A DNA stretch of 63,901 nucleotides, counting the filler. It is 5 parts of 5 records of this genome, joined end to end, with 100 filler letters (N's around TTAATTAATTAA, not from the genome) between each part and the next. Parts side by side here need not be neighbours in the genome. Positions count along the whole stretch, not along the records: positions 49,061 to 58,675 come from SRR22947727_3616; 4 more parts are not named here. The stretch is one strand, 5' to 3'. Below the pieces are notes generated by a model that was not told the origin of the DNA, ran no database searches, and worked only from the letters and a program-made list of their open reading frames with translations. The translations under genes and the position numbers were made by a program. Below are positions 1 through 63,901 of the stretch, piece by piece (the first letter of the stretch is position 1; every line of letters begins with the position of its first letter).

Positions 1-861
1 ATGGCCGTGCTGAACCCAGGTGATGTCGCGCTATATTGCGACCCTTATTATGCCACCTACCCCGGTACGCTCCGCGGCACTGGCGCTTTGGATCGTGCAA
101 TCCCATGCGATCCGGCGCATGACTTCCAGCCTCGCACGGCCGATCTTGAGGCCGCGGCCAAAGGCGCGCGGTCTTTGCTGGTCAATTCGCCCAACAATCC
201 AACCGGGGTGGTTTATGATCGCGCCACTTGGCAGGCCATCGCAAAAACCTGTATCACCCATGATCTTTGGCTCATCTCTGACGAGGTTTACGACACCCAA
301 GTCTGGCAGGGTGAACATATAAGCCCGCGAAGTCTACCTGACATGCAAGAGCGCACTTTGGTGATTGGTTCGATGTCAAAGAGCCACGCCATGACCGGAA
401 GCCGGATTGGCTGGATCTGTGGGCCGGTGCCTGTGATCGAGTATCTGACCAATTTCGCCACCCACACCACCTATGGGGTGCCGGGCTTCATTCAAGATGC
501 GGCAGAATTTGCACTCTCCCAGGGCCAAGAGTTAGAGGATGAGGTGGCCGCGCCCTTTCGGCGGCGACGGCGCATCGCCCTTGATCTGCTCACGCAGCAA
601 AATCTTGTGCGCGCTGTGCCTTGCTCGGGGGCGATGTATCTGATGCTGGACATGCGTGCCACCGGGCTGAGCGGTGAGGCCTTTGCCCATGCTTTGCTCG
701 ATGCACATCAAATTGCCGTCATGCCTGGCGAGAGCTTTGGTCAGGCCGCCGCCGGTCACATCCGCGTGGCCATGACCGTTGCCGATGATCAATTTTCCGA
801 AGCACTCGCGGTTTTATTGTCCTTTGCCGCTGAAATTTGCGAAAACAAAAGACGTTTTTGA
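1..861 (+). CDS. PLP-dependent aminotransferase class I/II (5'-truncated at window edge)
   Basis: Motifs NSPNNPTG, SDEVY and SMSKSHAMTGSRIG (PLP lysine). The N-terminal part is missing. Confidence 0.9.
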   Translation: MAVLNPGDVALYCDPYYATYPGTLRGTGALDRAIPCDPAHDFQPRTADLEAAAKGARSLLVNSPNNPTGVVYDRATWQAIAKTCITHDLWLISDEVYDTQVWQGEHISPRSLPDMQERTLVIGSMSKSHAMTGSRIGWICGPVPVIEYLTNFATHTTYGVPGFIQDAAEFALSQGQELEDEVAAPFRRRRRIALDLLTQQNLVRAVPCSGAMYLMLDMRATGLSGEAFAHALLDAHQIAVMPGESFGQAAAGHIRVAMTVADDQFSEALAVLLSFAAEICENKRRF

Positions 862-1062
862 ACCATAAGTCGCAAATGGAAAAGATTGTCGGTTTGGAGT
901 TTTTCACTCTAAAGCATGATTTCGAGATTTAAGACAGTGAGCTGGGTCTTCACCCTTACGGTGCGCACGATTGGGGCGAGCCGAGGACGTGCGGCGCGCG
1001 GGCGGCCAGGGCTCTAAACGGGCCTGCTTAGTTACTCTCAACACCACTCTTAGGATTTCCCC

Positions 1063-2598
1063 ATGACAGATACCCAAAACCGCCGCGCTGGTGGCCGGGC
1101 TGCGCGTAAAGCGGCCAGAGCTGCGCCCCTCTCCGATGCGATGCGTCCCGTCCGCCCCGGCATGCAAGGCGGCACTTATAAACCACTCACGCAATTGGAT
1201 ATGGAGCGCATCAATGAGGCGGCACTCACCGCCCTTGAAGAGATTGGTCTGGCCGATGCGCCGCAGTCGGGCATTGATATTATGGTCGGCGCCGGCGCTA
1301 TTCTTGGGGAGGATGGCCGCTTGCGCTACCCCCGTGCCTTGATCGAAGATATGCTGGCCAAAGCCAATCGCGAGATCACGCTGAGCGCGCGCAATCCGAA
1401 ACATGATCTGCACCTTAGCGAAAAGAAGGTCCATTACGGCACCGCAGGGGCTGCGGTGCATATGGTCGACGTACAAACCCGCAGCTACCGCGAATCCACC
1501 GTCCGCGATTTGCACAATGCCGCGCGAATTGTGGAGCATTTGGACAATATCCATTTCGTGCAAAGACCCATGGTCTGCCGCGATATTCTCGACAATCGAG
1601 AGATGGACCTCAACACGATATACGCCTGCGCCACCGGCACGGAAAAACACATTGGCACCTCCTTTACAGAGCCTGATTTTGTCGATGATGCCTTTGAAAT
1701 GCTGCATATGATTGCTGGCGGTGAGGACAAATGGCGCGAGCGCCCCTTTGTGTCCAATTCCAATTGCTTCGTCGTGCCACCGATGAAATTCGCGACCGAA
1801 AGCTGCCAGGTTATGGAGAAATGTATTGCAGGCGGCATGCCTATTTTGCTGCTCAGTGCCGGGCAAGCAGGCGCCACCGCCCCGGCGCCAATCGCCGGCG
1901 CGATTGTGCAAGCGGTTGCCGAATGTTTGGCGGGGCTGGTCTATGTCAATGCGATCAAACCCGGTCATCCGGCCATATTTGGAACCTGGCCCTTTGTCTC
2001 GGATCTGCGCACGGGGGCTATGTCCGGCGGATCTGGCGAGCAGGCCCTGCTCACGGCCGGCTGTGCGCAAATGCACCATTACTATGGCCTGCCCGGCGGC
2101 GCGGCGGCCGGCATTGCCGATGCCAAACTGCCCGATATGCAAGCGGGATGGGAGCAGGCCATGTCAAATGTCATGGCCGGACTGACCGGATTGAATATGG
2201 TCTATGAAGCGGCAGGTATGCATGCCTCCCTTCTAGGATTTTGCCATGAATCCCTTATCTTAGGCGATGATTTGCTGGGACAGGCGATGCGCTGCGTGCG
2301 CGGCATTGAGGTCAGTGAAGACACGGTGGGTCTCGAGACCATGCGCGCGACCTGTTTGGGCGGGCCGGGTCATTATCTGGGCTCTGATCAAACCCTATCC
2401 TTGATGCAAACTGAGTATATCTACCCGGTTTTGGCAGATCGCAGTTCCCCCAAAGAATGGCAGGAGAAAGATCGGCCGGACCTCATCGAACAGGCGGTGG
2501 CGCGAAAAGAGGCTTTGATTGCGGCTCCAACACCGGCCGCACTGCCGCCGGAGGTGGACGCGCAGATTCGCCAGCGCTTCAAAATTCATCTGAATTAA
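1063..2598 (+). CDS. Trimethylamine methyltransferase (MttB) family protein, non-pyrrolysine type
   Basis: Roseobacter-style N-terminus RRAGGRAARKAAR, plus GATAPAPIAGA, DLRTGAMSGGSGE and ADAKLPDMQAGWE. No in-frame TAG. Confidence 0.9.
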   Translation: MTDTQNRRAGGRAARKAARAAPLSDAMRPVRPGMQGGTYKPLTQLDMERINEAALTALEEIGLADAPQSGIDIMVGAGAILGEDGRLRYPRALIEDMLAKANREITLSARNPKHDLHLSEKKVHYGTAGAAVHMVDVQTRSYRESTVRDLHNAARIVEHLDNIHFVQRPMVCRDILDNREMDLNTIYACATGTEKHIGTSFTEPDFVDDAFEMLHMIAGGEDKWRERPFVSNSNCFVVPPMKFATESCQVMEKCIAGGMPILLLSAGQAGATAPAPIAGAIVQAVAECLAGLVYVNAIKPGHPAIFGTWPFVSDLRTGAMSGGSGEQALLTAGCAQMHHYYGLPGGAAAGIADAKLPDMQAGWEQAMSNVMAGLTGLNMVYEAAGMHASLLGFCHESLILGDDLLGQAMRCVRGIEVSEDTVGLETMRATCLGGPGHYLGSDQTLSLMQTEYIYPVLADRSSPKEWQEKDRPDLIEQAVARKEALIAAPTPAALPPEVDAQIRQRFKIHLN

Positions 2599-2608
2599 AC
2601 GGTCTTTT

Positions 2609-2638
2609 GCGGGCGGTTTATTTATCCGCCCGCTTTTT
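2609..2638 (+). terminator. Probable intrinsic terminator between convergent genes
   Basis: GCGGGCGG-N9-CCGCCCGC followed by TTTTT. Confidence 0.55.
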
Positions 2639-4436
2639 CCTCCAGCTCAAGCCACTGCGCTTCAGCTGCCGCCAAAGCCTCCTGCCGCTCGAGCAAAAGC
2701 GCGGTGGCTTTGTTGAATTTTACCGGCTGCTCGGTAAAGAGATTTGGCTGACCTAGGAACTCTTCTAATTTACCAATCTCAGCTTCAATGCGGGCAATTT
2801 CAGCTGGCAAAGCCTCCAAACGATGTTTTTCTGTAAAAGACAGGGCCGTTTTCACCTCCGCCGTCTCCATCTTAGTCTTTATCGTGCTTTGTTTCGCCGC
2901 GTGTTTGGCCGTTTTGCGGCCCGCGGCGCTGGGTTTTTGTGCCTGATAATCGCTCCAGCCGCCTGCATAGACAGTGGCCTTGCCACCGGGCTCTAACGCG
3001 ATGGTTGTGGTGGCGACGCGGTCGAGAAAGTCACGGTCATGGCTGACCAGCAAGACCGTGCCGTCATAATCGCCCAGAACATCTTGCAGCAGATCTAGAG
3101 TTTCAATGTCAAGATCATTGGTCGGCTCATCGAGAATCAATAAGTTACTTTCCTGTGCCATCAGGCGGGCCAGCAAGAGCCGCGCTTTTTCTCCCCCTGA
3201 CAGCGCCCGAACTGGCGCGCGCATTTGCTCTTCGGCAAATAGAAAATCTTTAAGATAGCCGACCACATGTTTCGGAGTGCCCCGCACCATAATTTGATCG
3301 GACCGGCCTGAGACCGCCATGGTCGGATCGCTGGTCAGCGCTTCCCAAAGGCTGAGATCAGGATCCAGCTTGGTACGACCTTGGTCAAATACCGCAATTT
3401 GCAGGTTTGTGCCCAGCTTCACGCTGCCCCGGTCAGGGGCCTGTTCCCCCAAAAGCGTTTTGATCAAAGTGGTCTTGCCAACCCCATTCGGGCCAACGAG
3501 CGCCACGCGATCTTTGCGCTGAACCGTCAGTGAAAAATCTTTCAAAATCTCCAATTCACCAAAGGCCAGATCCAGGTTTTTGGCCTCAATCACCTTTGCC
3601 CCAGATTTTTGACCCGAATCAAACGCCATAGCGGCCGTGGATTGCCGGTTGATTTGCGCCGCCCGCTCGGCCCGCAGCTCGCCCAAGGCCCGCACGCGCC
3701 CTTGGTTGCGTTTACGCCGGGCAGAGATGCCCTCCACCGCCCAACGGGCCTCCGCTTTGATCTTGCGATTGAGCTTGTGCCTTTGTTGATCTTCTTCTTC
3801 CCAGGTTTTGTCGCGCCAGGCTTCAAAACTTCCAAACCCTTGCTCAAGGCGGCGCACCGCGCCCCGGTCGATCCACAGGGTCGCGCGGGTTAGAGCGGTT
3901 AAAAAGGCCCGGTCGTGGGAGATCACAACAAAACTATTTCGGCTTTCGCGCAAAGTGGTTTCTAACCAGGAAATTGCTTCAATATCAAGATGGTTGGTCG
4001 GCTCGTCCAGAAGCATCAACTCGGGATCTTCCGCCATGAGCTTGGCCAAAGCCGCCCGCCGCAGCTCACCGCCGGAGGCGGTTTTCACCGGACGATCTGG
4101 ATCGAACTTCAACCCTTCCGCGGCAATCTCAACCTTATAATGCTCAGAGACATCAAGCGCCGAAAGGGCAAAATCTCCCAGCGTCTCAAACTGTGACAAA
4201 TCGGGGTCCTGCTCCATATAGCCGACGCTGACGCCGGGCGGGATCACCCGATGTCCAGTATCGGCCTCAACCAACCCGGCCATGACCTTCATCAAAGTAG
4301 ATTTACCTGATCCATTTCGTCCCACCAACGAGAGACGATCGCCCGTCTGAACGACGAAGCCGAGATCGGAAAAGATCGGGTGACCGCCAAAGGTCAGCGA
4401 TATATCGGAAAGTTGGATCAAAGGTGCACGTGCCAT
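2622..4436 (-). CDS. uup: ABC-F family ATPase (Uup-like)
   Basis: Two ABC domains (GRNGSGKST, GPNGVGKTT; LSGGE; DEPTN), no transmembrane segments, C-terminal coiled coil. Confidence 0.85.
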   Translation of the reverse strand: MARAPLIQLSDISLTFGGHPIFSDLGFVVQTGDRLSLVGRNGSGKSTLMKVMAGLVEADTGHRVIPPGVSVGYMEQDPDLSQFETLGDFALSALDVSEHYKVEIAAEGLKFDPDRPVKTASGGELRRAALAKLMAEDPELMLLDEPTNHLDIEAISWLETTLRESRNSFVVISHDRAFLTALTRATLWIDRGAVRRLEQGFGSFEAWRDKTWEEEDQQRHKLNRKIKAEARWAVEGISARRKRNQGRVRALGELRAERAAQINRQSTAAMAFDSGQKSGAKVIEAKNLDLAFGELEILKDFSLTVQRKDRVALVGPNGVGKTTLIKTLLGEQAPDRGSVKLGTNLQIAVFDQGRTKLDPDLSLWEALTSDPTMAVSGRSDQIMVRGTPKHVVGYLKDFLFAEEQMRAPVRALSGGEKARLLLARLMAQESNLLILDEPTNDLDIETLDLLQDVLGDYDGTVLLVSHDRDFLDRVATTTIALEPGGKATVYAGGWSDYQAQKPSAAGRKTAKHAAKQSTIKTKMETAEVKTALSFTEKHRLEALPAEIARIEAEIGKLEEFLGQPNLFTEQPVKFNKATALLLERQEALAAAEAQWLELEEKAGG

Positions 4437-4467
4437 AGGCAGCAGCTAGGCGCTCACGGCCGCGGCG

Positions 4468-5220
4468 TCAATGCGCGGCGAAGATTGCGCGCAAACGCTG
4501 CGCTCTTTTTTGTGGAACTTGCGCCACATTCAAACCAGTAAAGAGCAATGTGGTCCCCAAATCCGGGTCAATGACCGCGTGATCGCTCACTTTTCCACCA
4601 AGTCCCAAATAGGCCCGCAAAAGCGGCGGCAAATTGGGCGCACCACCGTCCTTGTGATCCTCCAATGCCTGCGCCAATCGATAGCCGCCATGAAAGACAG
4701 GGCGCCAGCTGTGCGGTGCAATATGGTCGTTACGACAAAGATAGCGAAAACCCGCGCTATGTGTTTGGGGCTGCGTGCCTGCAAATGAGCTGCACCCAAA
4801 GAGAAATGACACATTGTTTTGATCGACCAGCTGCGTGACAACGCCCCAGGCCAGGCGAAAAATATCCGAATTCCCCCTCTGTGGATCAATGGCAAAACGC
4901 CCCAATTCCAGCACGGGCCTGTCAAATACGCGCAGCGGTGACAGATCGAAAAACTGTGCTGAATATCCGTGCACTGCGGCTGTGCCGCTTGGAAAAATTT
5001 CAAGCCGAAAGCAACCTAACATTTCATTTTTATCAATGTTTTTAATGCAAAAGTTTAAGTAAGTCTCATCCCAAATATCACGGTCATCCCCCTGCATCCC
5101 CCCGCGAAAAATCGCATTGCGGAATTGCCACAGCTGCCCAAGGCTCCGAGCCGTTTGGCACAGCTAGACCTTAAGACCACCGCGGGTGAAATTTTGGAAT
5201 TGAAGCTCTGGGCGCCCCAT
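4468..5220 (-). pseudogene. GNAT N-acyltransferase (OlsB / ornithine-lipid synthase-like) with in-frame TAG at 5164-5166; open ORF 4468-5097
   Basis: Motifs LELGRF, FGCSSFAG and LPPLLRAYLGLGG..SDHAVID. The frame extends 41 codons upstream to an ATG at 5220, interrupted by a single TAG. Confidence 0.6.
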
Positions 5221-5326
5221 GATCCATGACTATCCATTTGTAAAATAATAACAATATTATATTGCGCAATCGGCTGGTGCACTACCGATAAATGCGTATC
5301 ATGGGGCAAAACTGTTTGGAGGTTCT

Positions 5327-5725
5327 ATGGCTGATATCGAAAAAACGGATCGTGAGTGGCAGGAAATGCTGTCTCCACTGGCCTATAAGGTCACGCGCAA
5401 GCATGGCACAGAGCGGGCTTTCAGCCACGACAACTTTCCAAAAGAGGCGGGATATTTTGCCTGCGTTTGCTGCGGCGCAACCTTGTTTTCACAAGATGAT
5501 AAATTTGACAGCGGTACGGGATGGCCCTCCTTTACCCAACCCATGGCGGGTGCTCCAATTGGCGAAAGCATTGATAATTCGTGGTTCTCCACACGCACAG
5601 AGGTGCATTGCGCAACCTGCTCTGCGCATTTGGGCCATGTCTTTCCCGATGGGCCGGCGCCGACTGGCTTGCGGTATTGTATGAACGGCGTTGCGCTCAC
5701 GTTCCACAGGGATGCAGCAGATTAA
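5327..5725 (+). CDS. msrB: Peptide methionine (R)-S-oxide reductase
   Basis: KFDSGTGWPSF, HLGHVFPDGP and RYCMNG motifs, two CxxC. Confidence 0.97.
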   Translation: MADIEKTDREWQEMLSPLAYKVTRKHGTERAFSHDNFPKEAGYFACVCCGATLFSQDDKFDSGTGWPSFTQPMAGAPIGESIDNSWFSTRTEVHCATCSAHLGHVFPDGPAPTGLRYCMNGVALTFHRDAAD

Positions 5726-6171
5726 GGCTCGCGCAAAATGTCGCTGGCATCGAAGCGTCCGATGTTGCCAAGCAATTGCTGCAGGAAGGAAATTTCTTCC
5801 GTGCCGCCGTCGGTAACCCGCCGCGTCAGAGCCACAATCTCACCATCCTCAAGGCTGTAACGGCTGACGTTTGTCACAACCTCGGCCGAATCCAACGCGA
5901 CGGCCACTATATCACGGGAAATAGGCTCGGGCGGGTTCATGCCATAATGCCGCCAGCGGCTTGAAATATAATAGAGCCGGCCTGTTTCTGTGTCAGAAAT
6001 CGTGGGCACGCCCAGAGTTTCCTCTGCCGTTGCGCGCGTATCCACGCCCACCACTAGATTCGCCAGCTGCGCTTCGGACGGCGTGTAGCCATGGTTGCGA
6101 TAGACCGGCGTACAAGATATGGCCGCGAAAAGACAGAACCCAACCACAGTGGTCTTTGTTTTATTTAGCAT
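5722..6171 (-). CDS. bamE: Outer membrane assembly lipoprotein BamE/SmpA
   Basis: Lipobox-like ISC followed by TPVYRNHGY; C-terminal FLQQLLGNIG; typical position next to yceD. Start moved to ATG 6171. Confidence 0.85.
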   Translation of the reverse strand: MLNKTKTTVVGFCLFAAISCTPVYRNHGYTPSEAQLANLVVGVDTRATAEETLGVPTISDTETGRLYYISSRWRHYGMNPPEPISRDIVAVALDSAEVVTNVSRYSLEDGEIVALTRRVTDGGTEEISFLQQLLGNIGRFDASDILREP

Positions 6172-6259
6172 GAGTGTCCCTGTTGTCTTGCGAGAATAGC
6201 CCTCGCCAATTATGACTATGCTATCGAAGCCTAAATATGAATTCAAGAATGGAGCGCAG

Positions 6260-6802
6260 ATGCGGCCAAACCATGCTCACCCACGCCTCGAGTTGAAACA
6301 CCTGGTGCAAAACAGAGGCGTTAACTTCGATCTGACACTTCCAGAGGCGGAGATTTCCGAGATTGTCGAGCAATTGGATCTGCTTAGCCTACGAAAAATT
6401 AAGTTTTCCGGAGTAATTCTGCCCATCGGAAAGGGCGATTGGGGGCTGTCGGGCGAATTGGGCGCGACGGTGGAGCAGGCCTGCAGCCTGACCCTCGCCC
6501 CGGTGCGCAGCCGTATCGACACGCCGGTTGTCCGCAATTTCCGTAAGTCTCCGATCACCTTGAGCCATTCGGGCCCCGAGCATGAAATTCCAGAGGATGA
6601 CAGTGAAGAACAATTGGAAGATGTCATTGACCTTGCACGGGTGTTTTCAGAAGCGCTATCACTTGCCTTGCCCGATTATCCCCGCGCCGAAGGGGCCGAG
6701 CTCAAAACTGCCGAATTTGCCCCGCCCGGAGTGACGCCGCTCACCGATGAGGCGGCCAGACCCTTTTCAGTGCTGGCAGGCTTGAAGGATAAGCTCCAGT
6801 AA
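6260..6802 (+). CDS. YceD / DUF177 family protein
   Basis: QACSLTLAP, EALSLALPDYPR and PFSVLAGLK motifs; lies upstream of rpmF. Confidence 0.85.
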   Translation: MRPNHAHPRLELKHLVQNRGVNFDLTLPEAEISEIVEQLDLLSLRKIKFSGVILPIGKGDWGLSGELGATVEQACSLTLAPVRSRIDTPVVRNFRKSPITLSHSGPEHEIPEDDSEEQLEDVIDLARVFSEALSLALPDYPRAEGAELKTAEFAPPGVTPLTDEAARPFSVLAGLKDKLQ

Positions 6803-7010
6803 CTGCATGATGAAACAGAGGTTTGTAGAATTTTTTTGAAAAATCGCAGGAAATATATAGGATCTGCGCCGTTTGGGGCTTGAAATAATACTCAATCCAA
6901 GTAATTAAGCGCCACTTAAGGTGCCGAGCTGGGCTCAGTGCTTTTGTTTGGCGACGACGCGCCAAATTCAGTATTAACAGGGCGTAACGCCCCTAGCTCG
7001 AGGTTGTGAC

Positions 7011-7217
7011 ATGGCTGTCCCAAAAAGTAAGATTACACGTAGCCGTCGTGGCATGCGACGCTCACATGACGCACTTGTTGCGGCAAACCCTAATGAATGC
7101 ACAAACTGCGGTGAGCTGAAGCGTCCGCATCACGTTTGCGCATCTTGCGGTCACTATGATGATCGCGAAGTGATTGCGACGACTGAGGAAGTAGATCTCG
7201 ACGAAGACGCGGCATAA
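7011..7217 (+). CDS. rpmF: 50S ribosomal protein L32
   Basis: [19 protein letters not shown] with CxxC...CxxC. Confidence 0.98.
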
Positions 7218-7246
7218 GCGCCCGTATTCAAAGGGAATACATCTCA

Positions 7247-8332
7247 ATGACGGACACCCAAACCATCGCTGACGGAACCAACTCGAATGTTGTCGTATCC
7301 GTCGATGCCATGGGGGGAGACAAAGGGCCCGGTGTGATTATCGCCGGGCTTTTGCGTGCGGTGCACACACATTCTAATATCCGGTTTCTGGTGCATGGCC
7401 CTCAAGCGGTATTGGCGCCTCTGATTGACAAGCACAATCTCGAAGAGTTTTGCACCATTGTGCATGCTGAGCGCACCGTTTCCATGGATGACAAGCCAAG
7501 CCAAGTGATGCGCCATGGCAAGGGCACCTCAATGTGGTCAGCCGTGACTTCGGTCAAACAAAAAGAGGCCGATGCCTGTGTTTCTTGCGGCAATACCGGC
7601 GCTTTGATGGCCATTTCAATGGTGCGCCTGCGTAAATTGGCAGGAATCAACCGGCCTGCGATTGCGATTCTCTGGCCGTCTTTTGGACCAAACGGATCCA
7701 ATGTAATGCTTGATGTGGGCGCAGATGTGCGTGCAGATGAAAGTGATTTGTTACAATTTGCCCTGATGGGCGCGTCTTACTCGCGCAATGGTTTTGCCGT
7801 GAAACGGCCGCGAGTTGGACTTCTCAACGTTGGCACGGAAGAGCATAAGGGCCGCGCCGAGCTGAAGGCTGCACATGATCTCATCAAAGAGTCAGCGGAG
7901 AGCGGACAGTTTGAATTCGTAGGCTTTGTCGAGGGTGGGGATATCCCATCAGACCGGGTCGATGTGATCGTAACCGACGGATTTACAGGCAATGTTGCGC
8001 TGAAAACCGCCGAAGGCACCGCGAGCTTTATCGGCACAGCCCTGCGTCAATCTTTTAAACATAATTTGCTCGCCAAACTCTCTGCGATCTTAGCCTATGG
8101 TCCGCTAAGCCGCCTCAAGCGCACCACAGACCCGCGCCGGGTCAACGGCGGCGTGTTCTTAGGGCTCAATGGCACGGTGGTAAAATCCCATGGCGCGGCT
8201 GACGCAACAGGAGTTGCGGCGGCGGTTGGCCTGGCCTATCGTTTAGGTTCAGCAAAGTTTAGCACCAAGCTCGCCGCGCGTGTGGCTTCGGTCAATGGGT
8301 TCGCAGAGGACCACGAAGAAGACGGGAACTAA
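7247..8332 (+). CDS. plsX: Phosphate acyltransferase PlsX
   Basis: VDAMGGD, GNTGA, DGFTGNVALK and VKSHG motifs. Confidence 0.97.
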   Translation: MTDTQTIADGTNSNVVVSVDAMGGDKGPGVIIAGLLRAVHTHSNIRFLVHGPQAVLAPLIDKHNLEEFCTIVHAERTVSMDDKPSQVMRHGKGTSMWSAVTSVKQKEADACVSCGNTGALMAISMVRLRKLAGINRPAIAILWPSFGPNGSNVMLDVGADVRADESDLLQFALMGASYSRNGFAVKRPRVGLLNVGTEEHKGRAELKAAHDLIKESAESGQFEFVGFVEGGDIPSDRVDVIVTDGFTGNVALKTAEGTASFIGTALRQSFKHNLLAKLSAILAYGPLSRLKRTTDPRRVNGGVFLGLNGTVVKSHGAADATGVAAAVGLAYRLGSAKFSTKLAARVASVNGFAEDHEEDGN

Positions 8333-8334
8333 CG

Positions 8335-9297
8335 ATGCGCAGAGCAGTTGTTGAATCCATTGGCCACTACCTTCCCGAACGCGTGGTGGAAAACTCCGAA
8401 TTTGAAGCAACGCTGGACACCAATGACGCCTGGATCCGCAGCCGCACCGGCATCGAACGTCGCCATTTCGCCGCTGAAGGGGAAACAACCTCTGATATGG
8501 GCATCAAAGCCGCTCAAGCAGCTTTGGCCAATGCCGGCCGCAGCGTCGAGGACGTCGATGCCATAATTCTGGCAACCTCAACCGCCGACCTAACCTTCCC
8601 CTCCGCCGCCACAATGGTGCAGCATGGGCTTGGTATGAACCATGGGTTCGCCTTTGACGTGCAAGCGGTCTGTGCGGGATTTTTGTTTGCCTTGAACACC
8701 GCAAATTCCATGATTGCCAGCGGTCAGGCCAATCGCATTTTGGTCATCGGCGCGGAGACATTTTCAAAACTGATGGATTGGACCGATCGCGGGACCTGCG
8801 TGTTGTTTGGCGATGGCGCTGGCGCCATGTTAATTGCCGCGCAGGAGGATGAAACCTCTGACCGCGGAATTCTGGCCACCACATTGCGCTCGGATGGGCG
8901 CTACAAAGACATTCTTTACGTCGATGGTGGCGTATCCATGCAAACCACTGGGCATCTGCGTATGCAGGGCAAAGAAGTTTTTCGTCATGCGGTCGAGAAA
9001 CTCTCAAACACGGCGCTTGAGGCAATTGAAGCGGCCGGTCTGACCACGGACGATGTGGATTGGATCGTACCACATCAGGCCAACAAACGCATTTTGGAAG
9101 GAATGTCCAAACGCCTCAAAGTCCCTATGGACCGAGTCGTTATGACCGTAAACAACCATGGCAACACCTCTGCGGCCTCTATTCCTCTTGCGATGGCAGT
9201 GGCCGCCCAGGACAAACGCATCAAACAAGGCGATATTGTGGTCACAGGCGCCATTGGCGGCGGTCTGGCCTGGGGAACCGCGGTTATTCGCTGGTAA
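8335..9297 (+). CDS. fabH: Beta-ketoacyl-ACP synthase III
   Basis: Catalytic motifs AVCAGF, PHQAN and HGNTSAAS. Confidence 0.97.
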   Translation: MRRAVVESIGHYLPERVVENSEFEATLDTNDAWIRSRTGIERRHFAAEGETTSDMGIKAAQAALANAGRSVEDVDAIILATSTADLTFPSAATMVQHGLGMNHGFAFDVQAVCAGFLFALNTANSMIASGQANRILVIGAETFSKLMDWTDRGTCVLFGDGAGAMLIAAQEDETSDRGILATTLRSDGRYKDILYVDGGVSMQTTGHLRMQGKEVFRHAVEKLSNTALEAIEAAGLTTDDVDWIVPHQANKRILEGMSKRLKVPMDRVVMTVNNHGNTSAASIPLAMAVAAQDKRIKQGDIVVTGAIGGGLAWGTAVIRW

Positions 9298-9377
9298 ATG
9301 ACCCCAAATCAGGACTTTTAGTTGCCAAGGTTTTTTATCCCTCTATAATTACAGTGTAGTAACAAGGGGGAACATAA

Positions 9378-9680
9378 ATGGCGTCGAACACACTCACACG
9401 GATGGATCTCAGTGAAGCGGTTTTCCGCGAAGTCGGACTGTCTCGCAATGAATCTGCCGATTTGGTGGAATCTGTTTTGAAGCATATTTCAGACGCATTG
9501 GTCGCTGGCGAATCTGTAAAAATTTCATCCTTTGGCACCTTCGGCATTCGCGATAAATCCGCGCGTATCGGCCGCAACCCCAAAACGGGTGAAGAGGCCC
9601 CTATCACTCCGCGTAGGGTTTTGACCTTCCGCCCCTCGCATTTGATGAAAGACCGGGTTGCCAAAGGCAACAAAGGGTAA
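9378..9680 (+). CDS. ihfA: Integration host factor alpha
   Basis: ISSFGTF..R.GRNPKTG; conserved fabH-ihfA-merR order. Confidence 0.95.
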
Positions 9681-9685
9681 TCAAC

Positions 9686-10369
9686 GTGGCTAAATCGCCG
9701 GATGCTTTCAGAACCATAAGCGAAGTTGCGACATGGCTTGGAACACAGGCGCATGTACTGCGATTTTGGGAAAGCAAATTTGATGCCGTCGCCCCCGTGC
9801 AGCGCACAGGGGGGCGGCGATATTATCGCTTGGAAGATATGCTCTTGCTTGGGGGAATAAAATTCCTCCTTCATGAACAGCGTATGACCATCAAAGCCGT
9901 GCAAAATCTCCTGAAAGTCGAGGGGGTGGCACATGTGCAGAGCTTCTCGCCTGCCATTGAGAGCGCGGCACAACACACAGATCCACCCCCCAAGGCCGCT
10001 CAAGAAACAGCAGCCACGCCGACAGAAAATGTGGTTGATCTGCAATTTGATCCGATAAAACTGAGCCAATCTGTTGTATTGGGCGCACGCGAAGAGCGGG
10101 CTGAGGATGACACTCAGCTGCTGTTGTTTCCAGAATTGGCAGATGAGGCGCCGCCGGCAGATACAAAAGTCGCGCCGATGCGTCCCGATCCTGCCCCCGT
10201 CAAGGCCTTGGGCACAGATTTGCCGACCGAGGATCCAGCGCTCACCAGTTTTCCAGGCACCGCCGGGCTGATAACACAGGCCCTGCAACGGCCCACTGAC
10301 ACCCGCCTGCGGTGGTCACCAAAGATTATTGATGAATTGCGCGCCTTGCAGGCAAAGATGAGCGCATAA
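9686..10369 (+). CDS. MerR-family HTH regulator with low-complexity C-terminus
   Basis: [32 protein letters not shown] start. Confidence 0.9.
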
Positions 10370-10393
10370 GTGAAATTCGAACACATAATAGGC

Positions 10394-10421
10394 TTGCTCC
10401 CGTCGCCGGGATTGATATACG
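10394..10421 (+). promoter_or_regulatory. Putative sigma70 promoter of the tRNA
   Basis: TTGCTC-N16-TATACG, ending 10 bp before the tRNA. Confidence 0.45.
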
Positions 10422-10431
10422 GCCTCATGTT

Positions 10432-10477
10432 CGGGCTATGGCGCAGCCTGGTAGCGCGTCCGTCTGGGGGACGGAAG
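10432..10477 (+). tRNA. tRNA-Pro(GGG), 3'-truncated by contig end
   Basis: CGGGCTATGGCGCAGCCTGGTAGCGCG followed by anticodon arm TCCGT-CTGGGGG-ACGGA. Confidence 0.92.
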
Positions 10478-10577
10478 NNNNNNNNNNNNNNNNNNNNNNN
10501 NNNNNNNNNNNNNNNNNNNNNTTAATTAATTAANNNNNNNNNNNNNNNNNNNNNNNNNNNNNNNNNNNNNNNNNNNN
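10478..10577. other. Artificial contig spacer
   Basis: 44 N + TTAATTAATTAA (stops in all frames) + 44 N. Confidence 0.99.
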
Positions 10578-10619
10578 CAGGGTCTGTTCATCGAACGTAC
10601 CCTATTGCATCGAAAATTT

Positions 10620-11498
10620 TTACTTCTTTGGTTTCTTCGGCTTTTTATCGACACGCTCGATCTGCCAGGTCGTGACTTCTTCATCAGCTCCAGGCACAGG
10701 CTTGTCGACTGCCCAGCACGCTGCATTGATCGACATGCGCACAAACGCTTCTTCAGCGAAATCTCCCGGGTGTCCCAACGAAGTGAAAAAGGACTTGCCG
10801 CCCCACTCGTTTTTCCAAGCCCAGGCAACCGGTGCCGTTTCAAATTTCTTCACTTGAATCTCACCAAACGCTTTCTTTAAAAGTCGTTCCCTACCCGTTC
10901 CGCTTCCTGTGATGAGAACTTCGCATCCCAGTTCGAGTTTCGCCAAATAGAGCGTTCCCGGCGAAGTCCATTCGCGTTTGGTCACGTGTGTCATGATCGG
11001 ATGGGTCGCGTTCTTTTCATCGACTTTGATCTCCGTTGCGCTGCTTTGATGCACGATGTAAGGCGTTCCGAGAGCACGACGACCGAAGTCATCATTCCAA
11101 TTGAATCGCGGATGGCCTTTGGGGTATTTGAAAGCGTGATTCGCGGTTCGCATTCCCATGACCGGTTTACCCGATTTCAAATAATCCTCAATCGGCTGCC
11201 ACTCAACATCCGGCAATTTCAGAAACCGCGTGAAGAAGATTACGACGTCGGCATCCCCCAGCACTTCAAGGCCGGGAAGAACGTTTTCTGTTTTCTTTTC
11301 AGGATCTCCTTCGCCCATCACGACGGTCGTGCGAAAGCCGAATCGCTCCAATTCCTCCGCAAATACCGGCATGGTTAGCTCCGGTGAATAATGGAGTGTT
11401 CCCACAACAATGACCGCGTGTGGCTTTTTATTTTCCTGAGCCGTCAGCGAGGCTGCGCAAAAAAGGAATCCAGTTAGAATGGTGAATAATTTCTTCAT
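10620..11498 (-). CDS. Secreted ThuA-like (class I glutamine amidotransferase fold) protein
   Basis: Signal peptide MKKLFTIL; GKPVMGMRTANHAF and FFTSLGHPGDF are typical of PVC-group ThuA domains. Confidence 0.75.
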   Translation of the reverse strand: MKKLFTILTGFLFCAASLTAQENKKPHAVIVVGTLHYSPELTMPVFAEELERFGFRTTVVMGEGDPEKKTENVLPGLEVLGDADVVIFFTRFLKLPDVEWQPIEDYLKSGKPVMGMRTANHAFKYPKGHPRFNWNDDFGRRALGTPYIVHQSSATEIKVDEKNATHPIMTHVTKREWTSPGTLYLAKLELGCEVLITGSGTGRERLLKKAFGEIQVKKFETAPVAWAWKNEWGGKSFFTSLGHPGDFAEEAFVRMSINAACWAVDKPVPGADEEVTTWQIERVDKKPKKPKK

Positions 11499-11548
11499 TT
11501 TTGTGAAATTGTTAGTCTCCCTCAAAATTCTGCAATGCGTTGTCGAGT

Positions 11549-13150
11549 TCATTCCGAAGGTATTTCGATGCAAACGATCTCTTTCATGGTGTGCGCGTAG
11601 AGGCGGCCCTTAGCGTATGTCAGTGATGCAAGCGTCCAGGTTTCTCCACCAAGGCCGAGATCATTCACCGCAACAAGCGACTCAGGCGATAATTGCTCAA
11701 CCTTCGTGTCGATCACATAGACCGTACCCGTAACCACAGGCAGAAAGAGATATCGTCCAACCAAGGTTGGGCTAGCCGCCGAAATATGCCCCCAGCCTGT
11801 TTTATTGTGCCCCTTATTTCCCACGGCAAACCCGCCTGCATTGAGAGGTAAATTCTTTGGATTCCCTTTCTTCCAAAGCCGAAGATCTGCTTCCCGATTT
11901 TCCGTGCTCGCCATCAGCTGCGCAGGTAACTCAAGGTATTCCACTGCTCCCGTTTCGACGTTCACTCGTCCCAAATAATGTACATTGTGAGATAAAAACC
12001 AATGCCAATCACCGGTCGCAAGGTTGGCTTGATTCGTGTTCGGATGGCCCTTTCCTGCTTTGATTGCAACCCCGGTTTGCTTCTCCCAATCTTTTTTTCC
12101 GGGCTCAAACTTCCACAGCGTTGCGCTCTGATAAAGTGGTTGCTCACGCAGTAATTTTCCTGACGCAGCATCAAGCACGAGATGATTTCCCGCTTGAAAA
12201 CCAAAGACATATTTCTCGTTCCAATGACAACTGAATGAGGGGTCGTATCCCTTCAAGTCCTGCTGCCAAAGCGTCTTTCCCTCTTCGCCTGGGGCCAGGC
12301 TCGTGAGGCTCTGACCGTATGGTTTCTCGAGCGCTCCGTGTGGACCACCACGCGCGTGCGAAACGGCCATTTTCCCGGATGCAGTCATTCCAACAACAGG
12401 AGTGTTGTGCACCGAAGTCCCCAACTCCTCACGCCAAAGCACTTCGCCTGTTCGCTTGTCGATCCCATGGATATACGTCCATACTTCCTTCGGGTCGATA
12501 TCCTCCGGCACCTTCGTCCCGTCCTTCGACTTCTTTCCGGGCGAAGCCCACTTTTGGATCTTCGCTCCAAGCTCTTTATTGGCTACTTCGACATAGAGAA
12601 TCGAATCACCGACGAGAAAAGGTTCCGCTTGCCGGTTGTTATGCTTAAATCGCGGCGTCCACTCCCGTATCCAGACTTCGTTGCCGTCATAATCGTAACA
12701 AGCCATCGAACCGCAGCGATTGAAAAACCAAACATGTTCCCCGTCCGTGATCGGTGCAAAAACCGTTCCATCAGTAAACCCACCCGCCAGGGAAATGTAT
12801 AAACTACCCGGCAACGTCACCTGCCAGAGTATATCGCCTGTGTTGGAATCAAGGCAAAACCCAATGATATCCTTCACTGCCTCTTTCTCTTTAAGCGTTT
12901 TGATCGGGACATGAGTTGTCACGAAAACCCGGTCACCCCAAATTGTGACATTGCTCATTCCTGCCTCCGGCATCGGTGTGCGCCAACGGATGTTTTCATC
13001 ACGGGTCACACTCCACTCGATTGGCGGCTTCCCCTCGACCTGCCAATTGCTATTCGGTCCCGCTGCCTGATGCCAGTTATCCTGCGCCCCCACATGGATA
13101 CTATACAGGCAAAGAACAGCGCCTAAAAAAGATTGGAGATAGGAGTTCAC
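11549..13150 (-). CDS. Secreted PQQ-like beta-propeller repeat protein
   Basis: [18 protein letters not shown] and repeated D..TG..LW motifs. Probable GTG start at 13150. Confidence 0.75.
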
Positions 13151-13276
13151 TGTTTTTTTTGGGGGAAAGGGGTTTGTGAAATCACGCGGTTCATTCTCTG
13201 GGGAACAACGTCGCTGCATGGTTTCCTAAATAGGAGTAATTACCTTCGCTCTCCGGGTTCGTTACAAAAATCTGAA

Positions 13277-14755
13277 TCAGTCGCCCACTTTTGCAGGGGC
13301 CCATTCCGGGATGCCTTTTTCTTTCAACTGCTTCTCATAACGCAACGCCAGTGGCTGTTCCTCAGGTCCAACCCGGGGCAAGCCTTCATTCACCATCAGC
13401 GGAACGGCTGAATCCCACCAGGCGTCATAGGCTTTTCTCAAGCGGGCTACGTCCTTGGGGTTTTCGGCTGCGACATCCGTAATTTCCGAAGGATCTTTCG
13501 GGATGTTATAGAGTTCTTTGTTGTTCACAAATCGCCAATTGGGGGTTCGAACGGCACACTTTTTGAATTTGTGGTCCTCCCATTTCCCTGCATCCCAGCG
13601 ACCGCAATGAACGAAGAGTTCTCGATGATCCCATTCTGCGTCGGGATTTTCCACGAGCGGCAGGAGCGAACGTCCATCGAGTTTCTGCATGTCCTCAGGA
13701 AGCTTGGCGCCAGCCAATTCGGCGAAGGTCGGGAACAGATCGAGGTGCGCCGTCAGCTGATTAATATCCACGCTTTCACCGAGAACACCTTTCCACTGCC
13801 AGAACATCGGGACGTGAGTTCCGCCCTCGAAAGGACTGTTTTTTCCACCTTTGAGATTCGCATTGAAGTGACGGACCTTTTTGCCATTCAACTTTCCACT
13901 AAGATGGGTGGCTCCGTTGTCAGTCATGAAAATGACGAGGGTGTTTTCCAAAGCTTCCCAATCATTGAGCTGACTAAGCAGCTTCCCAAAATTGTCATCA
14001 ATGTTTTCAATCATGCCGTAGCGGCCGGCAGTTCCCTGATCGTATCCCAAGTCGAGAAATCGCTTTTTGTAAGACTCAGCCACAAACATTGGGGCATGAG
14101 GAGCATTCAGCGAGATGTAGGAAAAATAAGGCACCTCAGCTTTCCTCTGTTCCGCGATCCACGCAGTGGCAGACTCGAAGAACAGGTCCGTGCAGTAACC
14201 TTTCGTCTGAACGATCGTGTCGTTGTGCAGCAGCACATTATCAAAATAAGGATTCTCTCCGTTTGGTGGAAAGTCTCCGAGGCTGACCTGTCCAATCCCG
14301 CCCGCGCCATGCATCAGCACTTCATCGAAGCCGCGATTTTGGGGTAGATATTCTTCCTCATCTCCCAGGTGCCATTTACCGAACAATCCGGTTTTGTATC
14401 CGGCGCTTTGCAACGCCTGCGGCAAGGTGAAGACATCGAGCGCCATACGCTCTCGTTGCATGATCGTATGGGTTACCCCGACTTTGAAAGGCGGCCGACC
14501 GCTCATGATGGCAGCACGAGTCGGAGCGCAGGTCGGGCTGACGTGGAAGTCGGTGAAGCGAGTCGATTTCTCGTAGAATGCATCGATATGAGGCGTCTTC
14601 ACGACTTCATTGCCCATGCAGGAGAGATCGCCCATTCCCTGATCGTCGGTCATCACCACAATAATATTGGGACGACTGCCAGCGAGCGGTTTTGCAATTC
14701 CGACGCTCGTTAGGAGGCACGATGCGATCGAAAGAAGAAGGTAATTCAGTTTCAT
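13277..14755 (-). CDS. Formylglycine-dependent arylsulfatase
   Basis: PNIIVVMTDDQG, CAPTR, GKWHLG and TDNG motifs; signal peptide. Confidence 0.93.
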   Translation of the reverse strand: MKLNYLLLSIASCLLTSVGIAKPLAGSRPNIIVVMTDDQGMGDLSCMGNEVVKTPHIDAFYEKSTRFTDFHVSPTCAPTRAAIMSGRPPFKVGVTHTIMQRERMALDVFTLPQALQSAGYKTGLFGKWHLGDEEEYLPQNRGFDEVLMHGAGGIGQVSLGDFPPNGENPYFDNVLLHNDTIVQTKGYCTDLFFESATAWIAEQRKAEVPYFSYISLNAPHAPMFVAESYKKRFLDLGYDQGTAGRYGMIENIDDNFGKLLSQLNDWEALENTLVIFMTDNGATHLSGKLNGKKVRHFNANLKGGKNSPFEGGTHVPMFWQWKGVLGESVDINQLTAHLDLFPTFAELAGAKLPEDMQKLDGRSLLPLVENPDAEWDHRELFVHCGRWDAGKWEDHKFKKCAVRTPNWRFVNNKELYNIPKDPSEITDVAAENPKDVARLRKAYDAWWDSAVPLMVNEGLPRVGPEEQPLALRYEKQLKEKGIPEWAPAKVGD

Positions 14756-14796
14756 TTTGTCGGTAAAATTCTTCGTATGCTCACTTGGGGGTCATC

Positions 14797-17700
14797 TCAC
14801 TCTGCCGCGAGTCCCATTATAGTGCCATCCTTTAGGCTCAAGACGCACATTTCAGAGGCTATGGCGATGCTGTCCCAACCCGGTGCTGCGGGAAGGTTAA
14901 ATTCCTGCAGTCGGTCCCCGGACGCCTTGTCAATCATCCACAGAACGCCGCCTTTTTTCCCCTGGAACGCGTCATTCGTATCCTCCTGAGAAAAGCCCTC
15001 CGTCATAGGAACGCCGGCCACCACGACCGCATTTTCGCAGACCGAAATCGCATGTCCGGCAAAGGGAGTCGAGACCGACCAGTTCTTTTCCCAAGTTCCA
15101 ACCTCGGGAATTGTTTTGCCTTTTCGACTGATCCAGACGTCGCCTTTTTTGGCTGCCGTCAATTTGCCTGCGAAAACGGAATGCGTATTGAAGGGCGTCA
15201 GGTCGGCGCCACGCTTGGGAAGATTTCGACCGGGAGAGTAACCCCGAACTTCAAAAAACTCTCCATCAGCAAAGGCTGTCGTATCGCCCAACGGTCCATA
15301 GCCGGTGATGGCCGTAGGACCTCCATAACACAAGTCTATGTCGACGGTCCAGTAGGTTCGGTGCTGCGGAACCGAGTCCAAAAAGCCATGGGACGGGATC
15401 AAGTGTGGCTCAGTGATTTTGTCCATACTCACCGGTGTGAGATCCGGTTGAAAAGCCTGTTGCCTGAGAAACAGTTTGCCGTCAGATACCGAAAAGATGC
15501 CGGACTTGAATCCACCGAGGCGAAAGGTTCTCTCGCCCCGAGTGGGGAAATTTTCGTTATCCTCCTCGTAAGGCCCTGCCACGACTTTATTGTGAATCAT
15601 TTCACCGGTTTCCGGATTCAATCCGAACACCGAGACGCCACCGTCGAGGTAGCTGCTGCGTCCGGCGGCAAAGTAGGCGATGCCTTGCTCAACCAGCACA
15701 CTGCCGTTCACGGGCCAAGCCGATTCCAATTGTCCGCGGTCGACGATCAAGCTCTGAACCGGGAGGGCATTGAATCGCCAGCGAAGTGATCCGTCGCTTG
15801 CATCAAGGCAGTAAACCCAGCCATCGCGGCAGCCAGTCAGAAGCAGCCCTTTGTAGTAGGTTGGAGGCGAATCAATAGGACCACCGGCGGTGAATTTCCA
15901 CGCGGTTTCCCCCGTCTTTTTTTCGAGGCAATATAACGTGTGCCGATCTCTCGCGGCGACAAAGATGTGTTCACCAACCGCTACCGGCGCAGTTGGATTT
16001 GGCCCGACATTCACCTGCCACTTTGTCGCCAGCTTCGCAGGGAGGCTCGCCTTGCCGATGCCAGATCGTGCACCGGACTGTCGATACGTAGGCCAATCGA
16101 AATCCGCAGCCGCTTCACCAAGCGGACGAGTGAAAGCAGGCCCTTTCACGAGTCTGGGCGTGTGCGATATTTTAAAGCGACCGGACGTTTCGTTATAGAG
16201 TCCGTTGAACCCAGTCAGCATCGATCCGATGGCGCATTGGCAGACAAAGGGACCGTTGTAGATCATCCCGTTGGCGGGCATTGCTGAAAGTCCACAGGTC
16301 GAACGCACCCAGGGGTTCGGATATTCCGAATTTCCATCAAGCCCGACGAAATCAACGCCGCCAGACCCACTGTTGAGGTAATATTGGTAGGTGACCCGAT
16401 TTCGGTAGCAGCGATCGTGCGACATCGGCCCGAGCATTTCCTGATTCAGCCCCTTCACAACTTCCCCGGTTTTGGGATTGATCCCTTTGAGTTGCTTGCT
16501 CCAGAGCAAACCTTGAGCAATGAAAAGCTCAGGACTTTTCATGTAATTTTCTCCGTTCGGACAAGTCCACAGCTTCTCCCCATTCGTGAGCGCATAAGCA
16601 GCAATCTCGTTGCCGTAGGCACAAAAGGCTTTGTTTGGGGCCAGGACCAGAGTTGGGTGAATATTGTAATCTTCGCCCGGCTCACCTTTGGGACTTGGTG
16701 CGGCTTTCGATTTTTTCTCGTTCGTTTTCCCCTTCTTCTTTTTGGCTTTTTTGGGTTCACCTCCGGAAAGTTCAACCGCAGATTCCCACGCAATCGCCCC
16801 CGTCTCCTTATCCAGACAGACCAATTCATTTTTCGCAAGATAGGCAACGACAGCTTTGTTCGCACAAACACTGGCACCGATGTAGCCGCTCTTGAGAGGA
16901 ACGGTCCACTGCATTTTGTTGGCATTCAAATCGTAGGCATACAGCGAGATTTCTTTTTCGACCGCAGGTTCAGTTCCAGTGCGGCGTTTTTCCCGTGCAG
17001 CTTCTTCAGTGACCAGGCCATATCCGGGGCCTTGAATTCCATACAAAATGCCGCCTTCTACTGCGACTTCGCGAGTCGACTCGGTACCCGCCAAAAGTTC
17101 GATCTCCTCTCCGCTTCTGCCATCAAATTTGGAAATCGGTTCATCGAATCCCATGGTGAAATAGACATGATCTTCAATCGCCACGAGGCGGCGTTGCAGT
17201 TGCGATGAGACACTCTTGATACTTGTGGTGCCACTTCCAATTGCCCATTCCTTGACCGGACGTTTCCAAAGTTCGATTCCGTTGAAGGCATCACGCGCGA
17301 CCAGGTGATAATCAAAAGGAGCATGGACATCCTCCGGCGTTGCGCGGTCCTCGACGGTAAAAAGCACTCCGTTGGCGGTAACCATACAAGTGACCGAAGG
17401 CATCAGGGCTTTTGCCCGACCGGTCTCAGGCGTATTGTGCCAGCGCATCCGTTGAGGTGGGCCAACGTCATCGCGAGACACACCGTTGTTGGCCGCATTG
17501 TGGAGATACTGGTTCCACTCATCCATGCCCTTGGGCACAGGTTTCACAATCCGATCATACCCGTCTTTAGTTTTCGCATACAGCACGCCTTGCGGAGCCA
17601 GGACACGCATGATTTCATCTCTGGGAACTTTTGTGCTCTCATTGCAAATCACGAGATTTACCAAATTATCGATGTAAGGCAGATCCGAGCCGTTGTGAAG

Positions 17701-17970
17701 GTTGACTGAGACTTGACCATAATTCCCAGCCTCATGAATCGATTTCCGAATGGGTTCAATTGCTTCTTCCCGCTCCAGCAGCGCCTGAACTTGCAAGGAC
17801 GGCTTCGACGCCAATTTCTTAAGCTGCGCCGCATCATTTAAATCGAGAGTGACAATGATGCCGCCATTCAACAATGCGGCATCTTTTACCGGATTTGATT
17901 CTTCTCCGAAGAGTGCAAAAACAAATGCGAATGCTCCAAGAAATGAGCATGAAAATAATTTTTTTTTCAT
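14797..17970 (-). CDS. Large secreted PQQ-like double beta-propeller protein with N-terminal methyltransferase-like region
   Basis: LPYIDNLVNLVI..EIMRVLAPQG; WNQYLH and WPTYR propeller starts; HDRCYR, RSTCG and CQC; ESAWP. Confidence 0.75.
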   Translation of the reverse strand: MKKKLFSCSFLGAFAFVFALFGEESNPVKDAALLNGGIIVTLDLNDAAQLKKLASKPSLQVQALLEREEAIEPIRKSIHEAGNYGQVSVNLHNGSDLPYIDNLVNLVICNESTKVPRDEIMRVLAPQGVLYAKTKDGYDRIVKPVPKGMDEWNQYLHNAANNGVSRDDVGPPQRMRWHNTPETGRAKALMPSVTCMVTANGVLFTVEDRATPEDVHAPFDYHLVARDAFNGIELWKRPVKEWAIGSGTTSIKSVSSQLQRRLVAIEDHVYFTMGFDEPISKFDGRSGEEIELLAGTESTREVAVEGGILYGIQGPGYGLVTEEAAREKRRTGTEPAVEKEISLYAYDLNANKMQWTVPLKSGYIGASVCANKAVVAYLAKNELVCLDKETGAIAWESAVELSGGEPKKAKKKKGKTNEKKSKAAPSPKGEPGEDYNIHPTLVLAPNKAFCAYGNEIAAYALTNGEKLWTCPNGENYMKSPELFIAQGLLWSKQLKGINPKTGEVVKGLNQEMLGPMSHDRCYRNRVTYQYYLNSGSGGVDFVGLDGNSEYPNPWVRSTCGLSAMPANGMIYNGPFVCQCAIGSMLTGFNGLYNETSGRFKISHTPRLVKGPAFTRPLGEAAADFDWPTYRQSGARSGIGKASLPAKLATKWQVNVGPNPTAPVAVGEHIFVAARDRHTLYCLEKKTGETAWKFTAGGPIDSPPTYYKGLLLTGCRDGWVYCLDASDGSLRWRFNALPVQSLIVDRGQLESAWPVNGSVLVEQGIAYFAAGRSSYLDGGVSVFGLNPETGEMIHNKVVAGPYEEDNENFPTRGERTFRLGGFKSGIFSVSDGKLFLRQQAFQPDLTPVSMDKITEPHLIPSHGFLDSVPQHRTYWTVDIDLCYGGPTAITGYGPLGDTTAFADGEFFEVRGYSPGRNLPKRGADLTPFNTHSVFAGKLTAAKKGDVWISRKGKTIPEVGTWEKNWSVSTPFAGHAISVCENAVVVAGVPMTEGFSQEDTNDAFQGKKGGVLWMIDKASGDRLQEFNLPAAPGWDSIAIASEMCVLSLKDGTIMGLAAE

Positions 17971-17982
17971 GATGTTTTTCTC

Positions 17983-18933
17983 CTACTTCAATTGATCAAC
18001 AAAAAATTTGGCACTCGCCGCTACGATCTCGTCACGTGTGGGACTGATATCGGCACCTACTTTCCGCCAGTTATGACCTGAGTTTTTAACAATCAAAATT
18101 TGCACCGAAGCATCCAACTCCTTCGCTTTTTTCTCCAAGTAGTAGGCGTGTTTCACCGGAATGGTGGTGTCACTGTCGCCTTGAATCATGAACAACGGGG
18201 GACTGTCCTTTTTTAGATAAGTGACCGGACTCATCTCACGATAGAGGCGGAGCTTTTCCTCCGATGAATCGTCCGCGTCCACGATTCGAGAACCAAATCG
18301 ATCACGAAAATCAGGTCTATCATCATGATTAAAAAGGTCCACCTTCTCGAAATCGCACGGCCCATACCAGGAAAGTCCCGCGACGACCTTGTAATCGACA
18401 TCGGCAAGATCCGGATCACCGGGCAGTGACCGGGGCGGAGAAAGGAGAAGCATTTGAGCAATTTGCCCACCCGCAGAATCGCCAAAAACAAAAAGCCTTT
18501 CGGGATCAACCGCCAACTCTGCACTGTTTTTGACCAAATAACGAACCGCGTCTTTGCAGTCGATCACACAGTCACGCATCCGAATGGCTCCATCCTTTTT
18601 ATACAGACGATAGTCCACCGAAACAACGCAGAACCCACGTGCGGTCAGGTCCTTGAAGAGAGGAGCAAAACCACCACTTGAAGCTCCAAACCGGCTCCCT
18701 GCAGCCCATCCGCCGCCGTGCGTATAAACGATCACCGAGCACGGTTTCGCCGTTTCTTCAGCGGGATAATACATATCAAACGGGAGTTCCCTCTTTCCCA
18801 CGGTTTTGTAGACAACTTCCAGTTTCCTCGGGTAGCCGGTTTCGAGCGCCTTCAGAATTCTCTTCGGCCGTTGTGCGACAACTGTAGCAAGCGTACAGAT
18901 CAACGTGAAAATGGTAATGAATAATATTTTCAT
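17983..18933 (-). CDS. Alpha/beta hydrolase (HSL / BD-FAE-like esterase)
   Basis: HGGGW, GDSAGG nucleophile elbow, QGDSD and H. Start at ATG 18933. Confidence 0.9.
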
Positions 18934-18989
18934 TGGCTGAGGGAAGTTGAAAAGTTGGGACGTGGAGTTGAAACGGATTGGATCGAAAA

Positions 18990-20357
18990 TCAGTAGCTCA
19001 ATTTTGCACCTTTCATCGGCTTGTTTCGCTCTTCGAGCCACCATTCTTTGGGACCTTCAGCTACGATCCCTTCCCATACCTTAAACAATTCCTTCTTCAT
19101 TTCTTCAGTCTTTTCAGGCATCGCAGCAGCAAGATCATTTTCCTCTTTCCAGTCTTCCTGAATATTGAAAAGCAGGAATTTGGTCATCTCGTCATTGCTC
19201 ACGATTTTCCAGTCCCCGATGCGAAGAGCGGATCGATCGCCGACAGGAGACACGTGGGTTCGCCAGTAGAGCGGGACGCTTCGGGTAACAGCTTTCCCAT
19301 TGAAAGCCGGCAGCATGCTGGTTCCGTCAATCGTGCGATCACCCGGAAGTGGTATCCCAACGATATCCAGGATTGTGGAAAAGATATCGGAGCCGATCAC
19401 CGGAATATCACTCACGGTTCCGGCCTCGATGTGTCCTGGCCAGCGAGCAACTCCCGGCACTCGAATGCCGCCTTCGTGGCTGCTTCGCTTGACGCCTCGC
19501 AAGCCTCCCGCTGTGCCGCCGTAATTTGGGACTGGACCGTTGTCTGAGGTAAAAAACAAAAGGGTGTCGTCGCTGACGCCAGCTTTATCAAGTGCCTCCA
19601 TCACCTGACCGAGAGCGTGATCCAATTGCGTAATGTTTCCCATATACTTGCTGTTCTCATGGCCACCATAGAGCTCTGAAAATTGACGGTCCGTCGCAAT
19701 CGGCGAGTGCGGTTCGTGAACCCAAACTGACATGGAAAACGGCTTCTCCGTATCACGAACTTCTTCCAGCCAATGAGCGGCTTCGGCAGCAACCAACTGA
19801 GCCGAGTAACCCTCCATTTTTCCAACAGGGACTCCGTTGCGCACGAAATTTTTGGGATTTTTGTGGCTTGGTTCGGCGTTGTTGTGCGAGTACATCCAAT
19901 AGTCGAAACCATGATCTCCAGGCTGTGGAAACTCCGGCGTGTTAAATTGTTGTTTCGAGTTGAGATGCCATTTTCCAACGTGACAATTTTCATAACCAAT
20001 CTCCTTGAGAAGTTCCGGATAGGTTATTTCACTCGCCCGCAAATGAGCTTCGTGATTTCCCGAAAGATGGCGCCAGACTCCATTACGATAAGGGGTGCGT
20101 CCCGTCAAAATCGCCGAGCGTGACGGCGAACACACTCCACAGGCCGAATAACATTGAGTGAATTTTACACCCTGTGAAGCCAGCTTGTCCAGATTGGGCG
20201 TCTTGATAAGCGGATGACCGTAAGTGCCGGAATCTCCCCACCCCATGTCGTCAGCGACGAAAATCACAAAGTTGGGAGTTGCCTTCTCTTCAGCATGAGT
20301 TGGGGCTAATGCCGCTAAAGACAGCAACAGAATGGAAGTAAATGTCGTTTTATTCAT
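18990..20357 (-). CDS. Formylglycine-dependent sulfatase
   Basis: [18 protein letters not shown] and SDNGP motifs. Confidence 0.93.
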
Positions 20358-20604
20358 CGTCAAATTGAGGGGAAGTCTTGCAGTAAATTTTTAATGGTTC
20401 GCCCGCCCGTCGAGAAGCGCCTTTTCCAACTTCAACATGGACCGAAGACAGGAAAACCGAAAAATAGTCGAACCAATCAGTTCAACTTTATAGGAAAGTC
20501 GAAAAGGCAAAAACCTTCATAGCTTTTACCAATTAGAGCGGAAGCGTTACAGCTTTTTCGCTTCGAAAAAAGAGATCCACCGAAGTTTTGCCCGCCTGCA
20601 ACTT

Positions 20605-21576
20605 TTAATCCTGCGAAACACCTCCAATTTCAGAAATCAAAGCGCGCCATGCCTCCTTTTCAAATTTGGGGTGGAACAGCGGCTTTAGGAGTTCGCTCCT
20701 CGTTTTCAATTGTTGATAAAATTCCGGACCGCCCTCCAGCCGGACCATAAGGGAACTCAATTCATGAGATTCTCCCGGCTTGAAAAAAGCAGGATAATCA
20801 GCCCCCAATAGTCCAACCGCAGCATCGATTTCCGTCGAGATGACAATGGACCGATGAACAATCGCTTCACCGATCACCCTCGCTCCCCCCTCCGCAAAAG
20901 AGGACAAAACCATCGCACGTGAGTTCGACAACAGTTCGGCGACCGCCGTTTCGTCGAGTTCTCCAAGCCATTCATACCGTGGGTTTCCGGCCATTTCAGC
21001 TTCGATGAGGCGCTCAAATTTTACGTCGAGAATTCCCCCGGCATGACGAATCCGAATGCGTGACGTTTCAGGCAATAACTGGGAAGCCGCGGCAGCCCGC
21101 AACGGGTCTTTCACATCCCGAAAATGCCCGACCACACAGATGTCAAAAAAATCGGGGTCAAACTTGGAGTTTTCAAACCGGACTGCTGCCGACTGGACAA
21201 TCACCCTGCATTTTTTTTGAAATTCGACGGGAATTTTCTCAAGCGCCTTTACCTGCAGAACCACAATTCGATCGGAAAGCTCCATCGATTTTATGACTTT
21301 TTCAGAGGGTTCCGGGTAAATATCCGTCCCCGTCATCGCCAGGACAATTTTTCCACCCCGTCGCTCGTTCCGAAATCGAACGATTGAATCATGACTTCGC
21401 TCGCCGTGAAGGGCGATCAGGATTTCAGAATCAATGGGTTGGTCCGGTCCACAAATGGAAACCTTGCAGCCAATTTCACCCAGCAAATCAGCCCACTGCT
21501 GCGCGGTGCACCGATTTCCGGTCCGAAGCACGCTGGCATCCGGCGTCACGAGGTGAATTTTAATCTGATCAATCAC
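20605..21576 (-). CDS. senB: Selenosugar synthase SenB (TIGR04348-type GT-B glycosyltransferase)
   Basis: VTP...GNRCTAQQW, IALHG, LAMTGTDIY, VVGHFRDVKDP and SSFAEGGARV match the SenB family pattern; adjacent to selA. Confidence 0.85.
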   Translation of the reverse strand: MIDQIKIHLVTPDASVLRTGNRCTAQQWADLLGEIGCKVSICGPDQPIDSEILIALHGERSHDSIVRFRNERRGGKIVLAMTGTDIYPEPSEKVIKSMELSDRIVVLQVKALEKIPVEFQKKCRVIVQSAAVRFENSKFDPDFFDICVVGHFRDVKDPLRAAAASQLLPETSRIRIRHAGGILDVKFERLIEAEMAGNPRYEWLGELDETAVAELLSNSRAMVLSSFAEGGARVIGEAIVHRSIVISTEIDAAVGLLGADYPAFFKPGESHELSSLMVRLEGGPEFYQQLKTRSELLKPLFHPKFEKEAWRALISEIGGVSQD

Positions 21577-21670
21577 GTGAAAACTTTACCACGATTTTTC
21601 GATCCAACAGTATCTGTTCGATGAACAAACCCTGTTGATTCGTTTTCGCCCTCCGCGTAACTTTTCACTG

Positions 21671-23056
21671 ATGTCCGACAATCCTTTTGCCAAAATCCCT
21701 GCGGTCGAAAAAGTTCTCCACGCCCTCGAAACGGGAACTGATCCCCTGCCCCCGATCCCGCGCCCATTGATTGCGGAAACCGTTCGCGAGGAAGTGGATT
21801 CGCTCCGGGCCGAGGTCAAAGGCGGAAAGACTGACGTGGCAGACTTCGAAATCATCGTCGAAGGAATTCGAAAGACGCTGGTGTCACTGCATCGCTCACG
21901 GATTCATACCGTCATCAACGGAACCGGAATCATCATTCACACCAATCTCGGGCGGTCACCGATGAGCGCCGAAACAGTAGAGCTAATCTCGGCATCCGCT
22001 CGTTATTACAATAACATCGAGCTTGATTTAGAAACCGGTGAGCGCGGGCCACGGGGCGGGTATCTCGAGCGCAGTCTGCGGCTTTTGTGTGAAGCCGAGT
22101 CTGCCACGATCGTTAATAATTGCGCAGCAGCCCTGATTCTGATTCTCCGCTATTTGGCAAATGGTGAAAAAAACGAAGTGATTATTTCGCGCGGCGAACT
22201 GGTTGAAATCGGTGGCGGATTTCGCGTTCCTGAAATCATGGAAACGAGCGGCGCGAAGCTGCGCGAGGTCGGCGCGACGAATAAAACCTCGCTGGCAGAT
22301 TACGAAAAAGCGATCACTCCGAATACGGGAATGTTACTGAAAGTGCATCGCTCCAATTTCTGGATGGATGGATTTATTGGCGAACCAACCACTGAAGAGC
22401 TCGTCGAGTTGGGCAAAAAGCACGGCATCCCCGTGGTCGAAGATTTGGGAAGTGGCGCGATGATTCAGACCGATTCACTGGCCCCAATTCCTCATGAACC
22501 AACGGCCGCGGAAGTTCTCAAGCGAGGCGTCGATTTGGTGTGTGTTAGTGGCGACAAGCTGTTCGGCGGCGCGCAGGCAGGAATCATTGCCGGTCGCGCG
22601 GACTTGGTTGCCGGGCTGAAAAAAGAGCCGTTTTTCAGGGCGCTGCGATGCGATAAAATGATTCTCACGGCCATGCAGACGGTCGTTTCGGAATACCTGG
22701 CTGCGACAGACAAACCAAACCTCCCCTTGCCGACGATGCTTTCTTTAAAGCCGGAAGATTTACAACCCCGTGCTGAAAAAATCATCGCAGAACTGGGATC
22801 CGACATCCCGGTTTGGATCGGCGAAGGGATCGCACGGTGCGGAGGCGGCACGATGCCAAAAGCGGAAATCCCATCGCTCACTCTCGATTTTCGGCCCGAA
22901 AATATGAGTCTCGATAAACTCGCTAAACGACTCCGCGAAGGCAACACGCCGGTGATGGGCTACAAATCTGACGACGCTTATCGAATCGATTTGCGAACCA
23001 TTTTTCCAGAGCAAGACGCGGATTTGATCGAAAATTTGAAAGCCGCGTTTGCCTGA
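21671..23056 (+). CDS. selA: L-seryl-tRNA(Sec) selenium transferase
   Basis: INGTGIIIHTNLGRS, VNNCAAA, SRGELVEIGGGFR, EDLGSG and SGDKLFGG.QAG (PLP lysine). Confidence 0.95.
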   Translation: MSDNPFAKIPAVEKVLHALETGTDPLPPIPRPLIAETVREEVDSLRAEVKGGKTDVADFEIIVEGIRKTLVSLHRSRIHTVINGTGIIIHTNLGRSPMSAETVELISASARYYNNIELDLETGERGPRGGYLERSLRLLCEAESATIVNNCAAALILILRYLANGEKNEVIISRGELVEIGGGFRVPEIMETSGAKLREVGATNKTSLADYEKAITPNTGMLLKVHRSNFWMDGFIGEPTTEELVELGKKHGIPVVEDLGSGAMIQTDSLAPIPHEPTAAEVLKRGVDLVCVSGDKLFGGAQAGIIAGRADLVAGLKKEPFFRALRCDKMILTAMQTVVSEYLAATDKPNLPLPTMLSLKPEDLQPRAEKIIAELGSDIPVWIGEGIARCGGGTMPKAEIPSLTLDFRPENMSLDKLAKRLREGNTPVMGYKSDDAYRIDLRTIFPEQDADLIENLKAAFA

Positions 23057-23074
23057 GTTCAGTTCCGATAGGCG

Positions 23075-25087
23075 TTACTTTTTTGAAACTCCCCAGGCTT
23101 TTTCAATCGCAGCGAATCCAGCCGGATCATGCACCTTCAGTTCTGCGTTGGTGAAAGGAAAAAAGTCGTTTTTCCCAAAATATGCTTCCGTCAGTTCAGC
23201 GAAGTATTCTTTGTGGTTCGACATTGCATACGCTTTGTCCGTTATGATTTTGTTTCCGGTGAAGCGCTTTACGTTGTCGTAGCTTCCAGAAGCCGCTGCC
23301 TTTTTGAAGGCTGTAGTGATTTCCTTTTGATCAAATCCCAAAATGCGATCGTGATACGCATGCGATAATTCATGCAAGAGCAAATAGGGCATGCGACGGT
23401 CCTCGAGTGCAAACTTCATGACGTTGGTAATTTCGATCGCTTTCCCCATCGCGGGATTGCGACCGTTCTTCTTTAGCCAGCCAACTCCGCCATGATATTC
23501 AGCTGTCGGCCGAACGCCTTCGTAAACCGGATTGATCCAAATGGGAACTTCACGAAGCCGCCCCAACGCCTTTTTAGAAACCACTTTAACGACCCGCTCC
23601 AATTGAACCGCGAGCAAGTCCAGCATCGTTGAGGTGAAGACCGGCTCCGTTTGCCACAATTTGTCGCTGAGATGAACGGTCCAGCCTCTCACGTCGAAAC
23701 TCGCATGATGGGGCAGAGCAAATCGCGGGTCGCCGCCGGCTCGCAGCTCGGCGGTCAATTGATTCAAAAGTTGGTTCCGCGTGTCACGAAACGCTTTGTC
23801 ATCAGCCACATTGTTGAGCTGGTCCGGATCGCTTTTCAAATCATATAATTCCTCATTGGCTCGCTGCCCGAAAGCGAGGCGATGCAGCTCGGCGTGTTCG
23901 CCCGTCGTCGCGTTTTCCCGCATCCATTGTTTTGTCGGACCGGGATCGACATTGTAAGAAAAGGCTCCGGGAACAGTCGGCCACGGAGTTTTCTTAAAAT
24001 CGAAATGAAGCGGCTCGCCCTTTGTTTTCCCAGTCGGCCAGGCAGCCGGAGCAAAATTTCGAACGTAAAGAAAATCAGCAGTGCGAATGGCGCGCGACGA
24101 ATTGGGGTAAACATGCCTCTCCATTCCGGTGAGCACCGATTTTCGAAACTCAGTCGTTTCGCCGGAAAGAACCGGAATCAGCGACTGTCCCGTCATCGTA
24201 CCGGGAACGTCCAATCCACATGCTTCGAGAAAGGTTGGGGCCAAGTCAGTCAGGCTCACGAAATCAGAAATCGTGCGACCACCTTTCACATTTTTTCCCC
24301 AGCGAATTGCCAGGGGAACTCGCGTCCCGGAATCATAAAGCGTTGCTTTGGCGCGCGGAAAAGGCATCCCGTTATCCCCTGCCATCACCACAATCGTATT
24401 TTCCAATTCACCCGCAGTTTCGAGGGTTTCGATGATCTCGCGAGCAAAGCGGTCCAGTTGTTCGACTTTCAAATAATAGTCGCCCAGGTCGGTGCGAGCC
24501 GTTTCGTTGTCAGGAAGATAAGGTGGAACCTGAATAGCCTTCAAATCGAGATCACTCTTCAAGCTGGCTTGCCAATCGTAGGCCCGATGCGGCTCACCCG
24601 CGCCATACCAAAAACAAAAGGGCATCTTTTTATCGTGAGCAGTGAAGAATTCGGGAAAGTTTTTGAACCTTGCGCCAAACGGATCATTCCCCCGAAATTC
24701 ATATTTGCTCGGGCTCGCCCCTTTGCGACAAAATCCCGTCCGGTAACCAACGCTCGCAAACAAATCTGGATACACCGGAACGTCTGACTTGAGGGAACCT
24801 CCCAAATTCGCTCCGCTCTCCAACCGCCAATGATACTGCCCGGATACGATGGCAAAACGCGACGGCGTGCACGATGGAGCCGAAACATACGCATTTTCGA
24901 AAAGCACACCCTCACGGGCAATTCGATCAAACGTCGGCGTTTTCACAACAGGATCTCCCAGAATTCCTGCGTGCGGCCACGACCAATCATCCCCCATGAT
25001 AACAACAATATTTGGTTTTTCGCCGGCCGAAATGACCTGACCAACCAGGATAAATGCGATTATCAAAAATCGGTTCACAAAAGTCAT
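23075..25087 (-). CDS. Sulfatase fused to a C-terminal zincin-like metallopeptidase domain
   Basis: CTPSR sulfatase core; C-terminal LLLHELSHAYH and NHKEYFAELTEAYF. Confidence 0.85.
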   Translation of the reverse strand: MTFVNRFLIIAFILVGQVISAGEKPNIVVIMGDDWSWPHAGILGDPVVKTPTFDRIAREGVLFENAYVSAPSCTPSRFAIVSGQYHWRLESGANLGGSLKSDVPVYPDLFASVGYRTGFCRKGASPSKYEFRGNDPFGARFKNFPEFFTAHDKKMPFCFWYGAGEPHRAYDWQASLKSDLDLKAIQVPPYLPDNETARTDLGDYYLKVEQLDRFAREIIETLETAGELENTIVVMAGDNGMPFPRAKATLYDSGTRVPLAIRWGKNVKGGRTISDFVSLTDLAPTFLEACGLDVPGTMTGQSLIPVLSGETTEFRKSVLTGMERHVYPNSSRAIRTADFLYVRNFAPAAWPTGKTKGEPLHFDFKKTPWPTVPGAFSYNVDPGPTKQWMRENATTGEHAELHRLAFGQRANEELYDLKSDPDQLNNVADDKAFRDTRNQLLNQLTAELRAGGDPRFALPHHASFDVRGWTVHLSDKLWQTEPVFTSTMLDLLAVQLERVVKVVSKKALGRLREVPIWINPVYEGVRPTAEYHGGVGWLKKNGRNPAMGKAIEITNVMKFALEDRRMPYLLLHELSHAYHDRILGFDQKEITTAFKKAAASGSYDNVKRFTGNKIITDKAYAMSNHKEYFAELTEAYFGKNDFFPFTNAELKVHDPAGFAAIEKAWGVSKK

Positions 25088-25154
25088 ATGCCGCAGACTA
25101 CCACGCTGAACATGCGATTGCAGGACCCTTGGTGTGTCATAGAATCCCATCGCA

Positions 25155-27026
25155 ATGAAACTCCCACTCGCCGCCCTTCTTTGTCTCAGCACGTTCACTT
25201 TCGCTGCTGACGCCCCTCGTCCCAATATTCTTTATTTTTACGTCGACGACATGGGATGGGGATCGATTGGGCCGAATGGCCAGGCCGAGCGTCGCGCCAA
25301 AGGTCTGCCGTCAGTGAAAACTCCGAACCTCGATAAACTCGCCGCCGAAGGCATGAATTTCACCCATGCTTATGGATGCACGGTTTGTTCGCCGGCTCGT
25401 TCGTCGCAGCAAACCGGATTTCATCAGGGGCACACGTTTGCGGATCGAAATGATCCAGACAACGCCAAGAAAGCGATTCGCACCGATGATGTGACCATGG
25501 GTGATGCGCTTTCGGCTGCCTCTTACGCTACTGGATATTGGGGGAAATGGGGATACGGCGGATCGAAAGAGCAAAAAAATCCCGTCATCCAAAACGTGCA
25601 AACCCTGCCAACTTCGCATGGCTACACGCATGTTTTGACGGAGCTGCATCACGTTCGGGCGCACACATTTTTTCAACCCACGCTGTGGAGTGCTCCGGCA
25701 AAAGGAAATGCAAAAGGTGGACTGGAACTCGCTCCGAATACGATGTTGAAATACCTTGGTGACGCAAAATTTCCCGCGCAACCGTCGAATCACGCGCACC
25801 CGAAATACCCGACAATCAGTTACTGCGACGACGCTTATGCCTTTGCAGCGCTCGAATTTGTTCGCTCCCAGTCAGAAAATTACAACGCAACGAAACAGCC
25901 ATTTTTTGGCCTACTTGCCGTGCAAATCCCGCATGGTCCGTTTGATGAAGTTGCCAAGCTTCCCGGTTGGGATTCGGCCTACGCGGATGATCCCCATTTT
26001 TCAAAACTCGCAAAGCAAACTCAGCAATGGGCTGCGATGGTGACTCGGATTGATGCGCATTTTGGAAACATTCTTGGAGCGCTCGCCGATCCGAATGGCG
26101 ATGGCAAAACAGATGATTCTGTCGTGGACAATACCCTCGTCATTTTCATGTCCGACAACGGCGGCCCTGGGGGCAAAAATAATCAGCAACTTGATGCGAA
26201 CGGCGGCCTCCGTGGCAATAAAGGGGTGATTTATGAAGGCGGCATTCGCGTTCCAACGATCATGCGCTGGCCAGGCAAAATCCAGGCGGGTTCGGAATAT
26301 AATCTGCCAGTCGACGTCACTGATTTGCTCCCGACTTTCTGTGATCTAGCCGGTGTCGAAACTCCTCTTGGACTCGACGGAGTCTCGCTGGCACCGATAT
26401 TGACCGCAGAAGGCGAACGGAAGGCTCGCGAATTTTTGATCCACGAAGCTGGGAAAAATCAGTCCATTATTCGCGGATATCATAAACTCGTTCGGACTCC
26501 GAAAGGACTCGACCTTTATAATCTTCAAACAGATCGCGCCGAAAAGACCAACATCGCAAATGGAAACAAGGATCTCGTAAGCGAGCTTGAAGCGTTGCTT
26601 CTAGGCGAGCGAGTCGATGAGCCCCGCGGCTTTGCCAACACCTACCACCAATGGACGGGCAAAAACGGGGCATCCGCATCTGATCCGGAAAACTGGTCAG
26701 ATTACATTTACGAAAACGAAGGCGTCACCTACATCGAAGAAAAAGGCGGCCCTCAACTTTCGTGGACAGCAACAATCGAACATCGCGACAAAACACCTGC
26801 AAAAATTACCGCTGACAAAAATCTCGGATTTCTCGGACTGGAAATCTGGGGGACGGTGCCAATCGAACTCGCCCTTGGATCGAATATCAATCTCACTGGC
26901 CGAAATGAAATTCGGCTGAAGGACAATGCTGTTATCACCGTTGATGGCGGCACGATTTCATCCCTTCGCTGGATTGATGTTCACGAAGGCGCAACCATCA
27001 AGGGATCTGGAAAAATCGACGCCGTC
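25155..27026 (+). CDS. Sulfatase with C-terminal extension (3'-truncated)
   Basis: VDDMGWG, CSPAR, GKWG, SDNGG and YEGGIRVP; runs into the spacer. Confidence 0.9.
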
Positions 27027-27126
27027 NNNNNNNNNNNNNNNNNNNNNNNNNNNNNNNNNNNNNNNNNNNNTTAATTAATTAANNNNNNNNNNNNNNNNNN
27101 NNNNNNNNNNNNNNNNNNNNNNNNNN
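27027..27126. other. Artificial contig spacer
   Basis: Same N44-TTAATTAATTAA-N44 linker. Confidence 0.99.
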
Positions 27127-27750
27127 CGCTGCCTGTCCATAAAAAAATAACAGATAGGTGCAGTAGGCAGCGAATAAGGTCGATACGACGGTAAACCAGT
27201 TGTTCTTGTCGGGGCCGAGAAAGGAAGTGATATAACGCATCTGCGCGGGCAGCCAGGCACTATTAAAGTGCCGGACGCCAAAAAACAAGTTGAGTTTAGT
27301 GCTCCAACGCATCAGCCAAAGGACGGCGAGGGTATTTTGAATGGTCGGGTTGGGTAAACCCGCACCCAGCACGCAGACCCAGCCGACAACAGTCACCACC
27401 AAGAGCTCGTGATAAATCGTTGTACCGAGCGCTTGCTGAAACCGCCTCCCCTGGGACAGCGCCACACCAGCGGCGGCGGGCGCTTTGACTGGACCCGTGA
27501 TGTAACCCATGAGGTAACTGAGCTCTAACCAGCCCCAAATACCCAGGCCCATTGCAAAACCGGTAATGGTCGCCAAGGTGGTAGCACGCGCAGCGTTGAC
27601 CTCCACCAAAAACAGAGCCGCCACCATAGACAGCGTCACCAGCACAAAAATAATACGCTGCGTTCGGCGTGACCGATGCACACTCAGGAGGGCGAGGCCA
27701 GTCATCAACCACCATAGGAGCACCGCTACAAAAAAAGAAATCCAGATCAT
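27127..27750 (-). CDS. puhE: Photosynthetic complex assembly protein PuhE (3'-truncated)
   Basis: LWWLMTG, WGWLELSYLMGYITGP, YHEL and MRWSTKLNLFFGV. Confidence 0.88.
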
Positions 27751-27752
27751 GA

Positions 27753-28241
27753 TCAGCGAGCGTCGGCGGTCGAAGTCGCGATATCAAGTTCCTGTGCGCG
27801 CTCTAGTAATGTGACAAATACCTGACGGTTGTCGACGCCAAAAGCCTCTAACGCCATCCAATATCCGGTTTCTGGGTCTGAAATCACTAAGCTGCCATTT
27901 TCTAACAAATTGAGCTCAAAAACGCCGCCCGCCTCTAGGTCACGAATGCGCCGCTCGCGCACTAAGCTACGGAGTATGCCGCGTAAAAAACTGCCCTCAC
28001 CCGAGCGGTACTGGGCAAGTTCGATTGCTGTTTGAGACTCCAACACATCAATGCGCCCCCCAGGGCCATCGACAAACAATAGCGTGGCAGATGATACCGC
28101 CGCTGCAACTTGGGGTTCTGGGGGTGAGTAAGTGGCCTCGTCTCGCGATACCGCCCACCCCCACAACAGCGCCATAGCCAGCACCACCCAGACCATTGGG
28201 TATCCGAGTGGTCGCCATAATGTACTGTGCCCACGCGCCAC
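27753..28241 (-). CDS. puhC: Photosynthetic complex assembly protein PuhC
   Basis: GEGSFLRGILRSLVRERR and DPETG...LEAFGVDN. Confidence 0.88.
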   Translation of the reverse strand: MARGHSTLWRPLGYPMVWVVLAMALLWGWAVSRDEATYSPPEPQVAAAVSSATLLFVDGPGGRIDVLESQTAIELAQYRSGEGSFLRGILRSLVRERRIRDLEAGGVFELNLLENGSLVISDPETGYWMALEAFGVDNRQVFVTLLERAQELDIATSTADAR

Positions 28242-28246
28242 CGCTA

Positions 28247-28897
28247 TTAGCTCGCTGGCACCGCATGACCTCTTGTCATCAACTGAGACTCGTCGGCGCC
28301 CTGATCCTGAGTGACCACATCAACCTGCTGACTGGCTACGTCAGCGAAGGCTTTCGCAGCAAGATTAGGGTCACTCAACCCTCTCAGGCAGGGACGCACC
28401 GGGCGGGAATACCATGCCGAAACGTTCGGCCACAACAACACCCAATAGAGCTGCCGGTCAGCCGTGGCGCGCAATAAGATATCGCCTGTTCCATCGCGAT
28501 GCACGCGCAAGTCAGCAGAGATGATTTGCTCAATCGGGATATTGACCATCATTGGCAGCGCCACACCCGAGCGGACCACCAATCGCGCACTGGTTAAGGT
28601 ATACAAAATGGAACGAGCGTAGGCGCGCGCCAGCCAAACCAGTAACAACAGCACGGTCGCCGCCAAGCCGGATTGCCAAACAAAGGTGCCCAGTACTTGG
28701 GCCAGGGGAACGCTTTCTGTTAACCGGTAGATCGTATGCCCACCGATTAACAGTCCAAAGTACAAGGCGAGCTGCGGCACAAAAAAGACGCGCTTGAGCA
28801 TTGCTCCGACGGTGGGTCTACCCTGCCATATCAGCGACTCACCGTCTGGCAAGACCTCTGGAAGGCCTTCGATCGGCTCACCTTCGTATTCCATCAT
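28247..28897 (-). CDS. puhB: Photosynthetic complex assembly protein PuhB
   Basis: EPIEGLPEVLPDGE..WQGRP and YTLTSARLVVRSGVALP. Confidence 0.92.
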   Translation of the reverse strand: MMEYEGEPIEGLPEVLPDGESLIWQGRPTVGAMLKRVFFVPQLALYFGLLIGGHTIYRLTESVPLAQVLGTFVWQSGLAATVLLLLVWLARAYARSILYTLTSARLVVRSGVALPMMVNIPIEQIISADLRVHRDGTGDILLRATADRQLYWVLLWPNVSAWYSRPVRPCLRGLSDPNLAAKAFADVASQQVDVVTQDQGADESQLMTRGHAVPAS

Positions 28898-29652
28898 ACC
28901 AACGATTCCACTCTGTCAGGTGTCGCATACAAATGGCCACCACCGTAGAAGGCACTGATACGATCCTCTTCTTGCAAGGTGACCTGATCTGGATTGGACA
29001 GACCTGGCACTTGCGCAAACTGGTCAGAACGAATCGATTTTACGTTAACAGACCCGTCGCTTGAGACCATTGCCAATGTCATGGGCAGTAACACCCTTCT
29101 TCCACCCACGTCTAACTCAGCGTAGCGGAAAAGCGGTTCGGCGCGGTCCACCCAAAGATCAACCACGGTGGCACCTTGCTGCCCGTCGCAACCGTAGACA
29201 GCCTGGCCACGAGGATCTGGGTCACCACTATTAACACCATGATCCGCGTCCACTCGAAGCGGCACAATTCGCGGCGCACCGTCAACTGTGAGATCAGGTT
29301 TATCCGGTCGTATCGCCCAGGCAGCGGCTCCAACACCATCGACCATCGGATCACCATTGGGTTGCATGGGTGCACCGCTGGCATCATAAATCGGTGTTGC
29401 GTTCACGTCGTATTGCGCCGGCTCTGGGCCAGGTCGCACACGTTCGCCTTGCCCGTGGGCCAAACGATACGTTTTGGGCTTGGGCATACCCCCCATCCCC
29501 GTGCGCAGGTCACCTGATGACATCTGCAAGGGCCAGCCCTCTCGTTTACCTTCACGATGCAGGTAAATGACTAGGCTAAAAAAGAAAATCCAGAAGACAT
29601 ACAGTGCTAGCTGCGCTAGATCCATGTATTCAGTAATTGCACCAGTTCCCAT
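28894..29652 (-). CDS. puhA: Reaction centre H subunit
   Basis: MGTGAITEYMDLAQLALYVFW, REGWPL, GDPMVDGVG and VTLQEEDRISAFYGGG. Confidence 0.97.
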   Translation of the reverse strand: MGTGAITEYMDLAQLALYVFWIFFFSLVIYLHREGKREGWPLQMSSGDLRTGMGGMPKPKTYRLAHGQGERVRPGPEPAQYDVNATPIYDASGAPMQPNGDPMVDGVGAAAWAIRPDKPDLTVDGAPRIVPLRVDADHGVNSGDPDPRGQAVYGCDGQQGATVVDLWVDRAEPLFRYAELDVGGRRVLLPMTLAMVSSDGSVNVKSIRSDQFAQVPGLSNPDQVTLQEEDRISAFYGGGHLYATPDRVESLV

Positions 29653-29676
29653 AGTTGAGTCCTCCCAATGTGGTCA

Positions 29677-31103
29677 TTAACTCGGAAAATCCGCTAATTC
29701 AAGACGCTTGCCATCCTCTCCCACCTCACCCGGTCGCCTTACCAGCCGACCTAGCGCCGCGAGAGCCACGAACAACAAGACAATCTCGATATGATAAACC
29801 GCTCCATAACCTGAAGCGGGTGTTTGCATTGCGACGCCTAATAGGCCCGCATCGGCCCAACCTGTGACTACGTCACGGATTGCACCCCCAGAAAACATCG
29901 CCAGCCCCGTCGCCGCTGCCTGCACGGCGCCCCAAGCGCCCAATGTCAGGCCAGCCATTTTGGCGCCACCGAATACCATCGCCGCGGTCAACATTCCGAC
30001 GGCGAATAAGCCATTGCCGACGCCGATCAAGGTCGCGCCTATTTGAAAGAGGCCTGTCGACTGCAGTGGTGCTGACAGGATCACAGCCACGAAGGCGACG
30101 ATACCAATGAGCACACCGACCGACGCGAGCCTGATCGGATCAACGCCCTTCCTCAGCGTACGTGAGGTCATTAGCAGCGCGAGCACCATGCCTCCGGCAA
30201 ATAACGCCGTCAGTAGCGTTGTCTCACTCACCGAAAGACCTAAGACATGGGCACCGTAGGGTTCAAGCAAGATATCCTGCATCGTAAACCCCATCGTGCC
30301 GAGCCCCAGCGCCCATAAGAGGCGACGCGCTTTGGGCAAATTAATAAACTCATCCCACGCAGACCCGAAAGTCGGCTTCTCGCGTTTATGGTCTGTCAAC
30401 TCTGGATGACGAACCTCTTGCTTCCACATCGCGGTGACATTGAGAATCAGTGTGATCACGGCGGCGCTCTGAATCACTTGGATGAGCCGCACATAATTAA
30501 AATCATCAAGCAACGCTGCAAAGATGACCGCGCTGCTAATCATGCCAATCAACAACATCAGATACAGTAACGCAACCACTCTGGGACGCGTCTCTTCAGT
30601 GGCCAGATCGGTGGCCAGTGCCAGGCCTGCTGTCTGAGAAACATGCATGCCGAGGCCCGTCAGCAAAAAGGCTCCCATCGCTGCGATAGGACCGATGACA
30701 GCGGGCCCAGAATGAGGCTCTGTCATGAGAATGAGCGCAAACGGCATGAACGCAAGGCCACCAAATTGCATCAGCGTGCCAGACCATAAGTAAGGAATAC
30801 GACGCCACCCCAAATACGATCGATGATAATCCGATCGATAGCCAATCAAGGCCCGGGCGGGAGCCAGTAGTAGCGGTATCGCCAGCATTAACGAGACCAG
30901 CGAAGTGCCCTGCCCCAGCTCGACCACCATCACTCTATTCAGGGTACCCGTCAGGAGCACGATGGCCATTCCTGTCGAGAATTGAAATAACGACAGGCGC
31001 CACAATCGAGGCAAGGTGAGGTCAACGGTCGCCGCATCGGCAAAAGGTAGCCAGCGATGACTGAATCCCCCCACCTGACGCACCAACTTGTTGGACGAAT
31101 GAT

Positions 31104-31107
<4 letters not shown>
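29677..31107 (-). CDS. lhaA: LH1 assembly protein LhaA (PucC/BCD family)
   Basis: WLPFADAAT, LTGTLNRVMVVEL and QTAGLALATDLA; lies between bchM and puhA. Confidence 0.9.
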
Positions 31108-39818
<8,711 letters not shown>

Positions 39819-39888
39819 GTCCCCCTCCAACCGCGACATTGGTCACGGCAGCTGTAATACGAATCAGATTAGAGACAGCCCGGAGCAG

Positions 39889-39906
39889 TGTCAAACATTT
39901 TTTACA
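39889..39906. promoter_or_regulatory. PpsR/CrtJ box in the bchF-ppsR divergent region
   Basis: TGT-CAAACATTTTTT-ACA, an exact TGT-N12-ACA. Confidence 0.85.
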
Positions 39907-40051
39907 GCGATAAATTTAATTTTTATTGACACTTATTCTTTTATGTCAACAGTCAACAATGACGTTACTGGGGCTTTTTATCGGGGTTTGAGTATGCGAG
40001 ACTCCGGTTTTATAGCGCTAACGTGTCCAATTATTAAGACACCGGCGTGGC

Positions 40052-41437
40052 TTGGAGGCCGATACATTGCCATCTTCCCCCCATGTGAGCGCGACCGCCC
40101 TGCTGGCCAGTGTCGCCGATATGCAAATCACACTAAACGATTCATTCCGCGTCGCCGAGGTGGCATCTGGCTCAGGGTCACTCCGACAGCTACCGCGGGA
40201 TGCGATCATCGGACGGCCCTGGCTCGAGCTGGTTCGCGAATGCGACACCGCGACCGCGGAGGCAGCACTGACGGCAGCGGTATCAGAACCCGGTACCGCC
40301 CATCGCGTTGATCTGGCACTGGTACTCGGCCCTGAATCTGAGGCACTCCCCACGAGTTGCTGGCTGTGTGCTAACGGTACTGACCAAACGATACAATTAG
40401 CCTGCATTGACCTGCGCGGTGAAACGAACTTACGCCAACAACTGGTCAACGCGCAGCGCACACTTGAACAGGATTACTGGAGCAACCGACGGCTCGAAGC
40501 GCGCTACCGACGCATGCTGGAAATGGTTGCTGAAGGGTTTCTGGTGGTCGATGACTTATCGGGCCGCGTCCTCGAAGCCAACACCGTCGCCGGCAGCTTA
40601 TTAGAGCTAGAAGCGGGGGCGCTGGTCGGGCGCATCTTTCCGGTCGGGCTGGATAGCAGCGGCAATCGCGCGCTGACCGAGCTACAAAGAGAAGCCCGCA
40701 GTACCACGGGCGTCGTAGCTGGAGAGGTCACCACGGCCGGCGGCGTCACTCTGGCGGCCGGCGTCACCTGCTTGCGCCAAGGCAACGAGACCAGACTATT
40801 GATCCGTCTTGCAGCGCCCTCTGAAAGCACATCAGATCTCGCACTCGGGGGTGACAGTTTCGAACACGCCCCCGACGGTATTCTGATCACCGATCAAAAT
40901 GGCATCGTGATCGCAGCCAATAGAGCTTACCTTGAGATGGCGGGCATTCAGGATGAGCAGCAAGCCACTGGGCGACGCGCGGATCGATGGCTTGGACGCT
41001 CGATTGTCGATCTCGATATATTGCTCTCTAATATTCAATCGGACCGCCCACTGCAACTCTTTAGCTCTCTGCTGAGAACAGAGCTCGGCGCGCAACTCGA
41101 TATCGAACTCTCCGCGGTGCAAACAGACTATGTGGGCAAACCCGTCATCCTGATGTTTATTCGCGATGTAAGTCGTCGTATTAATGGTGAGCGAGCCGCT
41201 GCGGTTCATTTACCCCGCTCAATCGAGCAAATCACTGGCCGTGTTGGCCGTGTGCCATTGAAGCAGCTAGTCAGAGAATCAACCGACGTGATCGAGGCGC
41301 TCTGCATCGAATCGGCACTCAAGCTCACACAAGACAACCGCGCGGCGGCGGCCGAACTACTCGGACTCAGTCGGCAAAGCCTCTATACCAAACTGCGTCG
41401 ATTCGATATCGGCGACTCTGAAGATACGGCGACCTAA
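40052..41437 (+). CDS. ppsR: Transcriptional repressor PpsR (PAS-Q-linker-PAS-PAS-HTH)
   Basis: QQLVNAQRTLEQDYW and VGRVPLKQLVRESTDVIEALCIESAL..DNRAAAAELLGLSRQSLYTKLRRF. Confidence 0.95.
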   Translation: MEADTLPSSPHVSATALLASVADMQITLNDSFRVAEVASGSGSLRQLPRDAIIGRPWLELVRECDTATAEAALTAAVSEPGTAHRVDLALVLGPESEALPTSCWLCANGTDQTIQLACIDLRGETNLRQQLVNAQRTLEQDYWSNRRLEARYRRMLEMVAEGFLVVDDLSGRVLEANTVAGSLLELEAGALVGRIFPVGLDSSGNRALTELQREARSTTGVVAGEVTTAGGVTLAAGVTCLRQGNETRLLIRLAAPSESTSDLALGGDSFEHAPDGILITDQNGIVIAANRAYLEMAGIQDEQQATGRRADRWLGRSIVDLDILLSNIQSDRPLQLFSSLLRTELGAQLDIELSAVQTDYVGKPVILMFIRDVSRRINGERAAAVHLPRSIEQITGRVGRVPLKQLVRESTDVIEALCIESALKLTQDNRAAAAELLGLSRQSLYTKLRRFDIGDSEDTAT

Positions 41438-41465
41438 TCACACGTCGCGGGGCTCATTGTCCTCT

Positions 41466-41508
41466 ATTCCATATTTTTTGACACCTTATCTGTAAAATCA
41501 ATTTGACT
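41466..41508 (+). promoter_or_regulatory. Tandem near-consensus PpsR boxes upstream of bchG
   Basis: ATT-N12-ACA (41466-41483) and TGT-N12-ACT (41491-41508), 7 bp apart. Confidence 0.55.
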
Positions 41509-41537
41509 TCCCCCCGCTTGGCACCCACCATGACGCG

Positions 41538-42446
41538 ATGGAACAATCTGCCCCGGTCAACGTAGCAGTTGGCAGGGCGTCACCGGGCGCGCTGCTTGAA
41601 CTTCTCAAACCCATCACGTGGTTTCCACCCATGTGGGCGTTTTTGTGTGGCTGGGTTTCTGCCGGACCGGGTATCGGGCTCAGTAGTTGGTCGCTGTTAG
41701 CGGGCGTTGCTTTGACAGGCCCCCTTGTCTGCGGCGCCAGTCAGATCGTGAATGACTGGTACGACCGCGACGTCGATGCGCTCAACGAACCCCATCGCCC
41801 CATTCCCTCGGGACGCGTGCCGGGCAAAATTGCTTTTTGGTTCGCCGTGATTTGGACGCTTGTCGCACAAACTTGGGCACTGCTACTTGGTCCGTGGGTT
41901 GCTATCGCGACTTGTCTTGGGCTCGCATTGGCCTGGGCTTATAGCGCACCGCCACTGCGTCTCAAAATGAATGGCTGGTGGGGTAATAGCGCGGTTGCCA
42001 TCAGTTATGAAGGACTCGCCTGGATCACCGGCGCCGCTATTGTCATCGGAGGTGACTTACCGGCACAGCCGATTTTACTCATCGCGCTGCTGTATAGCAT
42101 TGGTGCGCACGGCATCATGACGCTTAACGATTTTAAAAGCGTAGAGGGGGATCTCACGATGGGGATCCGCTCACTGCCTGCGCAACTCGGCCCAACGCGC
42201 GCCGCACGCGTCGCTTGCCTCTTTATGTTGCTGCCGCAGCTCACCGTCGTCCTACTATTAATCAACTGGGGTCTTACGCCCTTTGCCCTGGTTGTCAGTG
42301 TCGTTGTGGCGGCGCAATTACTGGCGATGCGCAAACTACTGCGCGATCCCAAACAATTTGCGCCCTGGTATAACGCTACGGGTGTCTCTTTATATGTCTT
42401 GGGCATGATGGCCGTGGCAATCGGTCTCGGCGGGTGGCTTACATGA
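41538..42446 (+). CDS. bchG: Bacteriochlorophyll synthase
   Basis: LKPITWFPPMWAF, NDWYDRDVDALNEPHRPIPSGR and NDFKSVEGD. Confidence 0.97.
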   Translation: MEQSAPVNVAVGRASPGALLELLKPITWFPPMWAFLCGWVSAGPGIGLSSWSLLAGVALTGPLVCGASQIVNDWYDRDVDALNEPHRPIPSGRVPGKIAFWFAVIWTLVAQTWALLLGPWVAIATCLGLALAWAYSAPPLRLKMNGWWGNSAVAISYEGLAWITGAAIVIGGDLPAQPILLIALLYSIGAHGIMTLNDFKSVEGDLTMGIRSLPAQLGPTRAARVACLFMLLPQLTVVLLLINWGLTPFALVVSVVVAAQLLAMRKLLRDPKQFAPWYNATGVSLYVLGMMAVAIGLGGWLT

Positions 42447-43825
42447 ACTTATTGCAGCCAACCCACCTGAGCTGGTGGCATATTGTTCGCCTAGGACTTA
42501 TCCAGACGGCATTGGGTGGCATTGTGGTGCTGACCACTTCGACCCTGAATCGGATTATGGTGGTGGAGCTCGCACTGGCCGCCTCACTGCCGGGCTTTTT
42601 GGTGACCATTCACCACATTGTGCAATTAGCGCGGCCACGGATCGGTTACGGCTCCGACATCGGGGGTCGCCGAACGCCTTGGATTATTGGCGGCATGTTT
42701 ATTTTGGCGATGGGCGGCGTCGGCGCCGCATTTGGCACGACCTTAATCCCCCAGAACCACTGGTTAGGCGTGGGCATTGCGGCCCTTGGCTTTTTTGCGA
42801 TCGGTGTCGGCACTGGCGCCACAGGCACCTCCTTACTCGCCCTACTGGCAAAGCATGTGGCGCCGGAGCGTAAACCCGCCGCCGCCGCACTGGTTTGGTT
42901 CATGATGATCATCGGCTTTGCTGTCACCGCTGGGATCGCCGGACACTTTCTCGACCCCTACTCGCCTGAGCGACTACTGGTCGTCACATCGACTGTCTCG
43001 TTGCTCGCCATTCTCATCACGCTACTGGTGATTCGCGGTATTGAACCCGCGACATCAGCAATCCTAAAAGCTGAAGTCGTGGCCTCAGAGGCCTCGCCAC
43101 ACAGTCCTTTCATGACGGCCTTGGCGGATGTGTGGACTGATCCACAGGCACGTATCTTTACCATTTTTGTTTTTGTCTCAATGCTCGCCTATTCAGCGCA
43201 AGATCTTATTCTGGAACCCTTTGCGGGTCTGGTATTTGACCGCACGCCCGGAGAATCCACGCAGCTGGCAGGTGTCCAGCACGCCGGTGTATTACTCGGA
43301 ATGGCAGCCATGGCCGCGTCGACTCTATGGTTTAAGTCACGCGGGGCAAGTCTATTACGACTGTGGATTCGCGGAGGTTGCCTGCTTTCGGCTGTCGCAC
43401 TCTTTTTACTGTGCTGGGGCGGACTCACCAGCGCCACCTGGCCACTCGAGGCCAATGTCTTTTTACTGGGTACTGCCAACGGCGGTTTTGCCGTTGCCGC
43501 GATTGGCGCGATGATGGTGCTGGCGAGTGCCGGCCAACAGAAGCGAGAAGGCATTCGCATGGGATTATGGGGTGCCGCTCAAGCTATCGCTTTTGCCCTC
43601 GGAGGTTTTTTAGGCACCGTTGCAGTTGATCTCACTCGCTATTGGCTCGATGAGCCCGCTATCTCTTATGGGCTCGTTTTTGCCTGTGAAGGATTCCTAT
43701 TCTTAATTGCCGCGTCACTCGCGCGGCACATTCACATCGCCAACTGGGGCCTCAGCAACGAACCCGTTGCCCCCTCCTTTGGCGACATTGCTCTAGCGGA
43801 AGCTGGAGAGGGAGGCATCAGATGA
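42443..43825 (+). CDS. PucC/BCD-family MFS protein (bchG-bchP associated)
   Basis: IVRLGLIQTALG..TSTLNRIMVVEL, QDLILEPF and GLWGAAQA. Confidence 0.9.
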   Translation: MNLLQPTHLSWWHIVRLGLIQTALGGIVVLTTSTLNRIMVVELALAASLPGFLVTIHHIVQLARPRIGYGSDIGGRRTPWIIGGMFILAMGGVGAAFGTTLIPQNHWLGVGIAALGFFAIGVGTGATGTSLLALLAKHVAPERKPAAAALVWFMMIIGFAVTAGIAGHFLDPYSPERLLVVTSTVSLLAILITLLVIRGIEPATSAILKAEVVASEASPHSPFMTALADVWTDPQARIFTIFVFVSMLAYSAQDLILEPFAGLVFDRTPGESTQLAGVQHAGVLLGMAAMAASTLWFKSRGASLLRLWIRGGCLLSAVALFLLCWGGLTSATWPLEANVFLLGTANGGFAVAAIGAMMVLASAGQQKREGIRMGLWGAAQAIAFALGGFLGTVAVDLTRYWLDEPAISYGLVFACEGFLFLIAASLARHIHIANWGLSNEPVAPSFGDIALAEAGEGGIR

Positions 43826-45018
43826 CACAACCGCATGCAGATTACGACACGATCGTGGTCGGTGGTGGCCCTTCGGGCGCTACTGCAGCCCATGAGCTGG
43901 CGAACAAAGGTCACCGGGTATTGCTATTGGAGCGTGGATTTAGAATTAAACCCTGCGGTGGCGCCATCCCCCCTTGCTTACTACAGGAATTTACTATCCC
44001 CGATCACTTGGTCGTTGCGCGGATCCGTTCAGCGCGCATGATTTCTCCCAAAGGCCAGTCGGTGGATATGCCTATCGATGGTACGTTTGTCGGCATGGTC
44101 GATCGAGATGAATTTGATCCGTGGTTGCGGCAACGCGCTAGCGATGCGGGTGCCACGGTGGTGCCCGGCGTCTTTAAATCACTCGAGTATCAAGAAGAGT
44201 TGGTCTCGCTCACATACCAAACGAAGGATGAGAACCCTCGCAGTGTCACGGTCACGGCGCGCAGTGTGCTCGGTGCCGACGGCGCTCGCTCTGCGGTTGC
44301 CAGAGCCACGATTCCCGATGCAGAAAAAACACCCTGGGTGCTGGCTTATCACGAAATTATCGAGGTGCCCGAAGATCAAAACTGGGAGGCTTATGACCCC
44401 GATCGCTGCGACGTCTGGTATCAAGGACGGCTCTCGCCTGACTTTTATGCTTGGGTCTTTCCTCATGGCAAAAACGCCAGCATTGGCGTGGGCAGTGCCC
44501 ACAAAGATTTCTCTGCTAAGGCCTCAGTCGCGGCGCTACGTGCCGATGTGGGATTAGCCGAGGCGACGACCAAGCGTAAAGAAGGCGCACCGATTCCTAT
44601 GAAGCCGATGAAGCGTTGGGACGACGGTCGTGCGGTATTAGTGTCGGGTGATGCGGCGGGGGTCGTTGCACCGGCCTCTGGCGAGGGCATCTATTACGCC
44701 ATGCTCTGTGGGCGACTCAGTGCCAATGCCCTCGATGCCTACTTAGCAACGGGTGATGCGCGCGCACTTGCCCAAGCGCGTAAGCAATTTATGAAACTGC
44801 ATGGCAAAGTCTTTTGGGTACTCGGATTACTGCAGCGTTTTTGGTACGGCACCGATAAGCGACGTGAAAAGTTTGTCGCCATGTGTCGAGACCCCGACGT
44901 GCAGACCTTAACGTGGCAATCCTATACCACCAAAAAATTGGTGCGTCGCCGACCAGCGGCCCATATTCGCGTGTTCTTCAAAGACCTTGCACAACTACTG
45001 GGGCTTGCGCGAGCGTAA
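43822..45018 (+). CDS. bchP: Geranylgeranyl reductase
   Basis: VVGGGPSGA, KPCGGAIPP and GDAAGVVAPASGEGIYYA. Confidence 0.97.
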   Translation: MTQPHADYDTIVVGGGPSGATAAHELANKGHRVLLLERGFRIKPCGGAIPPCLLQEFTIPDHLVVARIRSARMISPKGQSVDMPIDGTFVGMVDRDEFDPWLRQRASDAGATVVPGVFKSLEYQEELVSLTYQTKDENPRSVTVTARSVLGADGARSAVARATIPDAEKTPWVLAYHEIIEVPEDQNWEAYDPDRCDVWYQGRLSPDFYAWVFPHGKNASIGVGSAHKDFSAKASVAALRADVGLAEATTKRKEGAPIPMKPMKRWDDGRAVLVSGDAAGVVAPASGEGIYYAMLCGRLSANALDAYLATGDARALAQARKQFMKLHGKVFWVLGLLQRFWYGTDKRREKFVAMCRDPDVQTLTWQSYTTKKLVRRRPAAHIRVFFKDLAQLLGLARA

Positions 45019-45021
45019 GGC

Positions 45022-45282
45022 GTGCCTGACTGGTTTACGATTGCCGGGCTCATTGATGTCATCTTGCTGGGCATGATGTTCGAGGCATTGTGGCTCTTTT
45101 GGCGCCATCGTAAAGCCGGGCATCAGGGCCCACCGCCGCTGCTGCATTTGATATCAGGGGCCCTCCTACTCGTGGCCATGAAACAGGCACTGGCCGATAT
45201 GCCTGTTCTCTTTGTGGCCGCGACCTTGGGCGTGGCAGGCTTGGCGCACGTTGCCGACCTCCGAGGCGCCTCAAAAAGCTAA
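45022..45282 (+). CDS. Small hydrophobic membrane protein downstream of bchP
   Basis: About three hydrophobic segments ending AHVADL; tightly coupled to bchP. Confidence 0.6.
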   Translation: MPDWFTIAGLIDVILLGMMFEALWLFWRHRKAGHQGPPPLLHLISGALLLVAMKQALADMPVLFVAATLGVAGLAHVADLRGASKS

Positions 45283-45487
45283 GACAGTCAGCAGGGTTAT
45301 TCCGCGCGTCCTGACGCGGTTACTCGATTGCAAAAGTCGATGGTAAAGGTCGATTGCCTGCACCCTTAAATGCGGGGTGCTACCACTCATCACCTGACTG
45401 CAGACCCACCGCACAGCCACTGAAACGCGCTTCACAGCATCTTAGCGGCGTATCTGGTAAATTCACGATGAATCCTCTAGACGACGC

Positions 45488-48100
45488 GTGTTCATGCCGG
45501 CAGCTCCTTTTATCGTATCGATCATGTTATCGATGTTGGTCCTATGTCATAACACTGCCGCTGCCCCCATTGTGCAACCTGGCGCACCCGGCGAGACCTC
45601 CCGCTTACTCAGTGCTGACCTTGCCATTCAGATTGCCGATACCAGCCATACGCCGGACGATATTCAGTTTATGCAAGACATGATGGTGCACCATCAGCAG
45701 GCGCTGGATATGGCCCTGCTCGCCAAAGACCGCACCAATTCTCCCGGCCTTTTAGCCGCATCAGGCAGGATCGAGGCGTCACAAGCGGATGAAATTGCCT
45801 TTATGACGCAATGGCTCACCACGCGAGATGAACCGCTGATCAATCCAATCCATGTCGGCGATGAACACCATCACGTCATGATGGGCATGGCGACACCCGC
45901 GCAAATGCAAAGCCTTGCCGACGCAACCGGTAGCGACTTTGATCGACACTTTCTGACCTTGATGATCACCCATCACGAAGGTGCCCTCGAGATGGTTGAG
46001 ACGCTCATGGAACAGCCCGGTGCGGCCTACGATCCAACATTATTCGAATTCACAACGGATATTGTTAACGATCAAGAAAAAGAGATTGAGCGCATGCACG
46101 GCCTATTGGTCGACCTCTCAGAAGATCCGCGTGCGCACCTTACCGCCGGACTTTATGACGCTGAGGAAGCCATTTGGCACCTGGAAAAAGTGGCCGTATT
46201 GACCAAGCCCGCCGGATTTTATGACCCCGCCAACCCTGCCGAACTGCCACCGGCGCGATTCATGGTGACCGCGCCGATAACCGATGCTTCCCAAAAGGGT
46301 ACAGCTGTTGCCGACCATAGCGCGCACAACAGCACCGAGCACAACGAGATATCCAAGGCGACTGCGCAAGGTAAGTCTGAGCACGCAAGCGAGCAGCCTA
46401 AAGAGCATGGCAAAGACAGTACTGAGGCCATTGCGGAGGCACTCACTCCAAGCAGCACTGACGCCACCGAATCGGCCGAAGACCAAGACAAACCCGAAGC
46501 GCGCGCCCCGTTGCTGAGTTTTTCGAATACCGACATCGCGTTCTGGGACAATATTATGGTGGCCGGGAGTTACCATGGCTTCAATATCTATGAGCTGACT
46601 GAGGAGAATGCGCCTTCACTGCTGGCGTCAGTCGTTTGCCCCGGAGGACAAGGCGATGTCTCGATCGTCGGGCACCTCCTCATACTGTCGGTGGAAGAAA
46701 CACGTAGCCGTGTTGATTGTGGGTTAGAGGGCATCCGCGGCGACGTGAGCGCTGATCGTTTCCGCGGCATCCGTATTTTTGATATCAGTGATGTGACGCA
46801 GCCGCGGCAAGTGGGTGCCGTGCAAACGTGTCGCGGATCGCACACACACTCCGTCGTCGCAGGACCCGACGATCAAGGCAAGCTCATCGTCTACAACTCG
46901 GGGATTTCTCGCGTTCGCGAAGAGGAAGAAATGACGGGCTGTATCGATGAATCTCCGGGCGATAACCGTACCGCGCTATTTCGGATCGACGTCATCGAAA
47001 TTCCTGTCGAGGACCCTTCTCGCGCCCGCATTATTGATAGCCCCACCGTGTTTGCGGATCCTGAAACCGGTGCGTTGTCGGGTCTCTGGCGAGGAGGCGA
47101 CCATGGTGACGAGACGCAAGAGACCTATCGCACCGATCAGTGCCATGACATTACGGTCTTCCCCACTCTCAAACTCGCTGCCGGCGCGTGCTCCGGCAAT
47201 GGGATCTTGTTCGATATCAGTGATCCACGACATCCCGAACGTATCGATGTGGCGACCGATACCGGCTTTGCCTACTGGCACTCGGCCACGTTCAACAACG
47301 ACGGCACTAAAGTCATTTTCACGGATGAGTGGGGAGGCGGTACCCGTCCCCGCTGTCGCAGCTATGACCCGCTCACTTGGGGCGCCGATGCGATCTACGA
47401 TATCGTCGATGGCAAACTGGTCTTTCAAAGTCATTATAAAATGAAAGCCCCCCAGCTCGAGACCGAAAATTGTGTGGCCCATAACGGCTCCATCATCCCC
47501 GTGCCCGGTCGCGATATTTTTGTACAGGCGTGGTACCAAGGCGGCCTGTCGATAATCGATTTCACCGACTCACTGAATCCGGTTGAAATCGCTTACTTTG
47601 ATCGTGGGCCTGTCGATGCCGAAGATCTGGTTACGGGCGGTTATTGGTCAACGTATTGGTACAACGGCCACATTTACGGCACCGAAATTATCCGCGGGAT
47701 CGATGTTTTTGCGCTCACGCCGAGTGACTACCTCAGCGCCAATGAAATCGCAGCTGCCACATTAGCCGACCAGGGCAGGCAATTTAATCCGCAGCAGCAG
47801 TTTCCCAATACTTGGCCAGCCGCACCCATTGTGGGCATGGCTTACCTAGACCAATTGCTGAGAGCGCATCCCGAGAAGGGAGCAGAGATGGATCTACTCT
47901 ACGACCTACTCCGTGAGGCCGACGTGCGTCTCGCCGCACAAGAGACCGATACTGCACTCTCGGCGGAACTGCAACAGTGGGCACAGTCGCCAGCAGTGAT
48001 AACATCGACTGCGCTACAGGAGGTGCTTGAGGCGATCAGCGCACGTTTAATGGCAATTGATACCAACAACCTCGTTAGCACGACCGCACGACATCACTAA
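45488..48100 (+). CDS. Secreted DUF305 + LVIVD-type beta-propeller protein
   Basis: PIVQPGAPG, FMQDMMVHHQQA and MITHHEGA (DUF305); CPGGQGDVS, TCRGSHTH, CHDITV, HSATF and ENCVAHNG. Confidence 0.85.
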   Translation: MFMPAAPFIVSIMLSMLVLCHNTAAAPIVQPGAPGETSRLLSADLAIQIADTSHTPDDIQFMQDMMVHHQQALDMALLAKDRTNSPGLLAASGRIEASQADEIAFMTQWLTTRDEPLINPIHVGDEHHHVMMGMATPAQMQSLADATGSDFDRHFLTLMITHHEGALEMVETLMEQPGAAYDPTLFEFTTDIVNDQEKEIERMHGLLVDLSEDPRAHLTAGLYDAEEAIWHLEKVAVLTKPAGFYDPANPAELPPARFMVTAPITDASQKGTAVADHSAHNSTEHNEISKATAQGKSEHASEQPKEHGKDSTEAIAEALTPSSTDATESAEDQDKPEARAPLLSFSNTDIAFWDNIMVAGSYHGFNIYELTEENAPSLLASVVCPGGQGDVSIVGHLLILSVEETRSRVDCGLEGIRGDVSADRFRGIRIFDISDVTQPRQVGAVQTCRGSHTHSVVAGPDDQGKLIVYNSGISRVREEEEMTGCIDESPGDNRTALFRIDVIEIPVEDPSRARIIDSPTVFADPETGALSGLWRGGDHGDETQETYRTDQCHDITVFPTLKLAAGACSGNGILFDISDPRHPERIDVATDTGFAYWHSATFNNDGTKVIFTDEWGGGTRPRCRSYDPLTWGADAIYDIVDGKLVFQSHYKMKAPQLETENCVAHNGSIIPVPGRDIFVQAWYQGGLSIIDFTDSLNPVEIAYFDRGPVDAEDLVTGGYWSTYWYNGHIYGTEIIRGIDVFALTPSDYLSANEIAAATLADQGRQFNPQQQFPNTWPAAPIVGMAYLDQLLRAHPEKGAEMDLLYDLLREADVRLAAQETDTALSAELQQWAQSPAVITSTALQEVLEAISARLMAIDTNNLVSTTARHH

Positions 48101-48139
48101 TAAAAACCTATTCAGAGACCAATAAAAAAAGGAAGTCAG

Positions 48140-48960
48140 ATGACAGACGTTGCCACGCGGGTTGAAAGCACTGGCTTTTACGCCGGACAAAATCGCCTGG
48201 TTGCACTGACCGTTAAGGTCATTGTGGTCAGTCTCGTGCTCTGGGCGTCACTCGCTCCCGATGCTGGCGCCATTTTGATGGAAATACAATCGGCAACCAT
48301 TTCCTACTTTAGGGGTTGGTACGTGTACGCGTCGGGTCTTTTTATGATCATAGCGTTATTGCTGGCGGTGACGCCCAAAACCGCGCGCATTCGCTTGGGC
48401 GCAGACACCGATAGACCCGAATTTAGTCGTTTTGCTTGGTTCTCGATGATGTTTGGTGCGGGCATTGGTGTTGGCATGCTCACCTATTCCACCGCTGAGC
48501 CGCTGGCGCATTTTGCCAACAACCCCGATGTCATCCTCGGTGCCACAACTGCGCTAGAGCGCGATAACCTAGCGGCGGCCTATAAGTGGACACTCCTACA
48601 CTATGGCCTCACACCCTGGGGCTGTTATGCCATTGTCGGGATGTCGCTGGCGTACTTTGCCTATCGCCGCAATATGCCATTGACGATTAGATCTCCCTTT
48701 ACCGCAGTGCTCAGTGCCGAATCGGGACGGCGTGTCGGCGGTGTCGTCGATGCCGCGGCGATTCTCGCTACCATTATCGGAATTGGTGTCACCATAGGCT
48801 ACGGCGTCAATCAACTCGCCTTTGGCATGCACCAGATCACCGGCTGGGAATGGCTGGTCTCTGATGGCCGGCCCAGTCTCACGGCGCTCTTTATTGCGGT
48901 TGTATTTTTAACCCTAGCGGCGATGCTGTCTGCCTTGTCGGGCATTGGCCGCGGCATCCG
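48140..48960 (+). CDS. BCCT family (betaine/carnitine/choline) transporter, 3'-truncated
   Basis: PEFSRFAWFSMMFGAGIGVG and HYGLTPWGCYAIVG. Confidence 0.92.
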
Positions 48961-49060
48961 NNNNNNNNNNNNNNNNNNNNNNNNNNNNNNNNNNNNNNNN
49001 NNNNTTAATTAATTAANNNNNNNNNNNNNNNNNNNNNNNNNNNNNNNNNNNNNNNNNNNN
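48961..49060. other. Artificial contig spacer
   Basis: Same linker. Confidence 0.99.
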
Positions 49061-49061
49061 T

Positions 49062-49664
49062 GATATCTACAATACCGTCTCTCAGACCGTCCACAAGGGC
49101 GCTGAAGGGGTCAAAGTGATACCGTGCGTCTATCAGCGCAGGTTTATCCAGTGGGCTCCCAGAGGCGCTGGTTCAGGCGCTCCTATTGCGGTGTTTGAAC
49201 CAACAGACAAACTGCCCCCGTTCGAGCGGGACCGTGAAACTAATAAAGACATGGTTGTCGGGGGTGATGGGTCGTACATCGAAGAAACGCACCAACACTT
49301 CGTAATCGTTCTTAACGAAGACGGCTCTGCGGAAACGGCGCTCATTGCAATGAAAAGCACGGGCCTCAAGAAAAGCCGTAAGTGGAACTCTATGATGAGT
49401 TCAATCACCATGAACGGCAAGAACGGTCCCTTCACACCGCCGCGGTTTAGCTCTGTATATTTGTTAAAGTCCGTCAGTGAAGAAAACAGTAAGGGCAAAT
49501 GGCATAATTGGGACATGTCCCGCATTGGCCCCGTAGAAGACAAGGGCATCTACAACAGAGCCCGTGAGTTCCGTGCAAGCATCGCTTCAGGGGACGTGGT
49601 TGTGAAACACCAAAGTGAAGAGGCGTCAAAGCCTGACTTCAACCCAGACGAAGTACCGTTCTAG
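49062..49664 (+). CDS. Putative phage single-stranded DNA-binding protein (5'-truncated)
   Basis: ALIAMKSTGLKKSRKWNSMM, NSKGKWHNW and acidic C-terminal tail DEVPF; lies upstream of the primase. Confidence 0.6.
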   Translation, partial: DIYNTVSQTVHKGAEGVKVIPCVYQRRFIQWAPRGAGSGAPIAVFEPTDKLPPFERDRETNKDMVVGGDGSYIEETHQHFVIVLNEDGSAETALIAMKSTGLKKSRKWNSMMSSITMNGKNGPFTPPRFSSVYLLKSVSEENSKGKWHNWDMSRIGPVEDKGIYNRAREFRASIASGDVVVKHQSEEASKPDFNPDEVPF

Positions 49665-49672
49665 TTTCACAA

Positions 49673-49701
49673 GGGCCGTAGCTGATGCTGCGGCCCGCTT
49701 T
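49673..49701 (+). terminator. Hairpin between SSB and primase (weak terminator or processing site)
   Basis: GGGCCGTAGC-TGAT-GCTGCGGCCC followed by GCTTT. Confidence 0.45.
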
Positions 49702-49717
49702 CCCAAAGGAAGACCCC

Positions 49718-51253
49718 ATGTCAGTAGATAAGTTTTCCGCCATCTTTGATGGTTTGAAACAGGCTTACGGCACGTACAAAGTTGAAAAAACTCAGTCCAA
49801 CGGTAAAAATACTGGCAAGGCTAGTATCATTAAGGAACCGCGGACCTCGAAACTCTGGAAAGGTCATCTGTCCGGCAAAGGCACCGCTGTAGGCATCATC
49901 CCGATTAACGAGGATAATTGCTGCAAGTGGGGCTGCATTGACGTTGACCAGTACCCGCTAGACCACAAAGTACTTATAGAAAAAATACGGGCTATGAAGC
50001 TGCCCTTGGTTGTCTGTCGATCAAAGTCCGGCGGCGCACACTGCTTTTTGTTCTGTAAGGAATGGATCGAAGCAAAGGAAATGCAGAAGGTCCTGACACA
50101 CCTGTCCGCGGCCCTCGGATATGGCGGTAGTGAGATATTTCCAAAGCAAGTAAAACTGCACTTGGACCGCGGAGACGTAGGTAACTTTCTAAACCTACCT
50201 TACTACGACGCAGAGGACGGCCTGAGATACGGCATTCTGGATGACGGCACGTCAGCAACGCTTGAAGAGTTCTTTGGCTTGTACGAGGCGCATGTGCAAA
50301 CGCCGGAGGAGATAGTCAAACTTCAAATGACTGACGCGCAGGTGAAAGGACCGCTTGCCGACGGACCGCCGTGCTTACAGCATCTCACAAAGGTTTTGAT
50401 TAGCGAAGGCGGAAGAAACAACGGTCTGTACAACATAGGCATTTATCTGCGCAAAGCGTTTCCCGATAGCTGGGAGACAGAGATACTGACATACAACACC
50501 CAGTTTTTAGACCCGCCCTTGCCGCTGCCAGAAGTAAACGTTGTTGCAAAGCAAGTTGGCAAAAAGGATTACTCGTACAAATGTTCTGACGCGCCCATCA
50601 ACGCGCACTGCAACAAAGAACTGTGCCAAACCATGAAGTTTGGTATCGGTGCCGCGGCTCAAAATGCCGCTGTGGGTAACCTGCGTAAGTACAACTCAAC
50701 ACCGCCCGTGTGGTTTATGGACGTTAACAGTGAACCTGTCGAACTGGATACTGACGGCCTGATGAACCAAACCTTATTTCAAAAAGCCTGTATGGAGCAG
50801 ATTAACTTCATGCCGCGAAGCGTTGCAAAGGCACAGTGGGAAGCGCGGATCAGCGCGATGATGCGTGAAATGACCGAAAACCAAAGCGCCATAATAGAAG
50901 TGTCCGTTGACGCCTCAGTGGGTGGTCAGTTCTACGACTTCCTAGAAGAGTTCTGTAGCCACATGCAACAGGCCAAAGACAGGGAAGAGATACTGCTTCG
51001 CCGTCCGTGGACCGATGAGGAAGAGGGTTACACATATTTCAGGCTCAAGGACTTCGAAGGGTTTTTAAAGAAGAACAAGTTCTTTGAATATAAGTCCCAC
51101 AAGATAGCCCAGCGTCTGCGCGAGGTGACAGGAGAAAGCTGCTTGCTTAGAATAAAAGGTCGCGTGGTACGTCTATGGAAGGTGCCAGCATTTGAAAACG
51201 GTGATATAGAATTAAGTACACCACAGTTTCAAGCGCAGGAGAGTCCGTTTTGA
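49718..51253 (+). CDS. Phage AEP-superfamily primase with PriCT-like domain
   Basis: WGCIDVD, RSKSGGAH, GNFLNLPY and PPCL..EGGRNNGLY; AGGA before ATG 49718. Confidence 0.8.
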   Translation: MSVDKFSAIFDGLKQAYGTYKVEKTQSNGKNTGKASIIKEPRTSKLWKGHLSGKGTAVGIIPINEDNCCKWGCIDVDQYPLDHKVLIEKIRAMKLPLVVCRSKSGGAHCFLFCKEWIEAKEMQKVLTHLSAALGYGGSEIFPKQVKLHLDRGDVGNFLNLPYYDAEDGLRYGILDDGTSATLEEFFGLYEAHVQTPEEIVKLQMTDAQVKGPLADGPPCLQHLTKVLISEGGRNNGLYNIGIYLRKAFPDSWETEILTYNTQFLDPPLPLPEVNVVAKQVGKKDYSYKCSDAPINAHCNKELCQTMKFGIGAAAQNAAVGNLRKYNSTPPVWFMDVNSEPVELDTDGLMNQTLFQKACMEQINFMPRSVAKAQWEARISAMMREMTENQSAIIEVSVDASVGGQFYDFLEEFCSHMQQAKDREEILLRRPWTDEEEGYTYFRLKDFEGFLKKNKFFEYKSHKIAQRLREVTGESCLLRIKGRVVRLWKVPAFENGDIELSTPQFQAQESPF

Positions 51254-51456
51254 CTGACAACGTATTAAAAGAAATGCGGAACAAAGAAATTGTCCGTCTG
51301 ATTGACGAACAAAAAGTGACCAAGACCGCTGTTGCTAAATGGTTTGGGATAACCAAGCAGCGGGTACATCAGATATACACTCGGGAGACAAACAATGTAT
51401 CGGATATTCGGACCTCCGGGGACGGGGAAGACAACAACACTACTCAACAAGGTTGA
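51250..51456 (+). CDS. Small HTH DNA-binding protein
   Basis: RNKEIVRL...TKTAVAKWFGITKQRVHQIY; TTG start overlapping the primase stop. Confidence 0.65.
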   Translation: MTDNVLKEMRNKEIVRLIDEQKVTKTAVAKWFGITKQRVHQIYTRETNNVSDIRTSGDGEDNNTTQQG

Positions 51457-52930
51457 TGACGCCCTGCAAAGCGGAGTAGAGCCAACCAAGATTGCTTTCT
51501 TAGCCTTCACCAGAAAAGCCGCGGAAGAAGCTAAAGAACGCGCCGCTGCACGGTTTAAGCTGGACCCCAAAAAGGACCTGTACTTCTTTCGCACCATCCA
51601 CAGTCTAGCGTTGTCACTGTCAGACATAAGCCCCGAACAAGTAATGCAGCCGTCGGACTACCGCGAACTGTCGGAAAGTATGGGCGTACATCTTGTAACT
51701 ACAAAAAGCGTTAATTTTGATGACGATCTGCCAGACATGATGAAAGCGTCTGATCCAATCTTAGGGTTGATAAATCTGGCGCGTCTTAGAAAAGTGCCTC
51801 TGCGTAAACAATACGACATGAGCAACACACATCTTACATGGAACGAGATAAATTACGTCGATAGCTGCCTTGGGCGATACAAACAGGTGCGGCACAAATT
51901 TGACTTCACAGACATGCTGGAGAATTTTGTAATAGAAGGCTCCAACTTCTGTCCAAACTTCGAACTCTGTTTTGTGGACGAGGCGCAAGACCTCTCTCCA
52001 ATGCAGTGGGATATTGCCCACCTTTTAGATGAACGATCCAAACGAATGTATGTCGCGGGTGACGATGACCAAGCTATCTACCGTTGGGCCGGAGCCGACG
52101 TGGACGCGTTCATAAACCTCGACGGCGGATCAGATACACTAAGCCAATCCTATCGCATCCCCTACAGCGTACACAAAGTGGCAGAAGGCATAGTCAAACG
52201 CATTCAACGGCGCGTCGTAAAGAATTACGAACCAAGACAAGAAATGGGAGAAGTCGGATACTACCGAGATATTATGGACATTGACCTGTCAGAAGGCTCT
52301 TGGCTCATAATGGCTCAAGCCGGATATATGCTAGAACCCGTGGCGCAATACCTAAAGTCCTTCGGTTACCTGTTCGAATATCGCGGCTCACGGTCCATCT
52401 CCGCTAAGATTAGTGACGCGGTAAACGGGTGGGAGCAACTGCGTAAGGGCCAAAGCGTTACAGGGCAAACAGCGCGGAACATCTATGAGTACATGTCCGC
52501 TAAGGATTCTATCAACTCTTGCCAAAGAATAAAAAAGGGCTTTAAGCGCCTCAAAGGTTTGGAAGACGCCGAGATGGTTAACATGCAAGACCTAAATGTT
52601 AACTTTGGACTACTCGCAACAAAAGATATGCTTTGGCATGAAGCTATGGACCGTCTGCCAGAAAAAGACAGGGCATATATAATCGCACTGCTTCGACGCG
52701 GAGAACGCTTTAACGGAACGCCCCGTATCATAGTATCCACGATCCACGGCACCAAAGGCGGAGAAGCCGACAACGTTGTAGTGTTCTCGGACATTAGCGC
52801 AGCGGCTCAACAAGATATGACCGAAAGACCCGACGATATGCACCGCGTGTTCTACGTTGCCGTCACGCGGACCCGAGAGCGTTTGTTTATTATCGAAGGC
52901 GAAAACTTAAACAGGAGTTATGACATATGA
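51395..52930 (+). CDS. UvrD/Rep-like SF1 helicase
   Basis: GPPGTGKTT, AFTRKAA, VDEAQD, GDDDQAIY, STIHGTKGGEADNV and YVAVTR. Confidence 0.92.
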   Translation: MYRIFGPPGTGKTTTLLNKVDDALQSGVEPTKIAFLAFTRKAAEEAKERAAARFKLDPKKDLYFFRTIHSLALSLSDISPEQVMQPSDYRELSESMGVHLVTTKSVNFDDDLPDMMKASDPILGLINLARLRKVPLRKQYDMSNTHLTWNEINYVDSCLGRYKQVRHKFDFTDMLENFVIEGSNFCPNFELCFVDEAQDLSPMQWDIAHLLDERSKRMYVAGDDDQAIYRWAGADVDAFINLDGGSDTLSQSYRIPYSVHKVAEGIVKRIQRRVVKNYEPRQEMGEVGYYRDIMDIDLSEGSWLIMAQAGYMLEPVAQYLKSFGYLFEYRGSRSISAKISDAVNGWEQLRKGQSVTGQTARNIYEYMSAKDSINSCQRIKKGFKRLKGLEDAEMVNMQDLNVNFGLLATKDMLWHEAMDRLPEKDRAYIIALLRRGERFNGTPRIIVSTIHGTKGGEADNVVVFSDISAAAQQDMTERPDDMHRVFYVAVTRTRERLFIIEGENLNRSYDI

Positions 52931-53238
52931 GCCGAGAACAGTTTATCCAAACAGAAATAGAACGAGCCTTTGAGGCTGCAGATGATGATTGGAAAAAGCA
53001 ATACTTTGAGAATGCCGTTAAGTTCTTACAGAAGAATAGGTATTTAGAGGGGGGTCACTTGTGCGCTTTTTGCAGAGAACAAGGTATGCCTGACCCGCAT
53101 CACCATAACGTATGGTGTTCTATGGTTCGTGTTTTAAACCAATATGGTTGGATCACAAAGATAGGGAAAATAAAGCCTACCTGTAAACACACGCATATCC
53201 ACGAAGTTACTGAATGGGAAAGCAACTTGTTCCGATGA
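52927..53238 (+). CDS. Phage hypothetical protein
   Basis: AGGAG RBS, ATGA coupling at both ends, PHHHNVW motif. Confidence 0.7.
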   Translation: MSREQFIQTEIERAFEAADDDWKKQYFENAVKFLQKNRYLEGGHLCAFCREQGMPDPHHHNVWCSMVRVLNQYGWITKIGKIKPTCKHTHIHEVTEWESNLFR

Positions 53239-53414
53239 ACTGTTGGCACTGTGGGACAGAATTAATCTGGGGCGGCGATCACGATTGTGAGGATAATGAA
53301 GAGTTTATTATGGTCACTAATCTTAGCTGCCCCAACTGTCAGTCGTTTTTTCTGGTTTATTTGCCCGAAACAGAAAATGGGGGAGTTTCCCCCGATGGAA
53401 AGGTTTACGAATGA
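53235..53414 (+). CDS. Small zinc-ribbon phage protein
   Basis: MNCWHCGTELIWGGDHD...LSCPNC; ATGA overlap. Confidence 0.75.
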   Translation: MNCWHCGTELIWGGDHDCEDNEEFIMVTNLSCPNCQSFFLVYLPETENGGVSPDGKVYE

Positions 53415-53488
53415 GCGAAGATTTCAACATTAAAATATCGGTTCAGGAGCGAACAACCAGCAAAGGTTTGGACCTTCTCAATGATTAA
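53411..53488 (+). CDS. 25-aa mini-ORF, possible gene remnant
   Basis: MSEDFNIKISVQERTTSKGLDLLND; overlaps the upstream stop (ATGA) and the downstream start. Confidence 0.35.
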   Translation: MSEDFNIKISVQERTTSKGLDLLND

Positions 53489-53849
53489 TCGAAGGGAGGC
53501 TTACGAAAGATTAGAAAATCTTTTAAAAAAGGCAATGGACCCTGCTTGCTCCCCCGCAGAAGCTCAAGCGTGTAAGGCAATGGCGGATAAACTAGCCGCG
53601 GAACTAGGTATTAAACGACGTAAAAAGAAACGTAAAGAAAAGTTGTTTGTAAAAGGACTGTACACAAAAGCCCCGCAAGAAAGCTCTCCTGAATGGGTGA
53701 TGTTCACTTTAAATATTAACCGCGTAGAACTAATTAATTGGCTTTTAACAAGCGGTCGCTCAGAGTGGATTAACGCTCAAGTGTGCAAAAGTCGCGGCAC
53801 GGGGAACTTTTACGCAGAAGTGAATCAATGGGAAGACGTAAATACATGA
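53481..53849 (+). CDS. Phage hypothetical protein (DUF2786-like N-terminal helical hairpin plus a second domain)
   Basis: LLKKAMDPACSPAEAQAC..MADKL, a basic linker, then FVKGL..P.WV...INWL...WINAQV...FYAEVNQW. Confidence 0.6.
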   Translation: MINRREAYERLENLLKKAMDPACSPAEAQACKAMADKLAAELGIKRRKKKRKEKLFVKGLYTKAPQESSPEWVMFTLNINRVELINWLLTSGRSEWINAQVCKSRGTGNFYAEVNQWEDVNT

Positions 53850-54136
53850 AAAAAGAAGAAATATTAAAAAAAAGTGCAGAGTTAGTGACAGGCAACCGTG
53901 CAAAAGACTACGGTGACGCGCTCGAAAACTTTGACCGTATCGCCACAGGGTGGAACGTAATTCTAAACGGGGCAATAGCCTCGCATGGATACCTAACCGC
54001 GCAGCACGTTGCGCTTATGATGGATTGGGTTAAAACAGCAAGACTACTAAACACCCTAGACCATGAAGACTCATGGATCGACAAGTGCGGATACAGCGCA
54101 ATCGGTGGGTCTTTTTCGGGAGAAAAAAGTGAGTAA
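53846..54136 (+). CDS. DUF6378-like phage protein
   Basis: L..SAELVTGNRAKDYGDA.ENF.RIA..W and VALMM..VK.AR....HEDSWIDKCGYSAIGG. Confidence 0.8.
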   Translation: MKKEEILKKSAELVTGNRAKDYGDALENFDRIATGWNVILNGAIASHGYLTAQHVALMMDWVKTARLLNTLDHEDSWIDKCGYSAIGGSFSGEKSE

Positions 54137-56024
54137 TCTAACAGTAGGCAACGCGTCCCTTTTATCCGAATGGGTGCCTCCACACGAACTGCCAGACCTA
54201 ACACGCGCCAAAACAATTTCCATCGACGTGGAAACCAAAGACCCCAATCTTAAAAAGATGGGCCCCGGATGGGCTAGAGGTGACGGCGAAGTGGTGGGAT
54301 ACGCCGTGGCAACTACAGATTGGGCCGGATACATCCCCATCAGGCACCGAGGCGGCGGCAACCTAGACGAAAAGCAAGTTAACAAGTGGCTCAAAAAGAT
54401 ATTCGACTGCCCCGCAGATAAAGTCATGCACAACGCTCAGTATGACCTCGGCTGGATCAAGCGCATGGGCTTTGATGTAAAGGGCCGTGTGATCGACACG
54501 ATGGTTGTGGCGTCCCTGCTTGATGAAAACCGTAGAAGCTTCAGTCTCAACAACCTCTGCTACGAACTGTTAGGCATAGCCAAGTCAGAAAAACTATTAA
54601 ACGCCGCCGCGGTGGAGTTCGGGTTCGATGCCAAAGCAGAAATGTGGAAGATGCCCGCAATGTTTGTCGGGCCTTACGCACAGAACGATGCAGAGATTAC
54701 GCTTAAACTGTGGGACTACCTGTCTGTACAAATCAAACAGGAAAACCTTGAGGGCGTTACAGAACTCGAACTGGACCTCCTGCCCTGCCTTGTAGACATG
54801 ACGTGGCGCGGTATTCGCGTTGATATGGACAAAGCCGAAATAACGCGGAACGCAATCCTAAAGCGTGAGAAAGAAGTCCACAAAGAAATAAAACGTATCT
54901 CCGGTTGCGACATAGAAATCTGGGCCGCGGCGTCCATTGCCAAAGCCTTCGATAAAATGGGCATAGAATACTTTAAAACAGAAAAGGGCTCTCCGTCCTT
55001 TACCAAGAAGTTTCTGTCAGAACATCCCGATAAGTTACCTAAACTGATCGTAGAAGCGCGGAACCTCAACAAAACGTCCGGCACGTTCATAAACAACATC
55101 CTGACCTTCTGTAACTCAGATGGACGTATCCATAGCCATATAAACCAAATTAGATCAGATGACGGCGGTACAGTGTCTGGGCGGTTCTCCATGAATAACC
55201 CAAACCTACAACAAATCCCCGCCCGTGACCCTGAGATAGGACCAATGATCCGGTCCCTGTTCCTGCCAGAAGAAGGCGAACAATGGGCCGCTATAGATTA
55301 CTCCCAACAAGAACCGCGCATATTAGTTCACTACGCACACGTATTTGGTAAAAGCCAGAACAGAGTGCTAGGGGGCGTCACAGAGTTTATACAAAGCTAT
55401 AAGGACGATCCGCGGACCGACTTCCATACGATGGTGGCAGAAATGGCGGGCATCCCGCGTAAACAAGCGAAGACCGTGAACCTCGGTATTATGTATGGCA
55501 TGGGCGTGGGTAAGCTGGCGATTGAACTTGATCTGCCCGAGGAACAGGCCAGAAGCCTAATTAACCAGTACCATGAGCGGGTGCCGTTTGTGAAAGAACT
55601 GATGAAGGGCGTACAAAGTCACCTTAGTCAGAAAGGAAGCCGAGGCCATGTGAGGTCCCTACTAGGCCGGAAGTGTCGGTTTGAGTTGTGGGAACCAAAG
55701 CAGTTTGGAATGTTTAAAGCACTGCCGTTCGAGCAAGCGGTGTTAGAACACGGCAAGCACACTCCGCTGGTCAGAGCGTACACCTACAAAGCCTTAAACA
55801 GGCTGATCCAAGCGTCCGCCGCGGACATGACCAAGAAAGCTATGGTCGATCTGTACCGAGAAGGCTATCTGCCCATGCTGCAAATACACGACGAACTGGC
55901 TATGTCAGTAACGTCCAGAGAAGAGGCAGAAAAGGTTGCACTAATCATGCAAAATGCTGTACCATTGGAGTTGCCAAGCCTTTGTGACGTTGAGTTGGGT
56001 CCGTCATGGGGCGAAGCGGTATAG
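54129..56024 (+). CDS. Phage family A DNA polymerase with 3'-5' exonuclease
   Basis: IDVET, HNAQYD and YAQNDA (exonuclease); SGRFS..NPNLQQIP, DYSQQEPR (motif A), RKQAKTVNLGIMYG (motif B) and QIHDEL (motif C). GTG start at 54129. Confidence 0.96.
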   Translation: MSNLTVGNASLLSEWVPPHELPDLTRAKTISIDVETKDPNLKKMGPGWARGDGEVVGYAVATTDWAGYIPIRHRGGGNLDEKQVNKWLKKIFDCPADKVMHNAQYDLGWIKRMGFDVKGRVIDTMVVASLLDENRRSFSLNNLCYELLGIAKSEKLLNAAAVEFGFDAKAEMWKMPAMFVGPYAQNDAEITLKLWDYLSVQIKQENLEGVTELELDLLPCLVDMTWRGIRVDMDKAEITRNAILKREKEVHKEIKRISGCDIEIWAAASIAKAFDKMGIEYFKTEKGSPSFTKKFLSEHPDKLPKLIVEARNLNKTSGTFINNILTFCNSDGRIHSHINQIRSDDGGTVSGRFSMNNPNLQQIPARDPEIGPMIRSLFLPEEGEQWAAIDYSQQEPRILVHYAHVFGKSQNRVLGGVTEFIQSYKDDPRTDFHTMVAEMAGIPRKQAKTVNLGIMYGMGVGKLAIELDLPEEQARSLINQYHERVPFVKELMKGVQSHLSQKGSRGHVRSLLGRKCRFELWEPKQFGMFKALPFEQAVLEHGKHTPLVRAYTYKALNRLIQASAADMTKKAMVDLYREGYLPMLQIHDELAMSVTSREEAEKVALIMQNAVPLELPSLCDVELGPSWGEAV

Positions 56025-56038
56025 TCTGCTCTTCAACT

Positions 56039-56072
56039 CCCCCGCTTTGGTTCAGCAAGGCGGGGGTTTTTT
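56039..56072 (+). terminator. Intrinsic terminator after the polymerase gene
   Basis: CCCCCGCTTTG-N6-CAAGGCGGGGG followed by TTTTTT. Confidence 0.88.
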
Positions 56073-56073
56073 G

Positions 56074-56102
56074 TTGTGTATCAAGTGTTTATCCTATATA
56101 GT
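56074..56102 (+). promoter_or_regulatory. Sigma70-like promoter P1 (RHH gene)
   Basis: TTGTGT-N17-TATAGT. Confidence 0.6.
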
Positions 56103-56130
56103 CCCAGAAACTCGCACAAAGGCGCATAAG

Positions 56131-56307
56131 ATGGATACTACAAAATGGAAATCAGTCCTCGTTCCGGTCGAAGTTTACCGCGAACTGAAGATTTTATCGG
56201 CTATCGAAGGCCGCACAATCAGCGGACAGCTACGCTTCATGTTTGACCAATACAGCAAACTGAAGTCCGTCCGAAATAAGCTCAAGCAACACTACGAAGA
56301 GGCTTGA
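56131..56307 (+). CDS. Small ribbon-helix-helix (Arc/CopG-like) regulator
   Basis: MDTTKWKSVLVPVEVYRELKILSAIEGRTISGQLRFMF: a beta strand with alternating hydrophobics, then helix-G-R-T-helix. Confidence 0.7.
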   Translation: MDTTKWKSVLVPVEVYRELKILSAIEGRTISGQLRFMFDQYSKLKSVRNKLKQHYEEA

Positions 56308-56332
56308 CCACTCCCATATTATCGCGTATGTA
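56304..56332 (+). promoter_or_regulatory. Sigma70-like promoter P2 (candidate sRNA)
   Basis: TTGACC-N17-TATGTA, overlapping the RHH stop codon. Confidence 0.65.
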
Positions 56333-56337
56333 ATAAG

Positions 56338-56418
56338 TATCTCCTCATGAGATATTAATATGTTTGTTCTCCAATAAACATGGAACCCTCACCGAAATAC
56401 CCGCGGTGAGGGTTTTTT
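56338..56418 (+). ncRNA. Candidate phage antisense small RNA (~80 nt, three hairpins)
   Basis: Promoter upstream; stems TATCTC/GAGATA and ATGTTTGTT-CTCC-AATAAACAT; terminator AACCCTCACCG/CGGTGAGGGTT plus T-run; 56360-56372 is the reverse complement of 56554-56566. Confidence 0.65.
56384..56418 (+). terminator. Intrinsic terminator of the candidate sRNA
   Basis: 11-bp perfect stem, 9-nt loop, T6 at 56413-56418. Confidence 0.88.
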
Positions 56419-56431
56419 CTTGTCCAATTAA

Positions 56432-56454
56432 TCACGCTAACGACGTTAGCGTGA
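56432..56454. repeat. Perfect 23-bp inverted repeat
   Basis: TCACGCTAACG-A-CGTTAGCGTGA. Confidence 0.9.
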
Positions 56455-56507
56455 CGGATTTAAAAAACCTAAGACTAAGGGTCTATTCAAGCATTTATTA
56501 TTTGTAC

Positions 56508-56536
56508 TTGACTATCTCGTATAGTTGGTTTATCTT
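56508..56536 (+). promoter_or_regulatory. Sigma70-like promoter P3 (ParB-like/early operon)
   Basis: TTGACT-N17-TATCTT preceded by an AT-rich tract. Confidence 0.75.
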
Positions 56537-56564
56537 AGCTTTACTCAACCAAAGGAGAACAAAC

Positions 56565-57404
56565 ATGCTTGAGTCGCGCTTTCTTGATAAAGCAGCCGCA
56601 ACAGAACTGCTTAGTAATAACTGGCATAAAAACCGTAAAATCCACAGAGGTATTAAAGATCAACACGTTAAAGACCTTGCGTTTAAAATTACACAAGGCC
56701 GCTGGGTTGTAGACGCAATGGAAACGCCTATTCTAATTGATACAGACGGTATTTTATATAACGGTCAAAATAGATGTATGGCTGTAATTCTCGCTGACCA
56801 AGGTGTAGTGGTGCAGTGCCGCATAGAGTCGCCGGAAGAGTGCCGAAGACTGTACGCGTCTCTGGACCTCGGCAAAGCCCGATCAATCGCAGACATTACA
56901 GGATTAAACCAAAGCAACATAGTGCAGCCCATACTCTACCTCATGCGCTGCGCGGGCCTTGATGGACGGCTTAAAGATGAAGCCGTCGTATCGCGGATCG
57001 CGGATACTTACATGGGAGATATCTTGCGCCACTTCGATCAAAACACCCGTTGGGTAAAAAACAATCGGTGCTTTAATTCTGTTCAATTTAAGGCCGCAAT
57101 GGCGTACTGTGTTCATAGACGGGTATTGCCCGATTACGAAGCTATCTCGGTGCTTGAAATGTTGCAGAACAACAAAGACTACCACTGGCCTTCTATGTAT
57201 TTAAATTACCGCGAACAGATCATGTTTCCAAACGGTAAGCTAAATACTAGCGGTAAAGTCGTAGCAAACGATAAGTTCTGCCGAGGCGTTTATCTGATCG
57301 AACGCCGCATGAAACATCAAAGCAAAATTCAAATATCCAGCGGCTTTCTGGAGGACCTTGCTTCAAACCTTCGCCGCGTGATCCGCGAGGCTGCTGCCGA
57401 ATGA
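56565..57404 (+). CDS. ParB/Srx (DGQHR-like) domain phage protein
   Basis: A.ELL..N..NRKI....V..LA..I..GRW.....PILIDTDG.LYNGQNRCMAV and SLDLGKARS..D; RBS AAGGAG before ATG 56565. Confidence 0.7.
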   Translation: MLESRFLDKAAATELLSNNWHKNRKIHRGIKDQHVKDLAFKITQGRWVVDAMETPILIDTDGILYNGQNRCMAVILADQGVVVQCRIESPEECRRLYASLDLGKARSIADITGLNQSNIVQPILYLMRCAGLDGRLKDEAVVSRIADTYMGDILRHFDQNTRWVKNNRCFNSVQFKAAMAYCVHRRVLPDYEAISVLEMLQNNKDYHWPSMYLNYREQIMFPNGKLNTSGKVVANDKFCRGVYLIERRMKHQSKIQISSGFLEDLASNLRRVIREAAAE

Positions 57405-57619
57405 ATTATAAGATAGAAAAAAACATCCCCCTTCCCGCGTCACAGCGGAAAGGGAAGTTCGCTATCCTAGAGGATTTGGAAGTTGGCGACAGTTTCCACG
57501 TTGCAGATGTAACCGCGCCAGCGGGTATCTATTCAAAAGCAGAAAGCCTCGGGATCAAAGTAACCGTAAGAAGCATCCTACACCATAGCGGCGGCTTCAG
57601 AGTTTGGAGAATCGAATGA
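57401..57619 (+). CDS. Small phage protein (KIEKNIPLP...LEVGDSF...RVWR family), putative DNA-binding
   Basis: Recurrent phage motif pattern; ATGA coupling. Confidence 0.7.
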   Translation: MNYKIEKNIPLPASQRKGKFAILEDLEVGDSFHVADVTAPAGIYSKAESLGIKVTVRSILHHSGGFRVWRIE

Positions 57620-57915
57620 GCGACAAAGCTTGGCACATAAGCTACCTGTCCGCTATCGTCGGACCGTGCGCCGCAACCACAGATGACGGTTGTATGGCGT
57701 GGGAAGACACAGAAAAAAGTGACTTTGTTATGCGCCTACTTGACAGGGATAACGACGCCAAAAACCTCCTACTCGTTATTCAACCAGAAATGAATGAGTT
57801 GGCGATTTACACCCTGACCGGATACTGCGTGGCAAACGATCTGCCGTACATGATTAAAGATTGGGATACCCTGTCCGCAGAAGGGCAAAAAGAAGCCCAG
57901 AAAACGAGGCACTGA
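57616..57915 (+). CDS. Phage hypothetical protein
   Basis: GGAG RBS, ATGA overlap. Confidence 0.65.
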   Translation: MSDKAWHISYLSAIVGPCAATTDDGCMAWEDTEKSDFVMRLLDRDNDAKNLLLVIQPEMNELAIYTLTGYCVANDLPYMIKDWDTLSAEGQKEAQKTRH

Positions 57916-57917
57916 AC

Positions 57918-58121
57918 ATGATCCACCGCGACGAGTACGAACGCGTCTGCGAAGAAAACAGAAAGTTGCGGGACTTGGTTAAAGCCAAGTCCCCAATGGC
58001 TATGATGCAAATGCTTAAAAGGTTTCTGGGAGGGAACTATGACCGTACTGGAACAGTGGAAGACCCTAGCGAAAATAGAAAACGCCAAGATGCTGGAACC
58101 CTACGAGGGCCAAAAACCTAA
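57918..58121 (+). CDS. Phage hypothetical protein
   Basis: GAGG RBS; starts 3 bp after the previous stop; coiled-coil-like N-terminus. Confidence 0.5.
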   Translation: MIHRDEYERVCEENRKLRDLVKAKSPMAMMQMLKRFLGGNYDRTGTVEDPSENRKRQDAGTLRGPKT

Positions 58122-58332
58122 CTACGGTATCGTCAAAAATAAGATCAAAGGCGGCGGACCGCGGCTCTCGGAAATTAACCGCTCACTCGCCGCACAAAAA
58201 CTTTTGGAAATGTCCCAAAAAGGTTATACTCTGGAAGAAGCCGCCGTTGAAACAAACTCCCCAATAGAGAAAGTTCTAGGCCGCGCCAGACGCTATCAAA
58301 TCACGTTTAAAGGGCAAGAGGAGCTTTTATGA
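58039..58332 (+). CDS. Phage hypothetical protein with possible C-terminal HTH
   Basis: GGAGGG RBS; GYTLEEAAVETNSPIEKVLGRARRY. Confidence 0.6.
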   Translation: MTVLEQWKTLAKIENAKMLEPYEGQKPNYGIVKNKIKGGGPRLSEINRSLAAQKLLEMSQKGYTLEEAAVETNSPIEKVLGRARRYQITFKGQEELL

Positions 58333-58592
58333 GTAATCACCTATCAGAAGTGGCAGAGGGCATCATAGAGGCTTGCCCAACGCAGCTTAACCCCGATGAA
58401 ATGTCCACCCTGATTGCGTACATGATCTGGTCATACGGTATGCAGGGCGATTGGGACGATATGCTGCCCAAAATCGTGCGCTGTATAAATCTGGATGATG
58501 GACACGCCCGTACCGTCAGAGTGGCTAACAGAGACGCTATCAAGTTTCTGGATAAAGTAAGAGAGGATGTTAGCAATGCCAGACGCAGTTAA
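58329..58592 (+). CDS. Phage hypothetical protein
   Basis: GAGGAG RBS, ATGA overlap. Confidence 0.65.
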   Translation: MSNHLSEVAEGIIEACPTQLNPDEMSTLIAYMIWSYGMQGDWDDMLPKIVRCINLDDGHARTVRVANRDAIKFLDKVREDVSNARRS

Positions 58593-58675
58593 ACTGTTCT
58601 CCGAAATAGATCAGCAGTTCCTAGAACTGGAACAACAATTCGAAATAATCAAAAAACAACGGGAGACAATAGAAC
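58576..58675 (+). CDS. Phage hypothetical protein (3'-truncated)
   Basis: GAGG RBS; MPDAVKLFSEIDQQFLELEQQF stays open to the contig end. Confidence 0.45.
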
Positions 58676-58775
58676 NNNNNNNNNNNNNNNNNNNNNNNNN
58701 NNNNNNNNNNNNNNNNNNNTTAATTAATTAANNNNNNNNNNNNNNNNNNNNNNNNNNNNNNNNNNNNNNNNNNNN
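58676..58775. other. Artificial contig spacer
   Basis: Same linker. Confidence 0.99.
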
Positions 58776-58863
58776 CAACCGATGGAGTTTCTGGCGGATA
58801 TAGCTTTAACCGCACCAGCATTGTTAAGACCTGCATTTGTCGTCTTAAAATAAAGAGGTTTTT

Positions 58864-59667
58864 GTGAGCAGCCCAAACCAAAATGATGATATTCTTGAGC
58901 TTCGAAATATTCATAAAAGCTATGATGGGTTGGCCATTTTGCGCGGTGTCAGCCTATCGGCAAAGCCAGGGACGGTAACCTCGATTATTGGATCATCGGG
59001 TTCTGGAAAATCGACTTGGCTTCGTTGTGCCAATCTTCTTGAAACCTGTCAGGCTGGCGATATTGTTTTTGGCGGTGAGCCATTACGCTGGCATGGCGAA
59101 GCCGAAGAAAGACGCCCCGCAAATAATGCGCAGGTAAGGGCGCTTCGCCAACGTATCGCGATGGTGTTTCAGCAATTCAACCTTTGGACACATATGACGA
59201 TCCTCGACAATGTGATCGAGGCGCCAGTGACCGTTCTTGGCAAAAACCGTGAGCAGATGCGTGAGATCGGACGGTCATTGCTGGCCAAGGTTGGGATTGA
59301 AGATAAAGCAGATGTGTGGCCGGCAATGTTGTCAGGTGGGCAGCAGCAGCGCGCCGCCATTGCGCGCGCATTAGCCATGGAACCTGATGTGATCTTGCTG
59401 GACGAACCGACATCAGCCCTTGATCCAGAGCTTGAGGCCGAAGTTGTTGAGGTGATTTTACAGCTGGCGCGGGATGGCCGTACGATGATTATGGTGACGC
59501 ATGATATGCAGCTTGTCCGTGACATTTCGGATCAAGTGATTTTTCTGCATGAAGGACAAATTGAAGAACAGGGCGAGAGCGCACAATTATTTGATGCGCC
59601 GAAATCGCCAAGATTAAAGCAGTTTTTACGTTCATCTATTACAATTGACAATAAATCTGCTAGATAG
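58864..59667 (+). CDS. Polar amino-acid ABC transporter ATPase (HisP/OccP-like)
   Basis: GSSGSGKST, MVFQQFNLW, LSGGQQQR and DEPTSALDPE. Confidence 0.93.
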   Translation: MSSPNQNDDILELRNIHKSYDGLAILRGVSLSAKPGTVTSIIGSSGSGKSTWLRCANLLETCQAGDIVFGGEPLRWHGEAEERRPANNAQVRALRQRIAMVFQQFNLWTHMTILDNVIEAPVTVLGKNREQMREIGRSLLAKVGIEDKADVWPAMLSGGQQQRAAIARALAMEPDVILLDEPTSALDPELEAEVVEVILQLARDGRTMIMVTHDMQLVRDISDQVIFLHEGQIEEQGESAQLFDAPKSPRLKQFLRSSITIDNKSAR

Positions 59668-59793
59668 ATTGATAGTGATGGTCACGAATTGCTTTATGTG
59701 GCTATCAGTTGAGCTATCAGGAAATTTAATCATTGTTGTAAAGCAATTGATTCGTTTGGGACTTTTACGGAATATAAAACCCTATTCAGGAGT

Positions 59794-60522
59794 ATGAACA
59801 TGAAATCACTTTTAATTGCCGGATTGCTGACCGCTCTCAGCATCAATATAGCAACTGCCGACACAGTTCGCATGGGTACCGAAGGCGCTTACCCTCCTTA
59901 TAATTTTATCAATGATAAAAAAGAGGTTGATGGATTTGAGCGTCATCTTGGTGACGAACTTTGCAAGCGGGAAAATCTGACCTGTGTTTGGGTGGTAAAT
60001 GAGTGGGACTCAATCATTCCAAACCTGTTGGCAGGCAATTATGACACCATCATTGCTGGCATGTCGATTACCGACGAACGCGACAAGGTTATTGATTTTA
60101 CCCAAGCCTATTATCCACCAGCCCCGTCTTTTTATGTTGCGCTGGATGGTGCGAATGCCGATTTGAAAAGTGGCGTGATTGCTGCGCAAACCGGCACAAT
60201 TCAGGCAGGCCATGTCGCCGCGACCGGGGCAACGCTTGTTGAATTTGCAACGCCTGATGAAACCATCGCCGCCGTTCGCAATGGTGAGGCTGATGCGGTT
60301 CTTGCGGACAGCGATTATCTTGCACCAATCATCAAGGAATCTGGTGGTAAGCTGGTTCAGGTTGGCGAAGTTTATCTTGGTGACGGCATTGGTTTGGGCG
60401 TTCGTGAAACCGACACTGCGCTGAAAGAAAAAATGAACAAGGCGATCACGTCAATGAAACAAGACGGCTCATTGAACAAATTGCTTGTCAAATGGTTCGG
60501 TGCTGACGTCAAGACCTATTAA
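59794..60522 (+). CDS. Polar amino-acid ABC transporter substrate-binding protein
   Basis: Signal peptide; GTEGAYPPYN, WDSIIPNL and AGMSITDER. Confidence 0.93.
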   Translation: MNMKSLLIAGLLTALSINIATADTVRMGTEGAYPPYNFINDKKEVDGFERHLGDELCKRENLTCVWVVNEWDSIIPNLLAGNYDTIIAGMSITDERDKVIDFTQAYYPPAPSFYVALDGANADLKSGVIAAQTGTIQAGHVAATGATLVEFATPDETIAAVRNGEADAVLADSDYLAPIIKESGGKLVQVGEVYLGDGIGLGVRETDTALKEKMNKAITSMKQDGSLNKLLVKWFGADVKTY

Positions 60523-60549
60523 TGGCCGCTCTATCCATCATCATGAAAC

Positions 60550-60579
60550 CGGCCGGCAAAATTTTGTCGGCCGCTTTTT
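60550..60579 (+). terminator. Hairpin after the binding-protein gene (terminator or mRNA stabiliser)
   Basis: CGGCCGGCAA..TTGTCGGCCG followed by CTTTTT. Confidence 0.55.
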
Positions 60580-60647
60580 CAGTTGGGCATATTTTTGGCT
60601 GGCGACCAACATTTGCCGCCACAACAATGATCTGGTAATGCGCGGCT

Positions 60648-61535
60648 ATGTTTCCTGTCTGCGCTGATCCATCGCTTCTTTCTGGTTTAGACTGGTTTAG
60701 CTGTTATCTGACCACGCCAAAGCATCTTGCCTTTTTCGGATCTTTTGGTTTAGTGATGCTGCTGATTGCGGTTGTTGCGCCGGTTGCGCTTGCTATCGGG
60801 TTTGCCGCTGCGGTGGCCAGCCGGTCAGCATCGCCTTTATTATCGCTTCCTGGGCGCGGCTATATCGCGCTTGCCAGAGGTGTTCCCGATATTGTGTTTT
60901 TTCTTTTTGTTCCCATCGCACTAGATCAGGGGTTTGAATATCTGCGTTACCTTATGATCTGTCCGGATCAGCCGGATGGTGTCTGGCAGGGGAATAATTT
61001 TTTGGTCTGTAGCGCCGCCAAACTGCCGCCTTCAACCGCGGCACCAATATGGCACAGCGTCTATGGGTTTGGGCTTGCTGTTATTTCCTTCGGGCTTGTT
61101 TTTGGGGCGTTTGCTGGCAATGTTTTGGCTGGGTCTTTCAAGGCAGTGCCGATTGCCCAAATTCAAACGGGTGCCAGTTTTGGCATGACTCAATCCCAGA
61201 TTTTCCGCCGGATTCTTGTCCCGCAAATGTGGGTTTTTGCTTTGCCGGGTCTGTCTAATCTTTGGCAGATCCTGATCAAGGCAACGCCACTTTTATTTTT
61301 ATTAGGCTTGCAGGATATTGTCTATTGGGCGCGCGAACTTGGCAGCTCCAAGACCAGTATCTATGCCTATCCACATCCGGATTGGCGGTTATATTATTTC
61401 GGGTTTCTGTTGATTTTCTATCTTGGGCTTACCGCCATCAGCGAGGTCGCCTATAAGCGGATCATGGCACGTCTAAGCCGAGGGCAGGCCACGCTTGCCG
61501 GTTCGGGCAAGACGGGGCTGCGGGGTGGTGTTTAA
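60648..61535 (+). CDS. Polar amino-acid ABC permease (HisQ-like)
   Basis: RGVPDIV, EAA-loop-like segment and ALPGLSNLWQILIKAT. Confidence 0.9.
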   Translation: MFPVCADPSLLSGLDWFSCYLTTPKHLAFFGSFGLVMLLIAVVAPVALAIGFAAAVASRSASPLLSLPGRGYIALARGVPDIVFFLFVPIALDQGFEYLRYLMICPDQPDGVWQGNNFLVCSAAKLPPSTAAPIWHSVYGFGLAVISFGLVFGAFAGNVLAGSFKAVPIAQIQTGASFGMTQSQIFRRILVPQMWVFALPGLSNLWQILIKATPLLFLLGLQDIVYWARELGSSKTSIYAYPHPDWRLYYFGFLLIFYLGLTAISEVAYKRIMARLSRGQATLAGSGKTGLRGGV

Positions 61536-61539
61536 CGGG

Positions 61540-62382
61540 ATGAAGGCATGTTTTGACACCATTCAGGCCTATGGGCTTCGTGCAATTGGCATCGGCGAGC
61601 GTCTATTGCCAAAGACCGATATTACTTTATGTGAACAAATGGTGCTAATCGGTTCGGGGCTGATATGGAATGTCTATTTTGGTGTTTTGGCCATAGGTTT
61701 CGGCTTTTGGTTTGCTATCGGCTTGTCGCTTGGTCGGCAAAGCCGATTTGCGGCTTTGCGCTTGGTATCGTCCGGATTTGTTTTCCTTTTTCGCGGTTCG
61801 CCTTTGTTTATCCAGTTTTTCTTTGCCTATGAAGCCTTTGTTCTATTGCCAAAAATAGGAATAACAATCGATCTTGGTTTGGTTGTCATTGATGCCAGCA
61901 CAGGCTGGTTTACAAAAGCATGGGCAGGGGCGCTTTTTGTGCTGTTTTGCAATACCGCGGCCTATTCAAGCGAGATTTTCTCAGGGGCTTTGCAATCGGT
62001 ACCAAATGGGCAAATCGAGGCGGCGCGTGCAAGCGGCATGACCCGCTTCCAAATATTCCGCCGTGTTATGTTTCCGAATATGCTTCGCCTTGCGTGGCCT
62101 GCCTATATGAATGAAGCTATTTTCCTGTTTCATTCGACAACATTGGTGTTTTTTTCGGGTTTTCCGGCATGGCGGCAAGAAGGTGACGCGCTTTATTACG
62201 CGTCATATTTTGCGGAAAAAACCTTTAACCCTTTTGTGCCTTATCCGATTGTTGCGGGCTATTTCATTTTGCTGACGCTGGTGATTATCGCTGTTTTCAC
62301 CATTACCGGCGGCTATTTGAATCGTTCGCTTCCACAAGAACAGCGGGTCAAGCCGCGTTTTCGGCTGTTAATGTGGCGATAG
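61540..62382 (+). CDS. Polar amino-acid ABC permease (HisM-like)
   Basis: FRGSPLFIQ, NTAAYSSEI, QIEAARASGM and PAYMNEAI. Confidence 0.9.
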   Translation: MKACFDTIQAYGLRAIGIGERLLPKTDITLCEQMVLIGSGLIWNVYFGVLAIGFGFWFAIGLSLGRQSRFAALRLVSSGFVFLFRGSPLFIQFFFAYEAFVLLPKIGITIDLGLVVIDASTGWFTKAWAGALFVLFCNTAAYSSEIFSGALQSVPNGQIEAARASGMTRFQIFRRVMFPNMLRLAWPAYMNEAIFLFHSTTLVFFSGFPAWRQEGDALYYASYFAEKTFNPFVPYPIVAGYFILLTLVIIAVFTITGGYLNRSLPQEQRVKPRFRLLMWR

Positions 62383-62423
62383 ATGATGCGCCACAATGCT
62401 TAGGTTTTACCGGTCAAAAACCC

Positions 62424-63173
62424 TTAAGCGGTAGCGACCGGAACAAAAAGATAATCGGTGGCATCGCTAATGGCGGTCACCTGATCCCAGCCATAATCAT
62501 CATTCAAAATAAAGGCCTGATAGCCAGCGTCGATAAATTGCTGGAAAATGTCACTTGCCGACCCGGTAAAATTATCAGCGCGGCCCTGCACAAGCTCGAT
62601 AAACCAGATTGGCTTTGTTTTGTTGATTAAATTTGGCGCGCCGTTAATCACATGCTGTTCGGCGCCTTCAACATCAATTTTGACAATATCAACATGGGGT
62701 ATCGATTCGGCGGTCAAAAGATCGTCAAGACGTTTGGCCTGAACAGTCTCTACAAGTGCCGTCATTTCATCACCATCACCAATATGTGACAGCCCAACGC
62801 GCAATGAACCTGATTTTTTAACCGGCGTTTTCAATTGAACCTCGCCGCTTTCATGGCTAAGTGCCAGTTTGCGGCAACGAACCCTGTCGAGTTTTGCCGT
62901 AACGATTTTCAGAATGGCAAAGACGTAATTTGATGGTTCGATTGCCAGAACGAGTTTCGGTGGCTTTGCCGCCGCCATGAACGCTGTGGTGAACAGCCCG
63001 ACATTTGCGCCGATATCAATGATGACGGGTTCGGCAGCATTGCTTTTTGCCATGATGGCAGCCGCTAGCCGCATCATACGCTGGTTTCGTCTGGTTTTGG
63101 CAAGCAAACCAAGCCATCTGATTTTTTGGCCAAACGAATAGGATTTATTGAAAAGAACTGAACCGGAAATCAC
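62424..63173 (-). CDS. FkbM-family methyltransferase (start uncertain)
   Basis: IDIGANVG, AIEPS and KIDVEGAE. Confidence 0.88.
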   Translation of the reverse strand: MISGSVLFNKSYSFGQKIRWLGLLAKTRRNQRMMRLAAAIMAKSNAAEPVIIDIGANVGLFTTAFMAAAKPPKLVLAIEPSNYVFAILKIVTAKLDRVRCRKLALSHESGEVQLKTPVKKSGSLRVGLSHIGDGDEMTALVETVQAKRLDDLLTAESIPHVDIVKIDVEGAEQHVINGAPNLINKTKPIWFIELVQGRADNFTGSASDIFQQFIDAGYQAFILNDDYGWDQVTAISDATDYLFVPVATA

Positions 63174-63378
63174 GAACACAAAAACCCAAAGAAATTCAAA
63201 ATAAATAAGCAAAAATAGCTATAGTACAGATTATCCGAAGCCGAAAGGCGATTATGGTTTATCACCCATCCGAGGCCAGCCGCCAATTGTGAAAATTAGG
63301 CTTTTCGTGACGGCTATTTCTACCTATAACTAAGGTCATAACGCTGCATTGGCAGTATTTTTTTAGATTGAGGCTGTA

Positions 63379-63696
63379 ATGACCGCAAAAATTTACAAAC
63401 CCAGCAAAACGGCGATGCAGTCGGGGCGTAAAACCAAAATCAGCCGTGGATGTGAATGGGTTTTGGCCTATATGCGCAAAAGCGCTGCCAAGCCTGATCA
63501 ATTGATGGGGTGGCAGTCATCATCAGATACGGCGCGTCAGGTAAAGATGTATTTTCCTGATCTGGAATCGGCTGTTGCTTATGCTGAGGCCAATGACATT
63601 GATTATGTTGTTCAACAGCCGAAATCACGGCGCGTCAAGCCGCGCGCCTATGCTGATAATTTTGCCTTTACCCGCAATGGTGCCTGGACCCATTGA
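63379..63696 (+). CDS. ETC complex I accessory subunit (NDUFS4-like)
   Basis: AKIYKPSKTAMQSG, LMGWQSSSDT..QV..F and YADNFA. Confidence 0.92.
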   Translation: MTAKIYKPSKTAMQSGRKTKISRGCEWVLAYMRKSAAKPDQLMGWQSSSDTARQVKMYFPDLESAVAYAEANDIDYVVQQPKSRRVKPRAYADNFAFTRNGAWTH

Positions 63697-63753
63697 TCGC
63701 AGGCAAAGCCCACAGCCGTTTTCGTAACCATTATCCAAATACGCATCTTTGGG

Positions 63754-63794
63754 GGTGGCTTTAGGTTGGTGGCTTTAGATTGGTGCTTTAGATC
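63754..63794. repeat. Three-copy 14-bp tandem repeat
   Basis: GGTGGCTTTAGGTT / GGTGGCTTTAGATT / GGTG-CTTTAGATC. Confidence 0.8.
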
Positions 63795-63873
63795 GGGTTA
63801 GCCTTGCGTCATGGGCAAAAGGCATCTGGACAAATCGGGTAAAAACCGGCACAACCTGTCGCATCGTCAAAAT

Positions 63874-63901
63874 GGTTCCGTAGCTCAACTGGATAGAGCA
63901 G
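63874..63901 (+). tRNA. 5' end of a tRNA, probably Arg (truncated at window end)
   Basis: GGTTCCG-TA-GCTC-AACTGGATA-GAGC gives the acceptor strand and D-arm. The anticodon is not in the window. Confidence 0.75.

Follow-up and report, generated by a model that had tools for sequence, protein, structure and literature searches.

In the immI region of phage P22, Arc and Mnt are ribbon-helix-helix (RHH) repressors, and in plasmid pMV158 the copy number is set by the RHH protein CopG together with antisense RNA II, which acts on repB. The c4 RNA of phages P1 and P7 is encoded upstream of its target and on the same strand, and is cut out of a transcript that also carries this target. According to the parts of PMC12197685 that deal with these RNAs, c4 is about 77 nt long and exposes in its loops sequences that base-pair with the region around the downstream gene's RBS, and the short sar RNA of P22 immI pairs with the RBS of ant. 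The same parts of that paper describe phage RNAs controlling genes of their own phage as known almost only from the temperate models P22, P1 and lambda (PMC12197685).

Like P22 immI, the locus studied here would combine an RHH repressor with a short RNA acting on the RBS of the next gene, and in this way limit that gene's expression after infection. However, immI has two RHH genes where here there is one; sar is a counter-transcript that runs over its target, whereas the RNA here comes from the target's own strand, at a distance of 181 nt upstream, and is complementary over 13 nt; the P22 target is an antirepressor, whereas here it is a variable cargo gene; and P22 is temperate, whereas no lysogeny genes were found in a complete relative of the present phage. 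The name of antisense RNA used in the initial annotation thus has to be dropped, as the small RNA and its target share one strand and the RNA is not an antisense transcript; of the analogy to Arc and sar drawn there, the logic is reasonable but the role in lysogeny is unsupported. As with c4, a small RNA is encoded upstream of its target, on the same strand, with a loop sequence directed at the RBS; unlike c4, which comes from temperate phages, the RNA here ends at its own terminator, its target has its own promoter, and the phage is of a lytic type. As in pMV158, a CopG-like RHH protein and an RBS-blocking small RNA would jointly set the dose of one gene, although RNA II is a counter-transcript and its target a replication initiator, whereas here a same-strand RNA faces variable cargo. 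On balance we lean towards the view, with somewhat more confidence than doubt, that the RHH protein and the anti-RBS RNA form a conserved negative-feedback cassette that gates swappable cargo.

The window, by which we mean the whole stretch of 63,901 nt that was analysed, is a chain of draft contigs, with the module on a 9.6-kb piece (49061-58676) flanked by N...TTAATTAATTAA...N linkers; the control region had been described as part of a gap-free genome, but it actually sits on this one contig piece. The phage belongs to a lytic-type marine kind of ~58 kb and has a complete relative of 57,960 bp (G002, which is also locus L008). Its closest relatives in culture belong to the HTVC023P type and are described as lytic; HTVC027P is likewise described as lytic, and as relying on the host RNA polymerase. 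The main-text portions of PMC9599517 and PMC10149686 that cover HTVC023P-type and related genomes make no mention of RHH, ParB, integrase or sigma. The RHH cassette lies immediately 3' of PolA in 21 of 22 representatives. Behind the terminator of the PolA unit come, in this order, P1, the RHH gene, P2, the small RNA, a terminator, a palindrome, P3 and a 279-aa ORF (Table 1), and every element named in the initial annotation was found where it had been placed. Two scans for relatives of the RHH gene returned 535 and 357 viral loci, sets that may overlap, and 80 relatives were kept from each. Deposited phages gave no match to 55900-58700 in a nucleotide search, and none to the RHH protein in a tblastn search. 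All evidence given here is in silico.

Table 1. Features of the control region and of the genes behind it, in positions along the window.
Feature	Position	Strand	Basis and details
PolA-unit intrinsic terminator (end of the replication transcription unit)	56039..56074	+	11-bp stem (56039-56066), 8 GC pairs, T-run
P1, promoter-like, for RHH gene	56074..56102	+	TTGTGT 56074-79, 17-nt spacer, TATAGT 56097-102; read by eye
58-aa ribbon-helix-helix protein, presumed repressor	56131..56307	+	Pfam RHH_5, AF2 model, homologues
P2, promoter-like	56304..56332	+	TTGACC 56304-09, 17-nt spacer, TATGTA 56327-32; read from sequence
Small RNA hairpin 1	56336..56356	+	Fold; 10/21 columns invariant
Small RNA hairpin 2, CUCC loop	56359..56382	+	Fold; 22/24 columns invariant
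RHH mRNA/small RNA terminator	56383..56420	+	Arms 56384-94 / 56404-14, 11 perfect pairs, T6; in minimum-energy fold
Palindrome	56432..56454	.	Perfect 11-bp inverted repeat, inside variable dispensable spacer
P3, cargo operon promoter	56508..56536	+	TTGACT, 17-nt spacer, TATCTT; called by consensus scan
Leader hairpin, target of the 13-mer	56543..56574	+	SD GGAG 56554-57 and AUG 56565 in loop
279-aa cargo ORF, ParB/Srx-type N-domain, helical C-terminal part	56565..57404	+	AF2 model, structure matches
Two small ORFs, 72 and 99 aa	57401..57915	+	ATGA overlaps; 57401-57619, 57616-57915

The assignment of the small protein to the RHH type, made earlier from the DNA alone, is supported by its homologues and by its AF2 model, next to a profile match that stays below the cut-off. 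Against Pfam RHH_5 the protein scores 24 bits with an E value of 3.2e-5, below the 26-bit cut-off, and a profile search of the PDB returned only AvtR (E 0.13) and pArc (E 0.71); several of the 425 homologues carry a precomputed PF07878 match. The model (pLDDT 87.4) has an extended segment at residues 6-12, a helix at 13-26, a turn formed by G27-R28-T29 and a second helix at 30-57, and shows the layout of a strand, helix A, a G-x-S/T/N turn and helix B. Its Foldseek neighbours, with E values of 0.1-1.7, are mostly RHH proteins (MatP, Arc, CopG, MazE, AmrZ, ParG and omega), and CopG is among the closest, with an rmsd of 1.1 Å over 39 residues. Seventeen of the first 35 residues are invariant, and so are 27 of the 58 third codon positions (47%) across 17 sequences.

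A consensus promoter scan calls P3 only, not P1 or P2, and the counts between 55500 and 58900 do not exceed those in shuffled sequence (4 promoter-like sites vs 3.7, and 4 terminator-like sites vs 4.1), so that support for these sites comes from their conservation and from the 13-nt complementarity described below. In the same 17 sequences, the share of invariant columns is 91-94% for P1, P2, hairpin 2 and P3 including its leader, with 39 of 42 columns unchanged in the P1 region (56069-56110), 33 of 35 non-coding columns in P2, and 59 of 65 in P3 plus leader (56500-56564). P1 carries a TCCTATA box at 56093-56099, and its homologues in other clades have two TCCyATA boxes 10 bp apart. The -35 element of P2 overlaps the RHH stop codon, and a TCCCATA box lies at 56312-56318; the -10 element is weak, its final T being missing, and the same layout with better -10 boxes is found in other RHH clades and also in G002, at 54779. 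P3 homologues in other clades lie upstream of variable cargo. Across 21 loci, which are homologous, TCC[CT]ATA clusters at P1 and P3. In the window, TATCNNNTATRKW occurs in three copies, only at P1, P2 and P3, where 0.18 copies are expected, a post hoc count for a motif derived from these same three sites. From these sequences, we suggest TCCyATA repeated at 10 bp, and TATC-N3-TAT, as candidate boxes for the RHH protein. As for the terminators, that of the PolA unit is invariant in 36 of 36 columns (17 sequences); the one behind the RHH gene was missed by the scan because its 9-nt loop exceeds the limit of 8, and its stems differ among clades with pairing retained.

Between the RHH gene and the next gene lies a structured, terminated RNA, as had been proposed. 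The region 56336-56420 folds into three hairpins at -33.3 kcal/mol (z -6.7), and none of 200 shuffles is as stable. The stem of hairpin 1 is maintained by shifted or partly compensating changes. In hairpin 2, the loop and the 5' arm form a 13-mer (56360-56372) that is complementary in 13 of 13 positions to 56554-56566, which covers the SD and AUG of the 279-aa ORF; this is a better match than the one to its own 3' arm, which includes one G-U pair. No second such pair occurs in the 63.9-kb window even when two mismatches are allowed. In G002, of 34 RBSs of the GGAG type, that of the cargo gives the most stable duplex with the hairpin arm (-19.8 kcal/mol, against -13.9 for the next best and a median of -8.9). 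Co-folding of the small RNA with the target predicts that hairpin 2 opens and that 18 nt are paired, with one bulge. Scanning the contig in sliding windows with RNAduplex, with the complete small RNA as query, was uninformative, because long interior loops and the RNA's own region dominated. The Rfam C4 covariance model gave no match between 55900 and 58900 (E<=1) or in six relatives (E<=0.1). The target leader and the 3' arm of hairpin 2 are alike, so that common descent could account for some of the complementarity.

Relatives carry the elements together, as the initial annotation would have them do: a hairpin with a CUCC loop followed by a terminator is found in all 61 distinct RHH loci examined as well as in the window. 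Other RHH clades differ in their downstream layouts. In clade A the arm UUUGUU-CUCC goes with GGAG-AACAAA, and in clade B the arm ACAUU-CUCC goes with GGAG-AAUGU; MAFFT misaligned the hairpins of the two clades. The mean duplex energies of arm with target are -16.6 for A with A and -11.3 for B with B, against -9.1 for A with B and -8.8 for B with A, but this co-change of arm and RBS is a single contrast between clades and thus one evolutionary event, and both partners are invariant in the window's clade, so that no co-variation occurs within it. Over 28 distinct cognate pairs the mean is -11.7, vs -9.2 for 112 other GGAG RBSs of the same loci (Mann-Whitney p 1.4e-5, without correction for phylogeny). 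In L014, L015 and L017 a 1-nt deletion in the target shortens the 13-nt pairing to 10 nt, the RNA being unchanged, and many clade-B targets pair over 6 nt only (GGAGAA; for example L053, L075 and L068). When the whole 3' region was compared unguided with the next RBS, the cognates fell within the best 5% of non-cognates in 6 of 44 cases (median percentile 0.28), a weak signal, and two of the best cases are artefacts in which the "target" overlaps the terminator.

These data bear on the possibility that the complementarity is non-regulatory, in which case the hairpins would be a 3'-end stabiliser and terminator, the match would reflect a duplicated promoter-leader ancestry, and only the RHH protein would regulate. 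The resemblance between the 3' arm and the target leader fits such an origin, and so does a 10-nt string common to the hairpin region and P3 in some clade-B loci (L032); the short complementarity of many clade-B pairs and the faint result of the unguided comparison point the same way. It is harder to reconcile with a 13/13 match that surpasses the arm's pairing with its own 3' arm and is unique in the window, with the first rank of the cargo RBS among the 34 in G002, with the co-change of the arm and the RBS spacer between clades, and with the conservation of hairpin 2, which is far greater than that of hairpin 1 or of synonymous sites. We consider a non-regulatory match unlikely.

The pairing might also act in cis only, as an insulating fold-back in which the anti-RBS hides the cargo RBS in transcripts reading through from P1 or P2, so that cargo would be translated from P3 transcripts alone. 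For read-through RNAs (from ~56340 or 56109 to 56625), pairing of 56360-72 with 56554-66 is indeed predicted with a probability of 0.97-0.99 for 12-13 of the 13 pairs, and most clades lack a separate promoter for the hairpin, which there is just the 3'UTR of the RHH gene. On the other hand, the terminator at 56420 is strong, with 11 perfect pairs and T6, so that read-through should be rare; a P2-type promoter, which would yield a short RNA, is kept in the window's clade, in L088 and in other clades; and both the CUCC sequence and its target are presented in loops, as is typical of kissing pairs formed in trans. Action confined to the read-through transcript seems to us rather improbable, and we prefer a negative-feedback cassette whose RNA would act in trans.

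The gene behind P3 was said to encode a ParB-like protein with an N-domain of the DGQHR kind at the head of a coupled run of small genes, and both statements stand. In the AF2 model of the 279-aa protein (pLDDT 88.7), residues 1-105 have a ParB/Srx fold, with middling VIA-align Z scores to PadC (6.9), KorB (6.5), sulfiredoxin (5.6) and pNOB8 ParB-N (5.3). The best Foldseek match is a ParB (E 0.02, probability 0.97), BFVD matches are phage proteins labelled "ParB-like nuclease" (E 2e-5), and 24 of 30 Atlas matches are in the set carrying ParB_N, a domain present in 14% of the members of the listed cluster. Among known systems the protein comes closest to the DGQHR/DndB and GmrS (DUF262) branch of the ParB/Srx superfamily, through the fold of its N-domain and the motif of its family consensus; unlike that branch, the 279-aa protein reads NGQNR and has no Pfam, NCBIfam or PADLOC match. 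The motif is DGQHR in the family consensus, and NGQNR also in relatives at 60-62% identity; DGQHR and DGQQR motifs are treated in the relevant part of PMC4619093. ParBc/ParB_N and all other Pfam profiles fail to match the protein at E<=0.1, and 44 of 45 members of the ParB-like family likewise have no Pfam match, the exception being one member that matches PF14072 (E 6.7e-4). The DGQHR-domain group (DndB, PF14072/TIGR03187) is marked by a nearly invariant DGQHR pentapeptide; the 279-aa protein has neither this pentapeptide nor a match to the profile. A profile search of solved structures with the ParB-like family gave nothing useful, and the helical C-terminal part has no clear structural match. 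The protein belongs to phrog_5931, annotated "unknown". The two small ORFs joined to it by ATGA overlaps have no informative family match, and none of the seven proteins of the locus matches NCBIfam or PADLOC.

The ParB/Srx-like protein is interchangeable cargo that stands outside the switch. A ParB-like ORF follows the leader in 17 loci, but many other genes can stand first behind this conserved sequence, and it is not the integral part of the module that it had been taken for: at least 20 different ORFans occur there, L091, L092, L094 and L095 have a 186-aa phrog_4652 protein behind the same leader, and in L103 the leader is fused directly to the 72-aa ORF, with the ParB-like ORF precisely absent and the RHH gene and RNA kept. 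Genome contigs scanned with the 279-aa protein yielded no relative; distant homologues used as single queries led to one locus, L031, where the RHH module is absent upstream.

This exchange of cargo bears on the three functions that might be read from the parts of the locus. A toxin-antitoxin pair, in which the ParB-like protein would be the toxin and either the RHH protein or the RNA its antitoxin, was one suggestion of the initial annotation; RHH proteins are common among type II antitoxins, as also seen among the structural neighbours, and tight double control suggests a dose-sensitive product. However, such a pair would be fixed and co-transcribed, whereas here a terminator and the separate promoter P3 lie between the genes, unrelated genes follow the same RHH gene and RNA, the ParB-like ORF is missing in L103, and PADLOC finds no match. 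We reject this idea, to which we give very little credence.

The other suggestion was a lysis/lysogeny or immunity switch of the immI kind, with the ParB-like protein as antirepressor or an equivalent effector. Its parts are similar, namely an RHH protein, a small RNA covering an RBS and a downstream effector, but the RNA lies on the target's strand, the cargo has no match to an antirepressor family, and the cargo varies and is dispensable, as L103 illustrates. In addition, no ORF above 130 aa in the complete 57,960-bp relative matches an integrase or recombinase, none matches a repressor family, and the nearest cultured relatives, of the HTVC023P type, and HTVC027P are described as lytic. We reject such a switch, which strikes us as very improbable.

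In a partition module, the RHH protein would bind the centromere, here the palindrome, in the manner of ParG, and would have the ParB-like protein as its partner. ParG is an RHH protein and among the structural neighbours, the N-domain of the cargo is of the ParB type, and the palindrome between the two genes is perfect in the window. Yet there is no match to a ParA-type ATPase nearby, and the ParB-like gene is optional. The palindrome, moreover, is not supported as a control site: only 3 of 79 columns in its region are invariant (17 sequences), some relatives have indels there, two of 16 relatives (L007 and L008, the latter being G002) have lost it by deletion, and in 5 of the remaining 14 it is asymmetric. 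We also reject a role in partition, which appears to us extremely improbable.

Under the negative-feedback reading that we favour, the cassette would mark the boundary between the replication genes on one side and, on the other, a hypervariable block whose small accessory genes are probably early ones. Host RNA polymerase would start at P1 to give the RHH mRNA, at P2 to give an RNA of ~80 nt, and at P3 to give the cargo operon; the P1 and P2 transcripts would stop at the 56420 terminator, and hairpin 2 would be present in both. The CUCC loop and 5' arm of this hairpin would pair in the cell with the first P3 gene over its SD and start codon and block its translation, and via the ATGA overlaps the pairing would probably lower that of the coupled ORFs too. 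The RHH dimer probably binds the TCCyATA or TATC-N3-TAT boxes common to the three promoters and turns transcription off. Acting together, both arms could restrict the cargo to a short pulse, or to a tightly limited dose.

We speculate further, with more doubt than confidence, that the RHH mRNA has a dual function, encoding the repressor and serving through its 3' end, or through a separately promoted short RNA, as a riboregulator. The cassette might then be a portable "pulse generator" with a promoter-leader socket, at whose start codon host-takeover or counter-defence cargo, the NGQNR ParB/Srx protein included, is swapped, in one widespread group of uncultured lytic marine phages. If true, an RHH protein and a same-strand anti-RBS RNA would act as one cassette in lytic-type uncultured ocean phages, which would explain how a hypervariable block of ORFans is expressed at a controlled dose. 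A defined socket for cargo would be provided by the conserved leader of P3, as far as the ATG, which could aid the search for accessory and counter-defence genes and might offer a compact part for expression control.

Contigs from RNA libraries (4 runs from 2 studies) span the RHH gene with the small RNA, for example over 56073-56406, and also the cargo ORF, and thus show presence in the libraries, not transcription. None of the RNA-library contigs listed spans ~56496-56558; this gap is no sign of a transcript boundary, since the spacer is strain-variable and contigs cannot show ends. The sole Rfam match between 55900 and 58900 at E<=1 is a sub-threshold match to NsiR1, which lies on the PolA terminator.

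All the elements listed in the initial annotation are present at the locus, as judged by sequence reading, scans and folding; the first gene behind P3 is here called the cargo. The RNA region folds at -33.3 kcal/mol (z -6.7), and 0 of 200 shuffles were equally good. A consensus scan found no excess of promoter-like and terminator-like sites over shuffles and called P3 as the sole one of the three promoters, so that the case for real sites rests on conservation. The 279-aa cargo protein is encoded in 18 viral loci at 87-98% identity, and the window was aligned with 16 of these (17 sequences; L016 and L018, which come without upstream DNA, were excluded). The counts of invariant columns indicate stronger constraint on hairpin 2 and on P1, P2 and the leader of P3 than on synonymous sites. 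The stretch around the palindrome is a hot spot for indels, with deletion of the region in L007 and L008 and changes to the right arm of the palindrome in L001, L013, L014, L015 and L017.

Features of the cassette in the window, with invariant columns in the 17-sequence alignment
Feature	Position	Description	Invariant columns
PolA terminator	56039-56066 + T-run	terminator scan	36/36
P1	56074-56102	TTGTGT, 17-nt spacer, TATAGT	39/42
RHH ORF	56131-56307	58 aa	codon positions 1+2, 110/116; codon position 3, 27/58
P2	56304-56332	TTGACC, 17-nt spacer, TATGTA; -35 overlaps RHH stop codon	33/35
RNA region	56336-56420	three hairpins; last is an 11-bp terminator + T6	hairpin 1, 10/21; hairpin 2, 22/24; terminator 2, 28/38
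Palindrome	56432-56454	perfect 11-bp inverted repeat	palindrome-bearing spacer, 3/79
P3	56508-56536	promoter scan	P3 + leader, 59/65
279-aa ORF	56565-57404	ATGA overlaps join two small ORFs to the 279-aa ORF	

The 5' arm and CUCC loop of hairpin 2 (56360-56372) are an exact complement, 13/13, of 56554-56566, a stretch that runs from the Shine-Dalgarno sequence GGAG across the spacer to the first two bases (AU) of the 279-aa ORF's start codon; with up to two mismatches allowed in the 13-mer, the whole window contains just this one pair. The initial annotation had spoken of an antisense RNA, but RNA and target lie on the same strand, and the RNA is thus not an antisense transcript. The predicted fold places the target within the loop of a small hairpin in the leader; when RNA and leader are co-folded the pairing grows to 18 nt with one bulge, and in a read-through transcript the predicted pairing probability is 0.97-0.99 for nearly all 13 pairs. 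In the relative G002 (locus L008), an IMG/VR contig of 57,960 bp with a terminal repeat of 127 bp and rated complete, the cassette RBS is the arm's best partner of 34 GGAG-type RBSs, at -19.8 kcal/mol against -13.9 for the next and a median of -8.9. Counter-evidence to the pairing comes from L014, L015 and L017, where a 1-nt deletion in the target shortens it to 10 nt, the RNA being unaltered.

The RHH protein has 425 protein relatives, and its first 35 residues are almost invariant, 17 of these positions being unchanged throughout an alignment of 36 sequences. One relative, P0241, matched 535 viral loci in a scan, and the analysis went on with the best 80: 66 were examined, 14 were set aside as contigs already among L001-L017, 2 were too short and 61 were distinct. 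A CUCC-loop hairpin and then a terminator follow just past the RHH gene in the window and in 61/61 of these distinct loci drawn from the best 80 of 535, so that the elements do co-occur in relatives. The cassette lies directly 3' of PolA in 21 of 22 representatives, the 22nd having too little upstream DNA to tell. Most loci have the hairpin within ~10 nt of the RHH stop codon and are without P2, which makes the hairpin the 3'UTR of the RHH mRNA there; the window clade and L088 do have P2, and so does another clade reached via a second RHH query, P0292, where the -10 boxes are better. A conserved promoter (TTGACwTTmTCCCATAC...) stands 3' of the terminator, followed by a conserved leader and RBS. 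Other RHH clades among the matches listed have differing layouts. In one such clade (L113-L138, e.g. L113 1335-1440), a good P2-type promoter over the RHH stop codon drives a ~70-nt leader. This leader closes with a terminator-like hairpin that has its GGGG 3' arm and U-run right against the next ATG, an arrangement suggestive of attenuation or of SD sequestration.

Arm and RBS differ between two groups: clade A (the window, L091) combines UUUGUU-CUCC with GGAG-AACAAA, and clade B combines ACAUU-CUCC with, in its best cases, GGAG-AAUGU. Mean duplex energies of arm with target were -16.6 (A-A), -9.1 (A-B), -8.8 (B-A) and -11.3 (B-B). Cognate pairs (28 distinct) averaged -11.7, compared with -9.2 for 112 other GGAG RBSs in the same loci (one-sided Mann-Whitney p 1.4e-5, uncorrected for relatedness). 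The case for co-variation is weakened by the fact that the contrast between the clades is one evolutionary event, by the many clade-B targets that pair across 6 nt only, and by the differing layouts of other RHH clades. It is also weakened by an unguided test that set the entire 3' region against the RBS next to it: the cognate ranked among the best 5% of non-cognate values in 6 of 44 cases (median percentile 0.28), and two of the best cases are artefacts. Judged from these comparisons, the putative RNA-RNA interaction is well supported for the window's clade, moderately supported for clade B, and not supported as a rule across the whole RHH family.

The first gene behind the conserved leader differs between phages, with 23 distinct N-termini; of 17 such proteins scanned, none matched Pfam and four matched PHROG families, all of unknown function. 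Behind the window-type leader, three states are seen: the ParB-like ORF (17 loci), a 186-aa phrog_4652 protein (L091, L092, L094, L095) and, in L103, the leader joined straight onto the start of the 72-aa ORF, one of the two small ORFs that follow the cargo in the window. L103 is 96.8% identical to the window as far as 56567 and resumes at 57401 (junction L103 2224-2260). These three states, with the L103 junction, argue that the ParB-like gene is swappable cargo with its exchange point at the start codon. As a naturally occurring variant, L103 lacks exactly the ParB-like ORF, and its SD reads GGGG instead of GGAG. At the cargo-exchange junction, the minus strand of the window (57427-57456) carries a 12-bp GC-rich hairpin and T-run within the first codons of the 72-aa ORF, with no minus-strand gene nearby.

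The 279-aa protein itself gave no match in Pfam, NCBIfam or PADLOC, and its N-terminal part matches phrog_5931 ('unknown function'). At E up to 1e-3 its family counts 320 cluster representatives, most of them 260-300 aa long, with consensus motifs N..NR, DGQHR and LD.G..R...D; the window protein and its 60-62% identity relatives have NGQNR for DGQHR. Residues 1-105 of its model (pLDDT 88.7) resemble ParB/Srx folds (PadC, Z 6.9; KorB, 6.5; sulfiredoxin, 5.6). The top Foldseek match is ParB (E 0.02), BFVD returned phage proteins labelled 'ParB-like nuclease' or 'HTH' (E 2e-7 to 2e-5), and the Atlas neighbours are viral clusters, some with ParB_N; structure comparison gave no clear match for the helical C-terminal part. 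The RHH protein falls just under the cut-off of Pfam RHH_5, and its model (pLDDT 87.4) has an extended segment (6-12), a helix (13-26), a G-R-T turn and a second helix (30-57). Its structural neighbours among the matches listed are mostly RHH proteins, with CopG at an rmsd of 1.1 Å over 39 residues; for a domain this small, the E values fall short of significance.

The motif TATCNNNTATRKW has three copies in the window, one each at P1, P2 and P3, where 0.18 would be expected; the motif was derived from these same three sites. Across 21 representative loci, TCC[CT]ATA occurs 84 times against 11.4 expected, with 34 copies in the 50 nt that precede the RHH start, arranged as one pair per locus, 10 bp apart, and ~40 in the P3 zone; since the loci are homologous, this count reflects conservation and no independent enrichment. 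From the shared promoter boxes we infer a candidate RHH operator. In G002 the same box also stands in a P2-like promoter ahead of another small gene (54779). The small-gene region of G002 holds more units of terminator, promoter and GGAGAAC-type RBS at 54440-54845 (L028 14440-14845) and 395-515 (L026 395-515), among them a P2-like promoter with a TCCCATAT..ATCGC box and a 390-nt ORF-less gap before 54837; this RHH or RNA could act on these units too, or the units could be sources of more small RNAs.

The most likely reading, we suggest, has two arms, RHH repression and an RBS-covering RNA. RHH would shut off P1, P2 and P3, and the RHH 3'UTR or the P2 RNA would mask the RBS of the gene that comes first behind P3, acting in trans or, as read-through RNA, in cis; together, the two arms would give a pulse or limited dose of the variable cargo. 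The interpretation of the cassette as a whole rests entirely on in-silico evidence. Metatranscriptome contigs (4 runs, 2 studies) cover the RHH gene and the RNA, and the cargo ORF too, although RNA libraries can hold DNA and contigs show no ends. The cassette resembles CopG/RNA II of pMV158. Its regulatory logic is like that of P22 Arc/sar, and its same-strand geometry like that of P1 c4; a review treats the sar and c4 RNAs (PMC12197685). It belongs to none of these three systems, since there is no Rfam match for its RNA in the window and the relatives scanned, no counter-transcript, no antirepressor and, among the G002 ORFs over 130 aa, no lysogeny genes; the analogy to P22 immI drawn in the initial annotation holds as a likeness in logic.

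N-runs at 10478-10577, 27027-27126, 48962-49060 and 58677-58776, with the six-frame-stop linker TTAATTAATTAA at 10522, 27071, 49005 and 58720, mark the window as several draft contigs and not a single molecule. Genes flanking any linker are neighbours in no genome. The piece with the cassette (49061-58676) has 96-97% identity to two IMG/VR viral contigs, one of them G002. Genes past 58864 look bacterial, including an ABC-transporter-like ORF. The piece at 27127-48961 seems to hold structural genes of the same phage in reverse orientation; a 1252-aa ORF there (32719-36477, minus strand) is close in length to a 1251-aa ORF of G002 (28785-32540). Nearly all G002 genes lie on the same strand, with the SNF2 helicase on the opposite one, in the order terminase, portal, capsid, tail and internal virion proteins, SNF2 helicase, primase, helicase, PolA, the module, then small ORFs and the small terminase subunit. 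No integrase or recombinase turned up when every G002 ORF longer than 130 aa was scanned; these number 63, out of 81 ORFs with 40 aa or more. By PolA, the closest deposited phages are DSL-LC04 (56% aa identity) and the Pelagibacter phages HTVC023P and HTVC027P (47-49%); all three share the synteny from PolA to small genes with the window phage, and tblastn found no RHH in them. HTVC027P is described as a lytic phage that relies on the RNA polymerase of its host and whose early genes have no known function (PMC12753301).

Two minor observations concern the surroundings of PolA. A DUF6378 ORF of the window (53846-54136, Pfam E 3.6e-25) overlaps the annotated PolA start (PolA 54063-56024) by 74 nt, and the real start may lie further downstream than annotated. 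Between helicase and PolA, G002 45950-47166 (L028 5950-7163) encodes an HNH endonuclease and a 214-aa sigma-70 region-4 protein, both absent from the window contig, with ~1.15 kb of G002 (45953-47108) almost without a match; these are an optional homing-type endonuclease and sigma-like gene.

Follow-up and report, generated by a model that had tools for sequence, protein, structure and literature searches.

On a contig from an uncultured phage, a short unit lies between a ribbon-helix-helix (RHH) gene and a 279-aa gene, and part of one of its hairpins is complementary to the ribosome site of the 279-aa gene. This arrangement raises the question of whether the unit encodes a small RNA (sRNA) that pairs with phage mRNAs in trans and, if so, which genes it would reach. 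The contig occupies positions 49061-58675 of the window, by which we mean the whole 63,901-nt stretch of DNA that was analyzed, itself made of concatenated contigs. A sequence-only reading had proposed a trans-acting translational repressor of the neighboring gene, and every sequence feature that it described was found where it had been placed. Comparing the locus with its relatives, we think it rather probable that the unit is a gene for a trans-acting anti-Shine-Dalgarno (anti-SD) sRNA with a type-specific regulon.

Genomic setting and relatives

The 58-aa RHH gene (56131-56307, plus strand) lies directly 5′ of the unit and is the conserved landmark of the module. Its product matched Pfam RHH_5 with an E-value of 3.2e-5, slightly below the curated cut-off. 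In a large clade of uncultured phages, the RHH gene sits downstream of polA with the sRNA unit after it, and tblastn found RHH after polA at 90 of 97 loci. A protein with sigma-70 region 4 is also encoded near the module. The IMG/VR relatives were the best 80 of ~600 polA matches, and genes in relatives were called by simple ORF-plus-SD rules, which include spurious ORFs. Across the clade, conservation of the unit was limited to its promoter block, its anti-SD hairpin, and its terminator.

Among GenBank phages, polA matches were only weak at the DNA level and reached 56% identity at best at the protein level, and the RHH protein had no match. Because close matches were lacking among these phages, neither a cultured relative nor a published transcriptome could be drawn on. 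Neither a tyrosine integrase (PF00589) nor a serine recombinase (PF00239) was detected in the two near-complete relatives (2/2). The clade is abundant and marine, and its lifestyle is probably virulent.

Anatomy and conservation of the unit

The unit (56304-56418) consists of a promoter-like block, two hairpins, and a strong terminator, which bound ~80 nt. Positions 56325-56420 folded into exactly three hairpins with a minimum free energy of -33.6 kcal/mol (z = -5.7), and none of 200 shuffled sequences was as stable. The three-hairpin unit of the earlier reading was therefore upheld as a fold, but conservation extended to hairpin 2 and the terminator and not to hairpin 1. Hairpin 1 (56335-56356, plus strand), in the 5′ part of the unit, was variable; it showed compensatory changes among close relatives and was absent in type B and in the other seed types described below, as at loci L026-L041. 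A role for it as a second anti-SD module was rejected, as its loop was not conserved.

The promoter-like block, P2 (56304-56332, plus strand), joins TTGACC (56304-56309) to TATGTA (56327-56332) through a 17-nt spacer that contains the box TCCCATA-N3-TCGC, and it overlaps the RHH stop codon. P2 did not change in any close relative, even as RHH third-codon positions varied. Across types A and B more broadly, each of 22 distinct upstream stretches retained TTGAC-N17-TAnnn(A/T) together with the box, and in type B the block sits within the C-terminal codons of RHH. The sigma-70 consensus promoter scan did not call P2 because its -10 hexamer ends in A rather than T, an ending found in most types and atypical for sigma-70. 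The promoter role is backed by conservation; that is, the promoter claimed by the earlier reading stood in sequence and geometry but not by consensus. As an alternative to having its own promoter, the unit could be transcribed as the 3′-terminal part of the RHH mRNA.

The intrinsic terminator (56384-56418, plus strand) is a stem-loop at 56384-56414 followed by T6, with a G+C-rich stem of 11-12 bp and a 9-nt loop, and it was missed by the terminator scan solely because of the length of that loop. Its stem sequences diverged widely among relatives with pairing retained. In the indel-rich spacer that follows, a perfect 11+11 palindrome (56432-56454, unstranded) was deleted in two relatives (L007/L008) and is dispensable for the module.

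Hairpin 2 (56359-56382, plus strand) is the anti-SD module, a weak A/U-rich stem of 10 bp (-6.1 kcal/mol by itself) with CUCC in its loop. Its sequence was identical in all 12 distinct type-A variants (12/12). Together with the promoter block, it was also invariant in 16 of 16 close relatives holding the region, a set across which synonymous positions of RHH changed, as did hairpin 1 and the terminator, both of these with compensation. The exposure of CUCC claimed from the window sequence proved general, as it was unpaired in 21 of 21 distinct type-A and type-B variants when each was folded. Pairing in these two types was counted from the individual folds, and a MAFFT alignment of A and B, which put the B 3′ arm on the A 5′ arm, was left out. 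The seed, which comprises the 5′ arm, the loop, and the first 3′-arm bases of hairpin 2 (about 56360-56376), was unpaired in types C, E, and F as well. A mini-ORF in hairpin 2 (MFVLQ*) was rejected as a coding explanation, as it was not conserved in other types.

Complementarity to the neighboring gene

The 279-aa gene (56565-57404, plus strand) belongs to phrog_5931, a PHROG without a functional label. The earlier description of it as ParB-like was not borne out: its protein hit no Pfam family (E ≤ 0.1), the best PDB sequence match was unrelated and stood at E 0.19, and the sole lead was ParB_N (PF02195) on just 14% of one nearby atlas cluster. Searched against the genome contigs, the protein gave 35 pattern matches, none of which was confirmed. 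By contrast, the claim that this gene has its own promoter was supported. P3 (56508-56536, plus strand; TTGACT-N17-TATCTT) was called by the promoter scan at 9 of 12 and was kept in 17 of 17 close relatives despite large indels in the spacer before it.

The first target site (56554-56566, plus strand) runs from the SD GGAG through the AU of the start codon and is the exact complement of 56360-56372. As the earlier reading had it, the arm and loop of hairpin 2 thus form a perfect 13-nt inverted repeat with the SD and start of the neighbor, the partners being ~181-190 nt apart. The 13-mer occurred twice in the window with ≤1 mismatch, vs. 0.05 expected, and none of 100 shuffles gave two. Predicted interaction agreed with the claimed pairing, as cofolding the RNA with the P3 mRNA leader gave 14+4 intermolecular pairs and a gain of -12.1 kcal/mol, which 0 of 300 shuffled targets reached. 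Four of 17 close relatives had a target that was 1 nt shorter (GGAGAACAAA-ATG) with the RNA unchanged, and at one locus (L024) the type-A hairpin was kept while the neighboring gene was without any SD.

The two partners could also meet within a single transcript. If the hairpin worked only in cis, in read-through or RHH-initiated transcripts, it would fold back on the SD 181 nt downstream, and the neighbor would be translated only from P3-initiated mRNA, with no free sRNA and no regulon. A 257-nt read-through RNA is predicted to make the same long-range helix, and in type C the stretch from the terminator to the next SD holds no promoter. Metatranscriptome contigs from 4 runs in 2 studies cover 56250-56457, corresponding to the RHH gene and the unit, though they show no ends, strand, or level. 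Some of these contigs pass the terminator and extend to 56446-56495, as a cis-acting element would require; none spans 56497-56537 and one begins at 56559, but such gaps in contig coverage carry no weight. However, the terminator is strong and conserved, the spacer separating the partners carries large indels, and L024 keeps its hairpin with no SD next door. Action in cis also leaves unexplained the cognate sites that lie kilobases away before many genes, and we consider it improbable.

A wider set of candidate targets

Candidate target site 2 (UUGGAGAAU, 57604-57612, plus strand) precedes a 99-aa gene (57616-57915) and matches the apex of hairpin 2 with 8 Watson-Crick pairs and one G.U. At 18 type-A loci, the 99-aa gene recurs with this site. 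The extended SD GGAGAAC is present at about nine genes in complete relatives, nearly all of them downstream, and several small genes carry GGAGAACAGACAUG, which makes 13-14 bp with the RNA, including one G.U; further sites match the seed over 9-14 nt. In one complete relative (G003), GGAGAAC was the commonest extended SD. Half of its occurrences there (9/18) were at ribosome sites, and 8 of these 9 lay either downstream of the RNA gene within 7.7 kb or inside the opening 1.3 kb of the record.

For type A, 20 of the 22 best predicted targets were downstream genes, and downstream genes favored the type-A RNA over baseline (Mann-Whitney p = 3.9e-5). For type B, a crude duplex-energy test of downstream vs. 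upstream genes gave no shift (p = 0.70). Duplex prediction with the whole RNA was discarded, as it was dominated by spurious pairing to G+C-rich terminator strands. None of the targets had a recognizable protein family in Pfam. The neighbor thus retains its place as a target through its exact 13-nt match, but it is not the sole one, and a gene set with the extended SD takes the place of the single gene first proposed.

Words shared between a hairpin and a set of gene starts might instead be DNA sites for a phage protein, read in either orientation, with the hairpin serving as a palindromic operator. Protein-binding-like boxes are abundant in the module, TCCCATA-N3-TCGC occurs in either orientation (at L025 and at loci without the RNA), and nearby genes encode an RHH protein and a protein with sigma-70 region 4. 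Yet the matching words always include the SD and stand at translation starts on the coding strand, and in types C and E the seed lies outside any palindrome. Moreover, target position 9 alternates between A and G (GGAGAACA[A/G]ACAU). It faces a U in the RNA, and therefore both forms pair, whereas in a DNA site the alternation would be a mismatch. We regard a role as DNA sites as very unlikely.

Co-variation of seeds with ribosome sites

Five seed types were distinguished: A, which is that of the window, B, C, E, and F. A cognate ribosome-site motif was written for each type after the seeds had been seen, and with these motifs the counts at own vs. other loci were 33/117 vs. 2/342 for type A, 21/205 vs. 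0/254 for type B, 6/46 vs. 0/413 for type C, 14/79 vs. 5/380 for type E, and 3/12 vs. 2/447 for type F. A motif-free test, which scored the longest stretch of Watson-Crick complementarity (≥9 nt) to a 20-nt seed, gave 86 cognate vs. 28 non-cognate matches. Collapsed to type-by-family units, this became 36 cognate vs. 12 non-cognate, with 12.8 expected and a non-cognate share of 12/48 family units. Roughly one third of downstream gene families have a cognate site.

The seed and the ribosome sites also changed together in orthologous genes. The site of a 375-aa gene is GGAGAACGTA in type A, GGAGAATGTA in type B, and GGAGAACTAAG in type F, and orthologues in families 2, 6, and 13 likewise switch site with RNA type. 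Type A and B orthologues upstream of polA are uninformative here because they have no special site. Co-variation of the hairpin with the ribosome site, which the sequence-only reading had put forward as a check, therefore held across the five types (36 vs. 12), but it did not hold in the 4 of 17 close relatives with the uncompensated deletion or beside the SD-less neighbor in L024. The five seed types represent at most five independent events, and ribosome-site motifs can spread as cassettes by recombination.

Such cassettes underlie an account that we judge unlikely, in which there is no regulatory pairing at all. The unit would then be an RHH terminator with a promoter cassette, comparable to the promoter/stem-loop cassettes of T4-type phages, and the complementarity would be an inverted remnant of recombining promoter/ribosome-site cassettes. 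Downstream accessory genes do differ among relatives while having a promoter and ribosome-site cassette in common, an identical junction (TAA(A/C)CCCAATGGAGAACAGACATG) recurs before unrelated small genes, and the minus strand of hairpin 2 resembles a ribosome site of this shared cassette. Still, a relic would decay, yet within a type the hairpin shows no change even though the sequences flanking it drift. The anti-SD stays unpaired in every type, the unit has its own conserved promoter block, and shifts in the hairpin are matched by shifts in the ribosome sites of orthologous genes, all of which argues against a remnant.

A further possibility is that the sRNA is real but has host mRNAs or factors as its main targets, for example host sites of the GGAGAAC type, with the match to phage sites being secondary. 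With its anti-SD exposed, the RNA might pair with many host SDs, and many described phage sRNAs act on host transcripts, according to a review (PMC12197685). This possibility seems quite unlikely to us given that the seed co-varies type-specifically with the phage's own sites, which shows these sites to be selected jointly with the seed.

Proposed mechanism and its implications

In the trans-acting mechanism that we favor, an ~80-nt RNA would be transcribed from its own regulated promoter and would end at the strong intrinsic terminator. Its functional part would be hairpin 2, in which a weak A/U-rich stem presents CUCC in the loop. This loop would nucleate pairing with the SD of phage mRNAs bearing the extended site (U)UGGAGAAC, and at the best targets pairing would spread into the 5′ arm as the weaker 3′ arm is displaced. 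The SD, spacer, and start codon would then be covered, over 13 bp for the 279-aa gene and, for a number of small genes in complete relatives, over 13-14 bp that include one G.U. With the ribosome site covered by RNA, 30S binding should be blocked, and translation of the target set, made up of accessory and probably early genes clustered 3′ of the RNA gene, would therefore fall. Seeds would differ from one phage type to the next, each with a ribosome-site motif to match.

The sequence comparisons show how the unit is built and conserved, that its seed is complementary to ribosome sites, and that seed and sites co-vary. From these we infer a discrete RNA species, its action in trans, and a repressive effect, with repression assumed as the direction from the position of the sites. 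Co-variation favors a separately promoted and terminated sRNA that pairs with ribosome sites, in line with the trans-acting repressor first proposed, but its reach would be a regulon rather than the neighbor alone.

RNAs that block ribosome sites by base pairing are textbook regulators and are used by P1 and P22, and the phage examples described so far each act, to our knowledge, on a single operon of a temperate phage. The family described here would be broader, namely a conserved sRNA family shared by a large clade of marine phages that are uncultured and probably virulent, with a seed that has diversified into at least five types along with the ribosome-site motifs of many of the phages' own small genes. 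A bolder scenario, which we offer as doubtful, is that each type uses a private SD extension for its accessory or early genes that is read by the matching anti-SD sRNA. This class of genes would be shut off on schedule, and the early genes of a co-infecting phage of the same type would be silenced while other types were spared. If true, this would be an RNA-based, type-specific exclusion like P1/P7 heteroimmunity, only in lytic phages and on many genes. The sRNA family itself, if confirmed, would offer a simple RNA means of timing or mutual exclusion in environmental phages that cannot yet be grown. It would also provide a ready set of orthogonal RNA/ribosome-site pairs and allow dozens of orphan phage genes to be grouped into one co-regulated class.

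Comparison with known systems

Covariance-model scans agreed with the earlier statement that the RNA belongs to no named family. A sensitive scan of 55900-56800 against all 4227 families of Rfam 15 found nothing meaningful for the unit; the matches were at chance level and driven by the terminator (rnk_leader at 20 bits vs. 50, E 1.2, and others at E > 1). At the gathering threshold, the whole window gave only PYLIS_3 at 2114-2212. A full-text search of a limited literature collection found no account of this RNA family and no phage sRNA with a co-varying multi-gene ribosome-site regulon.

The analogy first drawn with the phage-immunity RNAs c4 of P1 and sar of P22 fits in that pairing would block the ribosome site, but as an immunity region it is loose because the two near-complete relatives (2/2) have neither integrase nor resolvase. 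No temperate-phage immunity region with an antirepressor target was recognized, as integrase was lacking in both relatives and the targets had no recognizable family. The c4 gene is located 5′ of its target, in the same orientation, and c4 is reportedly processed from a longer transcript, going by the title of a 1992 paper by Citron and Schuster. As reviewed, c4 of P1/P7 is a 77-nt trans-acting phage RNA whose loops pair with mRNA around the ribosome site and block translation (PMC12197685), and the sequences that pair are not the same in P1 as in P7, which confers type specificity and heteroimmunity (PMC12197685; also PMC8546580). The unit in the window is like c4 in its predicted loop pairing at the ribosome site, its type-specific complementarity, and the position of the RNA gene upstream on the strand of its target. 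However, it has no sequence or structure match to c4 in Rfam and would work like c4 rather than belong to its family. Whereas c4 serves the lysogenic immunity of a temperate plasmid-prophage and acts on one operon, the unit has its own promoter-like block and terminator, and cognate sites are spread over about a third of downstream families.

The sar RNA is a cis-antisense transcript from the opposite strand, across a single target, and the ribbon-helix-helix repressors Arc and Mnt are encoded in the P22 immI region too. According to a review, sar is 68-69 nt long, and its pairing with ant mRNA interferes with the start of translation (PMC12197685). Both loci thus have an RHH regulator adjoining an sRNA that blocks, or in our case would block, the ribosome site of the next gene. 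Unlike sar, the RNA in the window is on the same strand as its target, ~190 bp away, and has short, seed-type complementarity to several genes.

Outside phages, Staphylococcus RNAIII and RsaE use C-rich loops (UCCC/CUCC) to bind the SDs of several mRNAs and repress initiation. They share with our candidate an anti-SD in a hairpin loop, loop-initiated pairing, and several mRNA targets, but they are chromosomal, unrelated in sequence, and not phage-encoded, and we know of no co-evolving private SD extension described for RNAs of this kind. Among phages, T4 RegA and RegB are a protein repressor and a nuclease that act on the ribosome sites of many early mRNAs. The shutdown of a class of phage genes through a common ribosome-site feature, as proposed here, would resemble their action, except that in place of proteins the agent would be an RNA that recognizes its sites by base pairing.

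Setting and anatomy of the unit

The contigs of the window are joined by N-runs flanking TTAATTAATTAA (10478-10577, 27027-27126, 48961-49060, and 58676-58775), which are six-frame stop linkers between separate contigs from a draft assembly or bin. Nothing in the window therefore ties the phage contig (49061-58675) physically to the adjoining bacterial-looking contigs. On its plus strand, a family-A DNA polymerase gene (polA, 54063-56024) with its own terminator comes first, followed by a gene for a 58-aa ribbon-helix-helix (RHH) protein (Pfam RHH_5, E 3.2e-5) at 56131-56307, the candidate small-RNA unit (56304-56418), and a 279-aa gene (56565-57404). Against Rfam, the polA terminator (56022-56074) scored 24.8 bits for NsiR1, below the threshold of 39; the resemblance is confined to the terminator stem and T-run. 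On a different contig, 2114-2212 (+) matched the mttB pyrrolysine insertion sequence (Rfam PYLIS_3) at 51.7 bits, against a gathering threshold of 38.

A sequence-only reading had proposed a small RNA here, bounded by a promoter and a terminator, and every element it listed was found in place. The predicted fold of 56325-56420 (MFE −33.6 kcal/mol, z = −5.7, with 0/200 shuffles equally stable) consists of three hairpins, the middle of which, hairpin 2, has an A/U-rich 10-bp stem and a CUCC loop. The exact complementarity it had reported was likewise present: 56360-56372 and the Shine-Dalgarno (SD)-to-start stretch of the 279-aa gene (56554-56566) form a perfect 13-nt inverted repeat, reproduced by none of 100 shuffles of the window. 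A consensus scan called the promoter proposed for that gene (P3, 56508-56536) but missed the first promoter (P2) because its −10 ends in A. No Rfam family fits the unit. Between the terminator and P3 lies a perfect 11+11 palindrome (TCACGCTAACG-A-CGTTAGCGTGA, 56432-56454) with no T-run after it; most close relatives retain it, some with one arm altered, and L007/L008 have lost it.

Conservation in close and distant relatives

Searching with the 279-aa protein returned 18 IMG/VR loci (87-98% identity), 17 of which we aligned with the window; the region was present in 16. The TTGACC...TATGTAATA block and hairpin 2 were unchanged in all 16, while RHH third-codon positions varied, hairpin 1 carried compensated changes, and the spacer 5′ of P3 had 45-80 nt indels. 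This invariance amid change in the RHH third positions, spacer, and hairpin 1 indicates, from the alignment, that the unit is under selection. The terminator showed G-C to G.U changes. The target was identical in 13/17 close loci, and the other four (L014-L017; GGAGAACAAA-ATG) had lost one target base with the RNA unaltered. At this depth, seed-target co-variation was absent, and one uncompensated change was present.

The polymerase query matched 595 relatives, and the analysis covered the 80 best of them. The RHH gene lay 3′ of polA in 90/97 loci and the 279-aa gene was present in only 21/97. Recurring 3′ of the RHH gene were a promoter block, an anti-SD element, and a G+C-rich terminator, after which the accessory genes differed; hairpin 1 was absent outside the window's close relatives. 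A pattern scan for the promoter block yielded 101 IMG/VR stretches and two further seed types. In types A (the window's) and B, the terminator was followed by a second promoter and a GGAGAA-type SD, and the TTGAC-N3-TCCCATA-N3-TCGC-N-TA... block kept a 17-nt spacer in all 22 distinct variants. The type B block sits within the final RHH codons, and its retention there suggests that the DNA signal itself is being selected. As placed by this block, the RNA 5′ end would coincide with the hairpin's 5′ arm.

CUCC was unpaired in all 21 distinct A/B variants folded, with the terminator next, its stem free to vary in sequence while preserving pairing. The seeds of types C, E, and F are likewise predicted to be single-stranded or part of a loop. 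At type C loci such as L061, L069, L075, and L085, a small CxxC...CxxC (zinc-ribbon-like) frame separates the RHH gene from the RNA promoter. The next gene, which resembles window 53481-53849, has its SD directly after the terminator and lacks an intervening promoter, so this form may act as a leader or attenuator.

Seeds and ribosome sites change together

We counted reverse complements of the seeds in each type's downstream genes and found cognate sites common at own loci and rare elsewhere in all five types. For type A (seed AUGUUUGUUCUCCAAU, site (U)UGGAGAACA(A/G)ACAU), counts were 33/117 at own and 2/342 at other loci; for type B (AGACAUUCUCCAA, UUGGAGAAUGU), 21/205 and 0/254; and for type F (L201; GUUAGUUCUCCG, GGAGAACUAA(C)), 3/12 and 2/447. 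Type E (GACACCUCAUAAAA, anti-SD proper CCUC; site (UU)UAUGAGG(U)) gave 14/79 and 5/380, and type C ((U)CUCCGUAGU, ACUACGGAG(G)) 6/46 and 0/413. Because these motifs were picked after seeing the seeds, we repeated the test by longest Watson-Crick match to 20-nt seeds. Among matches of ≥9 nt, 86 sites were best with the cognate RNA and 28 with another. The co-variation that the sequence-only reading had named as a check was thus found, with 36 cognate vs. 12 non-cognate type-by-family units after collapsing ORFs into protein families (12.8 expected from margins), although the five types represent no more than five independent events and site cassettes have clearly spread through recombination. 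Loci from overlapping searches were de-duplicated by gene and site strings, and the gene calls behind the site counts were crude. Sites of orthologous genes changed with RNA type (families 2, 4, 6, and 13).

The neighboring gene, originally taken as the target, proved to be one of multiple genes with matching sites in type-A loci. GGAGAACA precedes at least 11 distinct genes across these loci, and GGAGAACAGACAUG precedes four or five unrelated small genes, forming 13-14 bp with the RNA with a single G.U; downstream genes made up 20 of the 22 best predicted targets. Among extended SDs in G003, a complete relative of 57,960 bp with direct terminal repeats, GGAGAAC is the most frequent, with 9/18 occurrences at ribosome sites, and 8 of these 9 lie ≤7.7 kb 3′ of the RNA gene or in the record's first 1.3 kb. 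Locus L024 keeps the type-A hairpin beside a neighbor without an SD, a retention explained by other targets, as two GGAGAACAA sites occur farther along. The phage contig ends ahead of most downstream target genes; the only sites it contains are the one of 13 nt and another of 9 bp (57604-57612) that precedes a 99-aa gene. No recognizable function was found for the target genes, and the "ParB-like" label of the 279-aa gene has a weak atlas lead as its basis. The junction TAA(A/C)CCCAATGGAGAACAGACATG, repeated before several unrelated small genes (G002, a relative's genome record, 14963-15153, minus strand; other type-A loci), seems to be a mobile cassette that combines a stop with a ribosome site.

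Proposed mechanism and regulation

Hairpin 2 by itself is weak (−6.1 kcal/mol), with a G.U in its stem where the target gives G-C. The RNA and P3 leader are predicted to form 14+4 intermolecular pairs with a gain of −12.1 kcal/mol, matched by 0/300 shuffled leaders. These energies fit pairing that would start at the loop and then displace the 3′ arm of hairpin 2; the duplex would mask the SD, spacer, and start codon. Read-through RNA, predicted to form the identical helix, may contribute in cis at the neighboring gene, but the distant cognate sites require trans action. RNA-library contigs of two studies cover the unit, as coverage only, uninformative on ends, strand, or abundance. Overall, we lean moderately toward the unit being a trans-acting anti-SD small RNA.

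A box, TCCCATA-N3-TCGC (or relaxed TATC-N3-TATA forms), occurs in the spacers of the module's three promoters: 56313-56326 (P2), 56513-56524 (P3), and 56090-56102 (5′ of the RHH gene). It is found in both orientations in relatives (L025, L042-L088), and in type C it is a palindrome, GTATGCGAT...ATCGCATAC, across the −35. The box looks like a candidate operator for the RHH protein; such control would make one switch govern both the RNA and its neighboring target. The conserved TTGAC elements might be recognized by a phage-encoded 214-aa protein that carries sigma-70 region 4 (Pfam E 2.9e-18; G003 46522-47166, L109:6522-7163). A gene of similar appearance lies directly 3′ of the RNA gene in L024; it is leaderless, starting 6-7 nt past its promoter −10.

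Lifestyle and comparison with known systems

We found no cultured relative among GenBank phages. Neither of two near-complete relatives encodes an integrase or resolvase, so the phage is probably virulent. The analogy drawn earlier to P1 and P22 immunity therefore carries over in mechanism but not in biology. Full-text literature searches returned no description of this RNA. Among known systems, the c4 RNA of P1/P7 comes closest; it is a trans-acting, loop-displayed antisense against a ribosome site and shows co-variation by type (PMC12197685). The unit, which matches nothing in Rfam, does not belong to the c4 family, and it differs in having its own promoter block and terminator, in lifestyle, and in target number.
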